A stretch of DNA of 46,291 nt from Planctomycetia bacterium. Its GTDB lineage: Bacteria; Planctomycetota; Planctomycetia; Pirellulales; UBA1268. Position 1 is the stretch's first letter; each line of letters begins with the position of its first letter. The notes under the pieces are model-generated. The model was not told the DNA's origin and searched no databases. It saw only the letters and a program-made list of their open reading frames with translations. Below, one piece after another: positions 1 through 46,291 of the stretch. The translations under genes and the position numbers were made by a program. The stretch covers positions 1 through 46,291 of the forward strand of contig JBAWVV010000001.1 of the NCBI GenBank assembly GCA_037147115.1, in the 5' to 3' direction.

Positions 1-88
1 CGTCGGGCAACCGGTACTGGCTGCGACGGCCCCCCCGACCCTGCCGACAGCCTCCCGCCCGGCTGTCCTGGGCGCGGGTCCGCCGCAG

Positions 89-1201
89 GTGTCCGGCCCA
101 CCGCGGCCGGGCGACGACGACGAGGAGTTCTTCGCGCTGCTGAAGCGGAAATGGTCGGAGTTGCTTGTCGACATGCGGGATCCTTATCAGCGGTTCACGC
201 TGATCACGATCGCGATCTTCACTTCCGCGCTGGTCTACAGCTATTTCCCGGGCCTCACCAACGCGTACATCGCTTGGGCCAATCCCCAGTATGCCCACGG
301 GTGGATTGTGCCGCTGTTCTCGGCGGCCCTCCTCTTCTGGTGGCGGCAACCGGTGGCCCCGGTGAGATTGTCTGCTCGGTATGTCGGGCTGCTCCTTCTG
401 GCGGCCTCCCTCGGACTGCGGTTGTTCTCGGCCAGTTACCGGATCGTAACGATCGACATGTACACGTTCGTCCCGGCGATCTGTGGCGTGTTCATCCTCG
501 TGGGAGGGTGGAGCGTGTTCCGGTGGGCGTGGGCCCCGCTGATGTTCCTGATCTTCATGTACCCGCTCCCCGACGAAGCGACCCGCTACCTCCTCGGGCC
601 GCTGCAGACGACTGCCACGATGGTCAGCACCTTTGCCCTTCAAACGCTGGGGCTCGAGGCCTATCGGGAGGGTAATCAGATCGTCCTCGGCGAGATGCAC
701 CTCGGTGTCGTCGATGCCTGTAGCGGCCTGCGAATGTTGACGATCTTCGTCGCGTTGTCGGTCGGACTGGTGATGGTTGGGCAGCGCTCGTGGTGGGAGA
801 ACGCTATCATCCTCGCCAGCGCCATCCCGATTGCTCTGGCGGTCAATTCTATCCGGATTACCGTCACGGGAGTCCTTTATCAGGTTGCCGACAGTGAGTT
901 CGCCGAGCGAGTGTTCCACGACTGGGCGGGCCTGGTGATGATGCCGATGGCCATGGCCATGCTGTATGCCGAGCAGTACATCCTGGCCAACGTCTTCTTG
1001 CCGGAGTTCGAGGGGCCGGCCGTCCTCAATAGTCGTTCGGCCACGCCGGTGGCGGAATCGTCCGGCCGGAAGGCGAAGGCTGCCACGCCGGGCGTCCTCG
1101 GCTTGGGTCCCCTCAGCGGAGCCAAGTCCGGTGGCCCCGCGGCCAGCAAGCCCAAGGGGGTCGGCGGGCCGGTGATCGGCTTCCCGCCGAGGAAGGGTTG
1201 A
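89..1201 (+). CDS. Exosortase (EpsH/Xrt family), multi-pass membrane transpeptidase with a ~70-aa Gly/Pro/Lys-rich C-terminal tail
   Basis: 370-aa ORF with a GTG start. The hydrophobic multi-TM body carries the three exosortase signatures in order: VVDACSGLRML (catalytic Cys), AVNSIRITVTG (Arg), FHDWAGLVMMP (His). Chain-length-determinant and EpsI genes lie downstream. Confidence 0.85.
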   Translation: MSGPPRPGDDDEEFFALLKRKWSELLVDMRDPYQRFTLITIAIFTSALVYSYFPGLTNAYIAWANPQYAHGWIVPLFSAALLFWWRQPVAPVRLSARYVGLLLLAASLGLRLFSASYRIVTIDMYTFVPAICGVFILVGGWSVFRWAWAPLMFLIFMYPLPDEATRYLLGPLQTTATMVSTFALQTLGLEAYREGNQIVLGEMHLGVVDACSGLRMLTIFVALSVGLVMVGQRSWWENAIILASAIPIALAVNSIRITVTGVLYQVADSEFAERVFHDWAGLVMMPMAMAMLYAEQYILANVFLPEFEGPAVLNSRSATPVAESSGRKAKAATPGVLGLGPLSGAKSGGPAASKPKGVGGPVIGFPPRKG

Positions 1202-1337
1202 AGCTCGGATGGTTTCGCAGTGGCGGAGTCCGTCTGTGGTTGGGTCGGACCTCCGGTTCGGGCCGGGCTGCAGTAGTGTCTGTGGTGGTTGGATGGTCAG
1301 GTCCCTTCCCTTTGTTTGATCCCAGGTAGCGCTGTCC

Positions 1338-3614
1338 ATGAGCGAAACTGCTGCCGTAGCCGTCGCGACCGAGCCGAAGGCACCGCTGCCGTCGGTCGGC
1401 GCCATTGCCGTGCGGGACACGGCCGTGGCGTTCCCCAGTCCGCAGGGAATGGCCTTCCCGGTCGCCGCCCCGGAGGCCGGGGTGGATGGCGGGCTCGACG
1501 CCAAGCGCCTCCTCCACGCCCTGCGGCGGCGCTGGCTCCCGGCGCTGGCGCTGGCGCTGGTAACGGGGGTCGCCTTCGCCGTCCCTGTGTGGCTCTTTCT
1601 CCCCCGAGGCTTCGAGGCCGTCGTCTGGTTGAGAATCCGCGCCAGTGGGACGCTTCTCAATGAGGGCCGCAGCGCCGAATACGACGCTTACCGGAAGACG
1701 CAACTCCAGTTGCTTCGCAGTCCCGTGGTGCTCAATGCGGCCCTGCGAAAGCCGGGCATCTCGTCGCTAAAAACGATCACCGAGCAGGACGACCCGCAAA
1801 ACTGGCTGGCGCGAACGATCGAACCGGTTTTGCAGGGTGACTCTGAGGTGATGCAACTGAAGTTCCGCGGGGCCGTCGCCGAGGATACGGCGAAGATCCT
1901 TAACGCAATCACTTCCTGCTACCTCGACGACATCGTCAACAAGGATCGTCAGGATCGACTCAGCCGCCGAGACCAACTGGAAAAGAAGTTCAAGGAGAAC
2001 CAGACGGAATTGCGCAGTCGCCGTGAGACTTTCAACGATCTCGCCCGCACGCTCGGCACTCGTGACAGTCAGGAAGTGGCAACGCAGCGAGGGCTGCTCA
2101 TGGACCAACTCGGCACGGCCAGGGGGCGGATGGTCCAGGCAGAGAACGAGCTCGAACGACTCGAAGCGGAGATCGCCATCATCGAGTTCCGCAAGGATGA
2201 GGTTGCAGACGCACGGGCCGACAAGCACGGCGACGAGGCTGAAGATGGCGACGATGGCGCGGATCAACTCGCCTCCGAGGAGCTGATCGAGGCCGCCTTG
2301 TCGCGGGAGCCGGAGATTCGCGCTCTCGAATCGCAGATCGCCGCCTTGACCGACTCCATCCTCGGCCAGGCGGAACGGAGCGCCCGGGGGATGAACGAGC
2401 CAGCCGTGAGGCGCATGGTCGGGCGCCGGCAGCAACTCCTCCGCCAGATCGAGGCGGCGAAATCGAAGCTCCGGCCGCAGATCCTCGGAGTCATGGGATC
2501 CGGTGGAAGTTTGACATCTGCAGGGAGCGTTTCTAGCCCCCGCGAGCTCGAACTCCGCCGGCAGACGCTCGTCAGGGCGATCGAGAAAGGCCGGCTCAGC
2601 TACGACGACATCTCGAAGCAGGTCATCGATCTGGGGAATGCGAATGCCGATCTCGAGAACCGCAAATCGGAAATCGATCAGCTCGCCCGGGTCACTGATC
2701 AGATCGGTTTGCAACTCGAGGCAACGTCGCTCGATCTCACTGCCCCCCCGCGAGTGACACTCCTCGAAGAGGCGGTCGTCCCGGGTGGAAGCGACACCGT
2801 GAAGCGGCTCATGCTGGCGCTGATGGCGGCCTGTGCCGGTGGCTCCTGTGGCGGGGCGCTGATTGTGGCGCTGGAGTACATGAGGAACCGGCTTGGGGAT
2901 GTCGAGGAGATCCCGTCGCGGATCGGGGTGCGGGCAATCGGCACGATTCCCTGGATCGGAAAAACGAGGCGGGGCGGTGCCAACGAGTACCGCCTGGCGG
3001 AGAGTGTGGACAGTATCCGGACTATGCTTCTTCAGGGGAATCGGGAGACTGCCAGGGTCATCATGGTGACCAGCGCCGGCGAACGGGAGGCGAAGTCCTC
3101 ACTGGCCGCGAATCTCGCTGCCAGCATCGCCCGTTCGGGTCACCGCACGCTCCTCATCGAAGGGAGCCTCAGGAATCCATCGGTGCACGCGGCCCTCCAG
3201 ATCGACGCCGCGACCCCGGGCATGGCGGAACTGCTTCGCGGTGAAACAACGAACAATGAAGTCGTCCAGCCGACGGCGATCGACGGATTGTTTGCCGTGA
3301 CGGCGGGAGCGGTTGACTACGACGCCATCACGGCCCTGTCGCGGCAGGAATTTCCCCGCATCATTCAGGTTTTCCGTGATTCGTTCGATCACGTCATCAT
3401 CGATGCCGGGCCGGTGCTCGCCTACGCCGACACGCTCATCATGGGGCGGCAGAGCGATATCGCCATCCTCTCCACAATGCGTGATGTCAGCAGTGTCCCG
3501 GCGACGGTTGCGGCGTTGGATCGGCTCCGATCGGCCGGTGTCCGTGTTGCTGGATGTGTCTTGAGCGGTGTGAGTGATTCTGGGACGGGAAGCGCCAAGC
3601 GGTTTCCGGCGTGA
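1338..3614 (+). CDS. Polysaccharide chain-length determinant (Wzz/GumC-type) fused to a BY-kinase-like P-loop domain (Wzc/EpsG-like); kinase motifs degenerate
   Basis: 758-aa ORF. It has an N-terminal TM, a long coiled-coil periplasmic region, a second TM (LMLALMAACAGGSCGGALIVAL), then a MinD/BY-kinase-like domain. That domain contains VIMVTSAGEREAKSSLAANLA (Walker A-like), TLLIEGSLRNPSVH (Walker A'-like) and HVIIDAGPVLAYADT (Walker B). Confidence 0.8.
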   Translation: MSETAAVAVATEPKAPLPSVGAIAVRDTAVAFPSPQGMAFPVAAPEAGVDGGLDAKRLLHALRRRWLPALALALVTGVAFAVPVWLFLPRGFEAVVWLRIRASGTLLNEGRSAEYDAYRKTQLQLLRSPVVLNAALRKPGISSLKTITEQDDPQNWLARTIEPVLQGDSEVMQLKFRGAVAEDTAKILNAITSCYLDDIVNKDRQDRLSRRDQLEKKFKENQTELRSRRETFNDLARTLGTRDSQEVATQRGLLMDQLGTARGRMVQAENELERLEAEIAIIEFRKDEVADARADKHGDEAEDGDDGADQLASEELIEAALSREPEIRALESQIAALTDSILGQAERSARGMNEPAVRRMVGRRQQLLRQIEAAKSKLRPQILGVMGSGGSLTSAGSVSSPRELELRRQTLVRAIEKGRLSYDDISKQVIDLGNANADLENRKSEIDQLARVTDQIGLQLEATSLDLTAPPRVTLLEEAVVPGGSDTVKRLMLALMAACAGGSCGGALIVALEYMRNRLGDVEEIPSRIGVRAIGTIPWIGKTRRGGANEYRLAESVDSIRTMLLQGNRETARVIMVTSAGEREAKSSLAANLAASIARSGHRTLLIEGSLRNPSVHAALQIDAATPGMAELLRGETTNNEVVQPTAIDGLFAVTAGAVDYDAITALSRQEFPRIIQVFRDSFDHVIIDAGPVLAYADTLIMGRQSDIAILSTMRDVSSVPATVAALDRLRSAGVRVAGCVLSGVSDSGTGSAKRFPA

Positions 3615-3654
3615 CGGCCTGTCGATCGATTGACCCATCAGGATTCCAGAGCAG

Positions 3655-4383
3655 ATGAAATCAAACTTTCTGTCAACATGGCTGCCAATGTGTTTCGGAT
3701 TGGTCGCCGTGATCGGCGTTACGGTTGCCCAGGGTTACATAACGGGGCGCTGGACCGGGAAGAACGTGAGTGAGGAGCTCCGCAAGGATGCCGCCCGGCT
3801 GGAGTCGTCTTTCCCGAAGGAGTTCGGCTCCTGGAAGATGGTCGGTGAGACGGAGGCCGATCCCGCGCAGCTCAAGGTGGCTGGTGCGGTGGGCCACATT
3901 TCGCGCGAGTACCAAAATGTCGAAAGTGGCGCCAGGGTGGGTGTCTTCGTGGTCTGTGCCACACCGAGCGACGCCTCTGGTCACACCCCCGATCGCTGCT
4001 ATCCGAGCGCCGGCTTCGAGATCGCCGAGCAGGAGCACCGCGAGAACATCACGCTGCAGGATGGCGGGACGGCCGAGGCCTTCTCTGGCTCGTTCAAGAA
4101 GCCAGGGGAGAGCCTGCGAATCTTCTGGACGTATGCCGTGACCGGGAAGTGGGTTGCGCCGCAGATTGCCCGAATCGAACTGGCCAACAGCCCCGCCGTC
4201 TACAAGATCTACGCCATTATCGACGAGACGGCGATGCCACGGGGTGAAGGAGCCCGCACCGGGTTGCAGTTCCTTGCCGATCTGATCCCGGAGTTTGACC
4301 GGGCGATCTTTGTCGACGAGGCCACCGCACAGGTCAGGGCCGATGGTGGCACACCCACGTCAATCGGCTCGACCGGGGCATGA
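3655..4383 (+). CDS. EpsI-family exosortase-associated protein
   Basis: 242-aa ORF with an N-terminal TM/signal anchor. It contains the EpsI-type core GHTPDRCYPSAGFEI (HsP-x-C-x-P-x-x-G-[FW] style). It lies in an exosortase locus. Confidence 0.7.
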   Translation: MKSNFLSTWLPMCFGLVAVIGVTVAQGYITGRWTGKNVSEELRKDAARLESSFPKEFGSWKMVGETEADPAQLKVAGAVGHISREYQNVESGARVGVFVVCATPSDASGHTPDRCYPSAGFEIAEQEHRENITLQDGGTAEAFSGSFKKPGESLRIFWTYAVTGKWVAPQIARIELANSPAVYKIYAIIDETAMPRGEGARTGLQFLADLIPEFDRAIFVDEATAQVRADGGTPTSIGSTGA

Positions 4384-4464
4384 ATCGCTGAGGCTTCCCC
4401 ATCGTCGGTTGCGATATCTCCGGGGTGCTGCCGGGTGCTGATCACGAGGGTTTGAACGCCGGTC

Positions 4465-5403
4465 ATGGAACTCGCGAGGAAACGGATCGTTGTTACCGGG
4501 GGCGCCGGGTTCCTGGGGACGGCCGTTTGCCGGGCTCTCAAGGCTCGCGGTGTGTCGCCTGACCAGCTGATCGTGCCGCGACGCGAGAACTGCGACCTCA
4601 CCGACGAATCGGCCGTCGAACGCCTCTACGATGACGCCCGTCCGGATGTGGTCATCCATTTGGCTGCGGAGGTCGGTGGCATCGGTGCGAACCGGGCGGC
4701 ACCGGGGCGTTTTTTCTACGCCAACATGGCGATGGGTCTCCATCTCATCGAGCATGCCCGCCGGGTCGGGCTCGAGAAGTTCGTCCATACAGGCACCGTC
4801 TGCGCGTATCCGCGGGATTGTGCCGTTCCGTTCCGGGAGGATGACCTCTGGAACGGTTATCCAGAAGTCACGAACGCACCGTACGGCATCGCCAAGAAGG
4901 CGTTGTTCGTGATGCTCGATGCCTACCGGCGGCAGTACGGGCTCCGATCAGCGGTGGTGGTGCCGGTGAATCTCTACGGTCCCGGGGACGACTTCGATCC
5001 CGCCACGAGCCATGTCATTCCCGCCCTGATCCGGAGGTGCGACGAGGCGCGCCGCGCCGGGCAGCCAGAGATCGTCTGCTGGGGTTCGGGAACCGCCACG
5101 CGGGAGTTCCTCCATGTCGAGGATGCCGCCGAGGCGGTGGTCCGGGCGGCGGAGCTGATCGATGATCCGATCCCGATCAATCTCGGCGGTGGGGCGGAGA
5201 TCGCGATCCGTGATCTCGTGGCCAAGGTGGCCGAAGGATGTCGGTACGGTGGGCGGATCACCTGGGATCGATCGCAGCCGGATGGCCAGCCACGGCGCAG
5301 CCTCGACATCTCGCGCGCCCGATCGATGCTCGGATGGCAACCCGTCCACGACTTCGATGACGGGCTCGCGGAGACGATCCGGTGGTGGGCTGAGCGGACA
5401 TGA
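4465..5403 (+). CDS. fcl: GDP-L-fucose synthase (GDP-4-keto-6-deoxy-D-mannose epimerase/reductase)
   Basis: 312 aa. Rossmann motif VVTGGAGFLG, catalytic YGIAKK (YxxxK), NLYGPGDDFDPATSHVIPALIRR and WGSGTATREFLHVEDAA are typical of Fcl/WcaG. Confidence 0.85.
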   Translation: MELARKRIVVTGGAGFLGTAVCRALKARGVSPDQLIVPRRENCDLTDESAVERLYDDARPDVVIHLAAEVGGIGANRAAPGRFFYANMAMGLHLIEHARRVGLEKFVHTGTVCAYPRDCAVPFREDDLWNGYPEVTNAPYGIAKKALFVMLDAYRRQYGLRSAVVVPVNLYGPGDDFDPATSHVIPALIRRCDEARRAGQPEIVCWGSGTATREFLHVEDAAEAVVRAAELIDDPIPINLGGGAEIAIRDLVAKVAEGCRYGGRITWDRSQPDGQPRRSLDISRARSMLGWQPVHDFDDGLAETIRWWAERT

Positions 5404-5420
5404 GTTGCGCTGGGTGCCGA

Positions 5421-7823
5421 TCAATCCACGATCGGCTCGAGGGCACCGTGGGAGAAGATGAAGCGTCGCGTACCGGCGGGGCCATCAAAGATCACCGTCA
5501 CGACGGACCGTACGCCCGCGCCACTCACTCCGGCGGTCGTTCCCTCGCCATACTCAGCGTGCCTGACCCTCTGGCCGGTAGCCAAGGGGGCCTGGGCTTG
5601 CCGACCGCTGGTCCGTCTCGCGAGTTCGGCGGCAGTCTCTAATTTGGGGGGCATGGGGCGGTCCGTCCTCAAACCGGCCCTGGAGCTGGATCGCCCCGGT
5701 GGCGGAGGCAGATCATCTTCGGTCTCGAGCACGAGTCCGTCGTCCCTGATGGGCCTCGGCGGGGAGCCCTGGCGGGGCGCCGTCCATCCCTGTTCCTCCT
5801 CCCAGGCATCGGGAGGAAGCTGGGATTCGTCATCCTCGCGGGGTCGGCGCCCCCCCAAGCCCCCGGCCGGCGGGGCTTCGGTGCCCGTCACCTCCGCACC
5901 GGGGCCTGACATCTCTGCGAGGAACAGGCTGGGGCAGCCGATTCGCCGGGCCCCGCGGTAGTCGCGCATCCGGGCACAGCTGGCATGAACCTGCTCCATG
6001 CCACGGGTGATCCCCACGAACACGAGGCGCCGTTCCTCTTCGAGCTGGTCGGGCTGATCGAGGCTGCGTTGGTGGGGAAGAATCCCATCCTCCATGGCCA
6101 CGAGGTAGACCACCGGGAATTCGAGTCCCTTGGCGGCATGAAACGTCATCAGCGAGACCCGATCGGCGGAGGGGTCCCAGGCATCGGTGTCGGCCACCAG
6201 GGCGGTGGTGTCGAGGAACGCGCCGAGCGGGGATTCGTCGATCCCGCGGGACTGTTCATCCGAGGCATATCCGGAATCGAATTGTCGGGCAGCTGTGATC
6301 AGTTCCTCTACGTTCGCGAGCCGGTCGTCTCCCTCCTCGTCCTCGTCGTCGGCGAGCATGGCGCGATAGCCGGTCTGCTCGAGCACCGCTTCGAGGATCC
6401 CGGCCACCGAGGGATCGCCGGCCGCCACGCCCGCGAGCGTGGCATGGAGCGCGGCAAACCGACCGATCGACGTGGCAGCCCGGGCCGGGAGACCGGTCAC
6501 GGACTTCGCCCGTCGGCAGGCGGCGAGGAGTGGCACGGCATGATCGGTCGCCCAAGCCGAGAGGAGATCGAGCGACAGCCGCCCGATGCCCCGTGCGGGC
6601 ACGTTGACGACTCGGAGGAGCGCTTCGTCATCACGCGGATTCCGCAGCAATCGCAGCCAGGCGATGATGTCACGGATCTCGCGTCGCTTGAAGAACTCGA
6701 CCCCGCGGAGCAGTTGGTAGGGGACGCCGCGGGAACGGAGTGCGACCTCCAGGGAGCGGGAGAGGGCGTTGGTGCGGAAGAGGATCGCGAAATCCCGTGG
6801 TGAACGCCCAGACCGCGCGACCGCCGCGGCAATCTCGTCGGCAATCCGGTCGGCCTCCTCTCGCCCTTCTGCGTCGAGGACGATGCGCACGGGTACACCG
6901 TCGGGGGCATCGGTGAGGAGCTGTTTCGGCTTACGGCGCGTGTTGTGGCCGATGAGACGGTCGGCCGTGCCGAGGATGTTCGCCGTGCTTCGGTAATTGT
7001 GCTCGAGCTTCACGACGCTCGCGGTCGGGTAGTCGCGTTCGAACTCGAGGATGTTGCGGATGCTCGCGCCGCGCCACCCGTAGATCGCCTGATCGGGATC
7101 GCCGGTCACCGAGAGATTCGGGTGATCGATCGACAGGCCCCGGAGGATCGCATACTGGGCAGCATTCGTGTCCTGGTACTCGTCGACGAGGATCCAGCGG
7201 TGACGGGCGTCGAGTTGGCTGCGGAGTTCGGGGTTGTCGATGATCAACCGCGCCACATGAACGAGCAGGTCATCGAAGTCGACGGCATTGCATTCGAGCA
7301 TCATCTGTTGATAGACCGGCCAGAGTTTCACGGCGACCTCGTCGGCCGGCCGGCCCCAGCGTGCTTCGAAGGTTTCCGGAGTGAGGAGGTCGTTCTTGGC
7401 GCGGCTGATGATCCCTGCGAGACGGTCGACTGGAGTGTGGGTGAGGTTCAGGCCGAGTCGCTTCGCCGCCCGCTTCATCACCGCCCCGGAGTCATCGGTG
7501 TCGAGAATCGAGTAGTCGCTGGTCAACCCGACCATCCTGGCGTGGGTCCGGAGCAACCGGGCCGCGAAACGGTGGAACGTCCCCATCTCGACCGGCTGCG
7601 GGCCGACGAGCGACGTCACCCGGCGGCGCATCTCGTCGGCGGCCTTGTTGGTGAACGACAGGGCCACGATGGTGTGGGCCGGTATCCCCTGCAAGATGAG
7701 GTGGGCGATCCGGTGGGTGACGACACGCGTCTTGCCGCTGCCCGGCCCCGCAAGCACCAAGAGTGGGCCGTCCATGTGAGTGGCTGCCCGACGCTGGGAT
7801 GCATTGAGGCTGTCGAGTTGCAT
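5421..7823 (-). CDS. uvrD: ATP-dependent DNA helicase UvrD/PcrA family with a long low-complexity linker and C-terminal Tudor-like domain
   Basis: 800 aa. SF1 helicase motifs present: LAGPGSGKTRV, ILVDEYQDTN, TFHAAKGLEFPVVYL, VGITRGMEQV. The C-terminal GQRVRHAEYGEGT...VTVIFD resembles the UvrD/PcrA C-terminal domain. Confidence 0.9.
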   Translation of the reverse strand: MQLDSLNASQRRAATHMDGPLLVLAGPGSGKTRVVTHRIAHLILQGIPAHTIVALSFTNKAADEMRRRVTSLVGPQPVEMGTFHRFAARLLRTHARMVGLTSDYSILDTDDSGAVMKRAAKRLGLNLTHTPVDRLAGIISRAKNDLLTPETFEARWGRPADEVAVKLWPVYQQMMLECNAVDFDDLLVHVARLIIDNPELRSQLDARHRWILVDEYQDTNAAQYAILRGLSIDHPNLSVTGDPDQAIYGWRGASIRNILEFERDYPTASVVKLEHNYRSTANILGTADRLIGHNTRRKPKQLLTDAPDGVPVRIVLDAEGREEADRIADEIAAAVARSGRSPRDFAILFRTNALSRSLEVALRSRGVPYQLLRGVEFFKRREIRDIIAWLRLLRNPRDDEALLRVVNVPARGIGRLSLDLLSAWATDHAVPLLAACRRAKSVTGLPARAATSIGRFAALHATLAGVAAGDPSVAGILEAVLEQTGYRAMLADDEDEEGDDRLANVEELITAARQFDSGYASDEQSRGIDESPLGAFLDTTALVADTDAWDPSADRVSLMTFHAAKGLEFPVVYLVAMEDGILPHQRSLDQPDQLEEERRLVFVGITRGMEQVHASCARMRDYRGARRIGCPSLFLAEMSGPGAEVTGTEAPPAGGLGGRRPREDDESQLPPDAWEEEQGWTAPRQGSPPRPIRDDGLVLETEDDLPPPPGRSSSRAGLRTDRPMPPKLETAAELARRTSGRQAQAPLATGQRVRHAEYGEGTTAGVSGAGVRSVVTVIFDGPAGTRRFIFSHGALEPIVD

Positions 7824-8176
7824 GCGGTCGTCCTGCCTGCCACCGGGTGGATGAATCCCGGAAGTCTGCGGGGTCTGGGAAGATCTGCGTCGATGCCCGC
7901 CGGGTGGTAGTCGGAATCGCGCGATCCCGAGTATATTTCCTCCCCGTTGGAAGACGGTGCCATCAAATCATGGAACGGTTCATCGACGGGGCGGGGTGAC
8001 ACTCGGGCCGACTCGATCAGAGCACGACGTGATCGTGGACAGACTTGACGCTTGGATTTCATATCGGAACAGGGATGTCCGATGGAGTCCCGTCACGCAA
8101 GCTTCCGATTCCCGGCTATCCCCGGGACATCGAGCCCCTGGGCCGGGAAACCGGTCCGCCGCACGGGAGGGAACCC

Positions 8177-8491
8177 ATGCCACGCGTTCCGTACAGGAAT
8201 ATGACGCAGTCGGACGAAATGGCGGAGAAGCTCGACATGAGCACCGCCGAGATCGGACTCTCGGTTCGGACGACGAATTGCCTCGAGGAGAAGGGCATCT
8301 TCACGGTGCACGACCTCCTCAAGTGCACGCGTGCCGACCTCCTCGGAATCTCCAATTTCGGCGAGAAGACGCTCGAAGAGGTCTATCGAGCCCTCGAGAA
8401 AATCGGATTTTACCGCTCGGCCCAGCCGTCGTCCGCGCAGTCCACAGCGCTGGGGACGAACGGTCCGGCAGGTGCCGAAGGGCACTCCTGA
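8177..8491 (+). CDS. Stand-alone RNA polymerase alpha-subunit C-terminal-domain (alpha-CTD, helix-hairpin-helix) protein
   Basis: The ATG at 8177 is preceded by GGGAGG (8165-8170). The core LSVRTTNCLEEKGIFTVHDLLKCTRADLLGISNFGEKTLEEVYRALEKIGF matches the RpoA CTD fold signature. There is no N-terminal dimerisation domain. Codon third positions upstream of 8177 (ORF-track start 8045) look non-coding. Confidence 0.7.
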   Translation: MPRVPYRNMTQSDEMAEKLDMSTAEIGLSVRTTNCLEEKGIFTVHDLLKCTRADLLGISNFGEKTLEEVYRALEKIGFYRSAQPSSAQSTALGTNGPAGAEGHS

Positions 8492-8567
8492 AGTCCGGTC
8501 GAACGATCCGGAGCATCGGGCAGGGCGGGGTGAACCGCGGGCCGGGGCACGTTCGGGATGGCCGGTC

Positions 8568-9650
8568 ATGAGACTTCCGCGGTTCTTCACGAAAAAGCGG
8601 GGCCATCGGAGAACCGACTCCCAAGCCTGGGGGTCGTTTGCCGAAGGGCTTTTTTATGCGTTGCTGGTCGGTGCCGGGGTCGTCTTCGGACTGCTCCTGG
8701 TGACCGGTGCGGTGACCTACGCGCCTGCCGATCCCGACTCGGTCGTGCTCCAGCGGGGCTACGAATGGTGGATGTGGCTGCTGACGCTGCTGATGCCCGT
8801 GGCGCTGCTGGCTTTTGGTGGGTCTGGTCTCGTTCGCGTCGTGCGAACGTGGGGAAAATCCCAGGAATACCGTGCCGCGGCGTCACGAGCGGTGATCCTC
8901 GAGGGACTTGCCGGTCCGTCGGCGGGGGCGGCAGGTCGTCCGGCGATCCCGTCGTGCGACAACCTCGAGAACTCTCCCGGCATCGTCCTTCGCTACCGAC
9001 TCCCTCTGGAGAGTCCTGAGAACTGGTCGTTGGTCGGGTTTGGATTGTTCGCGCTCCTGTGGAACGCTGTCGTCGTCGTGCTTGCCGTCGGCGTTGGGGC
9101 TGATCTCATCGGCGGCACGACCGATTGGTTGCTGATCGGTCTCCTCGTGCCGTTTGTCGTCGTCGGTGTGGGTGGGGTGGCGCTGTTCGTCAGATCGGTC
9201 GTGCTCTCCACGTCGGTGGGGCCGACGCACGTGGAGATCTCCGATCACCCGCTCGTCCCAGGCAGGCGGTATGACATCCGGCTCGGCCAGGGGGGCGCGC
9301 ACCTTTTCCGATCGATCGATCTCGCGCTCGAATTGGAGGAGACGGCGACATTCCGTCAGGGTACCGATACGAGAACCGAGCGGATCGTCGTGAGGCGAGT
9401 CACCGTCTCGGGGTGGCAACGCGTCCAACCGGTGCCCGGCGGGATCTTCGAAGCGCGCGTGCCGTTGACGATCCCGGCCGATGCGATGCACTCCTTCTCG
9501 AGCGAGAACAACGCCGTTCAATGGCGGATCGTGGTCCGTGCGCAGCCTGACCGGTGGCCAGAATTCATCCGTGTTTTTCCCGTTGTGGTGCTCCCCGTCA
9601 CAGCGCCAGGCGCCGGGGCCGTCCCCGAATCAGTGGAGGCAATGGGATGA
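8568..9650 (+). CDS. Four-TM membrane protein with a C-terminal arrestin-N/Spo0M-like beta-sandwich domain (hypothetical)
   Basis: The ATG at 8568 gives MRLPRFFTKKRGH followed by hydrophobic helices (FYALLVGAGVVFGLLLV; WWMWLLTLLMPVALLAF; LVGFGLFALLWNAVVVVLAV; LLIGLLVPFVVVGVGGVALFV). The C-terminal ~140 aa are beta-rich and end in the motif IPADAMHSFSSENNAVQWRIVVRA. The ORF-track N-terminus (8331-8567) overlaps the preceding gene and is Arg/Ser-rich junk. Confidence 0.6.
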   Translation: MRLPRFFTKKRGHRRTDSQAWGSFAEGLFYALLVGAGVVFGLLLVTGAVTYAPADPDSVVLQRGYEWWMWLLTLLMPVALLAFGGSGLVRVVRTWGKSQEYRAAASRAVILEGLAGPSAGAAGRPAIPSCDNLENSPGIVLRYRLPLESPENWSLVGFGLFALLWNAVVVVLAVGVGADLIGGTTDWLLIGLLVPFVVVGVGGVALFVRSVVLSTSVGPTHVEISDHPLVPGRRYDIRLGQGGAHLFRSIDLALELEETATFRQGTDTRTERIVVRRVTVSGWQRVQPVPGGIFEARVPLTIPADAMHSFSSENNAVQWRIVVRAQPDRWPEFIRVFPVVVLPVTAPGAGAVPESVEAMG

Positions 9651-10090
9651 ACGCTGCCGATAGCCACGGGGGAAGCGCCCATGGTCCCGCTGGTTCAACG
9701 CCGTTCCCGCGCATGGAGCTCCGCTTCAGTCATCCGGGCCGGAGGTACGAGCCGGGAGAATGGGTCACAGCCGAGTACACCATCGACGGCCTCAACGGAG
9801 AGCGGCCCCGCGCATTGGAACGTTCCGCCCTGTGGTACACCGAGGGCAAGGGGGAGGAGGATCTCGGTGTCCATTTCTTCGAACGCTTCTCGACGCCCGA
9901 GACCATCGATCGCGTCGTGCCAGAGGGCATCTTCGCCCTCCAACTGCCGCCGAGCCCACTGTCCTATGAAGGGGTGATCGTGAAGATCCGCTGGTGCATC
10001 CGCCTGCGAATCTTCTTCGAGTCGGGACGCGACCATGTCTCGGAGCATGTGTTCACCGTCGGCCGCGTTCCTCCATCGATCCTGCCGTGA
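9647..10090 (+). CDS. Small soluble arrestin-N/Spo0M-like beta-sandwich protein (hypothetical)
   Basis: The ATG at 9647 overlaps the upstream stop (ATGA, 9647-9650), with GGAGG at 9635-9639. Contains YEPGEWVTAEYTI ... LPPSPLSYEGVIVKIRWCIRLRI, which fits the arrestin-type PxSF...G.I.Y/W.h.h pattern. Confidence 0.55.
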   Translation: MNAADSHGGSAHGPAGSTPFPRMELRFSHPGRRYEPGEWVTAEYTIDGLNGERPRALERSALWYTEGKGEEDLGVHFFERFSTPETIDRVVPEGIFALQLPPSPLSYEGVIVKIRWCIRLRIFFESGRDHVSEHVFTVGRVPPSILP

Positions 10091-10112
10091 GCCATCCTCG
10101 GGACGTCGCGCC

Positions 10113-10739
10113 ATGGATGTCGGACAGACGATTCACCGTCCCAATCCATTCGCCACGCGATACGTCGCGTCGGCCCGTCTTCTGCCACGGGACGAGCAGG
10201 GCGGGATTCTCAATCTCGCGTCGCTCGTCGCCAGGCTTGATGCGCTCGGAGGATCGGGGGCGATCGTCGGTCCGCACGGGACGGGGAAGTCGACCGTACT
10301 CTCCCATCTGGGCGACTTCATCGCGACCGGGAAACGGCCCGTGGACAGGGTCAGGCTGCGGAGCCGGCGCGACATTCCCGCCGCCGTCCGCTCGGTCCGC
10401 GATGCTTCCCGGGACGGGCTGCTCTGCATCGACAGTTGGGAGCTCCTCGGATTTGCCGGCCGGGCCGTCGTCCGCGGTCTGGCCAGGATCCGCGGAGTCG
10501 GCCTGTTGGTCACATCCCACGGTCCGGCGGGCCTGCCGACACTGATTTCCTGCCGGGGCACCAGAGCACTCCTTGGGGCACTGGTCGGCGAGCTCCCCGA
10601 CCATGACGAGTGGTTCGGCAGGACGATCGTCGCCGCCGATCTGGATGCGGCGCTCGGCGCGTCCAACGGGGACGTGCGGCAGGCCCTCGACCGGCTCTAC
10701 GACCGCTTCGAACGGGGCCGGCTGCGGATGCCGCACTGA
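10113..10739 (+). CDS. Small P-loop NTPase (AAA-like), function unknown
   Basis: ATG at 10113, 208 aa. Walker A is IVGPHGTGKST and the Walker B-like motif is GLLCIDSWE. It lies 22 nt downstream of the previous gene. Confidence 0.6.
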   Translation: MDVGQTIHRPNPFATRYVASARLLPRDEQGGILNLASLVARLDALGGSGAIVGPHGTGKSTVLSHLGDFIATGKRPVDRVRLRSRRDIPAAVRSVRDASRDGLLCIDSWELLGFAGRAVVRGLARIRGVGLLVTSHGPAGLPTLISCRGTRALLGALVGELPDHDEWFGRTIVAADLDAALGASNGDVRQALDRLYDRFERGRLRMPH

Positions 10740-10995
10740 AGGGGCTCCCGGGGGTTTTCCGTCGGGTGGCCCTCCGCAGAAGCGCCGGCGCCGGTCGGTC
10801 GTACCGATCGTGCGATTGGTGACGGTTGTGCGGTGACCGCCGCTGAAATTTACGTTTTTACTCCCGAAATAAATTGCCCAGCCCCCCGGGTCGGCAACCT
10901 ACGCTAGACAGGATCGTGGAGGTGGCCATGCCCGTGCTGGCCAGCCGCTGCGGCGAATGGTGGGATGGCATTCGGGCGATTCCGAGGAGTGTGTC

Positions 10996-12279
10996 ATGAA
11001 CGTGCGGCGTTTGGTCGTGACGATGAACCTGGCTGTGGCCCTGGCGCTGGGAGCCCCTCGCGTCGGCTCGGCGCAGTGCTGTCTCAATGACCTGTTTGCC
11101 GGTTTCCATTCCTGCTTTTACAAGGCCCCCCAGGCCTACGCCGTCGCGCCGGTCGTGGCTCCAGTGGCAGCGCCGGCGATGGTGATGGCGCCGGCGATGG
11201 CGCCGGCCATGCCGGTCATGGCGCCGGTGCCCATCGCCCCTCCACCCCCCGTGACGGTTCCCGTCCAGCAGGTGAGCTACGTCCCCGAGACGACGTATCG
11301 AACCGAATACCGCTCGGTGCCGGTGACCAGTTACAAGCCCTCCTGCGAGATCGATCCCTGCACCGGTTGCCCGCGTGATTGCATGGAGCAGGTGACCAAT
11401 TACGTCCAGCAGGCGGTCAACGTCCCGGTCACGCAGTACCGCGCCGTCTATTCCACGAAATACGTCCAGATGCAGCCCCAGCAAGGATATGGCCAGCCCG
11501 CCTACGGCCAGCCGGCGTATGGCCAGCCCGCCTACACCCAGCCGATGGTGGGAGCGCCCGCGGCGGCCCCGGCCGCCGCAGCGCCGTCGTCGGCGTGGGT
11601 TCCGGGGACCGGCGTCGCTCCGGGGCCGGCAGGGGCAGCGACGAGCCCGTTTGCCGCGCCGGTGCAGACAACGCCGCAGGCGTGGGGCGCCGCCGGCGCC
11701 GATATCTCCCAGCAGGTCCTCCCCGGTCAGACGAACATCTCGGCCCCGGTTCTCCAGCAGGGGGGCTCCGTAGCGCCGCCGACCTATCAACCGCAGATCG
11801 TTCCGCAGAGTGGGGCCTTCCCGGTGCCCCAGCAACAGACGCCGCTGCTCCAGCCGACCAATCCACCAGCGCTCACCCCGGCCCCGTCGTTGAGGCCCGT
11901 CACGGAATTGCCGCAGAGCGGTGGCCAGGCCAGTTCAACGCCGGCCGCGTCGGGAACCAGCGCTGTGGCCCCGGCGGAGGGATCGCTGTCCCCCGCACCG
12001 GCCGCGGTTCAGGCCCCCACCGACAAGCCGATCGGCGGGGATTCTGTCCCCCAGGCCGGTGCCCAGCGACTCGTTCCGATCCCGGTCGCACCCGCCGCCC
12101 CTGCCCCCCGTGGAACGACTCCCGGCATGCCGACGGTCCCGGGGCCCGGGCCGGGAACGACCACCGGGGCCTTCCCGCGACTCCTCGCGCCGACGGCCCA
12201 CACCACGTCGTGGCAGCCGGTCGCCCCTCGTCCGGCCCCCTATCCCACCGCAGCCCTGCCGTCGCGTCCACAGCAGTGA
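10996..12279 (+). CDS. Secreted Pro/Ala/Gln-rich low-complexity protein with Cys-rich N-terminal region
   Basis: The ATG at 10996 is preceded by GAGGAG (10984-10989). Signal peptide is MNVRRLVVTMNLAVALALGAPRVGSAQ. It has a CC..C..C..C..C region, VPxTxYR-type short repeats, GQPAY x3, then a long P/A/Q/T tail. The antisense ORF 10858-11835 is His/Arg junk. Confidence 0.6.
   Translation: MNVRRLVVTMNLAVALALGAPRVGSAQCCLNDLFAGFHSCFYKAPQAYAVAPVVAPVAAPAMVMAPAMAPAMPVMAPVPIAPPPPVTVPVQQVSYVPETTYRTEYRSVPVTSYKPSCEIDPCTGCPRDCMEQVTNYVQQAVNVPVTQYRAVYSTKYVQMQPQQGYGQPAYGQPAYGQPAYTQPMVGAPAAAPAAAAPSSAWVPGTGVAPGPAGAATSPFAAPVQTTPQAWGAAGADISQQVLPGQTNISAPVLQQGGSVAPPTYQPQIVPQSGAFPVPQQQTPLLQPTNPPALTPAPSLRPVTELPQSGGQASSTPAASGTSAVAPAEGSLSPAPAAVQAPTDKPIGGDSVPQAGAQRLVPIPVAPAAPAPRGTTPGMPTVPGPGPGTTTGAFPRLLAPTAHTTSWQPVAPRPAPYPTAALPSRPQQ
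11491..11535 (+). repeat. In-frame 15-nt tandem repeat x3 encoding GQPAY
   Basis: ggccagcccgcctac / ggccagccggcgtat / ggccagcccgcctac at 11491-11505, 11506-11520 and 11521-11535. Confidence 0.9.
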
Positions 12280-12310
12280 GCTGACGGGGTCCGTTCCAGC
12301 GGGATCCTCC

Positions 12311-14068
12311 TTGACCAACGCCGACGTCGCCGCCCTCTTCGATCGCCTCGCCGACCTCCTCGAATACGACGGGGAGAACGCGTTTAGGATTCGCGCTTAC
12401 CGCGCCGCGGCCCGGACCATCGCCGATCAGGTTGATTCCCTCGAATCGATCCGTGGGGACGAAGCACGATCCCTCACCGACCTCGACGGCATCGGCAGGG
12501 ATCTCGCCACCAAGATTGAGACGATCCTCGACACCGGCAAACTTCCACTCCTCGAGGAGTTGTCGGCCCGGGTTTCGGTCGGGGTGTTCGATCTGCTACG
12601 GGTGCCCGGGCTCGGGCCGAAGAAGGTCCGCTTGCTCGTCGATTCCCTGGAGATTGATTCGCTCGATGCCCTCGAGGCGGCCTGCCGCGCCGCAACGGTG
12701 CGCGGGGTGAAGGGGTTCGGCGAAAAGACGGAAGCCATGATCCTCAAGAACATCGCCTTCGTCAGGGGCGCTGCCGTGCCGCGGCAACTCTGGGAGGAGG
12801 CCGATCAGGTTGTCACCGACATCGTCGCCTGGATGCGCGGCTGTCCGGCCGTCGAGCGGATCGAGGCGGCCGGGAGTTGGCGGCGGGGGTGCGAGACGGT
12901 CGGCGACATCGATCTTGTCGCCGTGGCGACCGACGCTGCGCCGGTGATGGAGCACTTCCGGCGGTGGGCCCATGCGGTGGAGGGCATCGTGGCAGGCCCG
13001 ACGAAGTCGAGTATCCGTGGGCCGCGCGGACTCCAGTTCGATCTCCGAGTCGTCGGGGCGCCCTCCTTCGGGGCCGCCTGGCAGTACTTCACCGGCTCGA
13101 AGGAGCACAACATCCGTCTCCGTTCGTGGGCACGCGAGCGGGGCTGGTCGCTCAACGAATATGGCTTCCAGCCGGTCGGGGCTTCCGCCCCGGCGGCGCC
13201 CCCTCCGGCGGCGACCGAGGCCGAGGTCTACGGGGCCCTCGGGCTCGCCTGGATCCCCCCGGAACTGCGCGAGGGGCGCGACGAGGTCCTGCTGGCGGCC
13301 GAGGGGAGGCTCCCCTTCCTTATCGAGGAGCAGGAGATCCGTGGCGATCTCCACATGCACACCACCGACACCGACGGCGAGGACACGCTTGTCGAGATGG
13401 TCCGCGGCGCGCGGGAGCGAGGTCTCGAGTATGTCGCGATCACCGATCATGGCCAGCGTGTCACGATGGCCCGCGGGCTCGACAAGACGCGACTCCTCGG
13501 GCAGTGGGATCGGATCGACAGGCTCAATGAGACGCTCGCCGCCGAGGGGCCGGCGCCGATCATCGTGCTCAAGGGGATCGAGGTCGACATGCTCGAGCGC
13601 GGCGGGCTCGACCTTCCCGACGACGTACTCTCACGCGCTGATTGGGTCGTCGCGAGCCTCCACTACGGGCAGTCACAGCCCAGGGACCGGATCACGGAGC
13701 GGATCCTGGAGGCGATCCGCCATCCCGCCGTGAGGGTCATCGGGCATCCCACCGGCCGCCTCATCAATCGCCGCCCCGCCTACGACGTTGACATGGAAGC
13801 GGTGATCGCGGCTGCGGCTGCGGCGGGCACGTTCCTGGAAATCAATGCCCATCCGAGCCGACTCGACCTCGACGATCACCACGCGGCCGCCGCTCGACGG
13901 GCCGGCGTGAGGATGGTGATCTCGACCGATGCTCATTCGGTCCGGGGGCTTGGCGTGATGCGGTGCGGCGTCCTCCAGGCGCGCCGTGCCGGGCTGACCC
14001 GCGCCGACGTCGTCAATACCCTCGGCTGGAGTGACTTCCGTCGGCTGCTCGGGGGACGGTCGACCTGA
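12311..14068 (+). CDS. polX: DNA polymerase X family with C-terminal PHP phosphoesterase domain (bacterial PolX)
   Basis: TNADVAALFDRLADLLEYDGENAFRIRAYRAAARTI is the PolX N-terminal HhH region. The Pol beta-like core contains GSWRRGCETVGDIDLV. The PHP domain shows DLHMHTTDTDGEDTL, YVAITDHG, SLHYG and ISTDAH. The start is taken as the TTG at 12311. The ORF-track extension from 11921 overlaps the previous gene and is Arg/Pro junk. Confidence 0.8.
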   Translation: MTNADVAALFDRLADLLEYDGENAFRIRAYRAAARTIADQVDSLESIRGDEARSLTDLDGIGRDLATKIETILDTGKLPLLEELSARVSVGVFDLLRVPGLGPKKVRLLVDSLEIDSLDALEAACRAATVRGVKGFGEKTEAMILKNIAFVRGAAVPRQLWEEADQVVTDIVAWMRGCPAVERIEAAGSWRRGCETVGDIDLVAVATDAAPVMEHFRRWAHAVEGIVAGPTKSSIRGPRGLQFDLRVVGAPSFGAAWQYFTGSKEHNIRLRSWARERGWSLNEYGFQPVGASAPAAPPPAATEAEVYGALGLAWIPPELREGRDEVLLAAEGRLPFLIEEQEIRGDLHMHTTDTDGEDTLVEMVRGARERGLEYVAITDHGQRVTMARGLDKTRLLGQWDRIDRLNETLAAEGPAPIIVLKGIEVDMLERGGLDLPDDVLSRADWVVASLHYGQSQPRDRITERILEAIRHPAVRVIGHPTGRLINRRPAYDVDMEAVIAAAAAAGTFLEINAHPSRLDLDDHHAAAARRAGVRMVISTDAHSVRGLGVMRCGVLQARRAGLTRADVVNTLGWSDFRRLLGGRST

Positions 14069-15259
14069 TCATTCGGGCGACCGTACGCAGCGGAAACCGA
14101 TGTGGTTGGCCCCTGACGACACCTCCCCTTTCCCCCGCGTGCCGACAATGTATCGGGAGCAGTATTGGTCGGTGCAGAGGAACGAGCCTCCCCGCAGCGC
14201 CCGTTTGGCCTGGCCCGGTTCCTGCGGGTCGTGGCTCGTGTCCGGTCCCTGCGGATTGCGCAGTGGCTGGGCCGACCTGCGGGCATCGCGGGCGTAGGTG
14301 TCGGGGCGGTACCAGTCGGTACACCACTCCCAAACGTTTCCCGACATGTCGTGCAGGCCGTAGGGGTTGGCTGGGTACGTGGCGACCGGCGCTGCGAATA
14401 CGAAGCCGTCCGCGGCAGTGTTGTTCGCCGGAAACGGCCCCTGCCAGATGTTGGCCATCTCCCGCCCTTCCGGCTGGAACTCGTCTCCCCAGGGGTACAT
14501 CGATCCCGTCATGCCGCCGCGAGCGGCAAACTCCCATTCGGCCTCGGTCGGAAGGCGTTTGCCGGCCCATGTCGCAAACGCCACGGCGTCGTCATGGGCG
14601 ATCTGCACCACCGGATCGCCACCATGCCCCTCGATCGAGCTGTCCGGGCCGGTGGGGCGGCGCCAACAGGCCCCCGGGACGTACGTCCACCACTGGTAGT
14701 GGTTGTCGAGGGATACCGGTCCCTCGGGCGGCGTGAAGACGATCGAGCCGGCAATGAGGTTCTCGGCCGGTGCTTCTGGGAAATCCTCGGCGCGGGGGGG
14801 CGTCTCGGCCACGGTCACATAGCCGGTCGCTGCCACGAACGTCGCAAACTGGTCGTTGGTGACCTCGGTGGTGTCCATCCAGAACCCGTCGACGTGGACA
14901 CGGTGTACCGGCCGGCCGTCGGGCATCGGATCGTTGCCGCCGAACGGTCTGCCACGCGGGTCGTCGCATCCCATTGAGAACTCGCCGCCAGGGATCCACA
15001 CCATTCCTCTTGGAGGCTCGGCAGCCGGGGCTGCTGGGCCGGGGCGGGTCGCCTCGAAGCCCCGTCCCTGGGCTCGGCCCGCGCGGGGGGCCTCCCGAGT
15101 GGCGAGGAGCACGACAGCAACGAGCACGGCCGCCGTTGCCAGGCCGAGAAGGAGCGGCCAGGGCACGTCACGCTCAACGGAGGATCGTGCCGCCACGGGA
15201 GAATCTCCAACGAAACGACGGCTGGGCGCGGCGTTCCGGCGCCGCCCCCCGCCGTTCAT
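14069..15259 (-). CDS. Formylglycine-generating enzyme (FGE/SUMF1) family protein, N-terminally membrane-anchored
   Basis: 396 aa. Motifs: MVWIPGGEFSMGCDD, TNDQFATFVAATGY, WAGKRLPTEAEWEFAARGG, NPYGLHDMSGNVWEWCTDWY, RGGSFLC, GFRC. Confidence 0.85.
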   Translation of the reverse strand: MNGGGRRRNAAPSRRFVGDSPVAARSSVERDVPWPLLLGLATAAVLVAVVLLATREAPRAGRAQGRGFEATRPGPAAPAAEPPRGMVWIPGGEFSMGCDDPRGRPFGGNDPMPDGRPVHRVHVDGFWMDTTEVTNDQFATFVAATGYVTVAETPPRAEDFPEAPAENLIAGSIVFTPPEGPVSLDNHYQWWTYVPGACWRRPTGPDSSIEGHGGDPVVQIAHDDAVAFATWAGKRLPTEAEWEFAARGGMTGSMYPWGDEFQPEGREMANIWQGPFPANNTAADGFVFAAPVATYPANPYGLHDMSGNVWEWCTDWYRPDTYARDARRSAQPLRNPQGPDTSHDPQEPGQAKRALRGGSFLCTDQYCSRYIVGTRGKGEVSSGANHIGFRCVRSPE

Positions 15260-15316
15260 CCCCGCGAGTCTGGCATACGGGGCCTCGACGGGGAAGCGCC
15301 GCTGGCCGGCAGCCGG

Positions 15317-16264
15317 TCAGCGGGCGCCCAGGTTACCGACGTCAGCCTTTTCCCCCGGGCGCGTGCCCGAGGCATCGATGGTTTTGGTAACGGTGACACT
15401 GTCTGCGAAGACGGTGCCGTCACCGAGTGCCCCCTCGCCCGTCCAGAGCCGTCCCTTGATCTCGATGACGTCACCGGGCCTGACCATTCCGATCTGGGAT
15501 GTGGCGACCTCGACGACCGCATCCTCGGCCAAGGGGATCGTGAGCCGCCGGATCTTCCCGGCGTCGACACGGATGGAGAGGATGCCCCGCTTCAACTGGA
15601 CGACCTTTCCGACGATCATCTCGTCGATCCCCGGCGTGACGGACGTCGGCTTGGCCTCCGCCGTTGGGGTGGCGACATGGAGGAGCTGAATCGGGGTCGA
15701 AGCCCTTCCTTTACCGTCGACGTTCGCCTGAAAACGGACAAGCATGCCGGGGCTGAGCAGGGAGATGGCGGCCGTCCCGTTGACGTCGACGCGTGACACT
15801 CCAGCGGGATGGAGGAGCGCGACCCGCTCTACCGGTCCCGTGCCGTCGTTGGAGGTTTGGAGAAAGGCCACAGCGCCCCCAGCATTGGTGCCGGTGACCC
15901 CCTTTACTACCCCGCGGAACTCATCCTCCGGGAGGCTGTCGATCGACAGCTTGTTGTTCTCCACGGGGAGCGTGATCGCCTTGTTCGTGTTCCGGCAGGC
16001 GCCGAGGTTCCAAAGCCGTTCGTAGGCCTTTTGGATCGCCGCTGACTTGAAAAACGTTCCCCAGTGGATCGTGCCGTCGGGGAGGACCGGCGGCGTGGGA
16101 TCCTGGCTGTCGGCATAGGGGTTGTAGGGGGCCACCTGCGCGAACACGACCGGGAGCGAGCCGCTTCCAGTCACAGCCAGCACGAACCCGAGGAGTACCG
16201 CCCCCGATTCCCGGAGTGGCTGAGCGAAAGGCCCGGTCCGGCGGAGGGCAAGGAGGGAATGCAT
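15317..16264 (-). CDS. Secreted hypothetical protein (beta-rich)
   Basis: The ATG at 16264 gives MHSLLALRRTG...AVLLGFVLAVTGSGSLPVVFAQ, which is signal-like. No recognisable catalytic motif. Alternative starts are at 16294 and 16327. Confidence 0.5.
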   Translation of the reverse strand: MHSLLALRRTGPFAQPLRESGAVLLGFVLAVTGSGSLPVVFAQVAPYNPYADSQDPTPPVLPDGTIHWGTFFKSAAIQKAYERLWNLGACRNTNKAITLPVENNKLSIDSLPEDEFRGVVKGVTGTNAGGAVAFLQTSNDGTGPVERVALLHPAGVSRVDVNGTAAISLLSPGMLVRFQANVDGKGRASTPIQLLHVATPTAEAKPTSVTPGIDEMIVGKVVQLKRGILSIRVDAGKIRRLTIPLAEDAVVEVATSQIGMVRPGDVIEIKGRLWTGEGALGDGTVFADSVTVTKTIDASGTRPGEKADVGNLGAR

Positions 16265-16384
16265 CGGGGGACTCCGGAGGAAAGGCCATTCCATGGTCCT
16301 TCGGCGCCACGGAGCGTCCAACCGCACTCGGGCGGCTCCCCATGGAACGTCCGGACCGACCGTTAAGACTGGCCCAAAGGCCGG

Positions 16385-20725
<4,341 letters not shown>

Positions 20726-20797
20726 GAGACGTCTCCTTAGAAGAACCCTGATGGGCTGTTGAGGGTGGCGTTGGGGTCGCCGGGATCGGATGCGGTG

Positions 20798-20844
20798 GGA
20801 AAAAAACGGGAACCGGTGGGTGACACGGTTGCGTCACCCACCGG
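20798..20844 (-). terminator. Intrinsic-terminator-like hairpin plus U-run between rpoB and rpoC
   Basis: Perfect 12-bp stem CCGGTGGGTGAC / GTCACCCACCGG (20813-20824 / 20833-20844) with an 8-nt loop. On the sense (minus) strand it is followed by TTCCCGTTTTTTT (A7 at 20800-20806 on the + strand). It sits 22 nt after the rpoB stop. Confidence 0.45.
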
Positions 20845-20866
20845 GGTCGGCGGTAGGAAGGAGCGG

Positions 20867-23800
20867 TCAGAGCCGCCGCTTCTCAAGCGACATGTTGAGG
20901 GCCAGACCACGGATCTCGTTGGTGAGCACGTCGAAGCTCGCCGGGGTGCCGGCTTCGAGGGTGTTTTCCCCCTTTACCATGCTCTCGTAGATCTTCGTGC
21001 GCCCCTCGACGTCGTCGCTCTTGACGGTGAGGAGTTCCTGGAGGATGTAGGCAGCGCCGTAAGCCTCCAGAGCCCACACTTCCATCTCTCCGAACCGCTG
21101 GCCGCCGAACCGCGCCTTGCCCCCCAGCGGCTGCTGGGTGATGAGGGAGTACGGGCCGGTGGAGCGGGCGTGCACCTTGTCGTCGACGAGGTGGTGAAGC
21201 TTGAGCATGTAGATGTAGCCGACGGTCGTCTCCTGCTCGAGTCTCTCGCCGGTGCGGCCGTCGTAGAGTTGTGTCTTGCCATGCCGGGGGAGGTTCGCCT
21301 CTTCGAGAACGTCGTTGATCTCCTCCTCACTCGCTCCGTCGAACACCGGCGTGATCGCCTGGAAGCCGAGCACCTTTCCGGCCCAGCCAAGGTGGGTCTC
21401 GAGGATCTGCCCGACGTTCATGCGGCTCGGCACACCGAGCGGGTTCAGCAGGATCTGCACCGGTGTCCCGTCGGCAAGAAAGGGCATGTCTTCCTTGGGG
21501 AGGATCTTCGCGATCACACCCTTGTTGCCGTGGCGGCCGGCCATCTTGTCGCCGACGCTGATGGCCCGCTTGGCGGCGACGTACACCTTCACCATCTGGA
21601 GCACGCCGGGGCGGAGTTCATCACCGCGCTTCATGCTGTTGAGACGCCGTTCACGGGAGTCGATGGCATCCTCGACGGCAGGCCACATTGCCTTGTGGAT
21701 TTTTTCCACCTCGGGTTTGGCCTTCGGCGAGCGGAGATCGAGCTCCTCGATCCGGAACGCAGCGGCCCGCTCCGCCACCACCTTGTGCTCCTGATCGCGG
21801 ACCAGCGAGCTGCCGTCGACCGCCGTCAGCGGCTTTCCGATGGCCTTGCCGATCTCCTCGACCATCGCGCTGAAGCTCTCGGCAACGCGGGCATTTCCCT
21901 CGTTCTCGACCTCCTTGAGCTGCTTCTCGAACTCGCGGCGCTCGTCCTCCGAGAGGCTCATGCGACGCGAGAACTTCTCGGTGGCGATGACGATCCCCTC
22001 AACGCCAGAGGGCACCTCAAGGGAGTCGTTTTTCACGTCTTCGCCGGCCCGGCCGAAGATCGCGTGGAGGAGCTTTTCCTCTGGCGTGAGCTCAGTCTTG
22101 CTCTTCGGCGACACCTTGCCGACGAGGATGTCGCCGGAGCGGACGAAGGTGCCGATCTTGACGATGCCCCCTTCGTCGAGGTTATGGAGAGCACGCTCGC
22201 CAACGTTGGGGATGTCGCGGGTGAACTCCTCACGGCCAAGCTTCGTGTCGCGGATTTCAATGTCGTACTCCTCGATGTGGATCGAGGTGTAGACGTCGTC
22301 CTCAACCAGCTCCTCGCTGATGATAATCGCATCTTCGAAGTTGAATCCGTCCCAGGCCATGAAGCCGACGAGGACGTTGCGGCCGAGAGCCAGTTCGCCC
22401 TTGTAGATCGCGGCACCGTCAGCAAGCACCTCCCCCTTCTCGACCTTCTGGCCGAGATTGATGATCGGCTTCTGGTTCTGACACGTGCGCTCGTTGAGGC
22501 CGACGTACTTCCGCAGCCGGTAGATATCGGGGGCGACGATGCCGCCTGGCGAGACTTCGATCCGCTCGGCGTCGCAGTAAGTCACCGTACCCTTGCGGGC
22601 GGCACGGACGATGAGCCCAGAGTTGGCCGCAACGTCGCGCTCCATGCCGGTGGCCACGATCGGGGGTTCGGTGACCAACAGCGGCACGGCCTGCCGCTGC
22701 ATGTTGGAGCCCATCAACGCCCGGTTGGCGTCGTCATGCTCGAGGAACGGAATCAGACCCGCAGAAACGCCAACCATCTGGCTGGGGGCGACGTCGATGT
22801 AGCCCACATCCTCGGCCCTGACGAGGACGAAATCGCCGCGGTTGCGGGCGATGATGTTGTCCCCCTCGATCCTGCCATCGACAACGGGCGCATCGGCCGG
22901 CGCGAGCGTCGCATCATGCTCCTCGTCGGCCCGCAACCAGACAACGTCATCGGTCAGCCGGCACTTCGACACCTTTCGGTAGGGGGTGACGAGGAAGCCG
23001 TAGGAATCGACCCCGGAATAGATCGCGAGGCTCGAGATCAGGCCGATGTTCGTGCCTTCGGGCGTCTCGATCGGGCAGATCCGACCGTAGTGAGAGATAT
23101 GAACGTCGCGCACCTCGAAACCGGCTCGCTTGCGATTCAAGCCTCCCGGTCCGAGCGCCGAGAGCCGGCGTTCGTGGGTGAGCATTGACAGTGGATTCGT
23201 CTGGTCAACCACCTGCGAGAGCTCGCCACGACCAAAGAAATACTCGATGGCTGCGGAAATACTCTTGGGATTGATGAGCGAACGGGGCGTCATCTCCGTG
23301 ACGTCCTTGAGGCTCATCCGCTCCTGAACGGTGCGCCGGAGTTTCAGAAAGCCCTTGCGGAGTTCGTCGCTGGCCAGTTCATCGATCGTCCGCAGTCGGC
23401 GATTGCCGAGGTGATCGATGTCATCGACCTCGACCTCGTTCTCACCCTCGGAGAGAAGGAGCATGTACTTGATCGCAGCGATCAGATCGTCGGGGCGGAG
23501 CGTCATCTCGGTCTCGGGGACCGAAAGCCCGAGTTTCCGGTTGATGCGGAAGCGGCCGACGCGGCCGAGACGGTAGCGGTTGGTGTCCTTGAACTTCTCG
23601 TCGAACAGGGTCCGGGCCTTGTCGAGGGCCGGGGGATTGCCCGGCCGAAGCCGCTGGTAGATGCGGACGAGGGCATCCTGATGACTGGGTGAGACGCCGG
23701 TGCGGCGCTTCGATTCGTCGGCGTCCTCGCGGAGGCTATTCATGATGAGCGGCACCTTCTGCTCATCCATCACTTCCACCGCCGGAAGACCCGATGTGCA

Positions 23801-24640
23801 GATCAGTTCAGCCTGATCGTGCGAGATCTTGCAGCCGGCCTCGATGATGATCTCGCCGGCCCGCTCGTTTGGCGATCCGTCCTTGTGCTTGGAGGGATAG
23901 ACGATGTCGTCGACCGCAATCCGCCCCTCGATCTTGGGGACGTAACGCCCGCCATCTGCCTTTACTTTCTCCGGCTCGTAGAAGAGCTTGAGGATCTCGG
24001 CGTCGTGGGTGTACTTCTCGTCCATCGCCCGCAGGAGCGTCAGTGCGGAGAACTTTCCGCTCTGGTCGATGCGCACCTGGAGCGTGTCCTTCTTCGAAAC
24101 ATTGAGCTCAATCCAACTCCCGCGCTCTGGAATGATCCGGCAATTGTGGGTCTTGCGATCTGCCGATTCGGTGTCAGCCACAAAGTCGATACCGGGCGAG
24201 CGGTGCAACTGGCTGACAACGACACGTTCCGCACCGTTGATGATGAACTCACCGCCACCGAGCATGATGGGGATGTCGCCGAGATAGACCTCCTCCTCAA
24301 CTGGTTGGTCGCGCGTCAGTCGCAGCCACACGCGCAGCGGGCGACCGTAGGTGAGGCGCAACTGGCGGCATTCATCGGGATCGTAGCGGGGCTTCCCCAA
24401 CTCGTAGCGAACGTACTCGAGCTTAACGGTGCGATCGTAGCTTTCGATCGGGAAGATTTCCCGCAGAACACCTTCGATCCCCTCGTCTTTCCGCTTCAAC
24501 GACGGGGTGTCGTACTGGAGGAAGCGGTCGTAGAAACGGGTCTGGATTTCGGTTAGATCGGGAATCGCATGGCTTGCGCGGCTGCTTCCATAACGGCGGA
24601 TCTGGGTGGGCTGGAGGCGGCGAACGGCGCTTGTGGCCAT
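20867..24640 (-). CDS. rpoB: DNA-directed RNA polymerase subunit beta
   Basis: 1257 aa. Motifs: [46 protein letters not shown]. Confidence 0.97.
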
Positions 24641-24943
24641 GAGCGATTCTCCCTATAAGAGCCCAAACTGGGCCCTTGGATGAAGACCTGGATGTCGTTT
24701 CAGAGCGATACCAACAACGATACCTCGATCGACGCCAAGCGAGATGGCGCCACTCTAGGCAGAGCCCACCCGCCGCGGTGGCAGGGGACCCCCATGCGGA
24801 AGCAGGCCTTCCGTCTGGAGAGCCGGGGGAAGATCGCTTGGTCCCACCGCGAGAGGCCGGCAGGGTTAGGCTGAGGAAGGGTGGGGCAAATGCCGTTCCC
24901 GCGGAACCACCGTCTAGAGGTTGACCGTCGGGGATTCGCCATG

Positions 24944-24993
24944 CAAAAACTATACCGGGCAGCGGCCGGAAGACCAAGCCTCCGACCGCTGCC
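24944..24993 (-). terminator. Attenuator/terminator-like hairpin downstream of rplL, upstream of rpoB
   Basis: On the sense strand: GGCAGCGGUCGG, a 12-nt loop, CCGGCCGCUGCC (12 bp including one G-U). It is followed by CGGUAUAGUUUUUG and starts 18 nt after the rplL stop. Confidence 0.35.
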
Positions 24994-25011
24994 ACGGTAA
25001 ATCAAGCAAAT

Positions 25012-25437
25012 TTACTTAACAGCGACCTTCGCCTTGGCGTCTTCAAGCTCCTTCTTGAGCTTCTCGGCGTCGACCTTGGAGATACCCTCCTTGATCTTGG
25101 CCGGGGCGCTCTCGACGAGATCCTTGGCTTCTTTAAGGCCGAGGCCGGTCGCGGCGCGGACAACCTTGATGATGCCGATCTTGGATTCGGTCGGGTAGCT
25201 CTCGAGGATGACGTCGAACTCGGTCTTTTCGGCAGCCGCCTCGGCAGCCCCGGCTCCACCGCCGGCTCCGCCCGGAGCAGCCATCATGACCGCGCCACCG
25301 GCGGCGGGCTTGATACCGTGGACTTCGTCGAGGTAGTCAGAGAGTTCCTTGGCAGCCTTGAGGGTCAAGGACACGATCTTGTCGCCGAGGTCCTTCGTAT
25401 CTTTGGTGAATTCACGCGTCGCTTCAGCCGTTGCCAT
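25012..25437 (-). CDS. rplL: 50S ribosomal protein L7/L12
   Basis: 141 aa. It has an Ala/Gly hinge, then [47 protein letters not shown] lies upstream of the start. Confidence 0.95.
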
Positions 25438-25632
25438 CGCTCGAGATCCTTTCCCTTCAGGAATGAGGCCGGCGGGAATGCCGCCGGCTGTGTGTCATGG
25501 GTGGTCGGTCGTCGCGCCTGCCCAGATTGGACCAAGTCCAGGGCCGGCGAATCTGAAAATGAGGAACCCCTAGTCATACCATGAAAGCGGGCCTTGGGAA
25601 GCCCGTGTCGTGGCATTGGTCCGGAATGTCGG

Positions 25633-26184
25633 TCAGGCCGCCGGAACCTCCGCCGATGCGGCCTTCTCCAGGTCGTCGACCCGGGAGCTGATCTGGCCGG
25701 CCAGCGTACCACCAGCACTGAGAATCTGCCCTGAGAGCTTAGCGCCCATCGAGCTGATTTGGCCGGAGATGATCGAGAGTTGCTCGGCCCGCGAAGGCCA
25801 CTTCGCGACACCTTTGACATCCGCCGGTTCAAGCCGGGCGCCATCCAAGGCCCCCCCGCGGAACTCAAGGCCCTCGTAGTCTTTGATCGTAGAGACGCGA
25901 TCGAGCTCCTTCGCCAGATCGACAACGTCCTCCCCACCCCAGGCAATCGCAAGCATTCCCTCGGTCTTGCCGAAGGCCACGGCCAACGGAGTGTCGAGCG
26001 TTGCCCGCCGCGCCAGGCTGTTTTTGATCAGTTGGAGATGGATCTTCTTCTTCCGCAGCGTCTGCCGCAGCTGGGTGGTCTTCGTGCCGTTGAGGCGGCC
26101 GAGGCTGACGACGATCAGATCGTTGACGCCGTTGAGGCGCCCCTTGAGATCGTCGACGAGGAGATTCTTGACAAGCTTGCTCAT
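25633..26184 (-). CDS. rplJ: 50S ribosomal protein L10
   Basis: 183 aa. Begins MSKLVKNLLVDDLKGRL...LRQTLRKKKIHLQLIKNSLARRA. Its position between rplA and rplL is canonical. Confidence 0.93.
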   Translation of the reverse strand: MSKLVKNLLVDDLKGRLNGVNDLIVVSLGRLNGTKTTQLRQTLRKKKIHLQLIKNSLARRATLDTPLAVAFGKTEGMLAIAWGGEDVVDLAKELDRVSTIKDYEGLEFRGGALDGARLEPADVKGVAKWPSRAEQLSIISGQISSMGAKLSGQILSAGGTLAGQISSRVDDLEKAASAEVPAA

Positions 26185-26288
26185 GGCGGATTTGGGCCCT
26201 GATCGGGCAGCGTGATCGGTGGAGGACTGTACAGAGCAGGAGTAAAACGGGACCGAAAAATTGCGTGACGGGGGAACGGATCGCAGCG

Positions 26289-26969
26289 TCAGGCTGCGAT
26301 CATCACCCCGGGAGTCATCGTGGCGGAGATGGAAATGCTCTTCACGTACTGTCCCCGCACGCTGTTGGGCTGCAGTGAAATGATGTGATCGATGAAGGCC
26401 TTGATATTGTCGACGATCTTGTCGACGTCGAAGCTCGCCTTGCCAACGACAGCGTGGACGATGCCGGTCGGATCATTGCGGAATTCGACCTTCCCAGCCT
26501 TGTACTCGCTGACCGTCTTGCGAATGTCAGCAGTGACGGTGCCGGCACGCGGGCTCGGCATCAAGCCACGGGGTCCAAGCACTTTCCCGAGCGGGCCAAC
26601 CAGGCCCATCATGTCGGGGGCAGCGATGCAGACGTCGAAGTCGGTCCAGCCTTCTTTGATCTTCTTGGCCAGGTCGTCGGCCCCGACTTCCTCCGCCCCC
26701 GCTGCCCGTGCCTCATCGGCCATGTTGCCCTTAGCGAATACGACGACTCGTTTCGACTTGCCGATCCCGTGGGGCAGCACGAGTGAGCCACGGACGATCT
26801 GGTCGGCCTGCTTCGGATCGATCCCCAAACGCATGTGGATTTCGACGGTCTGGTCGAACTTGGTCGGTGGCATGCTCTTGAGGAGCGCGACAGCGTCGGC
26901 AACGGGGATGGGATCTTCGGTCTTCGGCAACTTGGCGAGCATCGCCTTCATGCGTTTGGTGACAGCCAC
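26289..26969 (-). CDS. rplA: 50S ribosomal protein L1
   Basis: The GTG at 26969 gives (M)[13 protein letters not shown], a typical L1 N-terminus, and about 227 aa. The ORF-track extension to 27044 overlaps rplK and is not L1-like. Confidence 0.9.
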
Positions 26970-27033
26970 GGCTACGGTCCTGGAAGTGTGCGAGGGGATA
27001 GGGAGAAAGGGTGGAAGGGAATCAAGGCTGCAT

Positions 27034-27459
27034 TCAGCCTTCAACCGTGATTCCCATGCTGCGGGCCGTGCCCTCGATCATCCGACGGGCGTGGTCGGGA
27101 TCGCTGGCATTGAGGTCGTTGGTCTTGACGCGGACGATCTCGTCGAGTTGGGCCTTGGTGACCTTACCGACCTTGTCTTTGTTCGGGACGCCCGACCCCT
27201 TAGCCAGACCGGCAGCCTTCTTGAGGAGTGCCGCGGCCGGGGGGCTCTTCGTGTAAAACTCGAACGAACGGTCGTTGTAAACGGTGACAACGACGGGGAT
27301 CGCCATCCCGGCGGCATCCCGCGTGCGGTCATTAAACTGCTGGACGAACTGTCCGAGATTGATGCCGTAACGACCGAGCGACGTCCCGACCGGCGGCGCT
27401 GGGGTGGCCTGACCACCTGGAATCTGGAACTTCGCCTGTCCGACCATCTGCTTCGCCAT
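27034..27459 (-). CDS. rplK: 50S ribosomal protein L11
   Basis: 141 aa. Begins [29 protein letters not shown]. Confidence 0.95.
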
Positions 27460-27605
27460 GACGCTGACCTCTACCCCTTCCGGGGGACTGCTGGAAACGT
27501 TGCTGCTTGATTTGTGACCCGTCTACCCTGACCACACGCCTGTCCGGGCAAGATCGACGCTTGACCCATCGTTATCAGCCGCTGGGCAACGGCGGGGTGA
27601 GCCTC

Positions 27606-28361
27606 TCAAAGCCCCTCAATCTGCCAGTATTCGATGTCGACCGGGGTCGATCGCCCAAAGATACTGAGCATGACCGTGACGCGGCCGTTGGCCTCGTCGA
27701 TCTGCTCAACTTCGCCCTCGAAGTTCTCGAAGGTACCTTCGGTGATCTTGACCCTGTCACCCTTCTTGAAATTGATCTTCAGCCGCGGGGCCTCGTCGGG
27801 CTTGACCGCAGACTTGTTGAGAAGTTTGTCGACGTCCACCTGGAGCATCGGGCTCGGCCGACCGGCCGAGCCGGTGAAATCACCGATACCGCCGGTCTCC
27901 CTGACGAGATACCACGTCTCGTCATTGAGAATCATGTTCACCAGGATATATCCGGGATAGAGCTTGCGAGAAACAACGCGTTTTTTGCCACTCTTGAACT
28001 CGGTGACCTGCTCCTTCGGCACAATGACCTTGCCGAAGAACCGATCCAACCCTTGCATCCGGATCCGCCGCTCGAGGGTGTCGGTGATCGAGTCCTCGCG
28101 ATTGCTCTGAACTTTCAGGATGTACCATTTTCGCTCGCCGACCGGCGCGATCTCCTCGTCGGAGGCTGAGGCCACCGGCTTCGCGTCGTCACGGCCCGCG
28201 AACGGGTTGGCAAGCTCGGCTGGCGTGCCATCGTCTTCCGCCTCAACTGCGGCGGCGACAGCAGCCGGCGCGGCTTCCGTGTGGCCGTGGACCGAGGCTT
28301 GGGCCTCCGGCGCGGCGGCGGCTTCAGCCGGGGATGCGTCTGGGTGTTCGTGCTTCGACAT
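27606..28361 (-). CDS. nusG: Transcription termination/antitermination factor NusG with ~77-aa Ala/Glu-rich N-terminal extension
   Basis: The NGN domain starts at KWYILKVQSNRED. The KOW region is GDRVKITEGTFENFEGEVEQIDEANGRVTVMLSIFGR. Confidence 0.92.
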   Translation of the reverse strand: MSKHEHPDASPAEAAAAPEAQASVHGHTEAAPAAVAAAVEAEDDGTPAELANPFAGRDDAKPVASASDEEIAPVGERKWYILKVQSNREDSITDTLERRIRMQGLDRFFGKVIVPKEQVTEFKSGKKRVVSRKLYPGYILVNMILNDETWYLVRETGGIGDFTGSAGRPSPMLQVDVDKLLNKSAVKPDEAPRLKINFKKGDRVKITEGTFENFEGEVEQIDEANGRVTVMLSIFGRSTPVDIEYWQIEGL

Positions 28362-28433
28362 GCGTGGGGATGTCCGGGGGTATTACCCGAACCCTTGGGT
28401 CTCGACCGCGCTTGAGCGGAATCCTTGGATCGC

Positions 28434-28907
28434 TTATTGGATTGCCTGGAGGACGAACCGCCAGAAAAGGTCGTACGCCGCGAGGATGAACGACAGGGCG
28501 AAGATCATAAAGATAACCACCGCGGAGCTGCGGGCGACCTCGCCGAGCGATGGCCAGGCAACCTTCGCCATCTCCGACTCGACGCCGATGAGGAACTCCG
28601 CGAACCGCGGGAGGTTCACGGCCCGATAGGCGAGCCACACTCCGGCGACGAAAATGAGGACAGGAACGACAAAGCGGATGACCCCGAAGTCGTCTGCCGG
28701 CAAAGCCTGGGTCATCGGCCCACCCGCCGCGAACCAAGCGGGGAGGATCTGCGCGAGCCTCAAGACGGCGATTAACCAAGTGACTATCAAGGCAACGCAC
28801 GTCACCTGCCGGGTGACCCGCCCCTGACTGCGCTTGTAGACCGACGTGCTGAATAATTCGCGCCCCAGCGAACTGGGGACGGTGGAGTTTTCTTGCATTC
28901 CTGCCAT
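28434..28907 (-). CDS. secE: Preprotein translocase subunit SecE (three-TM form)
   Basis: The C-terminal FLIGVESEMAKVAWPSLGEVARSSAVVIFMIFALSFILAAYD is the SecE core. Two extra N-terminal TM helices precede it. Start taken as the ATG at 28907. Confidence 0.8.
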   Translation of the reverse strand: MAGMQENSTVPSSLGRELFSTSVYKRSQGRVTRQVTCVALIVTWLIAVLRLAQILPAWFAAGGPMTQALPADDFGVIRFVVPVLIFVAGVWLAYRAVNLPRFAEFLIGVESEMAKVAWPSLGEVARSSAVVIFMIFALSFILAAYDLFWRFVLQAIQ

Positions 28908-29126
28908 GGTCGGTTCCGTCCGGCGCGGGCGCTCCGTCTGATGTACCAAGGTCTTGGTATGAGAATCACGAAGCTGGCGGGGCCGACCCCGCTGCTTTAC
29001 TCAAACCACGTTCGTCAAACCCCAATCGTCGAACCACGATGAGCAAACCAACCGGATTTTTTTGATCCAGACACTACTTGACGCAAACTATTTGGGACGT
29101 GGCCAAAGCGACCAGGTCCATCGAAG

Positions 29127-29199
29127 CAGGGGCGGCGGGAATCGAACTCGCAACCTCTGGTTTTGGAGACCAGCGCTCTGCCAATTGAGCTACGCCCCT
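29127..29199 (-). tRNA. tRNA-Trp (anticodon CCA)
   Basis: The reverse complement folds as a 73-nt cloverleaf: AGGGGCG acceptor, anticodon arm CTGGT-CTCCAAA-ACCAG, T-arm GCGAG-TTCGATT-CCCGC... The position between tuf and secE is canonical. CCA is not encoded. Confidence 0.9.
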
Positions 29200-29204
29200 G
29201 TGGG

Positions 29205-29236
29205 ACCAGGCGCCGGCCGTTTGGCCGGCGCCTGGT
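29205..29236 (-). other. 14-bp GC-rich hairpin between tuf stop and tRNA-Trp (processing/stability or terminator-like element without U-run)
   Basis: ACCAGGCGCCGGCC gttt GGCCGGCGCCTGGT, a perfect inverted repeat. It lies 23 nt after the tuf stop and 5 nt before the tRNA-Trp 5' end. Confidence 0.4.
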
Positions 29237-29259
29237 GCTTCATCGCACAGGATCCGTGT

Positions 29260-30459
29260 TCAGTCGAGGATCTTCGTCACGACGCCCGAGCCGACGGTCT
29301 TGCCACCTTCGCGGATGGCGAAGCGGACACCGTCGTCCATGGCGATCGGGACCATCAACTCGACTTCCATCTTCACGTTGTCGCCCGGCGAAACCATCTC
29401 GATGCCGCTCATGAGCTTCGTCGATCCGGTGACGTCGGTCGTCCGGAAGTAGAACTGCGGGCGGTAGCCGGCGAAGAACGGGGTGTGACGACCACCCTCC
29501 TCCTTCGAAAGCACGTAGACCTCGCACTCGAACTTCTTGTGAGGCTTGATCGAGCCCGGCTTGGCAAGCACCTGACCACGCTCGATGCCTTCGCGGGCGA
29601 TGCCACGCAGCAGGCAGCCTACGTTGTCGCCAGCCTGACCACGATCGAGAAGTTTCTTGAACATCTCGACGCCGGTGCAGGTCGTCTTTTCAGCCTTGTC
29701 CTTGAGGCCGATGATCTCGACTTCGTCGCCGACCTTCACCTCGCCACGCTCAATACGGCCAGTCGCCACCGTGCCACGACCTTCGATCGAGAACACGTCC
29801 TCAATCGCCATCAGGAACGGCTTGTCGAGCTCACGAACCGGCTCCGGGATGTAGGCATCGACGGCAGCAAGAAGCTCAGCAATACACTTGTTTTTCTCAG
29901 GGTCTTTAGGGCTGTCGTAGGCCGGCTTGCCAGCGCCACGAATGATCGGCACATCGTCGCCGGGGAACCCATACTTCGTCAGCAGTTCGCGGATTTCCAT
30001 CTCGACGAGGTCGAGAAGCTCCGGATCATCGACGAGGTCGACCTTGTTGAGGAAAACCACGAGCGCCGGCACGCCGACCTGCTTGGCAAGGAGGATGTGC
30101 TCCCGCGTCTGCGGCATCGGGCCGTCGGCGGCACTCACCACCAAGATCGCCCCGTCCATCTGGGCGGCACCGGTGATCATGTTCTTGATGAAGTCGGCGT
30201 GGCCCGGGCAATCGATGTGGGCGTAGTGCCGATTGTCGCTTTCGTACTCGACGTGGCTGACGGCGATGGTCACCGTCTTCGTGTCGTCGCGGACGGTGCC
30301 GCCCTTTGCGATATCGGCGTAGCTCTTCGCAACCGCCAGATTCTTGGCAGCCTGAACGGCCACCAGCGCGCCGGTGAGAGTCGTCTTGCCATGGTCGATG
30401 TGACCAATGGTGCCGACGTTGACGTGCGGCTTGCTCCGGTTGAACGTGTCCTTAGCCAT
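29260..30459 (-). CDS. tuf: Elongation factor Tu
   Basis: 399 aa. Begins [29 protein letters not shown], with DCPGHADF and NKVDLVDD. Confidence 0.97.
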
Positions 30460-30680
30460 GCTTGCTCCCTCGATCTTCCTCTCTGGTGTGTGGCTGCAGG
30501 CGGCGCCTGCCCTGGTCCCTGAAATCCTGCATCAGATCAAACTATCCGATCGATCGACGATGCCCCGTACGGCCAGGTCTGAACACGAAGCATCGATCGA
30601 TCTTGTGACGGGCGGCCTTCCGGAAGCCGGAAGGATGAATCTTTGGTTGAGGGAGCGATGTGGTCACGGCGACCGCTGGG

Positions 30681-30754
<74 letters not shown>

Positions 30755-30918
30755 GGTGTGCGTCGAGGCCTCGATGGACGGGCGCTTGAGCAGCGCGGCG
30801 TCGTCCCGGCGAGGACGCGGATCGGTCGATTGTGGCGGAATCGCTCCGTAAAAAAGGTGTCGGTGAGGGCGGTGTGACGGTGAGCGGGGGGACGTTGAGG
30901 ATCGGCGGCGGCCTGAAA

Positions 30919-30989
30919 AGCGGGTAGAGGGAATCGAACCCTCGTCAATAGCTTGGAAGGCTATCGCTCTACCATTGAGCTACACCCGC
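30919..30989 (-). tRNA. tRNA-Gly (anticodon TCC)
   Basis: 71-nt cloverleaf: GCGGGTG acceptor, anticodon arm ATAGC-CTTCCAA-GCTAT, T-arm GAGGG-TTCGATT-CCCTC. Confidence 0.9.
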
Positions 30990-31010
30990 GGTGCGGTCGT
31001 GCGGGCCCCG

Positions 31011-31067
31011 GCGGATGCCTCTTAACGCTGCGGATGCCACTGGTTTTAGCGGATGCCTCTTGGTGCT
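31011..31067. repeat. Three tandem 19-nt direct repeats (GCGGATGCC core) in the tRNA-Tyr/tRNA-Gly spacer
   Basis: gcggatgcctcttaacgct (31011-31029), gcggatgccactggtttta (31030-31048), gcggatgcctcttggtgct (31049-31067). Units 1 and 3 match at 16 of 19 positions. Confidence 0.8.
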
Positions 31068-31211
31068 GGCGGTGGTTGCTGGTTTGGAAGCGAATCGGCT
31101 TCAGAGCGTCTGACCGGCGACTCGGGCTAGAATTATCGACTTAAACGGGCAAAAGGGGCGCTGATCGTCAGGAACTTCGAAACCGGGGCTTGGGGTGGCA
31201 GAGGATAGAAA

Positions 31212-31293
31212 GTGGGGAGTGCAGGATTCGAACCTGCGAAGGCAGAGCCACTTGATTTACAGTCAAGCCCCTTTGACCGCTCGGGAAACTCCC
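31212..31293 (-). tRNA. tRNA-Tyr (anticodon GTA), long variable arm
   Basis: 82 nt. GGGGAGT TT CCCG AGCGGTCAAA GGGG..., anticodon arm CTTGA-CTGTAAA-TCAAG, T-arm GCAGG-TTCGAAT-CCTGC. It is close to E. coli tyrT in architecture. Confidence 0.9.
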
Positions 31294-31556
31294 CTCGTGT
31301 GATGGTGATATCGGTTGGGATCCAAATCTCCCCGAATCTAAACCTGCCGCAGGATCGCTACCGCTTTGATCGATTCAGCGCCACCGTTCATTCTCGGATC
31401 CGGAGCCGCCTTGGACGAGCATCCCATTCGGGAAACCGCGACCAATTCCACCCCGGCCGCGACCGTCGGGTAAAAGTTGGCAATTTCGAACAACCAGGCC
31501 CCGGTCGGACGAGCACTCGCTAGGAACTCGCTTGGAACCTCCCTGGAAATGGAGTG

Positions 31557-31629
31557 AGCTAGCGGCGGGAGTTGAACCCGCAACCACCTGATTACAAATC
31601 AGGTACTCTGCCAATTGAGCTACGCTAGC
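31557..31629 (-). tRNA. tRNA-Thr (anticodon TGT)
   Basis: 73-nt cloverleaf: GCTAGCG acceptor, anticodon arm CCTGA-TTTGTAA-TCAGG, T-arm GCGGG-TTCAACT-CCCGC. Confidence 0.9.
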
Positions 31630-31657
31630 CAGACCGTCCCGGGACGGGAAACACTTG

Positions 31658-31685
31658 AGTGTACGGATTCGGGAATCGCATGCAA
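31658..31685 (-). promoter_or_regulatory. Possible sigma70-type promoter for the tRNA-tuf cluster
   Basis: On the minus strand: TTGCAT (31685-31680), a 16-nt spacer, then TACACT (31663-31658), ending 28 nt upstream of the tRNA-Thr(TGT) 5' end. Only a partial match to the consensus, and promoter rules in this lineage are uncertain. Confidence 0.25.
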
Positions 31686-31770
31686 GACGGCCCCTCACCA
31701 TCCCGAGCAGATCGGTGCGGCAGGGCCAACGCGGGCCTGGAACAGGGCTCAAACCGCGGAGCTAACCCCT

Positions 31771-33009
31771 TCAATCGCCGAAATTGACGACGAGAATCGA
31801 CACGTCATCGAGGAGGTCACCCCCTCCTGCGAGGGCCTTGGTCGAGGCCACGACGGCGTCCAGGGCGGCCTCCCCCGGTCGGGTCTGGGAGATGATCAGG
31901 TCGCCGAAGGCCTGGGGGGACCCCATCGAACCATCGGGACAGGGGATCTCGAAGGCACCGTCGCTGAAAATCCACAGCGAGGCCTCTGCCGGAATATCAA
32001 TCTCCCGAGCCGAGAACTCGAGCCCATCGATTGCTCCCAGGAGCGGGTTGTCGGAATCGAGGGGGATCGCTGCCATTCCCGCGGATCCGGATGCGGATCC
32101 GGGCGCGGGGTGGACGAGGAGGGCCGCGGGGTGCCCTCCGCCGGCCCAGCGCAGCCTGCGGCGGCGGCGGTCGTGGACCCCGTACCAGATCGTGAAGAAC
32201 ATGTCGTTGTGCCGCTCCATCGGAAAGGCTCGGTTCAGCGCCGTGAGGACGGCCGCCGGATCCCGAAAATCGGTGTTCGGCAGCGCCTCACCGCGGATGG
32301 CGTTGAGGGCCGACACGCTCAACAGGGCGGCGCCGACGCCGTGGCCGCAGACATCGAGCAGGTAGATGGCGACCTGGTCGTCGTCGAGGCGGTGATAGCC
32401 GAAGGCGTCGCCCCCGAGATCCGCCGACGGGATGAACCGCCAATCGGCGCGGATCCCCGCCATCTCGCCCGGTGGGGGGAGGAGCGAGCGGACATACCTG
32501 GCGGCGCTGGCGAGGTCGTTGGCAAGCATCTCGCGGCTGAGGCGGAGTTCCGCGAACGCTAGGTTTCGCTCGAGGAGGGCGACGTACCCGCGCGAATGAT
32601 GGCGGACGCGCGCCACCAGCTCGACCCGGTCGGGCAGCTTGACGAGGTAGTCGTTGGCTCCGAGTGCGAACGCCTCGGCCTTGACCGCCGGCTCTTCCTT
32701 CGTCGACAGGACAATGATCGGAAGATCCTGGAAGCGCTCGTCGGCGCGCATCCGGCGAAGCACTTCAAGACCGTCGACCTCGGGCATCACGAGGTCGAGG
32801 AGGACGACCGTCGGACCGATCTCGGCGGCCATGGTCAATGCCGACGCGGGCTCTCGGCAGTAGTGGAAATCGAGCAAGTCCTCCCCGGCGAGCATCCGCC
32901 GGACCGCCTCGCCGATGATCGGTTGATCGTCAACAAGGAGCACCACGCCCCGGCGCGGGGCGGTCGCCAGGAGAGGGGATGAGTGACGCTGGAAAAGTGG
33001 GGGATTCAT
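31771..33009 (-). CDS. Response regulator: receiver (REC) domain fused to PP2C/SpoIIE-type serine phosphatase (RsbU-like)
   Basis: REC motifs: VVLLVDDQPIIGEAVRRML, VVLLDLVMPEVDGLEVLRRMR, IIVLSTKEE, GANDYLVKLPD. PP2C/SpoIIE motifs: ADLGGDAFGYH, IYLLDVCGHGVGAALLS, WIFSDGAFE, DDVSILVVNF. Start taken as the ATG at 33009; an alternative GTG lies at 33072. Confidence 0.85.
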   Translation of the reverse strand: MNPPLFQRHSSPLLATAPRRGVVLLVDDQPIIGEAVRRMLAGEDLLDFHYCREPASALTMAAEIGPTVVLLDLVMPEVDGLEVLRRMRADERFQDLPIIVLSTKEEPAVKAEAFALGANDYLVKLPDRVELVARVRHHSRGYVALLERNLAFAELRLSREMLANDLASAARYVRSLLPPPGEMAGIRADWRFIPSADLGGDAFGYHRLDDDQVAIYLLDVCGHGVGAALLSVSALNAIRGEALPNTDFRDPAAVLTALNRAFPMERHNDMFFTIWYGVHDRRRRRLRWAGGGHPAALLVHPAPGSASGSAGMAAIPLDSDNPLLGAIDGLEFSAREIDIPAEASLWIFSDGAFEIPCPDGSMGSPQAFGDLIISQTRPGEAALDAVVASTKALAGGGDLLDDVSILVVNFGD

Positions 33010-33315
33010 CACGGCGACGATTCGCTGGGCACCGGTGGGGGGAGCGGGGAACAGCTGCTCCGAAACCACCACAGCCTACCAAAAACATCAGCTTGCCCCC
33101 TATTTCCCCAGGGGAGGCGGGGATGATTCTCCGCGCCGTTTTCCGCTTCGCCGTGGCGACCGCTTTCCCAATCGAAAGGGGGTCGGATTCACCGCGGATG
33201 AATCAGACTGCCGATTCCTGTCATACTCGCGCTTCCGGGGCTTGGCGGCCACGCCGGATGGCCCGATCTCGCGTCCCCGGCGGCACAGTTCCGACCTTCA
33301 ATCTCCGGAACACCG

Positions 33316-36300
33316 ATGGGGACATCACCCGCATCTTCAATGTCCCCTGGGCCACCCTCCGCAGGCACCGCGATGCACGGAGGACACCAAAAAACGCCTC
33401 CTGTGAACGTCGCGGTGAGCACATCGGCCGCCCTTGAGTCTGACGCTCCATCCAGCGCTGCTCGGGAAGATGCGATCCGTCACGCCATCGCCCACGCCGC
33501 CCATTATCTCCCGGCCCAGGGGCCGATCGGCGTCTTCATCCATCACAACACGCTCCACGCCTTCGAGGAGCAGCCGTTCGAGCAGGCGGTCCTCCATGCG
33601 GCGCGGTTGTTCGGCACCGAGCCGTTCCTCTCCGAGGCACGCTACCGGGCGGAACTGAAGCGGGGGCGGATCCGGTTTGCCGACGTCGAGGCGGTCCTCG
33701 ACGCCGACCTCGGTGGGCGCGCCGGGGAATTGCTCGCTGGAGGCAGAATAAAGCTACGCGATCTTTGCCTGTCACTCATGGAACATCCGCTTTGTCAGGA
33801 GGATGACTCGGCCGTCCGCTGGACGCTCACGGAACATGGCGAAACCGTGGAGGACCCCGCCACCGCGGAGCTGTGGCATGCCTGCGTCGAGGCGGTGACG
33901 CTCTCCCGGGCCTCGATCGCAAGTGTCATTCCCCCGGTGCGGCTCCGGGATCTGATCGTGGCGGTGGAACCGTCGGTCGACACCGACGCCCTCGTCCATC
34001 CGTTGCTGATCCGTGTCTGTGCTGCCTACCTCGACCAGGGGGTGGCGTCGTGGCCGATGCCGGGAAGGGATCGGGGGCTGCTGGCGGCGGTGGCCGAACT
34101 CTACTCCCGACCGGGCGGGCCAACCGAGCCTTGGACTGCCCGGCTCGCGGCGGCGCTCGCGGAGGTCCGCGGCCGCCGGCCTGTCGAGGTCATCGCCACG
34201 GAGCTCGACCGGATCGGTATCCTTCCGACGTTTCAGGAGGAATACATCTGCCGTTCCCTGCTGGCCCTGCGGGGCTGGGCCGGGATGATCCGGCAATTCG
34301 AGGAGCGGCCCGATCGAGTGCCCGTGGTCGCTGTTCCGGCCACGCTCGAGGACTTCCTCGCCCTGCGATTGGTGTTTGATCGGGTTGCTGCGGAATCGGT
34401 GGCCCCGCGCTTCGGGCGTCCCGACGATCTCCCCGGACTGTGGGTCGAACTGCGCGACCGTCATCCTTCCCGACGAGGCCCGGGGAGCGTGGCGCGGGCC
34501 TTTCTGCTCTGCCAGGTGGCCCAGCATCTCGGCCTCGCCGCCCACGACATCCTCCCCCTCGACGACAACGAAATCGTCCGGCTGGAGCGCGCGATCCACG
34601 GCTTCGACGGCCTCACGCGCCGGCGGTTGTTTCATCTTGCGTATGAACGCCGTCACCGGATCCAGATCCTCGACGCGCTCGTCGCCAACGGTGCGTTGGC
34701 GACGCCTCCCAGCCCGGACCGCCCCCGTCTCCAGATGGTGTTTTGCATTGACGAGCGGTGCGAGAGTTTTCGCCGGCATGTGGAGGAACAAGGGGCCGAA
34801 TACGAGACGTTCGGCACCGCCGGATTCTTTGCCGTGCCGATGTACTACCGCGGCATCGACGATTGGATGGCCAAGCCCCTCTGTCCGATCGTGGTTCGAC
34901 CAGCGCATACGGTGGTTGAGGTCCCGAAGGACGCCGCCATCGCATCGCACAAGTTGCGGCAGGCGGTGCGCCGTCGCCTGGGGCAGATCGTCGGCAGTGT
35001 CTCCAGCGGCTCCACGACCCTCGTCCGCGGAGGCCTGTTCACGGCCATCGGCGGGGCGTTGGCGGCCGTCCCGCTGGTGGCCCGGGTGGCGTTTCCGCAG
35101 CTCACCGCCTGGCTCGGGCGACGCGTCGCCCAGGTGGCCAGGATTCCCACCCGGCTGGAGCTTGAACGCCACGACGATTCCCGCTTGCCAGATGGCACAA
35201 GCCCCGGTTTCGATCTGGCCGAGATGACCGCGATCGTCCGCCGCGTGCTTGAGGATATCGGGCTCACCGACCGTTTCGCGCGGCTCGTGGCGATCATTGG
35301 GCATGGTTCGTCGAGCCGCAACAATCCCCATGAGAGTGCCTACGATTGCGGCGCCTGCGGAGGGGGACGTGGCGGTCCGAATGCACGGGCCTTCGCCCAG
35401 ATGGCCAACGACGCCCGTGTCCGGGAGCGGCTCGCGGCGACGGGGTTGGTGATTCCGGCCGACTGCCGCTTCCTCGGCGGGATGCAGGACACCTGTGCGG
35501 ACAGCGTCGAGTGGTACGACGCCGATCTCGTGCCCCACGATCACCGGGACGATCTGGCGAGACTCATTGCGGTGATCGACGTGGCGCGGAAGGGCAACGC
35601 GCATGAACGCTGCCGGCGGTTTGAATCGGCCCCGCTCGATATCGAGCCCGCGGAAGCGCTGCGGCACGTCGAGGGGCGATCGGGGGACCTCGCCCAGGTG
35701 CGCCCCGAACTCGGCCACGCCACCAACGCGGTGTGTGTCATCGGCCGTCGGTGGCGCACGCGCGGGCTGTTTCTCGATCGTCGCGCGTTCCTCGTCTCCT
35801 ACGATCCCCGGGCTGACGAGGACGGCGCGATCCTCACCCGCACCCTGGCCGCGGTTGGACCGGTGGGCGCTGGCATCAACCTGGAGTATTTCTTCTCCTC
35901 GATCGATCCGGTCGGGTACGGCAGTAGCACGAAGCTCCCGCACAACATCAGTGGCCTGATTGGCGTCATGGATGGGCATGCCAGCGACCTGCGCACCGGG
36001 TTGCCGTGGCAGATGGTCGAGATTCATGAGCCGGTTCGGCTGCTGATCGTGATCGATGCCCCCCAGGAGCAGATCTTGGCCGCAGCCGAACGAATCCCCG
36101 CCGTGAAGCAACTCGTCGTCAATCGCTGGGTGCAATTGGCGGCCTGGGATCCACAGGGAGAGGCGATGGCGGTTTTCGAGAACGGCCGGTTCGTGCCCTT
36201 CGTGCCCGAGATGGCGCAGATCCCGGTCGTGCCCGGATCGGCAGACTGGTACAGAGGGCACCGCGGCCATCTTCCGCCGGCCCGCGTCACGCGGGAAACA

Positions 36301-36372
36301 GTTGCGGGCTCCCTCCGGCCACGCCGGAAGACCGACGGACGACCGACCACGTCCGGGAGCCAGAACGCATGA
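33316..36372 (+). CDS. dabA: DabA-type (DUF2309/UPF0753) inorganic-carbon pump subunit, beta-carbonic-anhydrase-like
   Basis: Family hallmarks: YLPAQGPIGVFIHHNTLHAFE, VFCIDERCESFRRHVEEQGAEYETFGTAGFF (Cys/Asp at ~34744-34752), IIGHGSSSRNNPHESAYDCGACGGGRGGPNAR (His ~35302, Cys ~35347), DLRTGLPWQMV. The start is uncertain (33316, 33373, or GTG at 33403/33415). Confidence 0.85.
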   Translation: MGTSPASSMSPGPPSAGTAMHGGHQKTPPVNVAVSTSAALESDAPSSAAREDAIRHAIAHAAHYLPAQGPIGVFIHHNTLHAFEEQPFEQAVLHAARLFGTEPFLSEARYRAELKRGRIRFADVEAVLDADLGGRAGELLAGGRIKLRDLCLSLMEHPLCQEDDSAVRWTLTEHGETVEDPATAELWHACVEAVTLSRASIASVIPPVRLRDLIVAVEPSVDTDALVHPLLIRVCAAYLDQGVASWPMPGRDRGLLAAVAELYSRPGGPTEPWTARLAAALAEVRGRRPVEVIATELDRIGILPTFQEEYICRSLLALRGWAGMIRQFEERPDRVPVVAVPATLEDFLALRLVFDRVAAESVAPRFGRPDDLPGLWVELRDRHPSRRGPGSVARAFLLCQVAQHLGLAAHDILPLDDNEIVRLERAIHGFDGLTRRRLFHLAYERRHRIQILDALVANGALATPPSPDRPRLQMVFCIDERCESFRRHVEEQGAEYETFGTAGFFAVPMYYRGIDDWMAKPLCPIVVRPAHTVVEVPKDAAIASHKLRQAVRRRLGQIVGSVSSGSTTLVRGGLFTAIGGALAAVPLVARVAFPQLTAWLGRRVAQVARIPTRLELERHDDSRLPDGTSPGFDLAEMTAIVRRVLEDIGLTDRFARLVAIIGHGSSSRNNPHESAYDCGACGGGRGGPNARAFAQMANDARVRERLAATGLVIPADCRFLGGMQDTCADSVEWYDADLVPHDHRDDLARLIAVIDVARKGNAHERCRRFESAPLDIEPAEALRHVEGRSGDLAQVRPELGHATNAVCVIGRRWRTRGLFLDRRAFLVSYDPRADEDGAILTRTLAAVGPVGAGINLEYFFSSIDPVGYGSSTKLPHNISGLIGVMDGHASDLRTGLPWQMVEIHEPVRLLIVIDAPQEQILAAAERIPAVKQLVVNRWVQLAAWDPQGEAMAVFENGRFVPFVPEMAQIPVVPGSADWYRGHRGHLPPARVTRETVAGSLRPRRKTDGRPTTSGSQNA

Positions 36373-37811
36373 CGATTCCCGCTGTGTTGGTACCAGCGTG
36401 TCCGCTGTTCGGCTCGTTCGGCGTTGCGACCGCCTCGGCCCATGCGATCGTCGCGACGCTCGTCGTCCTCCAGCTCGCGGCGCCGGCCCTGACCCTCGTC
36501 CTCGTCGGCTTGCCGGCGCTCCTCGATCGGCCCTTGTCGGAGCGTGTTACCACCCGCCTGGTCGGTTCGGCGTTTACGGTGGCGTTCCTCGCCGGACTGA
36601 CGACCCTCATGGTGCTCTCGACGCGGGGATTCGCCCCGGAGCAGGTCCACCTCGGCACCTGGTTCTCGGTCGGGCACCACGACGCCACCATCGACCTCGT
36701 GGCGGACGGATTGTCGGTGCCGTATGTCTGCTTCTCGACCGGCTTGTGTGCGCTGGTCAATGCCTTCGCCGGGAAATACCTCCACCGCGAGCCCGGGTTC
36801 ACCAGGTTCTTCGTCCTCCTGGCGCTGTTTGGCACCGGGATGAATCTGATGGTGCTCGCCGGGAGCATCGACGTGCTGTTCGCAGGGTGGGAGTTCCTCG
36901 GCATTTCCTCGACGATGCTGATCGCCTTCTTCCACGAGCGCACCAACGCCCTCAAGGCCGCCCTGCGGGCTTTCACCACCTACCGGATCTGCGATGTCGG
37001 CCTGCTCGCCGCCGGCGTCATGATCCACCGGGCGGTCGGGTCAGGGGATTTTGAACGGCTCTTCGGTGGCGTCTGGCCGAACGCCCACTCGCTCGTCTCC
37101 CCTGGAAACGCGACACTCGTGTCGCTCCTGCTGGTGTTCGCGGCGATGGGAAAGAGCGCCCAGGTGCCCTTCTCAAACTGGCTGCCGCGGGCGATGGAGG
37201 GGCCGACCCCGTCGAGCGCGATCTTCTACGGCGCCTTGTCGATCCACGCCGGTGCCTACGTGCTGCTGCGGTGCGAAGCGCTCCTCGATGCGGCGCCGCT
37301 GGCCCGGTTCGTGCTCGTCGCCATCGGAGTCTCCACGGCGGTTCATGCCGCTCTCGTCGGACGCGTTCAGACCGATCTCAAGAGCATGCTCGCCTATGCC
37401 TCAATGACCCAGTCGGGAATCATCTTCGCCGAGATCGGTCTCGGATTCCGGGTTGTAGCGCTGGTCCATATCGTCAGCCACGCGATCCTCCGCAGCCTCC
37501 AGATCCTCCGCTCCCCCTCGGCGCTCCATGACCGGCATGAGCTCGAGGCGGCGCTCGGCGGACATCCCGGCGCCGCGTCCTGGTCGGCCGTCCGGCTCCT
37601 GCCGGAAAGCGCGCAAACCTGGCTCTACCGGGTGGCCCTCGACCGCGGCTTCGAGGAGATGGCGCTGTCGCGATTCGTAGTGGGGCCGGTATGGAGGTTT
37701 CTCGAATGGCTCGGCGCGGCGGAGCTGCGCTGGATCGACTGGCTGGGCACGCGCCCGGAGGATCGGGCGCGGGACCTTGTCGAGCGGCGGATGCACGGGA
37801 GGTCGCGTTGA
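36369..37811 (+). CDS. dabB: NuoL/ND5-type proton-conducting membrane subunit (DabB-like)
   Basis: The ATG overlaps the dabA stop (ATGA, 36369-36372). 480 aa, polytopic. Contains LFAGWEFLGISSTMLIAFFH (TM5 Glu) and AAMGKSAQVPFSNWLPRAMEGPTPSSAIFYGALSIHAGAY (TM7 Lys plus the broken-helix motif). Confidence 0.85.
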   Translation: MTIPAVLVPACPLFGSFGVATASAHAIVATLVVLQLAAPALTLVLVGLPALLDRPLSERVTTRLVGSAFTVAFLAGLTTLMVLSTRGFAPEQVHLGTWFSVGHHDATIDLVADGLSVPYVCFSTGLCALVNAFAGKYLHREPGFTRFFVLLALFGTGMNLMVLAGSIDVLFAGWEFLGISSTMLIAFFHERTNALKAALRAFTTYRICDVGLLAAGVMIHRAVGSGDFERLFGGVWPNAHSLVSPGNATLVSLLLVFAAMGKSAQVPFSNWLPRAMEGPTPSSAIFYGALSIHAGAYVLLRCEALLDAAPLARFVLVAIGVSTAVHAALVGRVQTDLKSMLAYASMTQSGIIFAEIGLGFRVVALVHIVSHAILRSLQILRSPSALHDRHELEAALGGHPGAASWSAVRLLPESAQTWLYRVALDRGFEEMALSRFVVGPVWRFLEWLGAAELRWIDWLGTRPEDRARDLVERRMHGRSR

Positions 37812-39292
37812 ATCTCGATGGCCAAGTCATCCCGCTGGTGGCGGCGCTGACGGCCGCGATCGCAGCGCCGTTGGCGGCGGCCCTCCACGTCGGCCGCGGC
37901 GGGAGCCAGGCGGGCCCGCGGACGCCGGCGATCGTGAGCCTGCTGGTGTCGTTGGTCGCCAGCCTGACGATCACCCGCGCTTGGATGAGCGGGCCGGAGG
38001 TCACGCTCGAGTTGGGGCAGCGGCTCGGTGGCGGCTACCTCGTCCATGTCGATGGGCTGACGGCCGTCCTCCTTCCCTTTGTGGCGCTGGTGGAACTGGC
38101 GATCGTGATGGTCGCACCGAAGCGGTTCCTCGACGGCCCGGCGACGGTGCGGATCCTCCTCGGCGCCGCCACGACGCTCGCCCTGTTTGCCACGTCCCAT
38201 CCGCTCGTCCTGATCGTGGCCTGGGTGGTGACAGCACTCCCCACCTGGTCGAGCACACGGGCGACGCCGGGCGGGCAGATCGCAGCCCGGGTCTACGCGA
38301 TCATCATGACGATCGCCGTTGCCTGCATGACCGTCGGCACGCTGATGATGATCGCCGACCCGCCGTGGGAGGCCGGGGGAGGCGCCGTCGGCGCCTCCGG
38401 CGGCTGGCTGGTCGCCCTGGCGGTGCTGGTCCGGAAGGGGATCGTGCCGTTTCACTCCTGGTATCCGGCGCTGTTCCGCGGCGCGCCGATGTCGACGGCG
38501 CTGGCCGCCACGGTTCCCCAGATCGCCTCCTACACCGCCGTGCGGCTGTTCTTCGGTCATGCCGACCATGGCGATGGCGTGGGGGCAGAGCTGATCGTCC
38601 TCTCGCAGCTAGCACTGCTGACAGCCACCTACGGCGCGGCCCTGGCGCTGGTGCAGCGCGATCTGCGCGGGCTCATCGGGACCTTGGCGATGAGCCAGTC
38701 GGCGCTCGTCCTGGCAGGACTGGCCGGCAAGCTACCGATGGAGCTCAACGGCGCCTTCTGCACCTGGATCTCGAGCGGGCTGGCGCTGACGGGGCTGGGG
38801 CTTGTCGGTTGGGCCCTCGAGAGTCGGGCCGGGCCGCTGTCGCTGGAATCACCGCAGGGCCGCTTCGCCGACGCTCCGCTCCTGGCGGCCTTCTTCCTCC
38901 TCTTTGGGCTCTCGACCATCGGCCTGCCCGGGACGCTGTCGTTCGTGGCCGACGATCTCCTCGTGTCGGGGAGCCTCGACGAACAGCTCCACGCCGGGTT
39001 GCTCGTGATCGCGGCGACGGTCCTCTCCGCGATCGCGGTGATGCGTGCCTGGCTGATGGTCTTCGGCGGGCCGTCGAGCGTTGACGGTCCGCGCCACCAC
39101 GTTCTCCCCCGTGAACGGATCGCGCTGACGGCCCTGTTCGCCACGATCGTCCTCCTCGGACTCTGGCCCGCGCCGCTGGTGCGGGAATTGGAACGCGCCG
39201 GGAGCGAACTGCTCGGCGTGCCGGTCGAGGCGCACGGCCGTGGCGCCGAGGCGACCGGGCAGGCAGACCATGCCAACGGCAGCGGTTCCTGA
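37808..39292 (+). CDS. Second antiporter-like subunit, divergent NuoM/NuoN (ND4/ND2)-type
   Basis: The TTG at 37808 overlaps the previous stop (TTGA), with GGGAGG at 37797-37802. About 494 aa, polytopic. Contains VRKGIVPFHSWYPALFRGAPMSTALAATVPQIASYTAVRL and LRGLIGTLAMSQSALVLAGL, typical of the Proton_antipo_M family. Confidence 0.75.
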   Translation: MNLDGQVIPLVAALTAAIAAPLAAALHVGRGGSQAGPRTPAIVSLLVSLVASLTITRAWMSGPEVTLELGQRLGGGYLVHVDGLTAVLLPFVALVELAIVMVAPKRFLDGPATVRILLGAATTLALFATSHPLVLIVAWVVTALPTWSSTRATPGGQIAARVYAIIMTIAVACMTVGTLMMIADPPWEAGGGAVGASGGWLVALAVLVRKGIVPFHSWYPALFRGAPMSTALAATVPQIASYTAVRLFFGHADHGDGVGAELIVLSQLALLTATYGAALALVQRDLRGLIGTLAMSQSALVLAGLAGKLPMELNGAFCTWISSGLALTGLGLVGWALESRAGPLSLESPQGRFADAPLLAAFFLLFGLSTIGLPGTLSFVADDLLVSGSLDEQLHAGLLVIAATVLSAIAVMRAWLMVFGGPSSVDGPRHHVLPRERIALTALFATIVLLGLWPAPLVRELERAGSELLGVPVEAHGRGAEATGQADHANGSGS

Positions 39293-39399
39293 CTCGCCGA
39301 TTCGGCCACACCGGGGACCGGGACTCGCTGATCGGCACAATTCGGAATCCCTACGATGGCGGGGTTTGATCAGCCCCCGGAATCATTTACCGTTCGGCT

Positions 39400-39434
39400 C
39401 CGAGATTTCGTCGAGGAATCCGGGCCGAGATTTC
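39400..39434 (+). repeat. 10-nt perfect direct repeat CCGAGATTTC x2 (25-nt period) in the leader of the PEP-CTERM gene
   Basis: Copies at 39400-39409 and 39425-39434. The second copy ends 17 nt before the ATG at 39452. Confidence 0.8.
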
Positions 39435-39451
39435 CTTCCAGCGAGGTGTTC

Positions 39452-41452
39452 ATGTCCTGGATGCACGCGTGTCGAGCGTTGGTCGGGGTTCGCGTTGTGA
39501 CCGCGGCCCTGGTCTTCGGGGCGACGATGCCCGTTCAGGCCGAGCCGGTGCCGAACAACACCGCATGGACCGGGGCCTCGGGTTCCGGCGGGATCGGCTC
39601 GTGGGGCGTGGCCGGCAACTGGCAGACCGACGTCACGACGAACGTCGTGCCTGATGCCACGCTCAACGCCATCCTCCCCGGTGGCCCGACGAACCAAACG
39701 ATCAACCTCGGCTCGAGCGCGCAGGCCAAGTCACTCTTTCCCCAGGCCGCCGGCTACACGATCCAGAACGGTGATCTGACCCTCGCCGACCAACTCTGGC
39801 TCAACGAGACTTCCGGCACGACCTCGCTCCGGCTTTCCAGTAACGGCTCCAACGGCACCGTCTCGGTGAGCACGCCGCGCGTGACGATCGGCGCCGACGC
39901 CGCGAGCGTGCGGAACGACATCTCGCTCCAGACGCTCACCGGCGGCACGGCAAGCCTCACCGCCACCGACAAGATCACGATCGGCTACGACGGTAACTTC
40001 AACTCGTTGATGGTCAACTCCGGTGGCACCAGTGCCCCCGTTGCCAACCCCGGCGGCGCCGCGACGATCACCGCCCCGACGATCCAGATGAGTGTCGCGG
40101 CGACGGCCGGATCGCGCACCGAATGGTTTGCCACCGATGGCTTTAACTGGCTCGGCACCTACTCTTCCGACGCCGTCGTCAACACCTCAAACCTCGTCGT
40201 TGGCGTCGCCGGCGATCAAGGCGTGGCAGAAAACATCGGCGGCAGGTGGAACGTCGCCAACACCACCCTCGGTGAGCAGGCCACGTCGGCCTACAACTAT
40301 CTCGCCGTGGCCGGCAACGGCACCTACACCAACTCCGGCGCCTTCACCGTCGGCTTGAGCGGCAACAACAATAGGGTGTATGTCGGTAACGCGGGCTGGG
40401 TGAGTGCCCCAAACGGGACACTGACGCTGACGGGCACCTCCGATGTCGTCATCGGGGCGAACGCCGCGGCCCACGACAACGCGATCTACGTCGGTGTCGG
40501 CAGCACGTTCTCGTCGCCGAACAACATCGTTGTCGGACAGTCTGGCTCCTGGAACTATTTCGAAGTCGCAGATGGGAGCACGGCGACGTCCGGCGGTGTA
40601 CGGATCGGCGTCGACGCCGGTGCCGGGTTTAACGCCGTCGGGTTGGCCCGAAGCTCTTGGACGATGAACGGTGCGGTCCGCGTCGGCGACGCCGGCAGCG
40701 ACAACGGCTTCTACATCGTCGGTGGCACGGCCACGCTCACCGAGCCGGGGAAAAACTTTTACGTCGGCTACAACAAGAGCGCGAGCCGAAACATCCTCGT
40801 CCTCGACGGCCCGACGGCGAAGCTCGAGGTCAAGGCGACCGGGGCCGATGTCGTGATCTCGGCGAATGCCGCCGGTTCGGGGGCGAATGCCACTGGCAAT
40901 GTCGCCGTCGTTCTAGGGGCCACGATCGATGCCACGCGGGTCTTGGTGGGCGACGGCGGTTCGCTCCAAGGCATCGCCGGCACGATCACCGGCAATGTCC
41001 TCGTCGGCAGCGGCGGTGTCATCGCCCCAGGCCTCCTGGATTATGTGGCGATCGGGTCGCTCGCGATCGGAGGCAATCTCGATCTTTCGCAGCAGGGTGG
41101 GGGGCGGATCGACATCGATTTCGCTGGAAACCAAGCCGACATGATCACCGTCGGTGGGATCCTCGATACGACCAACGCCACGTTGCACTTCGACGTTGGA
41201 ACAGGGGTCGTCAACGGCAACTACGTGATTGCCAGCTACGGGAGTCTCGTCGGCACCTTCGCGACGATCGAAGGGCTTCCGGCGGCTTGGAGCATCGATT
41301 TCAACTATCTGGGCCTCAGTCAGATCGTCGTGACGGCCGTTCCGGAGATCGATCCGAGCTCCTTCGGCAGCGCTTTGGCCCTGGCGATCGGGGCTCTCGG
41401 CCTCGTCGAGCGTCGGGCTTACCGGTCCCGTCGCCGCTCGGACATCGCCTGA
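39452..41452 (+). CDS. Secreted beta-helix/passenger-like repeat protein with C-terminal PEP-CTERM-type (VPEIDP variant) exosortase sorting signal
   Basis: ATG at 39452, with GAGG 6 nt upstream. Signal peptide MSWMHACRALVGVRVVTAALVFGATMPVQAEP. Long Gly/Asn/Thr/Val-rich repeats follow. The C-terminal tail is VPEIDPSSFGSALALAIGALGLVERRAYRSRRRS, that is motif, TM helix and Arg cluster. Confidence 0.75.
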   Translation: MSWMHACRALVGVRVVTAALVFGATMPVQAEPVPNNTAWTGASGSGGIGSWGVAGNWQTDVTTNVVPDATLNAILPGGPTNQTINLGSSAQAKSLFPQAAGYTIQNGDLTLADQLWLNETSGTTSLRLSSNGSNGTVSVSTPRVTIGADAASVRNDISLQTLTGGTASLTATDKITIGYDGNFNSLMVNSGGTSAPVANPGGAATITAPTIQMSVAATAGSRTEWFATDGFNWLGTYSSDAVVNTSNLVVGVAGDQGVAENIGGRWNVANTTLGEQATSAYNYLAVAGNGTYTNSGAFTVGLSGNNNRVYVGNAGWVSAPNGTLTLTGTSDVVIGANAAAHDNAIYVGVGSTFSSPNNIVVGQSGSWNYFEVADGSTATSGGVRIGVDAGAGFNAVGLARSSWTMNGAVRVGDAGSDNGFYIVGGTATLTEPGKNFYVGYNKSASRNILVLDGPTAKLEVKATGADVVISANAAGSGANATGNVAVVLGATIDATRVLVGDGGSLQGIAGTITGNVLVGSGGVIAPGLLDYVAIGSLAIGGNLDLSQQGGGRIDIDFAGNQADMITVGGILDTTNATLHFDVGTGVVNGNYVIASYGSLVGTFATIEGLPAAWSIDFNYLGLSQIVVTAVPEIDPSSFGSALALAIGALGLVERRAYRSRRRSDIA

Positions 41453-41563
41453 TCGGGCGGCTTTGGTGGCCGGGGAACGCCGGGGTTGTGCCGGCGCTGG
41501 CTTGCGGGGTGAAATGGCGAACCTTGACCAGCGGGTCGATCCCCCATTTCCCCGGGAGCAGGT

Positions 41564-44052
41564 ATGCAAGAGCGTCGGACCAACGAGCGCGGCAGCGACG
41601 ACGGGAGCGATCTCGGCGCTGACATTGAAGGGCTCGGCGTCTTCTATCTCGGCAAGCGGGTCGATCCCGAGTCCGGCAAGCCCGGCCGTGAGCCGCTGCT
41701 CCTCGACGCCCGGCGGCTGACGACGCACGCGGTCTGTGTCGGCATGACTGGCAGCGGGAAGACAGGATTGCTCGTCAGCCTCATCGAAGAGGCGGCGATC
41801 GACGACATCCCTGCGATCGTCATCGATCCCAAGGGGGATCTCGCCAACATCCTCCTGACGTTCCCTCAGCTGCGGCCGTCCGACTTCCGCCCCTGGCTCG
41901 AAGAGGATGCCGCCAAGCGCGACGGCCTCACGCTCGACGAGCTCGCCGAGAAGACGGCGAAGAAGTGGGCCGACGGTCTGGCCGCGAGCGGGCAGTCGGG
42001 GGAGCGGATCGCCCGACTCCGCGCGGGCGTCGACATGACGGTCTACACCCCAGGCAGCTCGGCCGGCCGACCGCTTGCGATGCTTGCCAGCTTGGAGGCG
42101 CCCGCCAAGGTGATCCTCGACGATCCCGAAGCCCGGCGCGAGCGGATCGAGTCGCTCGTTTCCGGGATCCTCGCCATGGCCGGCATCGACGCCGAGCCGG
42201 GCCGCAGCCGCGAGCACCTCCTCGTGTCGGCGATCGTCGACGCCCTGTGGAAGAGCGGCCAGGAGGTCGACTTCGGCACGCTCGTCCGCTCCATCCCGGC
42301 CCCGCCGATCGAGCGGGTCGGGTTCCTCGAGCTGGAAAACTTCTTCCCGGCCGCCGACCGCTTTCAGCTCGCTGGCAAGCTCAACACCGTCGCCGCGGCG
42401 CCGGGCTTCGACGCCTGGCTCCATGGCGAGCCGCTCGATGTCGGCCGGCTCCTCTGGACGCCGGCCGGGAAGCCGCGCGTAAGCGTGATCTCGATCGCGC
42501 ACTTGAACGACGCCCAGCGGATGGCGTTTGTCACGCTCCTGGCCGGTCAGGCGGTGTCGTGGATGCGCTCTCAGGCGGGAACATCGAGCCTCAAGGCGCT
42601 GTTCATCATGGACGAGGTCTTTGGCTATCTCCCGCCGACGGCCAATCCCCCCAGCAAGTTGCCGCTGCTGACGCTCCTCAAGCAGGCCCGCGCCTTCGGC
42701 CTGGGGATCGTGCTCGCCACACAGAATCCAGTTGACCTCGACTACAAGGCCCTCTCCAACGCCGGCACCTGGTTCCTCGGCCGGTTACAGACGGCGCGCG
42801 ACAAGGCGCGCGTCCTCGATGGGCTCGAAGGGGCGGCCAGCTCCACGGGAGCCGGCTTCGACCGGGCCCGGGTCGATCGGTTGCTCGCGGGGCTCGAGCA
42901 GCGGATGTTCCTCCTTCATTCGGTCCACGACGACGACGAGACAGTCTTCCAGACGCGCTGGACGATGTCGTACCTGCGCGGGCCGCTGCTGCGGGAGGAG
43001 ATCAAGCGCCTCCAGGGGGCGGTGCCTGAGCCGGCAGGATCTGTGGCCCGCGTCAATCCATTTGCCGCCGGTGGCAGCGGGGCGGGGCCGCGGCCGCTGC
43101 TTCCCCCCGGGGTTCGCGAGGTGTTCCTCTCCCCCGACGGTCCGACGCCGGCCGGCGGGCTCCTCTACAGGCCGGCGATCCTTGGCCGGGCGCGGGTCCG
43201 CTTCACGCACACGAAGGCCCGGATCGATTGTGACCGGGAGGTGTTCTGCCTGGCGCCGGCCGGTGATCAGCTGGGGGAATCGGCCTGGGAGGGGGGGCGG
43301 CAGTTCGCCGAGGTGCCTGAGGTGGAAACGGCTCCGTTGGCTGGCGGCTTCGCCGGTCTGCCGCCGGCACTCTCCGCGGCGAAGGCCTACGCGAGCCTGG
43401 GAACGTCGCTCAAGAACCATCTCGCCCGGACGGCGAAGCTGACCGTCTTCACCGCGCCAGCGATCGACGCGGTCTCGCGCCCCGACGAGACGGAAGGAGA
43501 GTTCCGCGTCCGCATCGCCCAGCAGGTGCGCGAGTGGCGCGACAAGGAGGTCGACCGGATTAGCGACAAAAGCGCCGCCAAACTTGCCTCGCTTAACGAC
43601 CGGATCGCGCGGGCTCGGCAGAAGGTTGAGAAGCAGAAGGCGGAGGCGAAGAACAAGTCGATGCAGACCTACGTCTCGATCGGCACCGCAGTCCTCTCGG
43701 CAATCCTGGGACGGAAGGTGGCTAGTTCCACGACCGTGGGACGGGCGGCGTCGTCGATGCGGTCGGCAAGCCGGGCGACGCGGCAGCAGGCCGACGTCGT
43801 CCACGCCGAGGAGTCGCTCTCCGACCTCGAGGAGAAACTCGCCACGCTCGAGGGTGAGGTGGGCGAGGAACTCGAGAAGGTGCGCCTCGAGGCGAATCCC
43901 GACCGGCTCGTTCTTGAATCGATCGAGATCGCCCCGAAAAAAACGGAGATCTCGGTCGACGACGTCGTCCTCGCCTGGGTGCCGGCGGTCGAGTCGTTTC
44001 CGGTCACGCGAGGCGAAGGGGCTCCCACGCGCCGGCCGTGGGGGGGTGACGC

Positions 44053-44056
<4 letters not shown>
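41564..44056 (+). CDS. HerA/FtsK-superfamily P-loop ATPase (DUF87/DUF853, YjgR-like) with long C-terminal coiled-coil extension
   Basis: 830 aa. Walker A is HAVCVGMTGSGKTGLLVSLIEE..AIVIDPKGDL and Walker B is ALFIMDEVFGYLPP, followed by GLGIVLATQNPVDLDYKALSNAGTWFLGRLQT. The C-terminal ~200 aa are Lys/Glu/Ala-rich coiled coil. Confidence 0.8.
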
Positions 44057-45158
<1,102 letters not shown>

Positions 45159-45257
45159 GGTTAGATCCTCTGGGCCGGTGTAATCTGAAGATCCGGGAAG
45201 GCCCCCCTTGGCCGTCGTGCGCGGCTCTGGCCCCCGGACACTCCCGCCGGTCTGCCG

Positions 45258-46166
45258 ATGTCCGAATCCTCCCCGACGCCCGACGACACTCCTGCAACTG
45301 GCTCGAGCGCAGCCGCGCACTCCTTCCGGGCGCAGGCGGTGCTCGCCGGCACGGGGATCGATCTGGGGGCGCTGGGCGCCGCGGAGCGCCCCGGCGGAGC
45401 GCCGCTGGTGGTGGAGCTGATCGGCGCGCTCGATGGGCTCGGGATCGCCGGTTCCCCGGCCGGCGGACTCGGGGCGGGGCGCGGGACAACCGGCGTGGCC
45501 GTCCTCTTCCGCTACGGGGCGGTGGTGTTCTTCGGCGTCTCCCCAGCGGGGGTGTCGGAGTATTTGCGGCAGATCGGCCCCCATCTCCGTCAGCCGCTCG
45601 GGCCGGCCGATCGGGAGACCGAAGGGCTCGAGATCCGCGCCGGCGGCGCGCGCGAGACGTTCGAGGGGAATGTCCTCGTCCTCGCCGACGTCACCCTCGA
45701 GAAGCTCCAGGTGGTGGCCGACATCATGGCCAAGAGCGTTTCGCTGGCCCATCATGAGCGCAACATCGAGCGGCAGTTCGAGCGGATCGAGCCGTTTGCG
45801 GTGAACCTCGATCAGTGGGGGCGCGGGGGCCGGGCGGCCCACGAGCTCCTCCAGCACCTGGGAACGGCCCTCCTGGCCGAGCACCGGGTCGTGGCCGGGG
45901 CCCGCGTCGACGACGCGCCGGAGCTCCTCTGGGACCATCCGGAGCTCGAGCGGATCTGGGCCAGGCTCCGCGACGAGTTCGAGATCCGCGAGCGGTTTTC
46001 CGCCCTCCATGGCAAGCTCGCGTTAATCTCGCGGACGGCGGAGACGGCCCTCGAACTCCTCCAAAACCGGCGCGCACTGCGGGTGGAATACGCGATCGTC
46101 GGCCTGATCGTCTTCGAGATCTTCCTCACGCTCCTCCAGTGGTGGCTCTCCGGGCGCGTCGGCTGA
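45258..46166 (+). CDS. RMD1/Sif2-family (DUF155) protein with C-terminal TM helix
   Basis: 302 aa. Contains VAVLFRYGAVVFFGVS, VVADIMAKSVSLAHHE, FSALHGKLALI and the terminal hydrophobic helix YAIVGLIVFEIFLTLLQWW, the typical DUF155 layout. Confidence 0.75.
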   Translation: MSESSPTPDDTPATGSSAAAHSFRAQAVLAGTGIDLGALGAAERPGGAPLVVELIGALDGLGIAGSPAGGLGAGRGTTGVAVLFRYGAVVFFGVSPAGVSEYLRQIGPHLRQPLGPADRETEGLEIRAGGARETFEGNVLVLADVTLEKLQVVADIMAKSVSLAHHERNIERQFERIEPFAVNLDQWGRGGRAAHELLQHLGTALLAEHRVVAGARVDDAPELLWDHPELERIWARLRDEFEIRERFSALHGKLALISRTAETALELLQNRRALRVEYAIVGLIVFEIFLTLLQWWLSGRVG

Positions 46167-46291
46167 CGTTCCCCCTTCGCGGGGCACCCTGCTATAAATC
46201 GGGCGTTGGTCGGCCGCCGTTACCTCCCTTCTTCCCCTTCCCCTTCCGGAATCCCCGCATGATGCCCCCGCGCCAGGCCCGCTTCGGGTGC

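Follow-up and report, generated by a model that had tools for sequence, protein, structure and literature searches.

Four genes, P1 to P4, follow one another on the plus strand of the window, as we call the whole 46,291-nt stretch of DNA that was analyzed, and they lie divergent from uvrD (Table 1). Their coordinates were re-checked on the window. The earlier note had described four same-strand genes with gaps of 76, −4, and 22 nt, set 353 nt from uvrD, and all of these coordinates and spacings hold: P1 is followed by P2 after 76 nt, the P2 stop codon (9648–9650) overlaps the ATG of P3 (9647–9649) as ATGA, and P3 and P4 are 22 nt apart. By this overlap, P3 is predicted to be translationally coupled to P2; a GGAGG at 9635–9639 precedes the P3 ATG, and a GGGAGG is found 5 nt ahead of the ATG of P1. 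A consensus scan, limited to σ70-type promoters, returned none between the four genes and none in the 353 nt that separate uvrD from P1; a search for intrinsic terminators between the four genes gave none that was convincing.

Table 1. Genes, domains, and motifs at the locus (window coordinates)
Feature	Position	Strand	Remarks
uvrD	5421..7823	-	800 aa; ORF; divergent neighbor and conserved partner of P1; outside the trio
uvrD-P1 divergent intergenic region	7824..8176	.	353 nt
P1, stand-alone RNA polymerase α C-terminal domain protein	8177..8491	+	104 aa; PF03118
P2, 4-TM membrane protein, DUF3592-containing family	8568..9650	+	360 aa
P2 TM3-TM4 hairpin, residues 150-217	9015..9218	+	common to single-chain arrestin relatives (P2 profile)
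P2 C-terminal arrestin-like β-sandwich (predicted), residues 219-345	9222..9602	+	Foldseek; homology to C-lobe of fused relatives
P3, soluble arrestin-like protein (predicted), domain residues 22-138	9647..10090	+	147 aa; AlphaFold2, Foldseek, profile
P4, minimal AAA+-like P-loop NTPase	10113..10739	+	208 aa; motifs, profile matches
P4 motifs	NPF 10143-10151; Walker A 10269-10295; Walker B 10419-10442; GDxR..LYD lid 10668-10688	+	

P1 is an RNA polymerase α C-terminal domain (α-CTD), as the earlier note had it. The protein passes PF03118 (E = 1.2e-19, 70.2 bits against a cut-off of 23.8) and matches α-CTD chains in the PDB (E = 2.4e-12). Only positions 224–293 of the 298-position RpoA model TIGR02027 are covered, and at 61 bits P1 does not pass the cut-off of 227.8. 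The true rpoA, which encodes a 326-residue protein with an N-terminal domain, is found elsewhere in the genome. Whereas RpoA has both domains, P1 lacks the α-NTD, the domain of dimerization and assembly, and is therefore unable to assemble into RNA polymerase. Equivalents of R265, N268, G296, and K298 (E. coli numbering), which we take to be the DNA-contacting residues of the α-CTD, are retained within LSVRTTNCL and NFGEKT.

The AlphaFold2 model of P2 is of moderate quality overall (pLDDT 67), with blocks of the C-terminal domain at about 75–90, and places helices at residues 17–50, 66–94, 150–181, and 187–217. Longer homologues of 430–460 aa carry PF12158 (DUF3592) between TM1 and TM2, in an insert of ~85 aa that is missing from the P2 of the window. 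Orthologues from other families pass this model with 44–58 bits (cut-off 25.3), whereas the window's P2 has no PF12158 match in Pfam and aligns with a deletion of ~85 aa at the DUF3592 position, where only the last strand remains. Sequence comparison thus predicts that a periplasmic DUF3592 β-domain between TM1 and TM2 is lost in this genus. We know of no function for DUF3592, and the family as defined includes neither the arrestin lobe nor the second TM pair, both of which are present in P2.

An arrestin-type β-sandwich is predicted for both P3 and the C-terminal domain of P2. For P3 (AlphaFold2 pLDDT 85.9), the best Foldseek match is the N-lobe of ARRDC3 (E = 1.5e-6), followed by Spo0M, the N-domain of TXNIP, and VPS26. 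For the P2 C-domain searched against the PDB, the best match is again the N-lobe of ARRDC3 (E = 7.5e-9), with Spo0M at 1.4e-8 and a TM-score of up to 0.72, relative to the target, for the N-domain of TXNIP. Taken together, the top matches of the two domains are ARRDC3, TXNIP, Spo0M, VPS26, and β-arrestins, at E-values from 1e-9 to 1e-4. Each lobe has a long β-hairpin whose tip is invariant: WYTEGKGEED for P3, FRQGTDTRTE for P2. At the level of sequence, neither P2 nor P3 of the window matches an arrestin-clan Pfam family at E up to 1; when P3 and P4 were searched directly against PDB sequences, the outcome was only noise or matches confined to the P-loop. Among 18 P3 orthologues, 4 match Arrestin_N below the cut-off (best E = 0.0037), and nearly all the weak Pfam matches of these orthologues are to arrestin-clan families. 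The Spo0M model (PF07070) matches neither P2 nor P3 of the window and matches only 1 of the 18 orthologues (E = 0.29); the Arrestin_N and Vps26 matches of the orthologues are stronger.

Sequence-level backing for the arrestin assignments comes from single-chain relatives, found in 13 sampled genomes, in which a P3-like lobe, a TM hairpin, and a P2-like lobe are joined in one polypeptide; one of them, of 370 aa, is encoded in GCA_016745075.1 (4001–5113 of locus L149). The N-terminal lobe of these fused proteins is homologous to P3 by profile (E = 1e-15 to 2e-10), and the P2 profile shows that the TM3–TM4 hairpin and C-terminal domain of P2 are homologous to their hairpin and C-lobe. Two of the three fused relatives scanned pass Arrestin_N, scoring 52.9 and 45.1 bits where the cut-off is 24.9. 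In Pfam, Arrestin_C (PF02752) matches the C-lobe of fused relatives, and one of them reaches the whole-protein score of this model, its best stretch being on the N-lobe; the precomputed Pfam annotation for the fused type is PF00339 plus PF02752. Both arrestin-like assignments made in the earlier note are thus borne out by the models, by Foldseek, and by these relatives. Its description of the two domains as paralogous is not, as no relationship between P3 and the P2 C-domain can be detected by sequence (BLASTP E = 0.4, hhalign E = 0.23), and they are better read as two different lobes. The fused relatives support P3 as the counterpart of the arrestin N-lobe and the C-terminal domain of P2, probably cytoplasmic, as the counterpart of the C-lobe. 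Because the best crystal-structure match is an arrestin N-lobe for P3 and for the P2 C-lobe alike, this assignment to N- and C-lobe comes solely from the fused relatives.

P4 is a P-loop NTPase, and the motifs cited earlier for this assignment are in place: GPHGTGKST is residues 53–61 and LLCIDSWE is residues 103–110. Its invariant columns are N11, P12, F13, G53, G56, G58, K59, D107, H136, and R189, which fall in an N-terminal NPF, a GPHGxGKS Walker A motif, a Walker B aspartate (D107) with an acidic residue at +3, T134-x-H136, and R189 in GDxR. The Walker A motif, the Walker B motif with its +3 acidic residue, and the TH motif resembling sensor 1 are shared with RFC small subunits, ORC/Cdc6, AAA_16, and STAND-type NTPases, and GDxR, in the C-terminal helical region, resembles sensor 2 of RFC. 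The P4 profile aligns to RFC small subunits (RFC2) over residues 47–194 at E of about 5e-5, a weak match that reflects the general AAA+ core. Scanned singly at E up to 0.1, the orthologues match AAA_16 (18 of 18), nSTAND5 (14 of 18), and NACHT (13 of 18); P4 itself is under every Pfam cut-off, the nearest AAA model being AAA_25 (26.0 bits against 27). Compared with small AAA+ switch ATPases, P4 is only about 200 aa, has no extra domains, and carries the invariant NPF. The family comprises 3,533 clusters at 50% identity, of which the best 150 are stand-alone proteins of 155–302 aa.

The NTPase is also found with the fused arrestins. In five fused-type loci, a P4 homologue lies immediately upstream of the fused gene, and its homology to P4 is clear from profile comparison (hhalign probability 98.8%, E = 1.2e-16) and from the shared NPF, Walker A/B, TH, and GDxR..LY motifs; a profile of these fused-type NTPases has no PDB match. 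These five loci rule against the idea that P4 serves solely to reassemble a split arrestin. The NTPase therefore adjoins arrestin genes in two gene orders, P2-P3-P4 in the split type and NTPase followed by arrestin in some of the fused type. It is not obligatory, since no P4-like gene was found in four fused-type genomes (G089, G080, G074, and G210) or in two split-pair genomes (G339 and G325), all 87–100% complete.

The arrangement of P2-P3-P4 goes beyond chance, and the unit is conserved across distant Planctomycetota lineages. Of the loci examined, at order level and in far lineages, all but two keep the three genes side by side in this order; in the exceptions, P4 is 3.4 kb off (G033) or on another contig (G279). 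In 8 far-lineage and 9 order-level loci, which differ in their flanking genes, the adjacency comes with 4-nt overlaps, and the far-lineage flanks include BrkB-like, CYTH, GFO/IDH oxidoreductase, hydantoinase, amino-acid kinase, and GH123 genes. P2 is present in 41 of the 41 sampled genomes of the order (Pirellulales), where the trio is single-copy. In the best 80 loci listed from one contig scan, apparently all from Pirellulales-type MAGs, several of them evidently mislabelled, P2 and P3 occur in 80 and P4 in 76. Across the phylum Planctomycetota, searches turned up 559 species genomes with a P3 relative; among 301 genomes sampled from the phylum, P3 occurs in 47, P4 in 27, and both in 25. In several genomes of a sister family, P4 is kept but unlinked. 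The sequence identity of the trio declines with taxonomic distance. The expectation that four genes would be co-conserved therefore stands for P2-P3-P4 and fails for P1, without which the trio occurs elsewhere. Likewise, the proposal of a self-contained system matching no named one can be kept for the trio, with the α-CTD gene placed outside it. Our literature search found no paper that describes the P2-P3-P4 unit.

The place of P1 decides whether all four genes could be one system in which the α-CTD is the output or target, for example by placing the sequestration or modulation of RNA polymerase, or of UP-element binding, under membrane control. P1 is on the same strand and directly upstream of P2 in 78 of the 78 close-relative loci of this family with enough upstream sequence (drawn from the best 80 listed), the 76-nt gap between them has no terminator that we could find, and P1 is a well-conserved α-CTD that is 100% identical in two congeners in which P2 is 96–98% identical. 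However, synteny in those relatives extends over the entire block uvrD-P1-P2-P3-P4-P5-polX, with all seven genes in 57 of the best 80 loci listed, and the adjacency of P1 and P2 is therefore not specific evidence. Elsewhere in the order, most families have a β-propeller gene on the opposite strand between P1 and P2; in four families other than this one (G035, G038, G033, and G025), the P1 orthologue is 10 kb off or on another contig and still adjoins uvrD; and P1 is confined to the order, with no orthologue in the far lineages that carry the trio. A single four-gene system is, in our view, improbable. P1 may possibly be co-transcribed with P2 in this family, yet it lies outside the core of the module. 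Its steady neighbor is instead uvrD, which is divergent from P1 in 10 of 10 order-level P1-carrying loci, including the four in which P1 is unlinked from the trio, and in 74 of the 78 P1-bearing loci among the best 80 listed. Gene order thus suggests that P1 belongs with uvrD and that the two form a unit separate from the trio (Unit A). Because the α-CTD gene, unlinked or absent elsewhere, lies outside the system, nothing here points to the RNA polymerase-modulating role that had been suggested for the trio. UvrD acts on RNA polymerase, and a free α-CTD as its partner raises a separate question.

Other readings concern the trio itself. A small membrane protein beside an NTPase, weak NACHT and nSTAND5 matches of P4 orthologues, and a patchy distribution in the phylum (47 of 301 genomes) could suggest an anti-phage or abortive-infection module with a STAND/AAA+-like NTPase as sensor and the membrane protein as effector. 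We reject this reading as very improbable: in PADLOC-DB, P2 and P3 match nothing and P4 matches at noise level (the only match is that of P1 to an α-CTD-like segment of PglW, E = 1.3e-5), nuclease, protease, and pore-forming domains are all missing, and a single-copy trio in a stable syntenic block throughout the sampled genomes of the order, diverging in step with taxonomy, has the pattern of vertically inherited housekeeping genes rather than of a mobile defense island. It is equally hard to credit that P4 is a DNA-handling AAA+ protein of the RFC/ORC/DnaC type in a repair cluster with uvrD, the α-CTD (an HhH domain), and polX. In its favor, the P4 profile finds its best full-length PDB matches in RFC small subunits, and throughout the order the trio has uvrD and polX on its flanks; however, the RFC match is no stronger than the AAA+ core would give, the repair context is limited to the synteny of this order, the far-lineage flanks are unrelated to DNA repair, the fused gene of G089 sits between secA and pyrB, and no DNA link was found in the wider gene context of P4. 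That P2, P3, and P4 form no complex and are neighbors by inherited gene order only would fit the genomes in which P4 is unlinked or missing. This too has little in its favor, as the adjacency and 4-nt overlaps survive in lineages where all flanking genes have changed, natural fusions put P3-like and P2-like parts in one chain, and the NTPase adjoins arrestin genes in both of its gene orders.

The reading that we prefer, with a probability of about 0.5, is that the locus consists of two evolutionary units that adjoin in this family, Unit A and a Unit B (P2-P3-P4) that is a membrane-anchored split arrestin with a small NTPase. Because the N-terminal tail and the TM2–TM3 loop of P2 are rich in Lys and Arg, both termini are probably cytoplasmic, and the P2 C-lobe and P3 would therefore come together on the cytosolic side of the cytoplasmic membrane. 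There, they may rebuild a two-lobed arrestin-like clamp that serves as adaptor for a client, probably a membrane protein. P4 seems too small and too simple for an unfoldase and would most likely be a nucleotide switch, like clamp-loader or ORC-type AAA+ proteins; its invariant N-terminal NPF could dock, with P4 gating clamp assembly or client binding. In the longer homologues, the periplasmic DUF3592 domain probably gives an outside input, one that would be deleted in this genus. A bolder version, which we hold to be unlikely though worth stating, is that planctomycetes have a true membrane-integrated arrestin, which in Pirellulales consists of a tethered C-lobe and a free N-lobe, and that a dedicated AAA+-like NTPase cycles the binding of this arrestin to membrane-protein clients. 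If so, the cargo adaptors of eukaryotes, arrestin and Vps26, would have a bacterial counterpart that may be related to them, in a phylum noted for its unusual membrane organization.

The arrestin fold is best known from animal receptor signaling. A bacterial phylum is seen here to have proteins that pass the eukaryote-derived Arrestin_N model and match Arrestin_C, that are integrated into the membrane through a TM hairpin, and that are repeatedly partnered with a small NTPase; in one order, the arrestin appears split over two genes, translationally coupled by prediction, in every genome sampled. The single-chain relatives, the P4 homologue upstream of some fused genes, and the apparent DUF3592 loss in the genus are new here, and the operon picture is corrected by the placing of the free α-CTD as a partner of uvrD. 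Being concrete and simple in genetic terms, the trio lends itself to the question of what role an arrestin plays in bacteria. The split and fused forms are a natural pair in which the cooperation of the lobes can be studied, and a data point is gained on how the arrestin clan arose.

The literature that we searched presents arrestin-fold adaptors as a means by which eukaryotes handle membrane receptors and cargo, and the sole bacterial branch discussed there is the soluble Spo0M of Bacillus subtilis (PF07070, PDB 5cl2), a prokaryotic family of the arrestin clan (Alvarez 2008, PMC2515105). Spo0M has a bacterial arrestin-like β-sandwich and ranks second or third in Foldseek for P2 and P3 (E = 5.5e-6 for P3). 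The likeness is structural only, and unlike the trio, Spo0M is a single chain with neither a TM segment nor an NTPase partner. The eukaryotic α-arrestins (ARRDC3, TXNIP/VDUP-1, and ARRD-6), β-arrestins, and Vps26 have the same lobe β-sandwich as that predicted for P2 and P3, and the layout of N-lobe plus C-lobe in eukaryotic arrestins recurs in the single-chain planctomycete relatives, as judged by Pfam Arrestin_N and Arrestin_C. By analogy with eukaryotic arrestins, the planctomycete proteins would be expected to act at the cytoplasmic face of the membrane. The lobes of P2 and P3, however, are on two polypeptides, the P2 lobe is permanently tethered, and a TM hairpin replaces the short inter-lobe hinge in the fused relatives. 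The partner differs as well, being a ubiquitin ligase or coat protein for eukaryotic arrestins and a small AAA+-like NTPase here.

The four genes of the window, P1 (a free α-CTD), P2 (a membrane protein with an arrestin-like C-domain), P3 (a soluble arrestin-like protein), and P4 (a small NTPase), were described in the earlier note as one compact operon or system, possibly signalling, sequestration, or RNAP-modulating. Its gene layout, checked by ORFs and sequence, was as claimed: four same-strand genes with spacings of 76, −4, and 22 nt, and a divergent uvrD (see table). The single system does not hold, as P1 is unlinked from the P2-P3-P4 trio in four genomes and missing from far lineages, and the trio stays together. 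At the P2/P3 junction the −4 spacing is an ATGA stop/start overlap with GGAGG 8 nt upstream of it, and a consensus scan of the P1–P4 cluster revealed neither a sigma-70-type promoter nor a convincing terminator. An AT-rich stretch, AAATTTACGTTTTTACTCCCGAAATAAATT, lies within the 217-nt gap downstream of P4, in surroundings of 65–70% GC, and may mark where the trio transcript ends or where the promoter of P5, the following gene, lies. P5 keeps this position in 8 order-level loci and the majority of the 80 named loci and not in distant lineages; it is a member of the synteny block of the order (Pirellulales), not of the trio.

Coordinates of features in the window and in fetched loci (L numbers, own coordinates)
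Feature	Locus	Positions	Strand	Description
P1	window	8177-8491	+	ORF, 104 aa
P2	window	8568-9650	+	ORF, 360 aa
P3	window	9647-10090	+	ORF, 147 aa
P4	window	10113-10739	+	ORF, 208 aa
uvrD	window	5421-7823	-	starts 353 nt from P1
AT-rich stretch	window	10840-10885		downstream of P4
P5	window	10957-12279		directly 3' of P4; secreted protein, Cys/Pro/Ala/Gln-rich
Gene between P1 and P2	L014	3986-5341	-	divergent, 5' of P2, 410-540 aa; also L015, L020, L021, L026
Long P2 homologue	L131	2425-4197	-	doubled N-terminal module; also L145, L148
Long P2 homologue	L134	1674-3500	+	doubled N-terminal module
Fused arrestin genes	L125 (G080)	4536-5561 and 5641-6444	-	tandem duplication
Fused arrestin genes	L137 (G166)	2345-5594	-	tandem duplication
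α-CTD protein	L151 (source genome, contig C2)	1878-3221	-	447 aa

P1 passes the Pfam RNA_pol_A_CTD model (E 1.2e-19; 70.2 bits versus a cut-off of 23.8), and solved α-CTD chains align across its entire core (E 2.4e-12). Its match to the rpoA model is confined to the final 70 positions, and the true rpoA of the source genome (326 aa) is on a different contig. The same genome encodes a TPR-like repeat protein with a tandem pair of α-CTD domains at its C-terminus (L151), and similar double-CTD frames were seen in other genomes of the order. The lineage thus has at least three α-CTD–bearing proteins: rpoA, P1, and the 447-aa TPR protein.

Among the best 80 named species loci, apparently Pirellulales MAGs of which several have evidently wrong organism labels, P1 immediately precedes P2 on the same strand in 78. 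As evidence of a tie this adjacency is unspecific, because the whole block uvrD-P1-P2-P3-P4-P5-polX is syntenic in these close relatives, with all seven genes in 57/80 loci. Farther out in the order, in most families, P1 and P2 are separated by an opposite-strand gene whose product we read, from its sequence, as a probable PQQ-like β-propeller. This gene is absent from the interval in the source genus, and P1 was brought beside P2 by its loss. The P1 orthologue is 10 kb off in G035, beyond the far side of the trio, and on a separate contig in G038, G033, and G025; in all four (L031–L034) it is still divergent from uvrD, as is the free α-CTD gene in every Pirellulales locus examined. No P1 orthologue was found in the far lineages carrying the trio. 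Because P1 leaves the trio yet keeps uvrD, and the trio occurs without P1, P1 is a conserved partner of uvrD and only a neighbour of the trio here. UvrD acts on RNA polymerase, so the possible functional tie between uvrD and the α-CTD, a separate question raised by their conserved divergent pairing, merits study.

The trio itself stays together in distant families of the phylum (Planctomycetota). P2 was found in all 41 sampled genomes of the order, at identities that drop from 98% to 33% as taxa become more distant. Across 22 order-level loci and another 8 from distant families, P2, P3, and P4 are adjacent in this gene order, with exceptions in G033 (P4 3.4 kb away), G279 (P4 on another contig), and G026, for which the fetched P2 locus (L017) contains no P3 or P4 match. 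Overlaps of 4 nt of the ATGA type recur at both junctions, and the flanking genes vary between the far-lineage loci (BrkB-like, CYTH, GFO/IDH oxidoreductase, hydantoinase, amino-acid kinase, GH123). Of 301 genomes sampled evenly across the phylum, 47 matched the P3 profile, 27 the P4 profile, and 25 both. Within one sister family, P4 adjoins P3 in G247 and G263 and is elsewhere in the genome in G083, G213, G279, G340, and G295. The best 80 named loci contain P2 in 80, P3 in 80, and P4 in 76.

Four TM helices are predicted in P2, with a β-sandwich at its C-terminus; the P3 model is a seven-strand sandwich (pLDDT 85.9). Arrestin-clan structures rank first for both in Foldseek searches of the PDB: for P3, the ARRDC3 N-lobe (E 1.5e-6), then Spo0M, TXNIP-N, VPS26, and β-arrestins; for the P2 C-domain, the ARRDC3 N-lobe (E 7.5e-9), Spo0M (1.4e-8), and TXNIP-N (target-normalised TM-score up to 0.72). 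Sub-threshold Pfam matches of P3 orthologues are nearly all to the arrestin clan (Arrestin_N, Vps26, Arrestin_C, Spo0M), with two single stray matches outside it. Compared directly, P3 and the P2 C-domain show no significant sequence similarity, and the two should not be called close paralogues. P2 homologues of 430–460 aa carry DUF3592 (PF12158) between TM1 and TM2, a domain deleted except for its last strand in the source genus and two sister genera. The TM-DUF3592-TM module is doubled in some planctomycete homologues of about 590–610 aa, and those of L140 and L141 lack it altogether: an unassigned N-terminal part leads into a TM hairpin and C-lobe, and P3 is encoded separately.

Examination of genomes with a P3 match but without P4 revealed natural fusions: 13 of the 47 P3-positive genomes have one ORF, about 330–410 aa long, that joins P3-like and P2-like parts. 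Its first 130 aa fit the P3 profile (domain E 1e-15 to 2e-10); next come a linker and a pair of hydrophobic helices that align with P2 TM3–TM4, and the chain closes with a domain resembling the one at the P2 C-terminus (domain E 3e-23 to 3e-10; three Pfam-scanned proteins in each case). Two of these three pass Arrestin_N (52.9 and 45.1 bits versus a cut-off of 24.9), and Arrestin_C aligns on the C-terminal lobe in two of three, under the model cut-off; precomputed annotation of one fused protein lists PF00339 and PF02752. By Pfam score only the fused relatives belong to the arrestin clan, and window P2 and P3 do not; by fold, these two do. Homology to the lobes of the fused relatives also ties P3 and the P2 C-domain to the clan by sequence, and their positions in the fusions identify P3 as the putative arrestin N-lobe and the P2 C-domain as the putative C-lobe. 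The fusions place both lobes on the same side of the membrane, beside the predicted TM hairpin. Fused arrestin genes are tandemly duplicated in two genomes.

P4 has invariant motifs NPF (residues 11–13), GPHGxGKS, D107 with an acidic +3 residue, T-x-H136, and GDxR189..LYD, and in a profile search its residues 47–194 align with RFC small subunits (E about 5e-5). Window P4 passes no Pfam model cut-off; orthologues, each scanned alone at E up to 0.1, match AAA_16 (18/18), nSTAND5 (14/18), and NACHT (13/18). The family comprises 3,533 clusters at 50% identity, of which the best 150 are all stand-alone proteins of 155–302 aa. That P4 is required only for the split arrestin, with lobes on P2 and P3, is refuted by five fused-type loci in which a P-loop gene of roughly 200 aa abuts the arrestin gene, upstream and on the same strand. 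Its motifs (RxNPFG, GxxGxGKT, LDExQ, GTH, GDDxR..LY) are the same set as in P4, and the two profiles match with 98.8% probability (E 1.2e-16). Occurrence of the pairing in two different gene orders argues for a functional link between NTPase and arrestin. The NTPase is not an obligatory partner: neither profile found a P4-like gene in four fused-type and two split-pair genomes, 87–100% complete, with all candidates scored in most.

The N-tail and TM2–TM3 loop of P2 are Lys/Arg-rich, the TM3–TM4 loop is acidic, and P3 and P4 lack signal peptides, from which we infer that both lobes and P4 are probably cytoplasmic. In the best-supported picture, a two-lobed arrestin-like clamp would sit on the inner side of the cytoplasmic membrane, with the P2 lobe tethered and the P3 lobe free. 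P4 consists of one small AAA+-like domain and its lid; it would be a nucleotide switch and not an unfoldase, and the invariant NPF segment near its N-terminus probably serves for docking. The periplasmic DUF3592 of longer P2 homologues may provide outside input; its loss in the source genus indicates that it is dispensable for the core. In the order the trio is universal, single-copy, and syntenic, which favours a housekeeping role at the membrane over one in defence; PADLOC anti-phage defence models were also negative.

Of the first reading, then, the gene layout, the α-CTD, the arrestin folds, and the P-loop NTPase stand, whereas P1 as part of the system and a sequence-level paralogy of the arrestin-like domains are not supported. 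In literature searches no account turned up of a bacterial arrestin that is split or embedded in the membrane, or of an NTPase acting as its partner. New in this analysis are the single-chain relatives with a TM hairpin, which have arrestin identity at the Pfam level and give the lobe assignment, the NTPase homologue beside fused forms, the retention of P1 with uvrD, and the loss of DUF3592 in the source genus. The module is placed with the arrestin clan and its mechanism is inferential; its closest known families are the eukaryotic α-arrestins, β-arrestins, and Vps26 and, among bacteria, the arrestin-clan family Spo0M (PMC2515105).

Follow-up and report, generated by a model that had tools for sequence, protein, structure and literature searches.

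A three-subunit relative of the locus considered here is the DAB1 complex, a heterotrimer of DabA, DabB and DabC known from cryo-EM of the T. albus complex (bioRxiv 10.64898/2026.05.01.722082). DabC is a small protein whose structure matches the half of NuoM that lies next to NuoL; its proton positions are occupied by hydrophobic residues, it shows no water chain and it is essential (bioRxiv 10.64898/2026.05.01.722082). The premise of an initial annotation of our sequence, that characterised DAB systems consist of DabA and one membrane subunit, is outdated in view of this heterotrimer. The gene layout of our locus was listed in 2017 as COGNAT ‘clade C’, comprising ybcC (dabA, COG3002/DUF2309), a nuoL homologue and a COG1008 NuoM gene (Klimchuk et al., PMC5700660). 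That paper, a neighbourhood listing which predates the discovery of DAB function, took the enzyme, as a guess, to be exergonic and to export ions, with additional subunits moving additional ions; the layout has apparently never been studied. Below, we describe a locus of this kind within a 46,291-nucleotide stretch of planctomycete DNA (the window), the third gene of which (gene 3, or ‘long DabC’) appears to encode a protein related to DabC, the small third subunit of DAB1 pumps, but of full size.

Organization and distribution of the locus

The reading frames, motifs and junction overlaps of the initial annotation, including the Shine-Dalgarno-like sequence before gene 3, were all recovered (Table 1). 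The start of dabB overlaps the stop of dabA (ATGA, 36369-36372), and that of gene 3 overlaps the stop of dabB (TTGA, 37808-37811); the gene 3 frame is open from 37691. A 4-nt start/stop overlap is the commonest type of dabB/gene 3 junction (38 of 84 loci). The three genes probably form a single translationally coupled operon. The feature set lies far beyond chance, because the identical three-gene order is found in 80 loci of other genomes.

Table 1. Features of the locus (window coordinates)
Feature	Position	Strand	Description
Divergent neighbour	31771..33072	-	Response regulator fused to PP2C/SpoIIE phosphatase; PF00072 + PF07228
Conserved upstream element GCCGATTCCTGTCATACT	33211..33228	+	Intergenic region between response regulator gene and dabA
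dabA	33316..36372	+	ORF 1018 aa; DabA (DUF2309), cytoplasmic beta-carbonic-anhydrase-like subunit
Zinc-site motif 1, FCIDERCE	34741..34764	+	C477, D479, R481; starts at residue 476
Zinc-site motif 2, HGSSSRNNPHESAYDCGACGG	35302..35364	+	H663, C678, C681; starts at residue 663
dabB	36369..37811	+	ORF 480 aa; truncated NuoL-like subunit
GGGAGG, Shine-Dalgarno-like	37797..37802	+	5 nt 5' of the gene 3 TTG; read directly
Gene 3 (‘long DabC’)	37808 (TTG)..39292	+	ORF 494 aa; NuoM/MrpD-fold membrane subunit
DabC-homologous C-terminal half of gene 3	38441..39166	+	Residues 212-453; putative, by hhalign

A gene 3 homologue lies directly 3' of dabB in all 80 GTDB reference-genome loci, which come from at least seven phylum-level groups, and dabA lies upstream of dabB in each of the 75 loci whose contig reaches far enough; loci L001, L003, L088, L089 and L102 likewise have the dabA-dabB-gene 3 arrangement. 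This co-conservation, on which the proposal of a three-subunit DAB variant had been made to depend, supports that proposal as a three-gene variant. At least 508 species genomes encode a relative. In about 12 of 90 loci the operon has SulP transporters beside it, which gives it an inorganic-carbon context there.

The upstream element is retained before dabB in two relatives that lack dabA (L098, L101) and is a possible promoter element; a sigma-70 consensus scan gave no match. The divergent response regulator-phosphatase gene also accompanies the operon in L001, L097, L098, L099, L101 and L102, a synteny extending from close planctomycete relatives to more distant ones. That this gene regulates the operon might be surmised. 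The 46-kb window contains no RuBisCO, carboxysome, SulP or NDH-1 genes.

DabA and DabB

The dabA product matches the full PF10070 profile (Pfam, E 4e-236, profile positions 1-747), as had been anticipated, and PDB 9rd0_A (DabA2; E 1e-70); its dN/dS is 0.13 relative to L102. The reading that the zinc site is retained was confirmed for both motifs: C477, D479, R481, H663 and C678 are invariant in 32 DabA sequences of the three DAB types (22 clade-C, three DAB1 and seven DAB2-type). Motif 2 also contains E673 and D677; they correspond to E704 and D708 of T. albus, which bridge to DabB (bioRxiv 10.64898/2026.05.01.722082). The sequence of this motif in T. albus, YESALDCGACGG, comes from primers.

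The dabB product matches PF00662 and PF00361 (Pfam) and scores best among NCBIfam models with NuoL (profile positions 4-355 of 615), in agreement with its earlier designation as NuoL/ND5-type. It comprises about TM1-11 and a non-membrane tail of ~100 residues; no hydrophobic segment was found after residue 380, and the TM12 Lys/Asp segment of NuoL is missing in clade-C DabB. The proton residues E175, D209, K262, H367 and H371 are conserved, and two replacements are fixed in clade C (22 of 22 sequences), Y287 for H254 and R375 for K342. The motifs coupling DabA to DabB are kept in this locus: H387 and R389/H390, 12-15 residues past R375, together with DabA E673/D677, reproduce the T. albus pattern. 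In a DabB tree, DAB1 groups with DAB2 (87/100) and clade C stands apart; judged by this tree, clade-C DabB is a separate deep lineage and not the sister of DAB1.

The third subunit

Gene 3 encodes a protein that matches PF00361 over residues 200-406 only (Pfam), so that both membrane subunits carry this domain, and its best NCBIfam model is NuoM (TIGR01972, E 9e-33), in the C-terminal half only; of the NuoM/N-type first proposed, it is the NuoM type that is supported. The AF2 model (pLDDT 92.3, pTM 0.92) retrieves NuoM, NdhD3 and MrpD with Foldseek at TM-scores of 0.80-0.85 over about 490-515 columns, and also an MrpA-MrpD model. The predicted structure is a complete 14-helix NuoM/MrpD fold in which the broken helices are kept. 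For the gene itself, dN/dS is 0.11-0.14.

The residues at the proton-path positions are V140, R209, Q238, Q297, S323 and D382. When the protein is aligned by L-INS-i to NuoM and NuoN of E. coli, V140 falls opposite the TM5 Glu (NuoM E144), which upholds an assignment that had been made by eye. Among 108 family representatives, the TM5 position is Ala, Ile, Val, Thr, Leu or Cys and never acidic, the TM7 Lys is replaced by Arg in 106, the TM8 Lys position is mostly Gln (62; His 14, Met 13, Leu 8) and the position of H322 is Gln in 83. The suggestion of a non-pumping role, first based on the TM5 residue, is strengthened because the lysines of TM7 and TM8 are replaced as well (by Arg and Gln here), and we infer that the proton path is dead. 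A residual ion or charge-relay role is nevertheless conceivable, since the TM7 Arg is near-invariant and the TM12 position is acidic or Gln in about 64% of the family. Conservation is concentrated in the C-terminal half, residues 201-470 holding 45 of the 48 strongly conserved positions; the N-terminal half, with three such positions and a mean pairwise identity of 23%, is the least conserved part.

It is this conserved half that appears to be homologous to DabC. In a single profile-profile comparison (hhalign), the DabC family matched the gene 3 family (96.2%, E 2.6e-9, 229 columns), with DabC residues 13-245 paired with gene 3 residues 212-453. Scores of a profile against single sequences were weak, with E 0.02 when the sequence was the window protein and E 0.19 when it was NuoM of E. 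coli, and DabC may be no closer to the gene 3 family than to NuoM generally. The DabB tree joins DAB1 with DAB2 and not with clade C, so that simple orthology between DabC and gene 3 inside a single sub-lineage does not hold.

Relatives lacking dabA

In the closest relatives of the window, represented by five independent assemblies, dabA is cleanly lost, and dabB and gene 3 are kept intact together with the upstream element and the dabB ribosome-binding site. Between these relatives dN/dS is 0.08-0.14 at dS 0.41-0.57. Purifying selection on dabB and gene 3 with no dabA at the locus is a puzzle. Because these relatives keep both genes, a role of gene 3 as a mere scaffold of the DabA complex fits poorly, unless dabA is encoded elsewhere in their genomes.

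A working model and its alternatives

The reading that we favour, and regard as somewhat better than an even bet, is that the locus encodes a PMF-driven vectorial carbonic anhydrase of the clade-C DAB lineage with a non-pumping third subunit. At a buried zinc site of the Cys-Asp-His-Cys type, DabA would turn CO2 of the cytoplasm into bicarbonate. DabB, a shortened NuoL homologue with a cytosolic tail, would let in protons and drive the conformational cycle by which hydration runs in one direction, a mechanism already put forward for DAB1 and DAB2. The gene 3 protein, a full-length NuoM/MrpD fold presumed to have lost proton conduction, most likely packs on the TM5 side of DabB, by analogy with NuoM on NuoL, and would act as a structural or allosteric partner; in its N-terminal half the fold would be kept while the sequence evolves freely. 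For a heterotrophic planctomycete whose 46-kb window is devoid of RuBisCO and carboxysome genes, the bicarbonate is likely to serve anaplerotic carboxylations, as with MpsAB/DAB in other heterotrophs.

Alternatively, DabB and the NuoM-like subunit might constitute an autonomous MrpA/MrpD-like membrane module from which DabA, an add-on, can be lost. The five assemblies just described point this way, with their selected genes and retained upstream sequences, as do the MrpD and MrpA-MrpD structural matches. We consider it unlikely, given that dabA is present in every informative locus across the phylum-level groups, and also in the window, L102, L001 and L003; moreover, the gene could sit elsewhere in the dabA-less genomes, which are known from metagenome contigs, and gene 3 lacks the canonical transport residues. 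It is similarly improbable that gene 3 supplies a second, active module for ion translocation, so that the complex moves two ions per cycle. Such a role, which the COGNAT paper proposed for additional membrane subunits by analogy with complex I (PMC5700660), is consistent with the full 14-helix fold and its broken helices, with the near-invariant TM7 Arg and the frequent Glu, Asp or Gln at TM12, and with the missing TM12 segment of clade-C DabB, for which a partner could supply the exit path. Against it stand the never-acidic TM5 position, a non-titratable Arg for the TM7 Lys, Gln for most of the TM8 Lys and connecting His residues, the poor conservation of the N-terminal half-channel region, and the dry, hydrophobic proton positions of the homologous DabC (bioRxiv 10.64898/2026.05.01.722082).

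The replacement of charged proton-path residues by hydrophobic or neutral ones across the family might also be accounted for if the subunit were a hydrophobic conduit bringing CO2 to DabA from the membrane or periplasm, comparable to the gas channel proposed through NdhF3, an idea summarised in the introduction to the DAB1 paper (bioRxiv 10.64898/2026.05.01.722082); NdhD3 of NDH-1MS (6tjv_D) also ranks high as a structural match. A conduit is very unlikely, however, in that DAB2 functions with only DabA and DabB, the CO2 entry channels of the DAB1 structure are on the cytosolic side of DabA (bioRxiv 10.64898/2026.05.01.722082), and CO2 passes freely through membranes. Least credible, and already disfavoured, is the view that gene 3 is left over from an ancestral NuoM/MrpD gene, is decaying and has no present function. 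Its lost canonical residues, its variable N-terminal half and its shortening in some lineages (419 and 367 aa; about 250 aa in DAB1) would suit decay, but 84 loci have an uninterrupted frame (with a median of about 482 aa), dN/dS is 0.11-0.19 among relatives of about 80-90% identity, the 45 strongly conserved positions, the confident fold prediction and the translational coupling conserved among loci all speak for function, and the homologous DabC is essential (bioRxiv 10.64898/2026.05.01.722082).

Comparison with known systems

Gene 3 shares with NuoM/ND4, NuoN/ND2 and MrpD the 14-helix fold with broken helices, and its best sequence matches are NuoM profiles; it differs from them in the replaced TM5 Glu, TM7 Lys, TM8 Lys and connecting His, and in lying outside any nuo or mrp operon. 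The cyanobacterial NDH-1MS and MS' complexes (NdhF3/NdhD3/CupA, NdhF4/NdhD4/CupB) also place a CO2-hydrating subunit on a NuoL-type plus NuoM-type pair, and NdhD3 (6tjv_D) is one of the top structural matches of gene 3 (TM-score 0.83). However, CupA and CupB bear no relation to DabA, the two antiporter-like subunits are part of a redox-driven NDH-1 complex, and NdhD3, unlike gene 3, is a member of the canonical pumping subunit family. DAB2/MpsAB systems (H. neapolitanus DabA2B2, PDB 9rd0; S. aureus MpsAB) have in common with the locus the DabA family, the zinc site, a NuoL-like partner aligned over TM1-11 and a proposed PMF-coupled CO2 hydration, but they have no third antiporter-like subunit, their DabA is shorter (about 800-855 aa) and their gene order is dabB-dabA, often with LysR upstream.

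The locus has the gene order and composition of COGNAT clade C, with ybcC/dabA preceding a nuoL homologue and a COG1008 gene in addition; some members of clade C also have a COG0659 SulP gene, which the window lacks. The three-gene composition had thus already been catalogued (PMC5700660), a possibility that the initial annotation allowed for, but the full-length third subunit, its DabC homology and a lineage distinct from DAB1 and DAB2 are apparently undescribed, the COGNAT paper having no residue analysis, fold analysis or link to DabC (PMC5700660).

The locus also resembles DAB1 (T. albus; H. neapolitanus Hneap_0907-0909), which is likewise built from three subunits. Its DabA is long (about 1020-1045 aa), its DabB is NuoL-like, and its third membrane subunit is related to NuoM, lacks proton-path residues and is a putative homologue of the gene 3 C-terminal half; the zinc site and the DabA-DabB coupling motifs are conserved as well. 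DabC is about 250 aa with no Pfam match, in contrast to the 494-aa, 14-helix, PF00361-containing product of gene 3; DAB1 genes are arranged dabB-dabC-dabA-PII beside RuBisCO/carboxysome genes, whereas the present order is dabA-dabB-gene 3 with neither PII nor RuBisCO. DAB1 DabB is longer (about 560 aa), has a TM8 His and keeps Lys at the K342 position, and it falls with DAB2 in the tree; the DabB of the locus is 480 aa, with Tyr and Arg at these positions and no TM12 segment, and falls in the separate clade C. The hosts also differ, DAB1 being found in chemolithoautotrophs and clade C in heterotroph-rich phyla.

The operon and its surroundings

The three genes of the operon lie on a single strand in the order dabA, dabB and a third gene (gene 3). 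When the open reading frames and junctions were read directly, the start/stop overlaps and the GGGAGG sequence were found where the initial annotation had placed them, and its DabA assignment is borne out by a match over the full length of the Pfam profile PF10070. PF00361 is matched in both membrane subunits, although in the gene 3 product the match is restricted to residues 200-406. Only positions 4-355 of the 615 in the NCBIfam NuoL profile are covered by the dabB product, which is thus a truncated NuoL-like protein. The gene 3 product matches the NCBIfam NuoM profile (TIGR01972, E 9e-33), aligned to the C-terminal half. In searches of PDB sequences, DabA retrieved DabA2 (9rd0_A), DabB retrieved NuoL and gene 3 retrieved NuoM. 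Long antisense frames over all three genes (e.g. 33772-36270 on the minus strand; up to 832 aa) were taken as high-GC artefacts and most likely do not represent genes; the GC content of the window is approximately 0.60-0.70, in keeping with a high-GC planctomycete chromosome. A scan for sigma-70 promoters and intrinsic terminators gave nothing above expectation.

Upstream of the operon are genes for an exosortase, UvrD, PolX and a protein with an FGE-sulfatase domain, together with two long open reading frames that are presumably rpoC and rpoB, and tuf with a tRNA cluster. The DAB operon therefore probably adjoins a core housekeeping block, the synteny of which is common to three of the loci of close relatives described below (L097, L098 and L101). 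Divergently adjacent to the operon is a gene for a response regulator fused to a PP2C (SpoIIE) phosphatase (RR-PP2C). This neighbour is kept in L097-L099 and L101 and also in L001 and L102, and may regulate the operon. Encoded on the downstream side are a PEP-CTERM-like protein, a HerA/DUF87-like ATPase and PurU. The first of these, a 698-aa protein with no Pfam match and a PEP-CTERM-like C-terminus, has counterparts of 663-666 aa in the closest relatives and none in L001, L003 or L102, three loci that also carry the dabA-dabB-gene 3 trio. In L001, which comes from a planctomycete contig of 532 kb, RR-PP2C and dabA are separated by three PF10057 (MpsC/DUF2294) genes and one for CsrA, and on a Staphylococcus plasmid (L093) dabA is followed by a DUF2294 gene; the window has no DUF2294 or CsrA genes between RR-PP2C and dabA.

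Features of the window and of compared loci (coordinates are those of the sequence named)
Feature	Sequence	Position	Strand	Description
Exosortase (EpsH) gene	window	89-1201		opposite end of window from PEP-CTERM-like protein
Two long ORFs	window	16385-24640	-	1446 and 1257 aa; presumably rpoC and rpoB
tuf and tRNA cluster	window	29126-31629		tRNAs Trp, then Thr, Gly, Tyr, Thr
RR-PP2C fusion	window	31771-33072	-	divergent from operon
dabA	window	33316-36372	+	1018 aa; PF10070 (DUF2309) E 4e-236, profile positions 1-747 of 747
dabA/dabB junction	window	36369-36372	+	ATGA overlap
dabB	window	36369-37811	+	480 aa; PF00662 and PF00361
dabB/gene 3 junction	window	37808-37811	+	TTGA overlap; GGGAGG at 37797-37802
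Gene 3	window	37808-39292	+	494 aa; frame open from 37691, likely start TTG at 37808
PEP-CTERM-like protein	window	39356-41452		between gene 3 and DUF87 ATPase
dabA-less junction	L097	7035-7615		compared with window 33030-36417
dabA-less junction	L098	5345-5562		compared with window 33030-36417
dabA-less junction	L101	5295-5568		compared with window 33030-36417
dabA-less junction	L099, L100			compared with window 33030-36417
SulP-flanked locus	L088	1484-8104
SulP-flanked locus	L089	1045-8260
SulP-flanked loci	L027, L036, L039, L050, L057, L061, L066, L067
MpsC/DUF2294 and CsrA genes	L001	1017-3261		between RR-PP2C and dabA
DUF2294 gene	L093	6050-6412		after dabA
Tandem DAB1 copies	L090	1-2165, 3198-9084		N. 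hamburgensis plasmid 1

Fold and residues of the third subunit

An AlphaFold2 model of the gene 3 protein, built from a 46-sequence alignment (pLDDT 92.3, pTM 0.92), predicts a full 14-helix antiporter-like fold with two inverted repeats. Foldseek matches of the model to NuoM, NdhD3, MrpD and ND4 span the full length (TM-score 0.80-0.85), so the N-terminal half appears to keep the fold despite escaping detection by Pfam. The two halves are unequally conserved: mean pairwise identity is 23% over residues 10-200 versus 38% over residues 201-470, and only 3 positions are strongly conserved in residues 1-200 versus 45 in residues 201-470.

Residue states were read from an L-INS-i alignment of E. 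coli NuoM and NuoN with 108 representatives of the gene 3 family. The valine that the initial annotation had placed by eye at the position of the TM5 glutamate is confirmed by this alignment, and the family is never acidic there.

Residues of the gene 3 protein opposite those of E. coli NuoM
NuoM residue	Helix	Gene 3	Family (n=108)
E144	TM5	V140	A/I/V/T/L/C; acidic in none
K234	TM7	R209	Arg 106
K265	TM8	Q238	Gln 62, His 14, Met 13, Leu 8
H322		Q297	Gln 83, His 11
H348		S323	Ser 40, Val 20 (Ser also in NuoN)
E407	TM12	D382	Glu 49, Gln 15, Ala 12, Gly 7, Asp 5

Relationship to DabC

The initial annotation took DabA plus a single DabB as the characterized arrangement. This is out of date, because DAB1 is a DabA/DabB/DabC heterotrimer in which DabC is small, belongs to no Pfam family and is essential (bioRxiv 10.64898/2026.05.01.722082); the third DAB1 gene is mentioned by both the 2018 DAB preprint and the 2026 paper on DAB2, a two-subunit type. 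We took DabC from the DAB1 locus on Nitrobacter hamburgensis plasmid 1 (L090), where the order is dabB (565 aa), dabC (253 aa), dabA1 (1037 aa) and PII, beside cbbLS and carboxysome genes; two further DAB1 loci (L091 and L092) have the same layout. Two DAB1 copies, their PII genes identical, stand in tandem on this plasmid, immediately 5' of LysR, cbbLS and carboxysome genes. The N. hamburgensis DabC has no Pfam match, and members of its family are uniformly 241-270 aa long.

In an hhalign comparison restricted to these two families, 38 DabC sequences matched 46 gene 3 homologues with a probability of 96.2% (E 2.6e-9, 229 columns), DabC residues 13-245 being colinear with gene 3 residues 212-453, that is, the C-terminal half. 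On this profile evidence, the C-terminal half of the gene 3 protein is homologous to DabC. The relationship is significant in profile-profile comparison only; pairwise BLASTP and single-sequence hhalign of DabC with gene 3 were not significant, and the DabC profile matched single sequences weakly (E 0.022 for gene 3 of the window, 0.0045 for a Saccharothrix form, 0.19 for NuoM, 0.23 for NuoN and 0.37 for DabB). A sequence search of the PDB found no DabC chain, DAB2 (9rd0) being present. In complex I, TM12 of NuoM faces TM5 of NuoL, and the DabC-like half of gene 3 would therefore be the NuoL-proximal one. This assignment agrees with the published structural alignment, in which DabC lies on the NuoM helices beside NuoL and has hydrophobic residues at the proton positions (bioRxiv 10.64898/2026.05.01.722082). 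For Aquificae (T. albus, Aquifex and Hydrogenobacter), Supplementary Table 6 of the same paper gives DabC as a fusion with DabB, in which the NuoL-like and NuoM-like parts are covalently joined in nature.

The gene 3 family and its lineage

Among the word-sharing candidates scored, 1199 proteins are homologues of gene 3 at E ≤ 1e-3; at E ≤ 1e-30 the family comprises 191 clusters (50% identity), most of them of 430-520 aa, and the nearest named relative is from a Planctomycetia MAG. With one genome scanned for each GTDB species, at least 508 genomes encode a relative. The best 80 of these, on which synteny was counted, span Planctomycetota, Acidobacteriota, Myxococcota, Gemmatimonadales, Spirochaetales, Alphaproteobacteria and Binataceae. 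A DabB homologue is directly 5' of gene 3 on the same strand in all 80, and a DabA homologue is upstream of dabB in each of the 75 loci where the contig is long enough; the third gene is thus co-conserved with dabAB. The median length of gene 3 across the loci is approximately 482 aa, and a 4-nt start/stop overlap is the commonest type of junction with dabB. Apparent half-size members (matches of ~260-330 aa from query residue ~190) were rejected: P0256 comes from a contig of 1.3 kb and is a fragment, and its relatives have 420-450 aa.

Operons of this composition were already listed by COGNAT in 2017 as clade C, with ybcC/DUF2309 5' of a nuoL homologue and COG1008 (NuoM) and COG0659 (SulP) nearby (PMC5700660). 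A SulP gene is directly 5' of dabA or directly 3' of gene 3 in approximately 12 of 90 clade C loci. The trio occurs with SulP in a Saccharothrix genome, where gene 3 encodes 367 aa with no Pfam match, and in a gammaproteobacterial MAG, where it encodes 419 aa.

The zinc-site residues of DabA (C477, D479, R481, H663 and C678) are invariant columns in clade C, DAB1 and DAB2-type DabA. Clade C DabB keeps E175 (GWEFLG), D209, K262, H367 and H371; in all 22 sequences, NuoL H254 of TM8 is replaced by tyrosine (Y287) and K342 by arginine (R375), positions at which DabB of DAB1 and DAB2 retains His and Lys. Clade C DabB is also without the NuoL TM12 Lys/Asp segment, and residues 381-480 form a conserved tail of ~100 residues with no hydrophobic segment. 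In the DabA motif HESAYDC, E673 and D677 are the counterparts of the T. albus contacts E704 and D708, and DabB H387 and R389/H390 sit 12-15 residues past R375, just as T. albus H328 and R331 are spaced past K316. From these matches, the device coupling DabA to DabB looks conserved.

A neighbour-joining tree of DabB (427 columns, 100 bootstraps, rooted on E. coli NuoL) recovers clade C (100/100) and DAB1 (98/100) as monophyletic and joins DAB1 to the two-gene DAB2/Mps types (87/100); a sister relationship of clade C to DAB1 (0/100) is rejected by this tree. The DabA sequences likewise split clade C from the rest (100/100); those of clade C share on average 50% identity with one another, 31% with DAB1 and 29% with DAB2 types. 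Given both splits, clade C is, as judged from these trees, a separate and deep DAB lineage. One reading, only a hypothesis since the tree has one outgroup and was built by a distance method, is that DAB pumps originally had a full NuoM-like partner, which DAB1 shortened to DabC and DAB2 lost.

Relatives without dabA

Five independent metagenome assemblies of the closest relatives (L097-L101) have no dabA at this locus. Their gene 3 is 90-92% identical to that of the window, and synteny with tuf and RR-PP2C is kept. In L097, ~445 nt stand in place of window positions 33030-36417, with no remnant of DabA. The upstream element of the window, GCCGATTCCTGTCATACT, is retained in L098 and L101, and in all three dabA-less loci compared the final ~20 nt of dabA remain, within which lie the ribosome-binding site and start of dabB. 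This retention indicates a clean excision of dabA, probably in a single event. Between the dabA-less genomes (dS 0.41-0.57), dN/dS is 0.08-0.14 for dabB and 0.13-0.14 for gene 3, with no stops. Either dabA is encoded elsewhere in these genomes or the membrane pair works without DabA.

Mechanism and alternatives

On balance, we consider it probable that the operon encodes a vectorial carbonic anhydrase driven by the PMF, with the third subunit as a non-conducting partner. DabA and DabB would carry out vectorial CO2 hydration, working as proposed for DAB1, and the gene 3 product would have a structural or allosteric role. That it is instead an active second pump is distinctly unlikely. The replacements run along the whole proton path, and the non-pumping role suggested in the initial annotation is upheld. 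A hydrophobic conduit for CO2 is a very improbable role for this subunit. It is scarcely credible that gene 3 is a decaying remnant; the gene is under purifying selection, with dN/dS of 0.11-0.19 among relatives of 79-90% identity.

The loci without dabA bear on two further readings. An autonomous module of DabB and the NuoM-like subunit seems rather unlikely. We also think it unlikely that the clade C pair is an independently functional membrane module, either a relic of an MrpA/MrpD- or NuoL/NuoM-like ancestor of all DAB pumps or a repurposed hydrophobic conduit, with DabA as a detachable head. A sister lineage of the organism has cleanly excised dabA and keeps both membrane genes under purifying selection, with the upstream region retained. 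If this last proposal were true, DabC would be all that DAB1 still has of a second antiporter subunit present in the ancestor, and DAB2 would have lost that subunit fully.

Autotrophs other than cyanobacteria take up CO2 mainly through DAB pumps. Many heterotrophs and pathogens also possess such pumps, which are candidate parts for concentrating carbon in engineered crops and industrial hosts. What the essential DabC does, and where it came from, was left open in the 2026 DAB1 structure paper (bioRxiv 10.64898/2026.05.01.722082). A full-size homologue with a predicted NuoM fold, in at least seven phylum-level groups and with a relative in at least 508 reference species genomes, points to a hypothetical origin for DabC and to which half of the protein matters. 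The natural length variants (494, ~420, ~367 and ~250 aa) are material for probing the role of the third subunit, the DabB changes of clade C (Tyr for the TM8 His, Arg for K342, TM12 segment absent) are natural variants for models of proton coupling, and the dabA-less lineage offers a natural way to see whether the membrane pair functions by itself.

Comparison with known systems

The operon resembles DAB pumps in its full PF10070 DabA with zinc ligands and in the adjacent, co-oriented NuoL-like PF00361 subunit with proton-path residues. It shares with DAB1 a third membrane subunit that is, by profile-profile comparison, homologous to DabC. Unlike DabC, with its 241-270 aa and no Pfam match, the gene 3 protein has 494 aa, a PF00361 match and a predicted full 14-helix fold. 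The gene order is dabA-dabB-gene 3, and the window ORFs examined include no gene for PII, RuBisCO or carboxysome proteins, whereas the DAB1 loci (L090-L092) have the order dabB-dabC-dabA(-PII) in a carboxysome/RuBisCO context; DabB and DabA here also fall outside the DAB1 clade. As in COGNAT clade C, dabA is upstream of a nuoL homologue with an adjacent COG1008 gene. Unlike many operons of that clade, the window has no match to SulP (COG0659), which the source calls frequent, not obligatory; its authors guessed that more membrane subunits would move more ions (PMC5700660). The predicted 14-TM fold of gene 3 is like that of NuoM, NuoN and MrpD, but the conserved TM5 Glu, TM7 Lys, TM8 Lys/His and TM12 Lys/Glu of those proteins are missing, V140, R209, Q238 and D382 being present instead. 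The hydration subunit is a PF10070 DabA rather than the CupA/CupB of cyanobacterial NDH-1MS, and none of the window ORFs examined encodes an NDH-1 core subunit. The 2017 catalogue and the known DAB1 heterotrimer reduce the novelty claimed initially. Full-text literature searches found no published analysis of the long third subunit, and what seems to be new is its predicted full-length NuoM fold, its homology to DabC, the deep lineage with DabB substitutions of its own, and the relatives without dabA.
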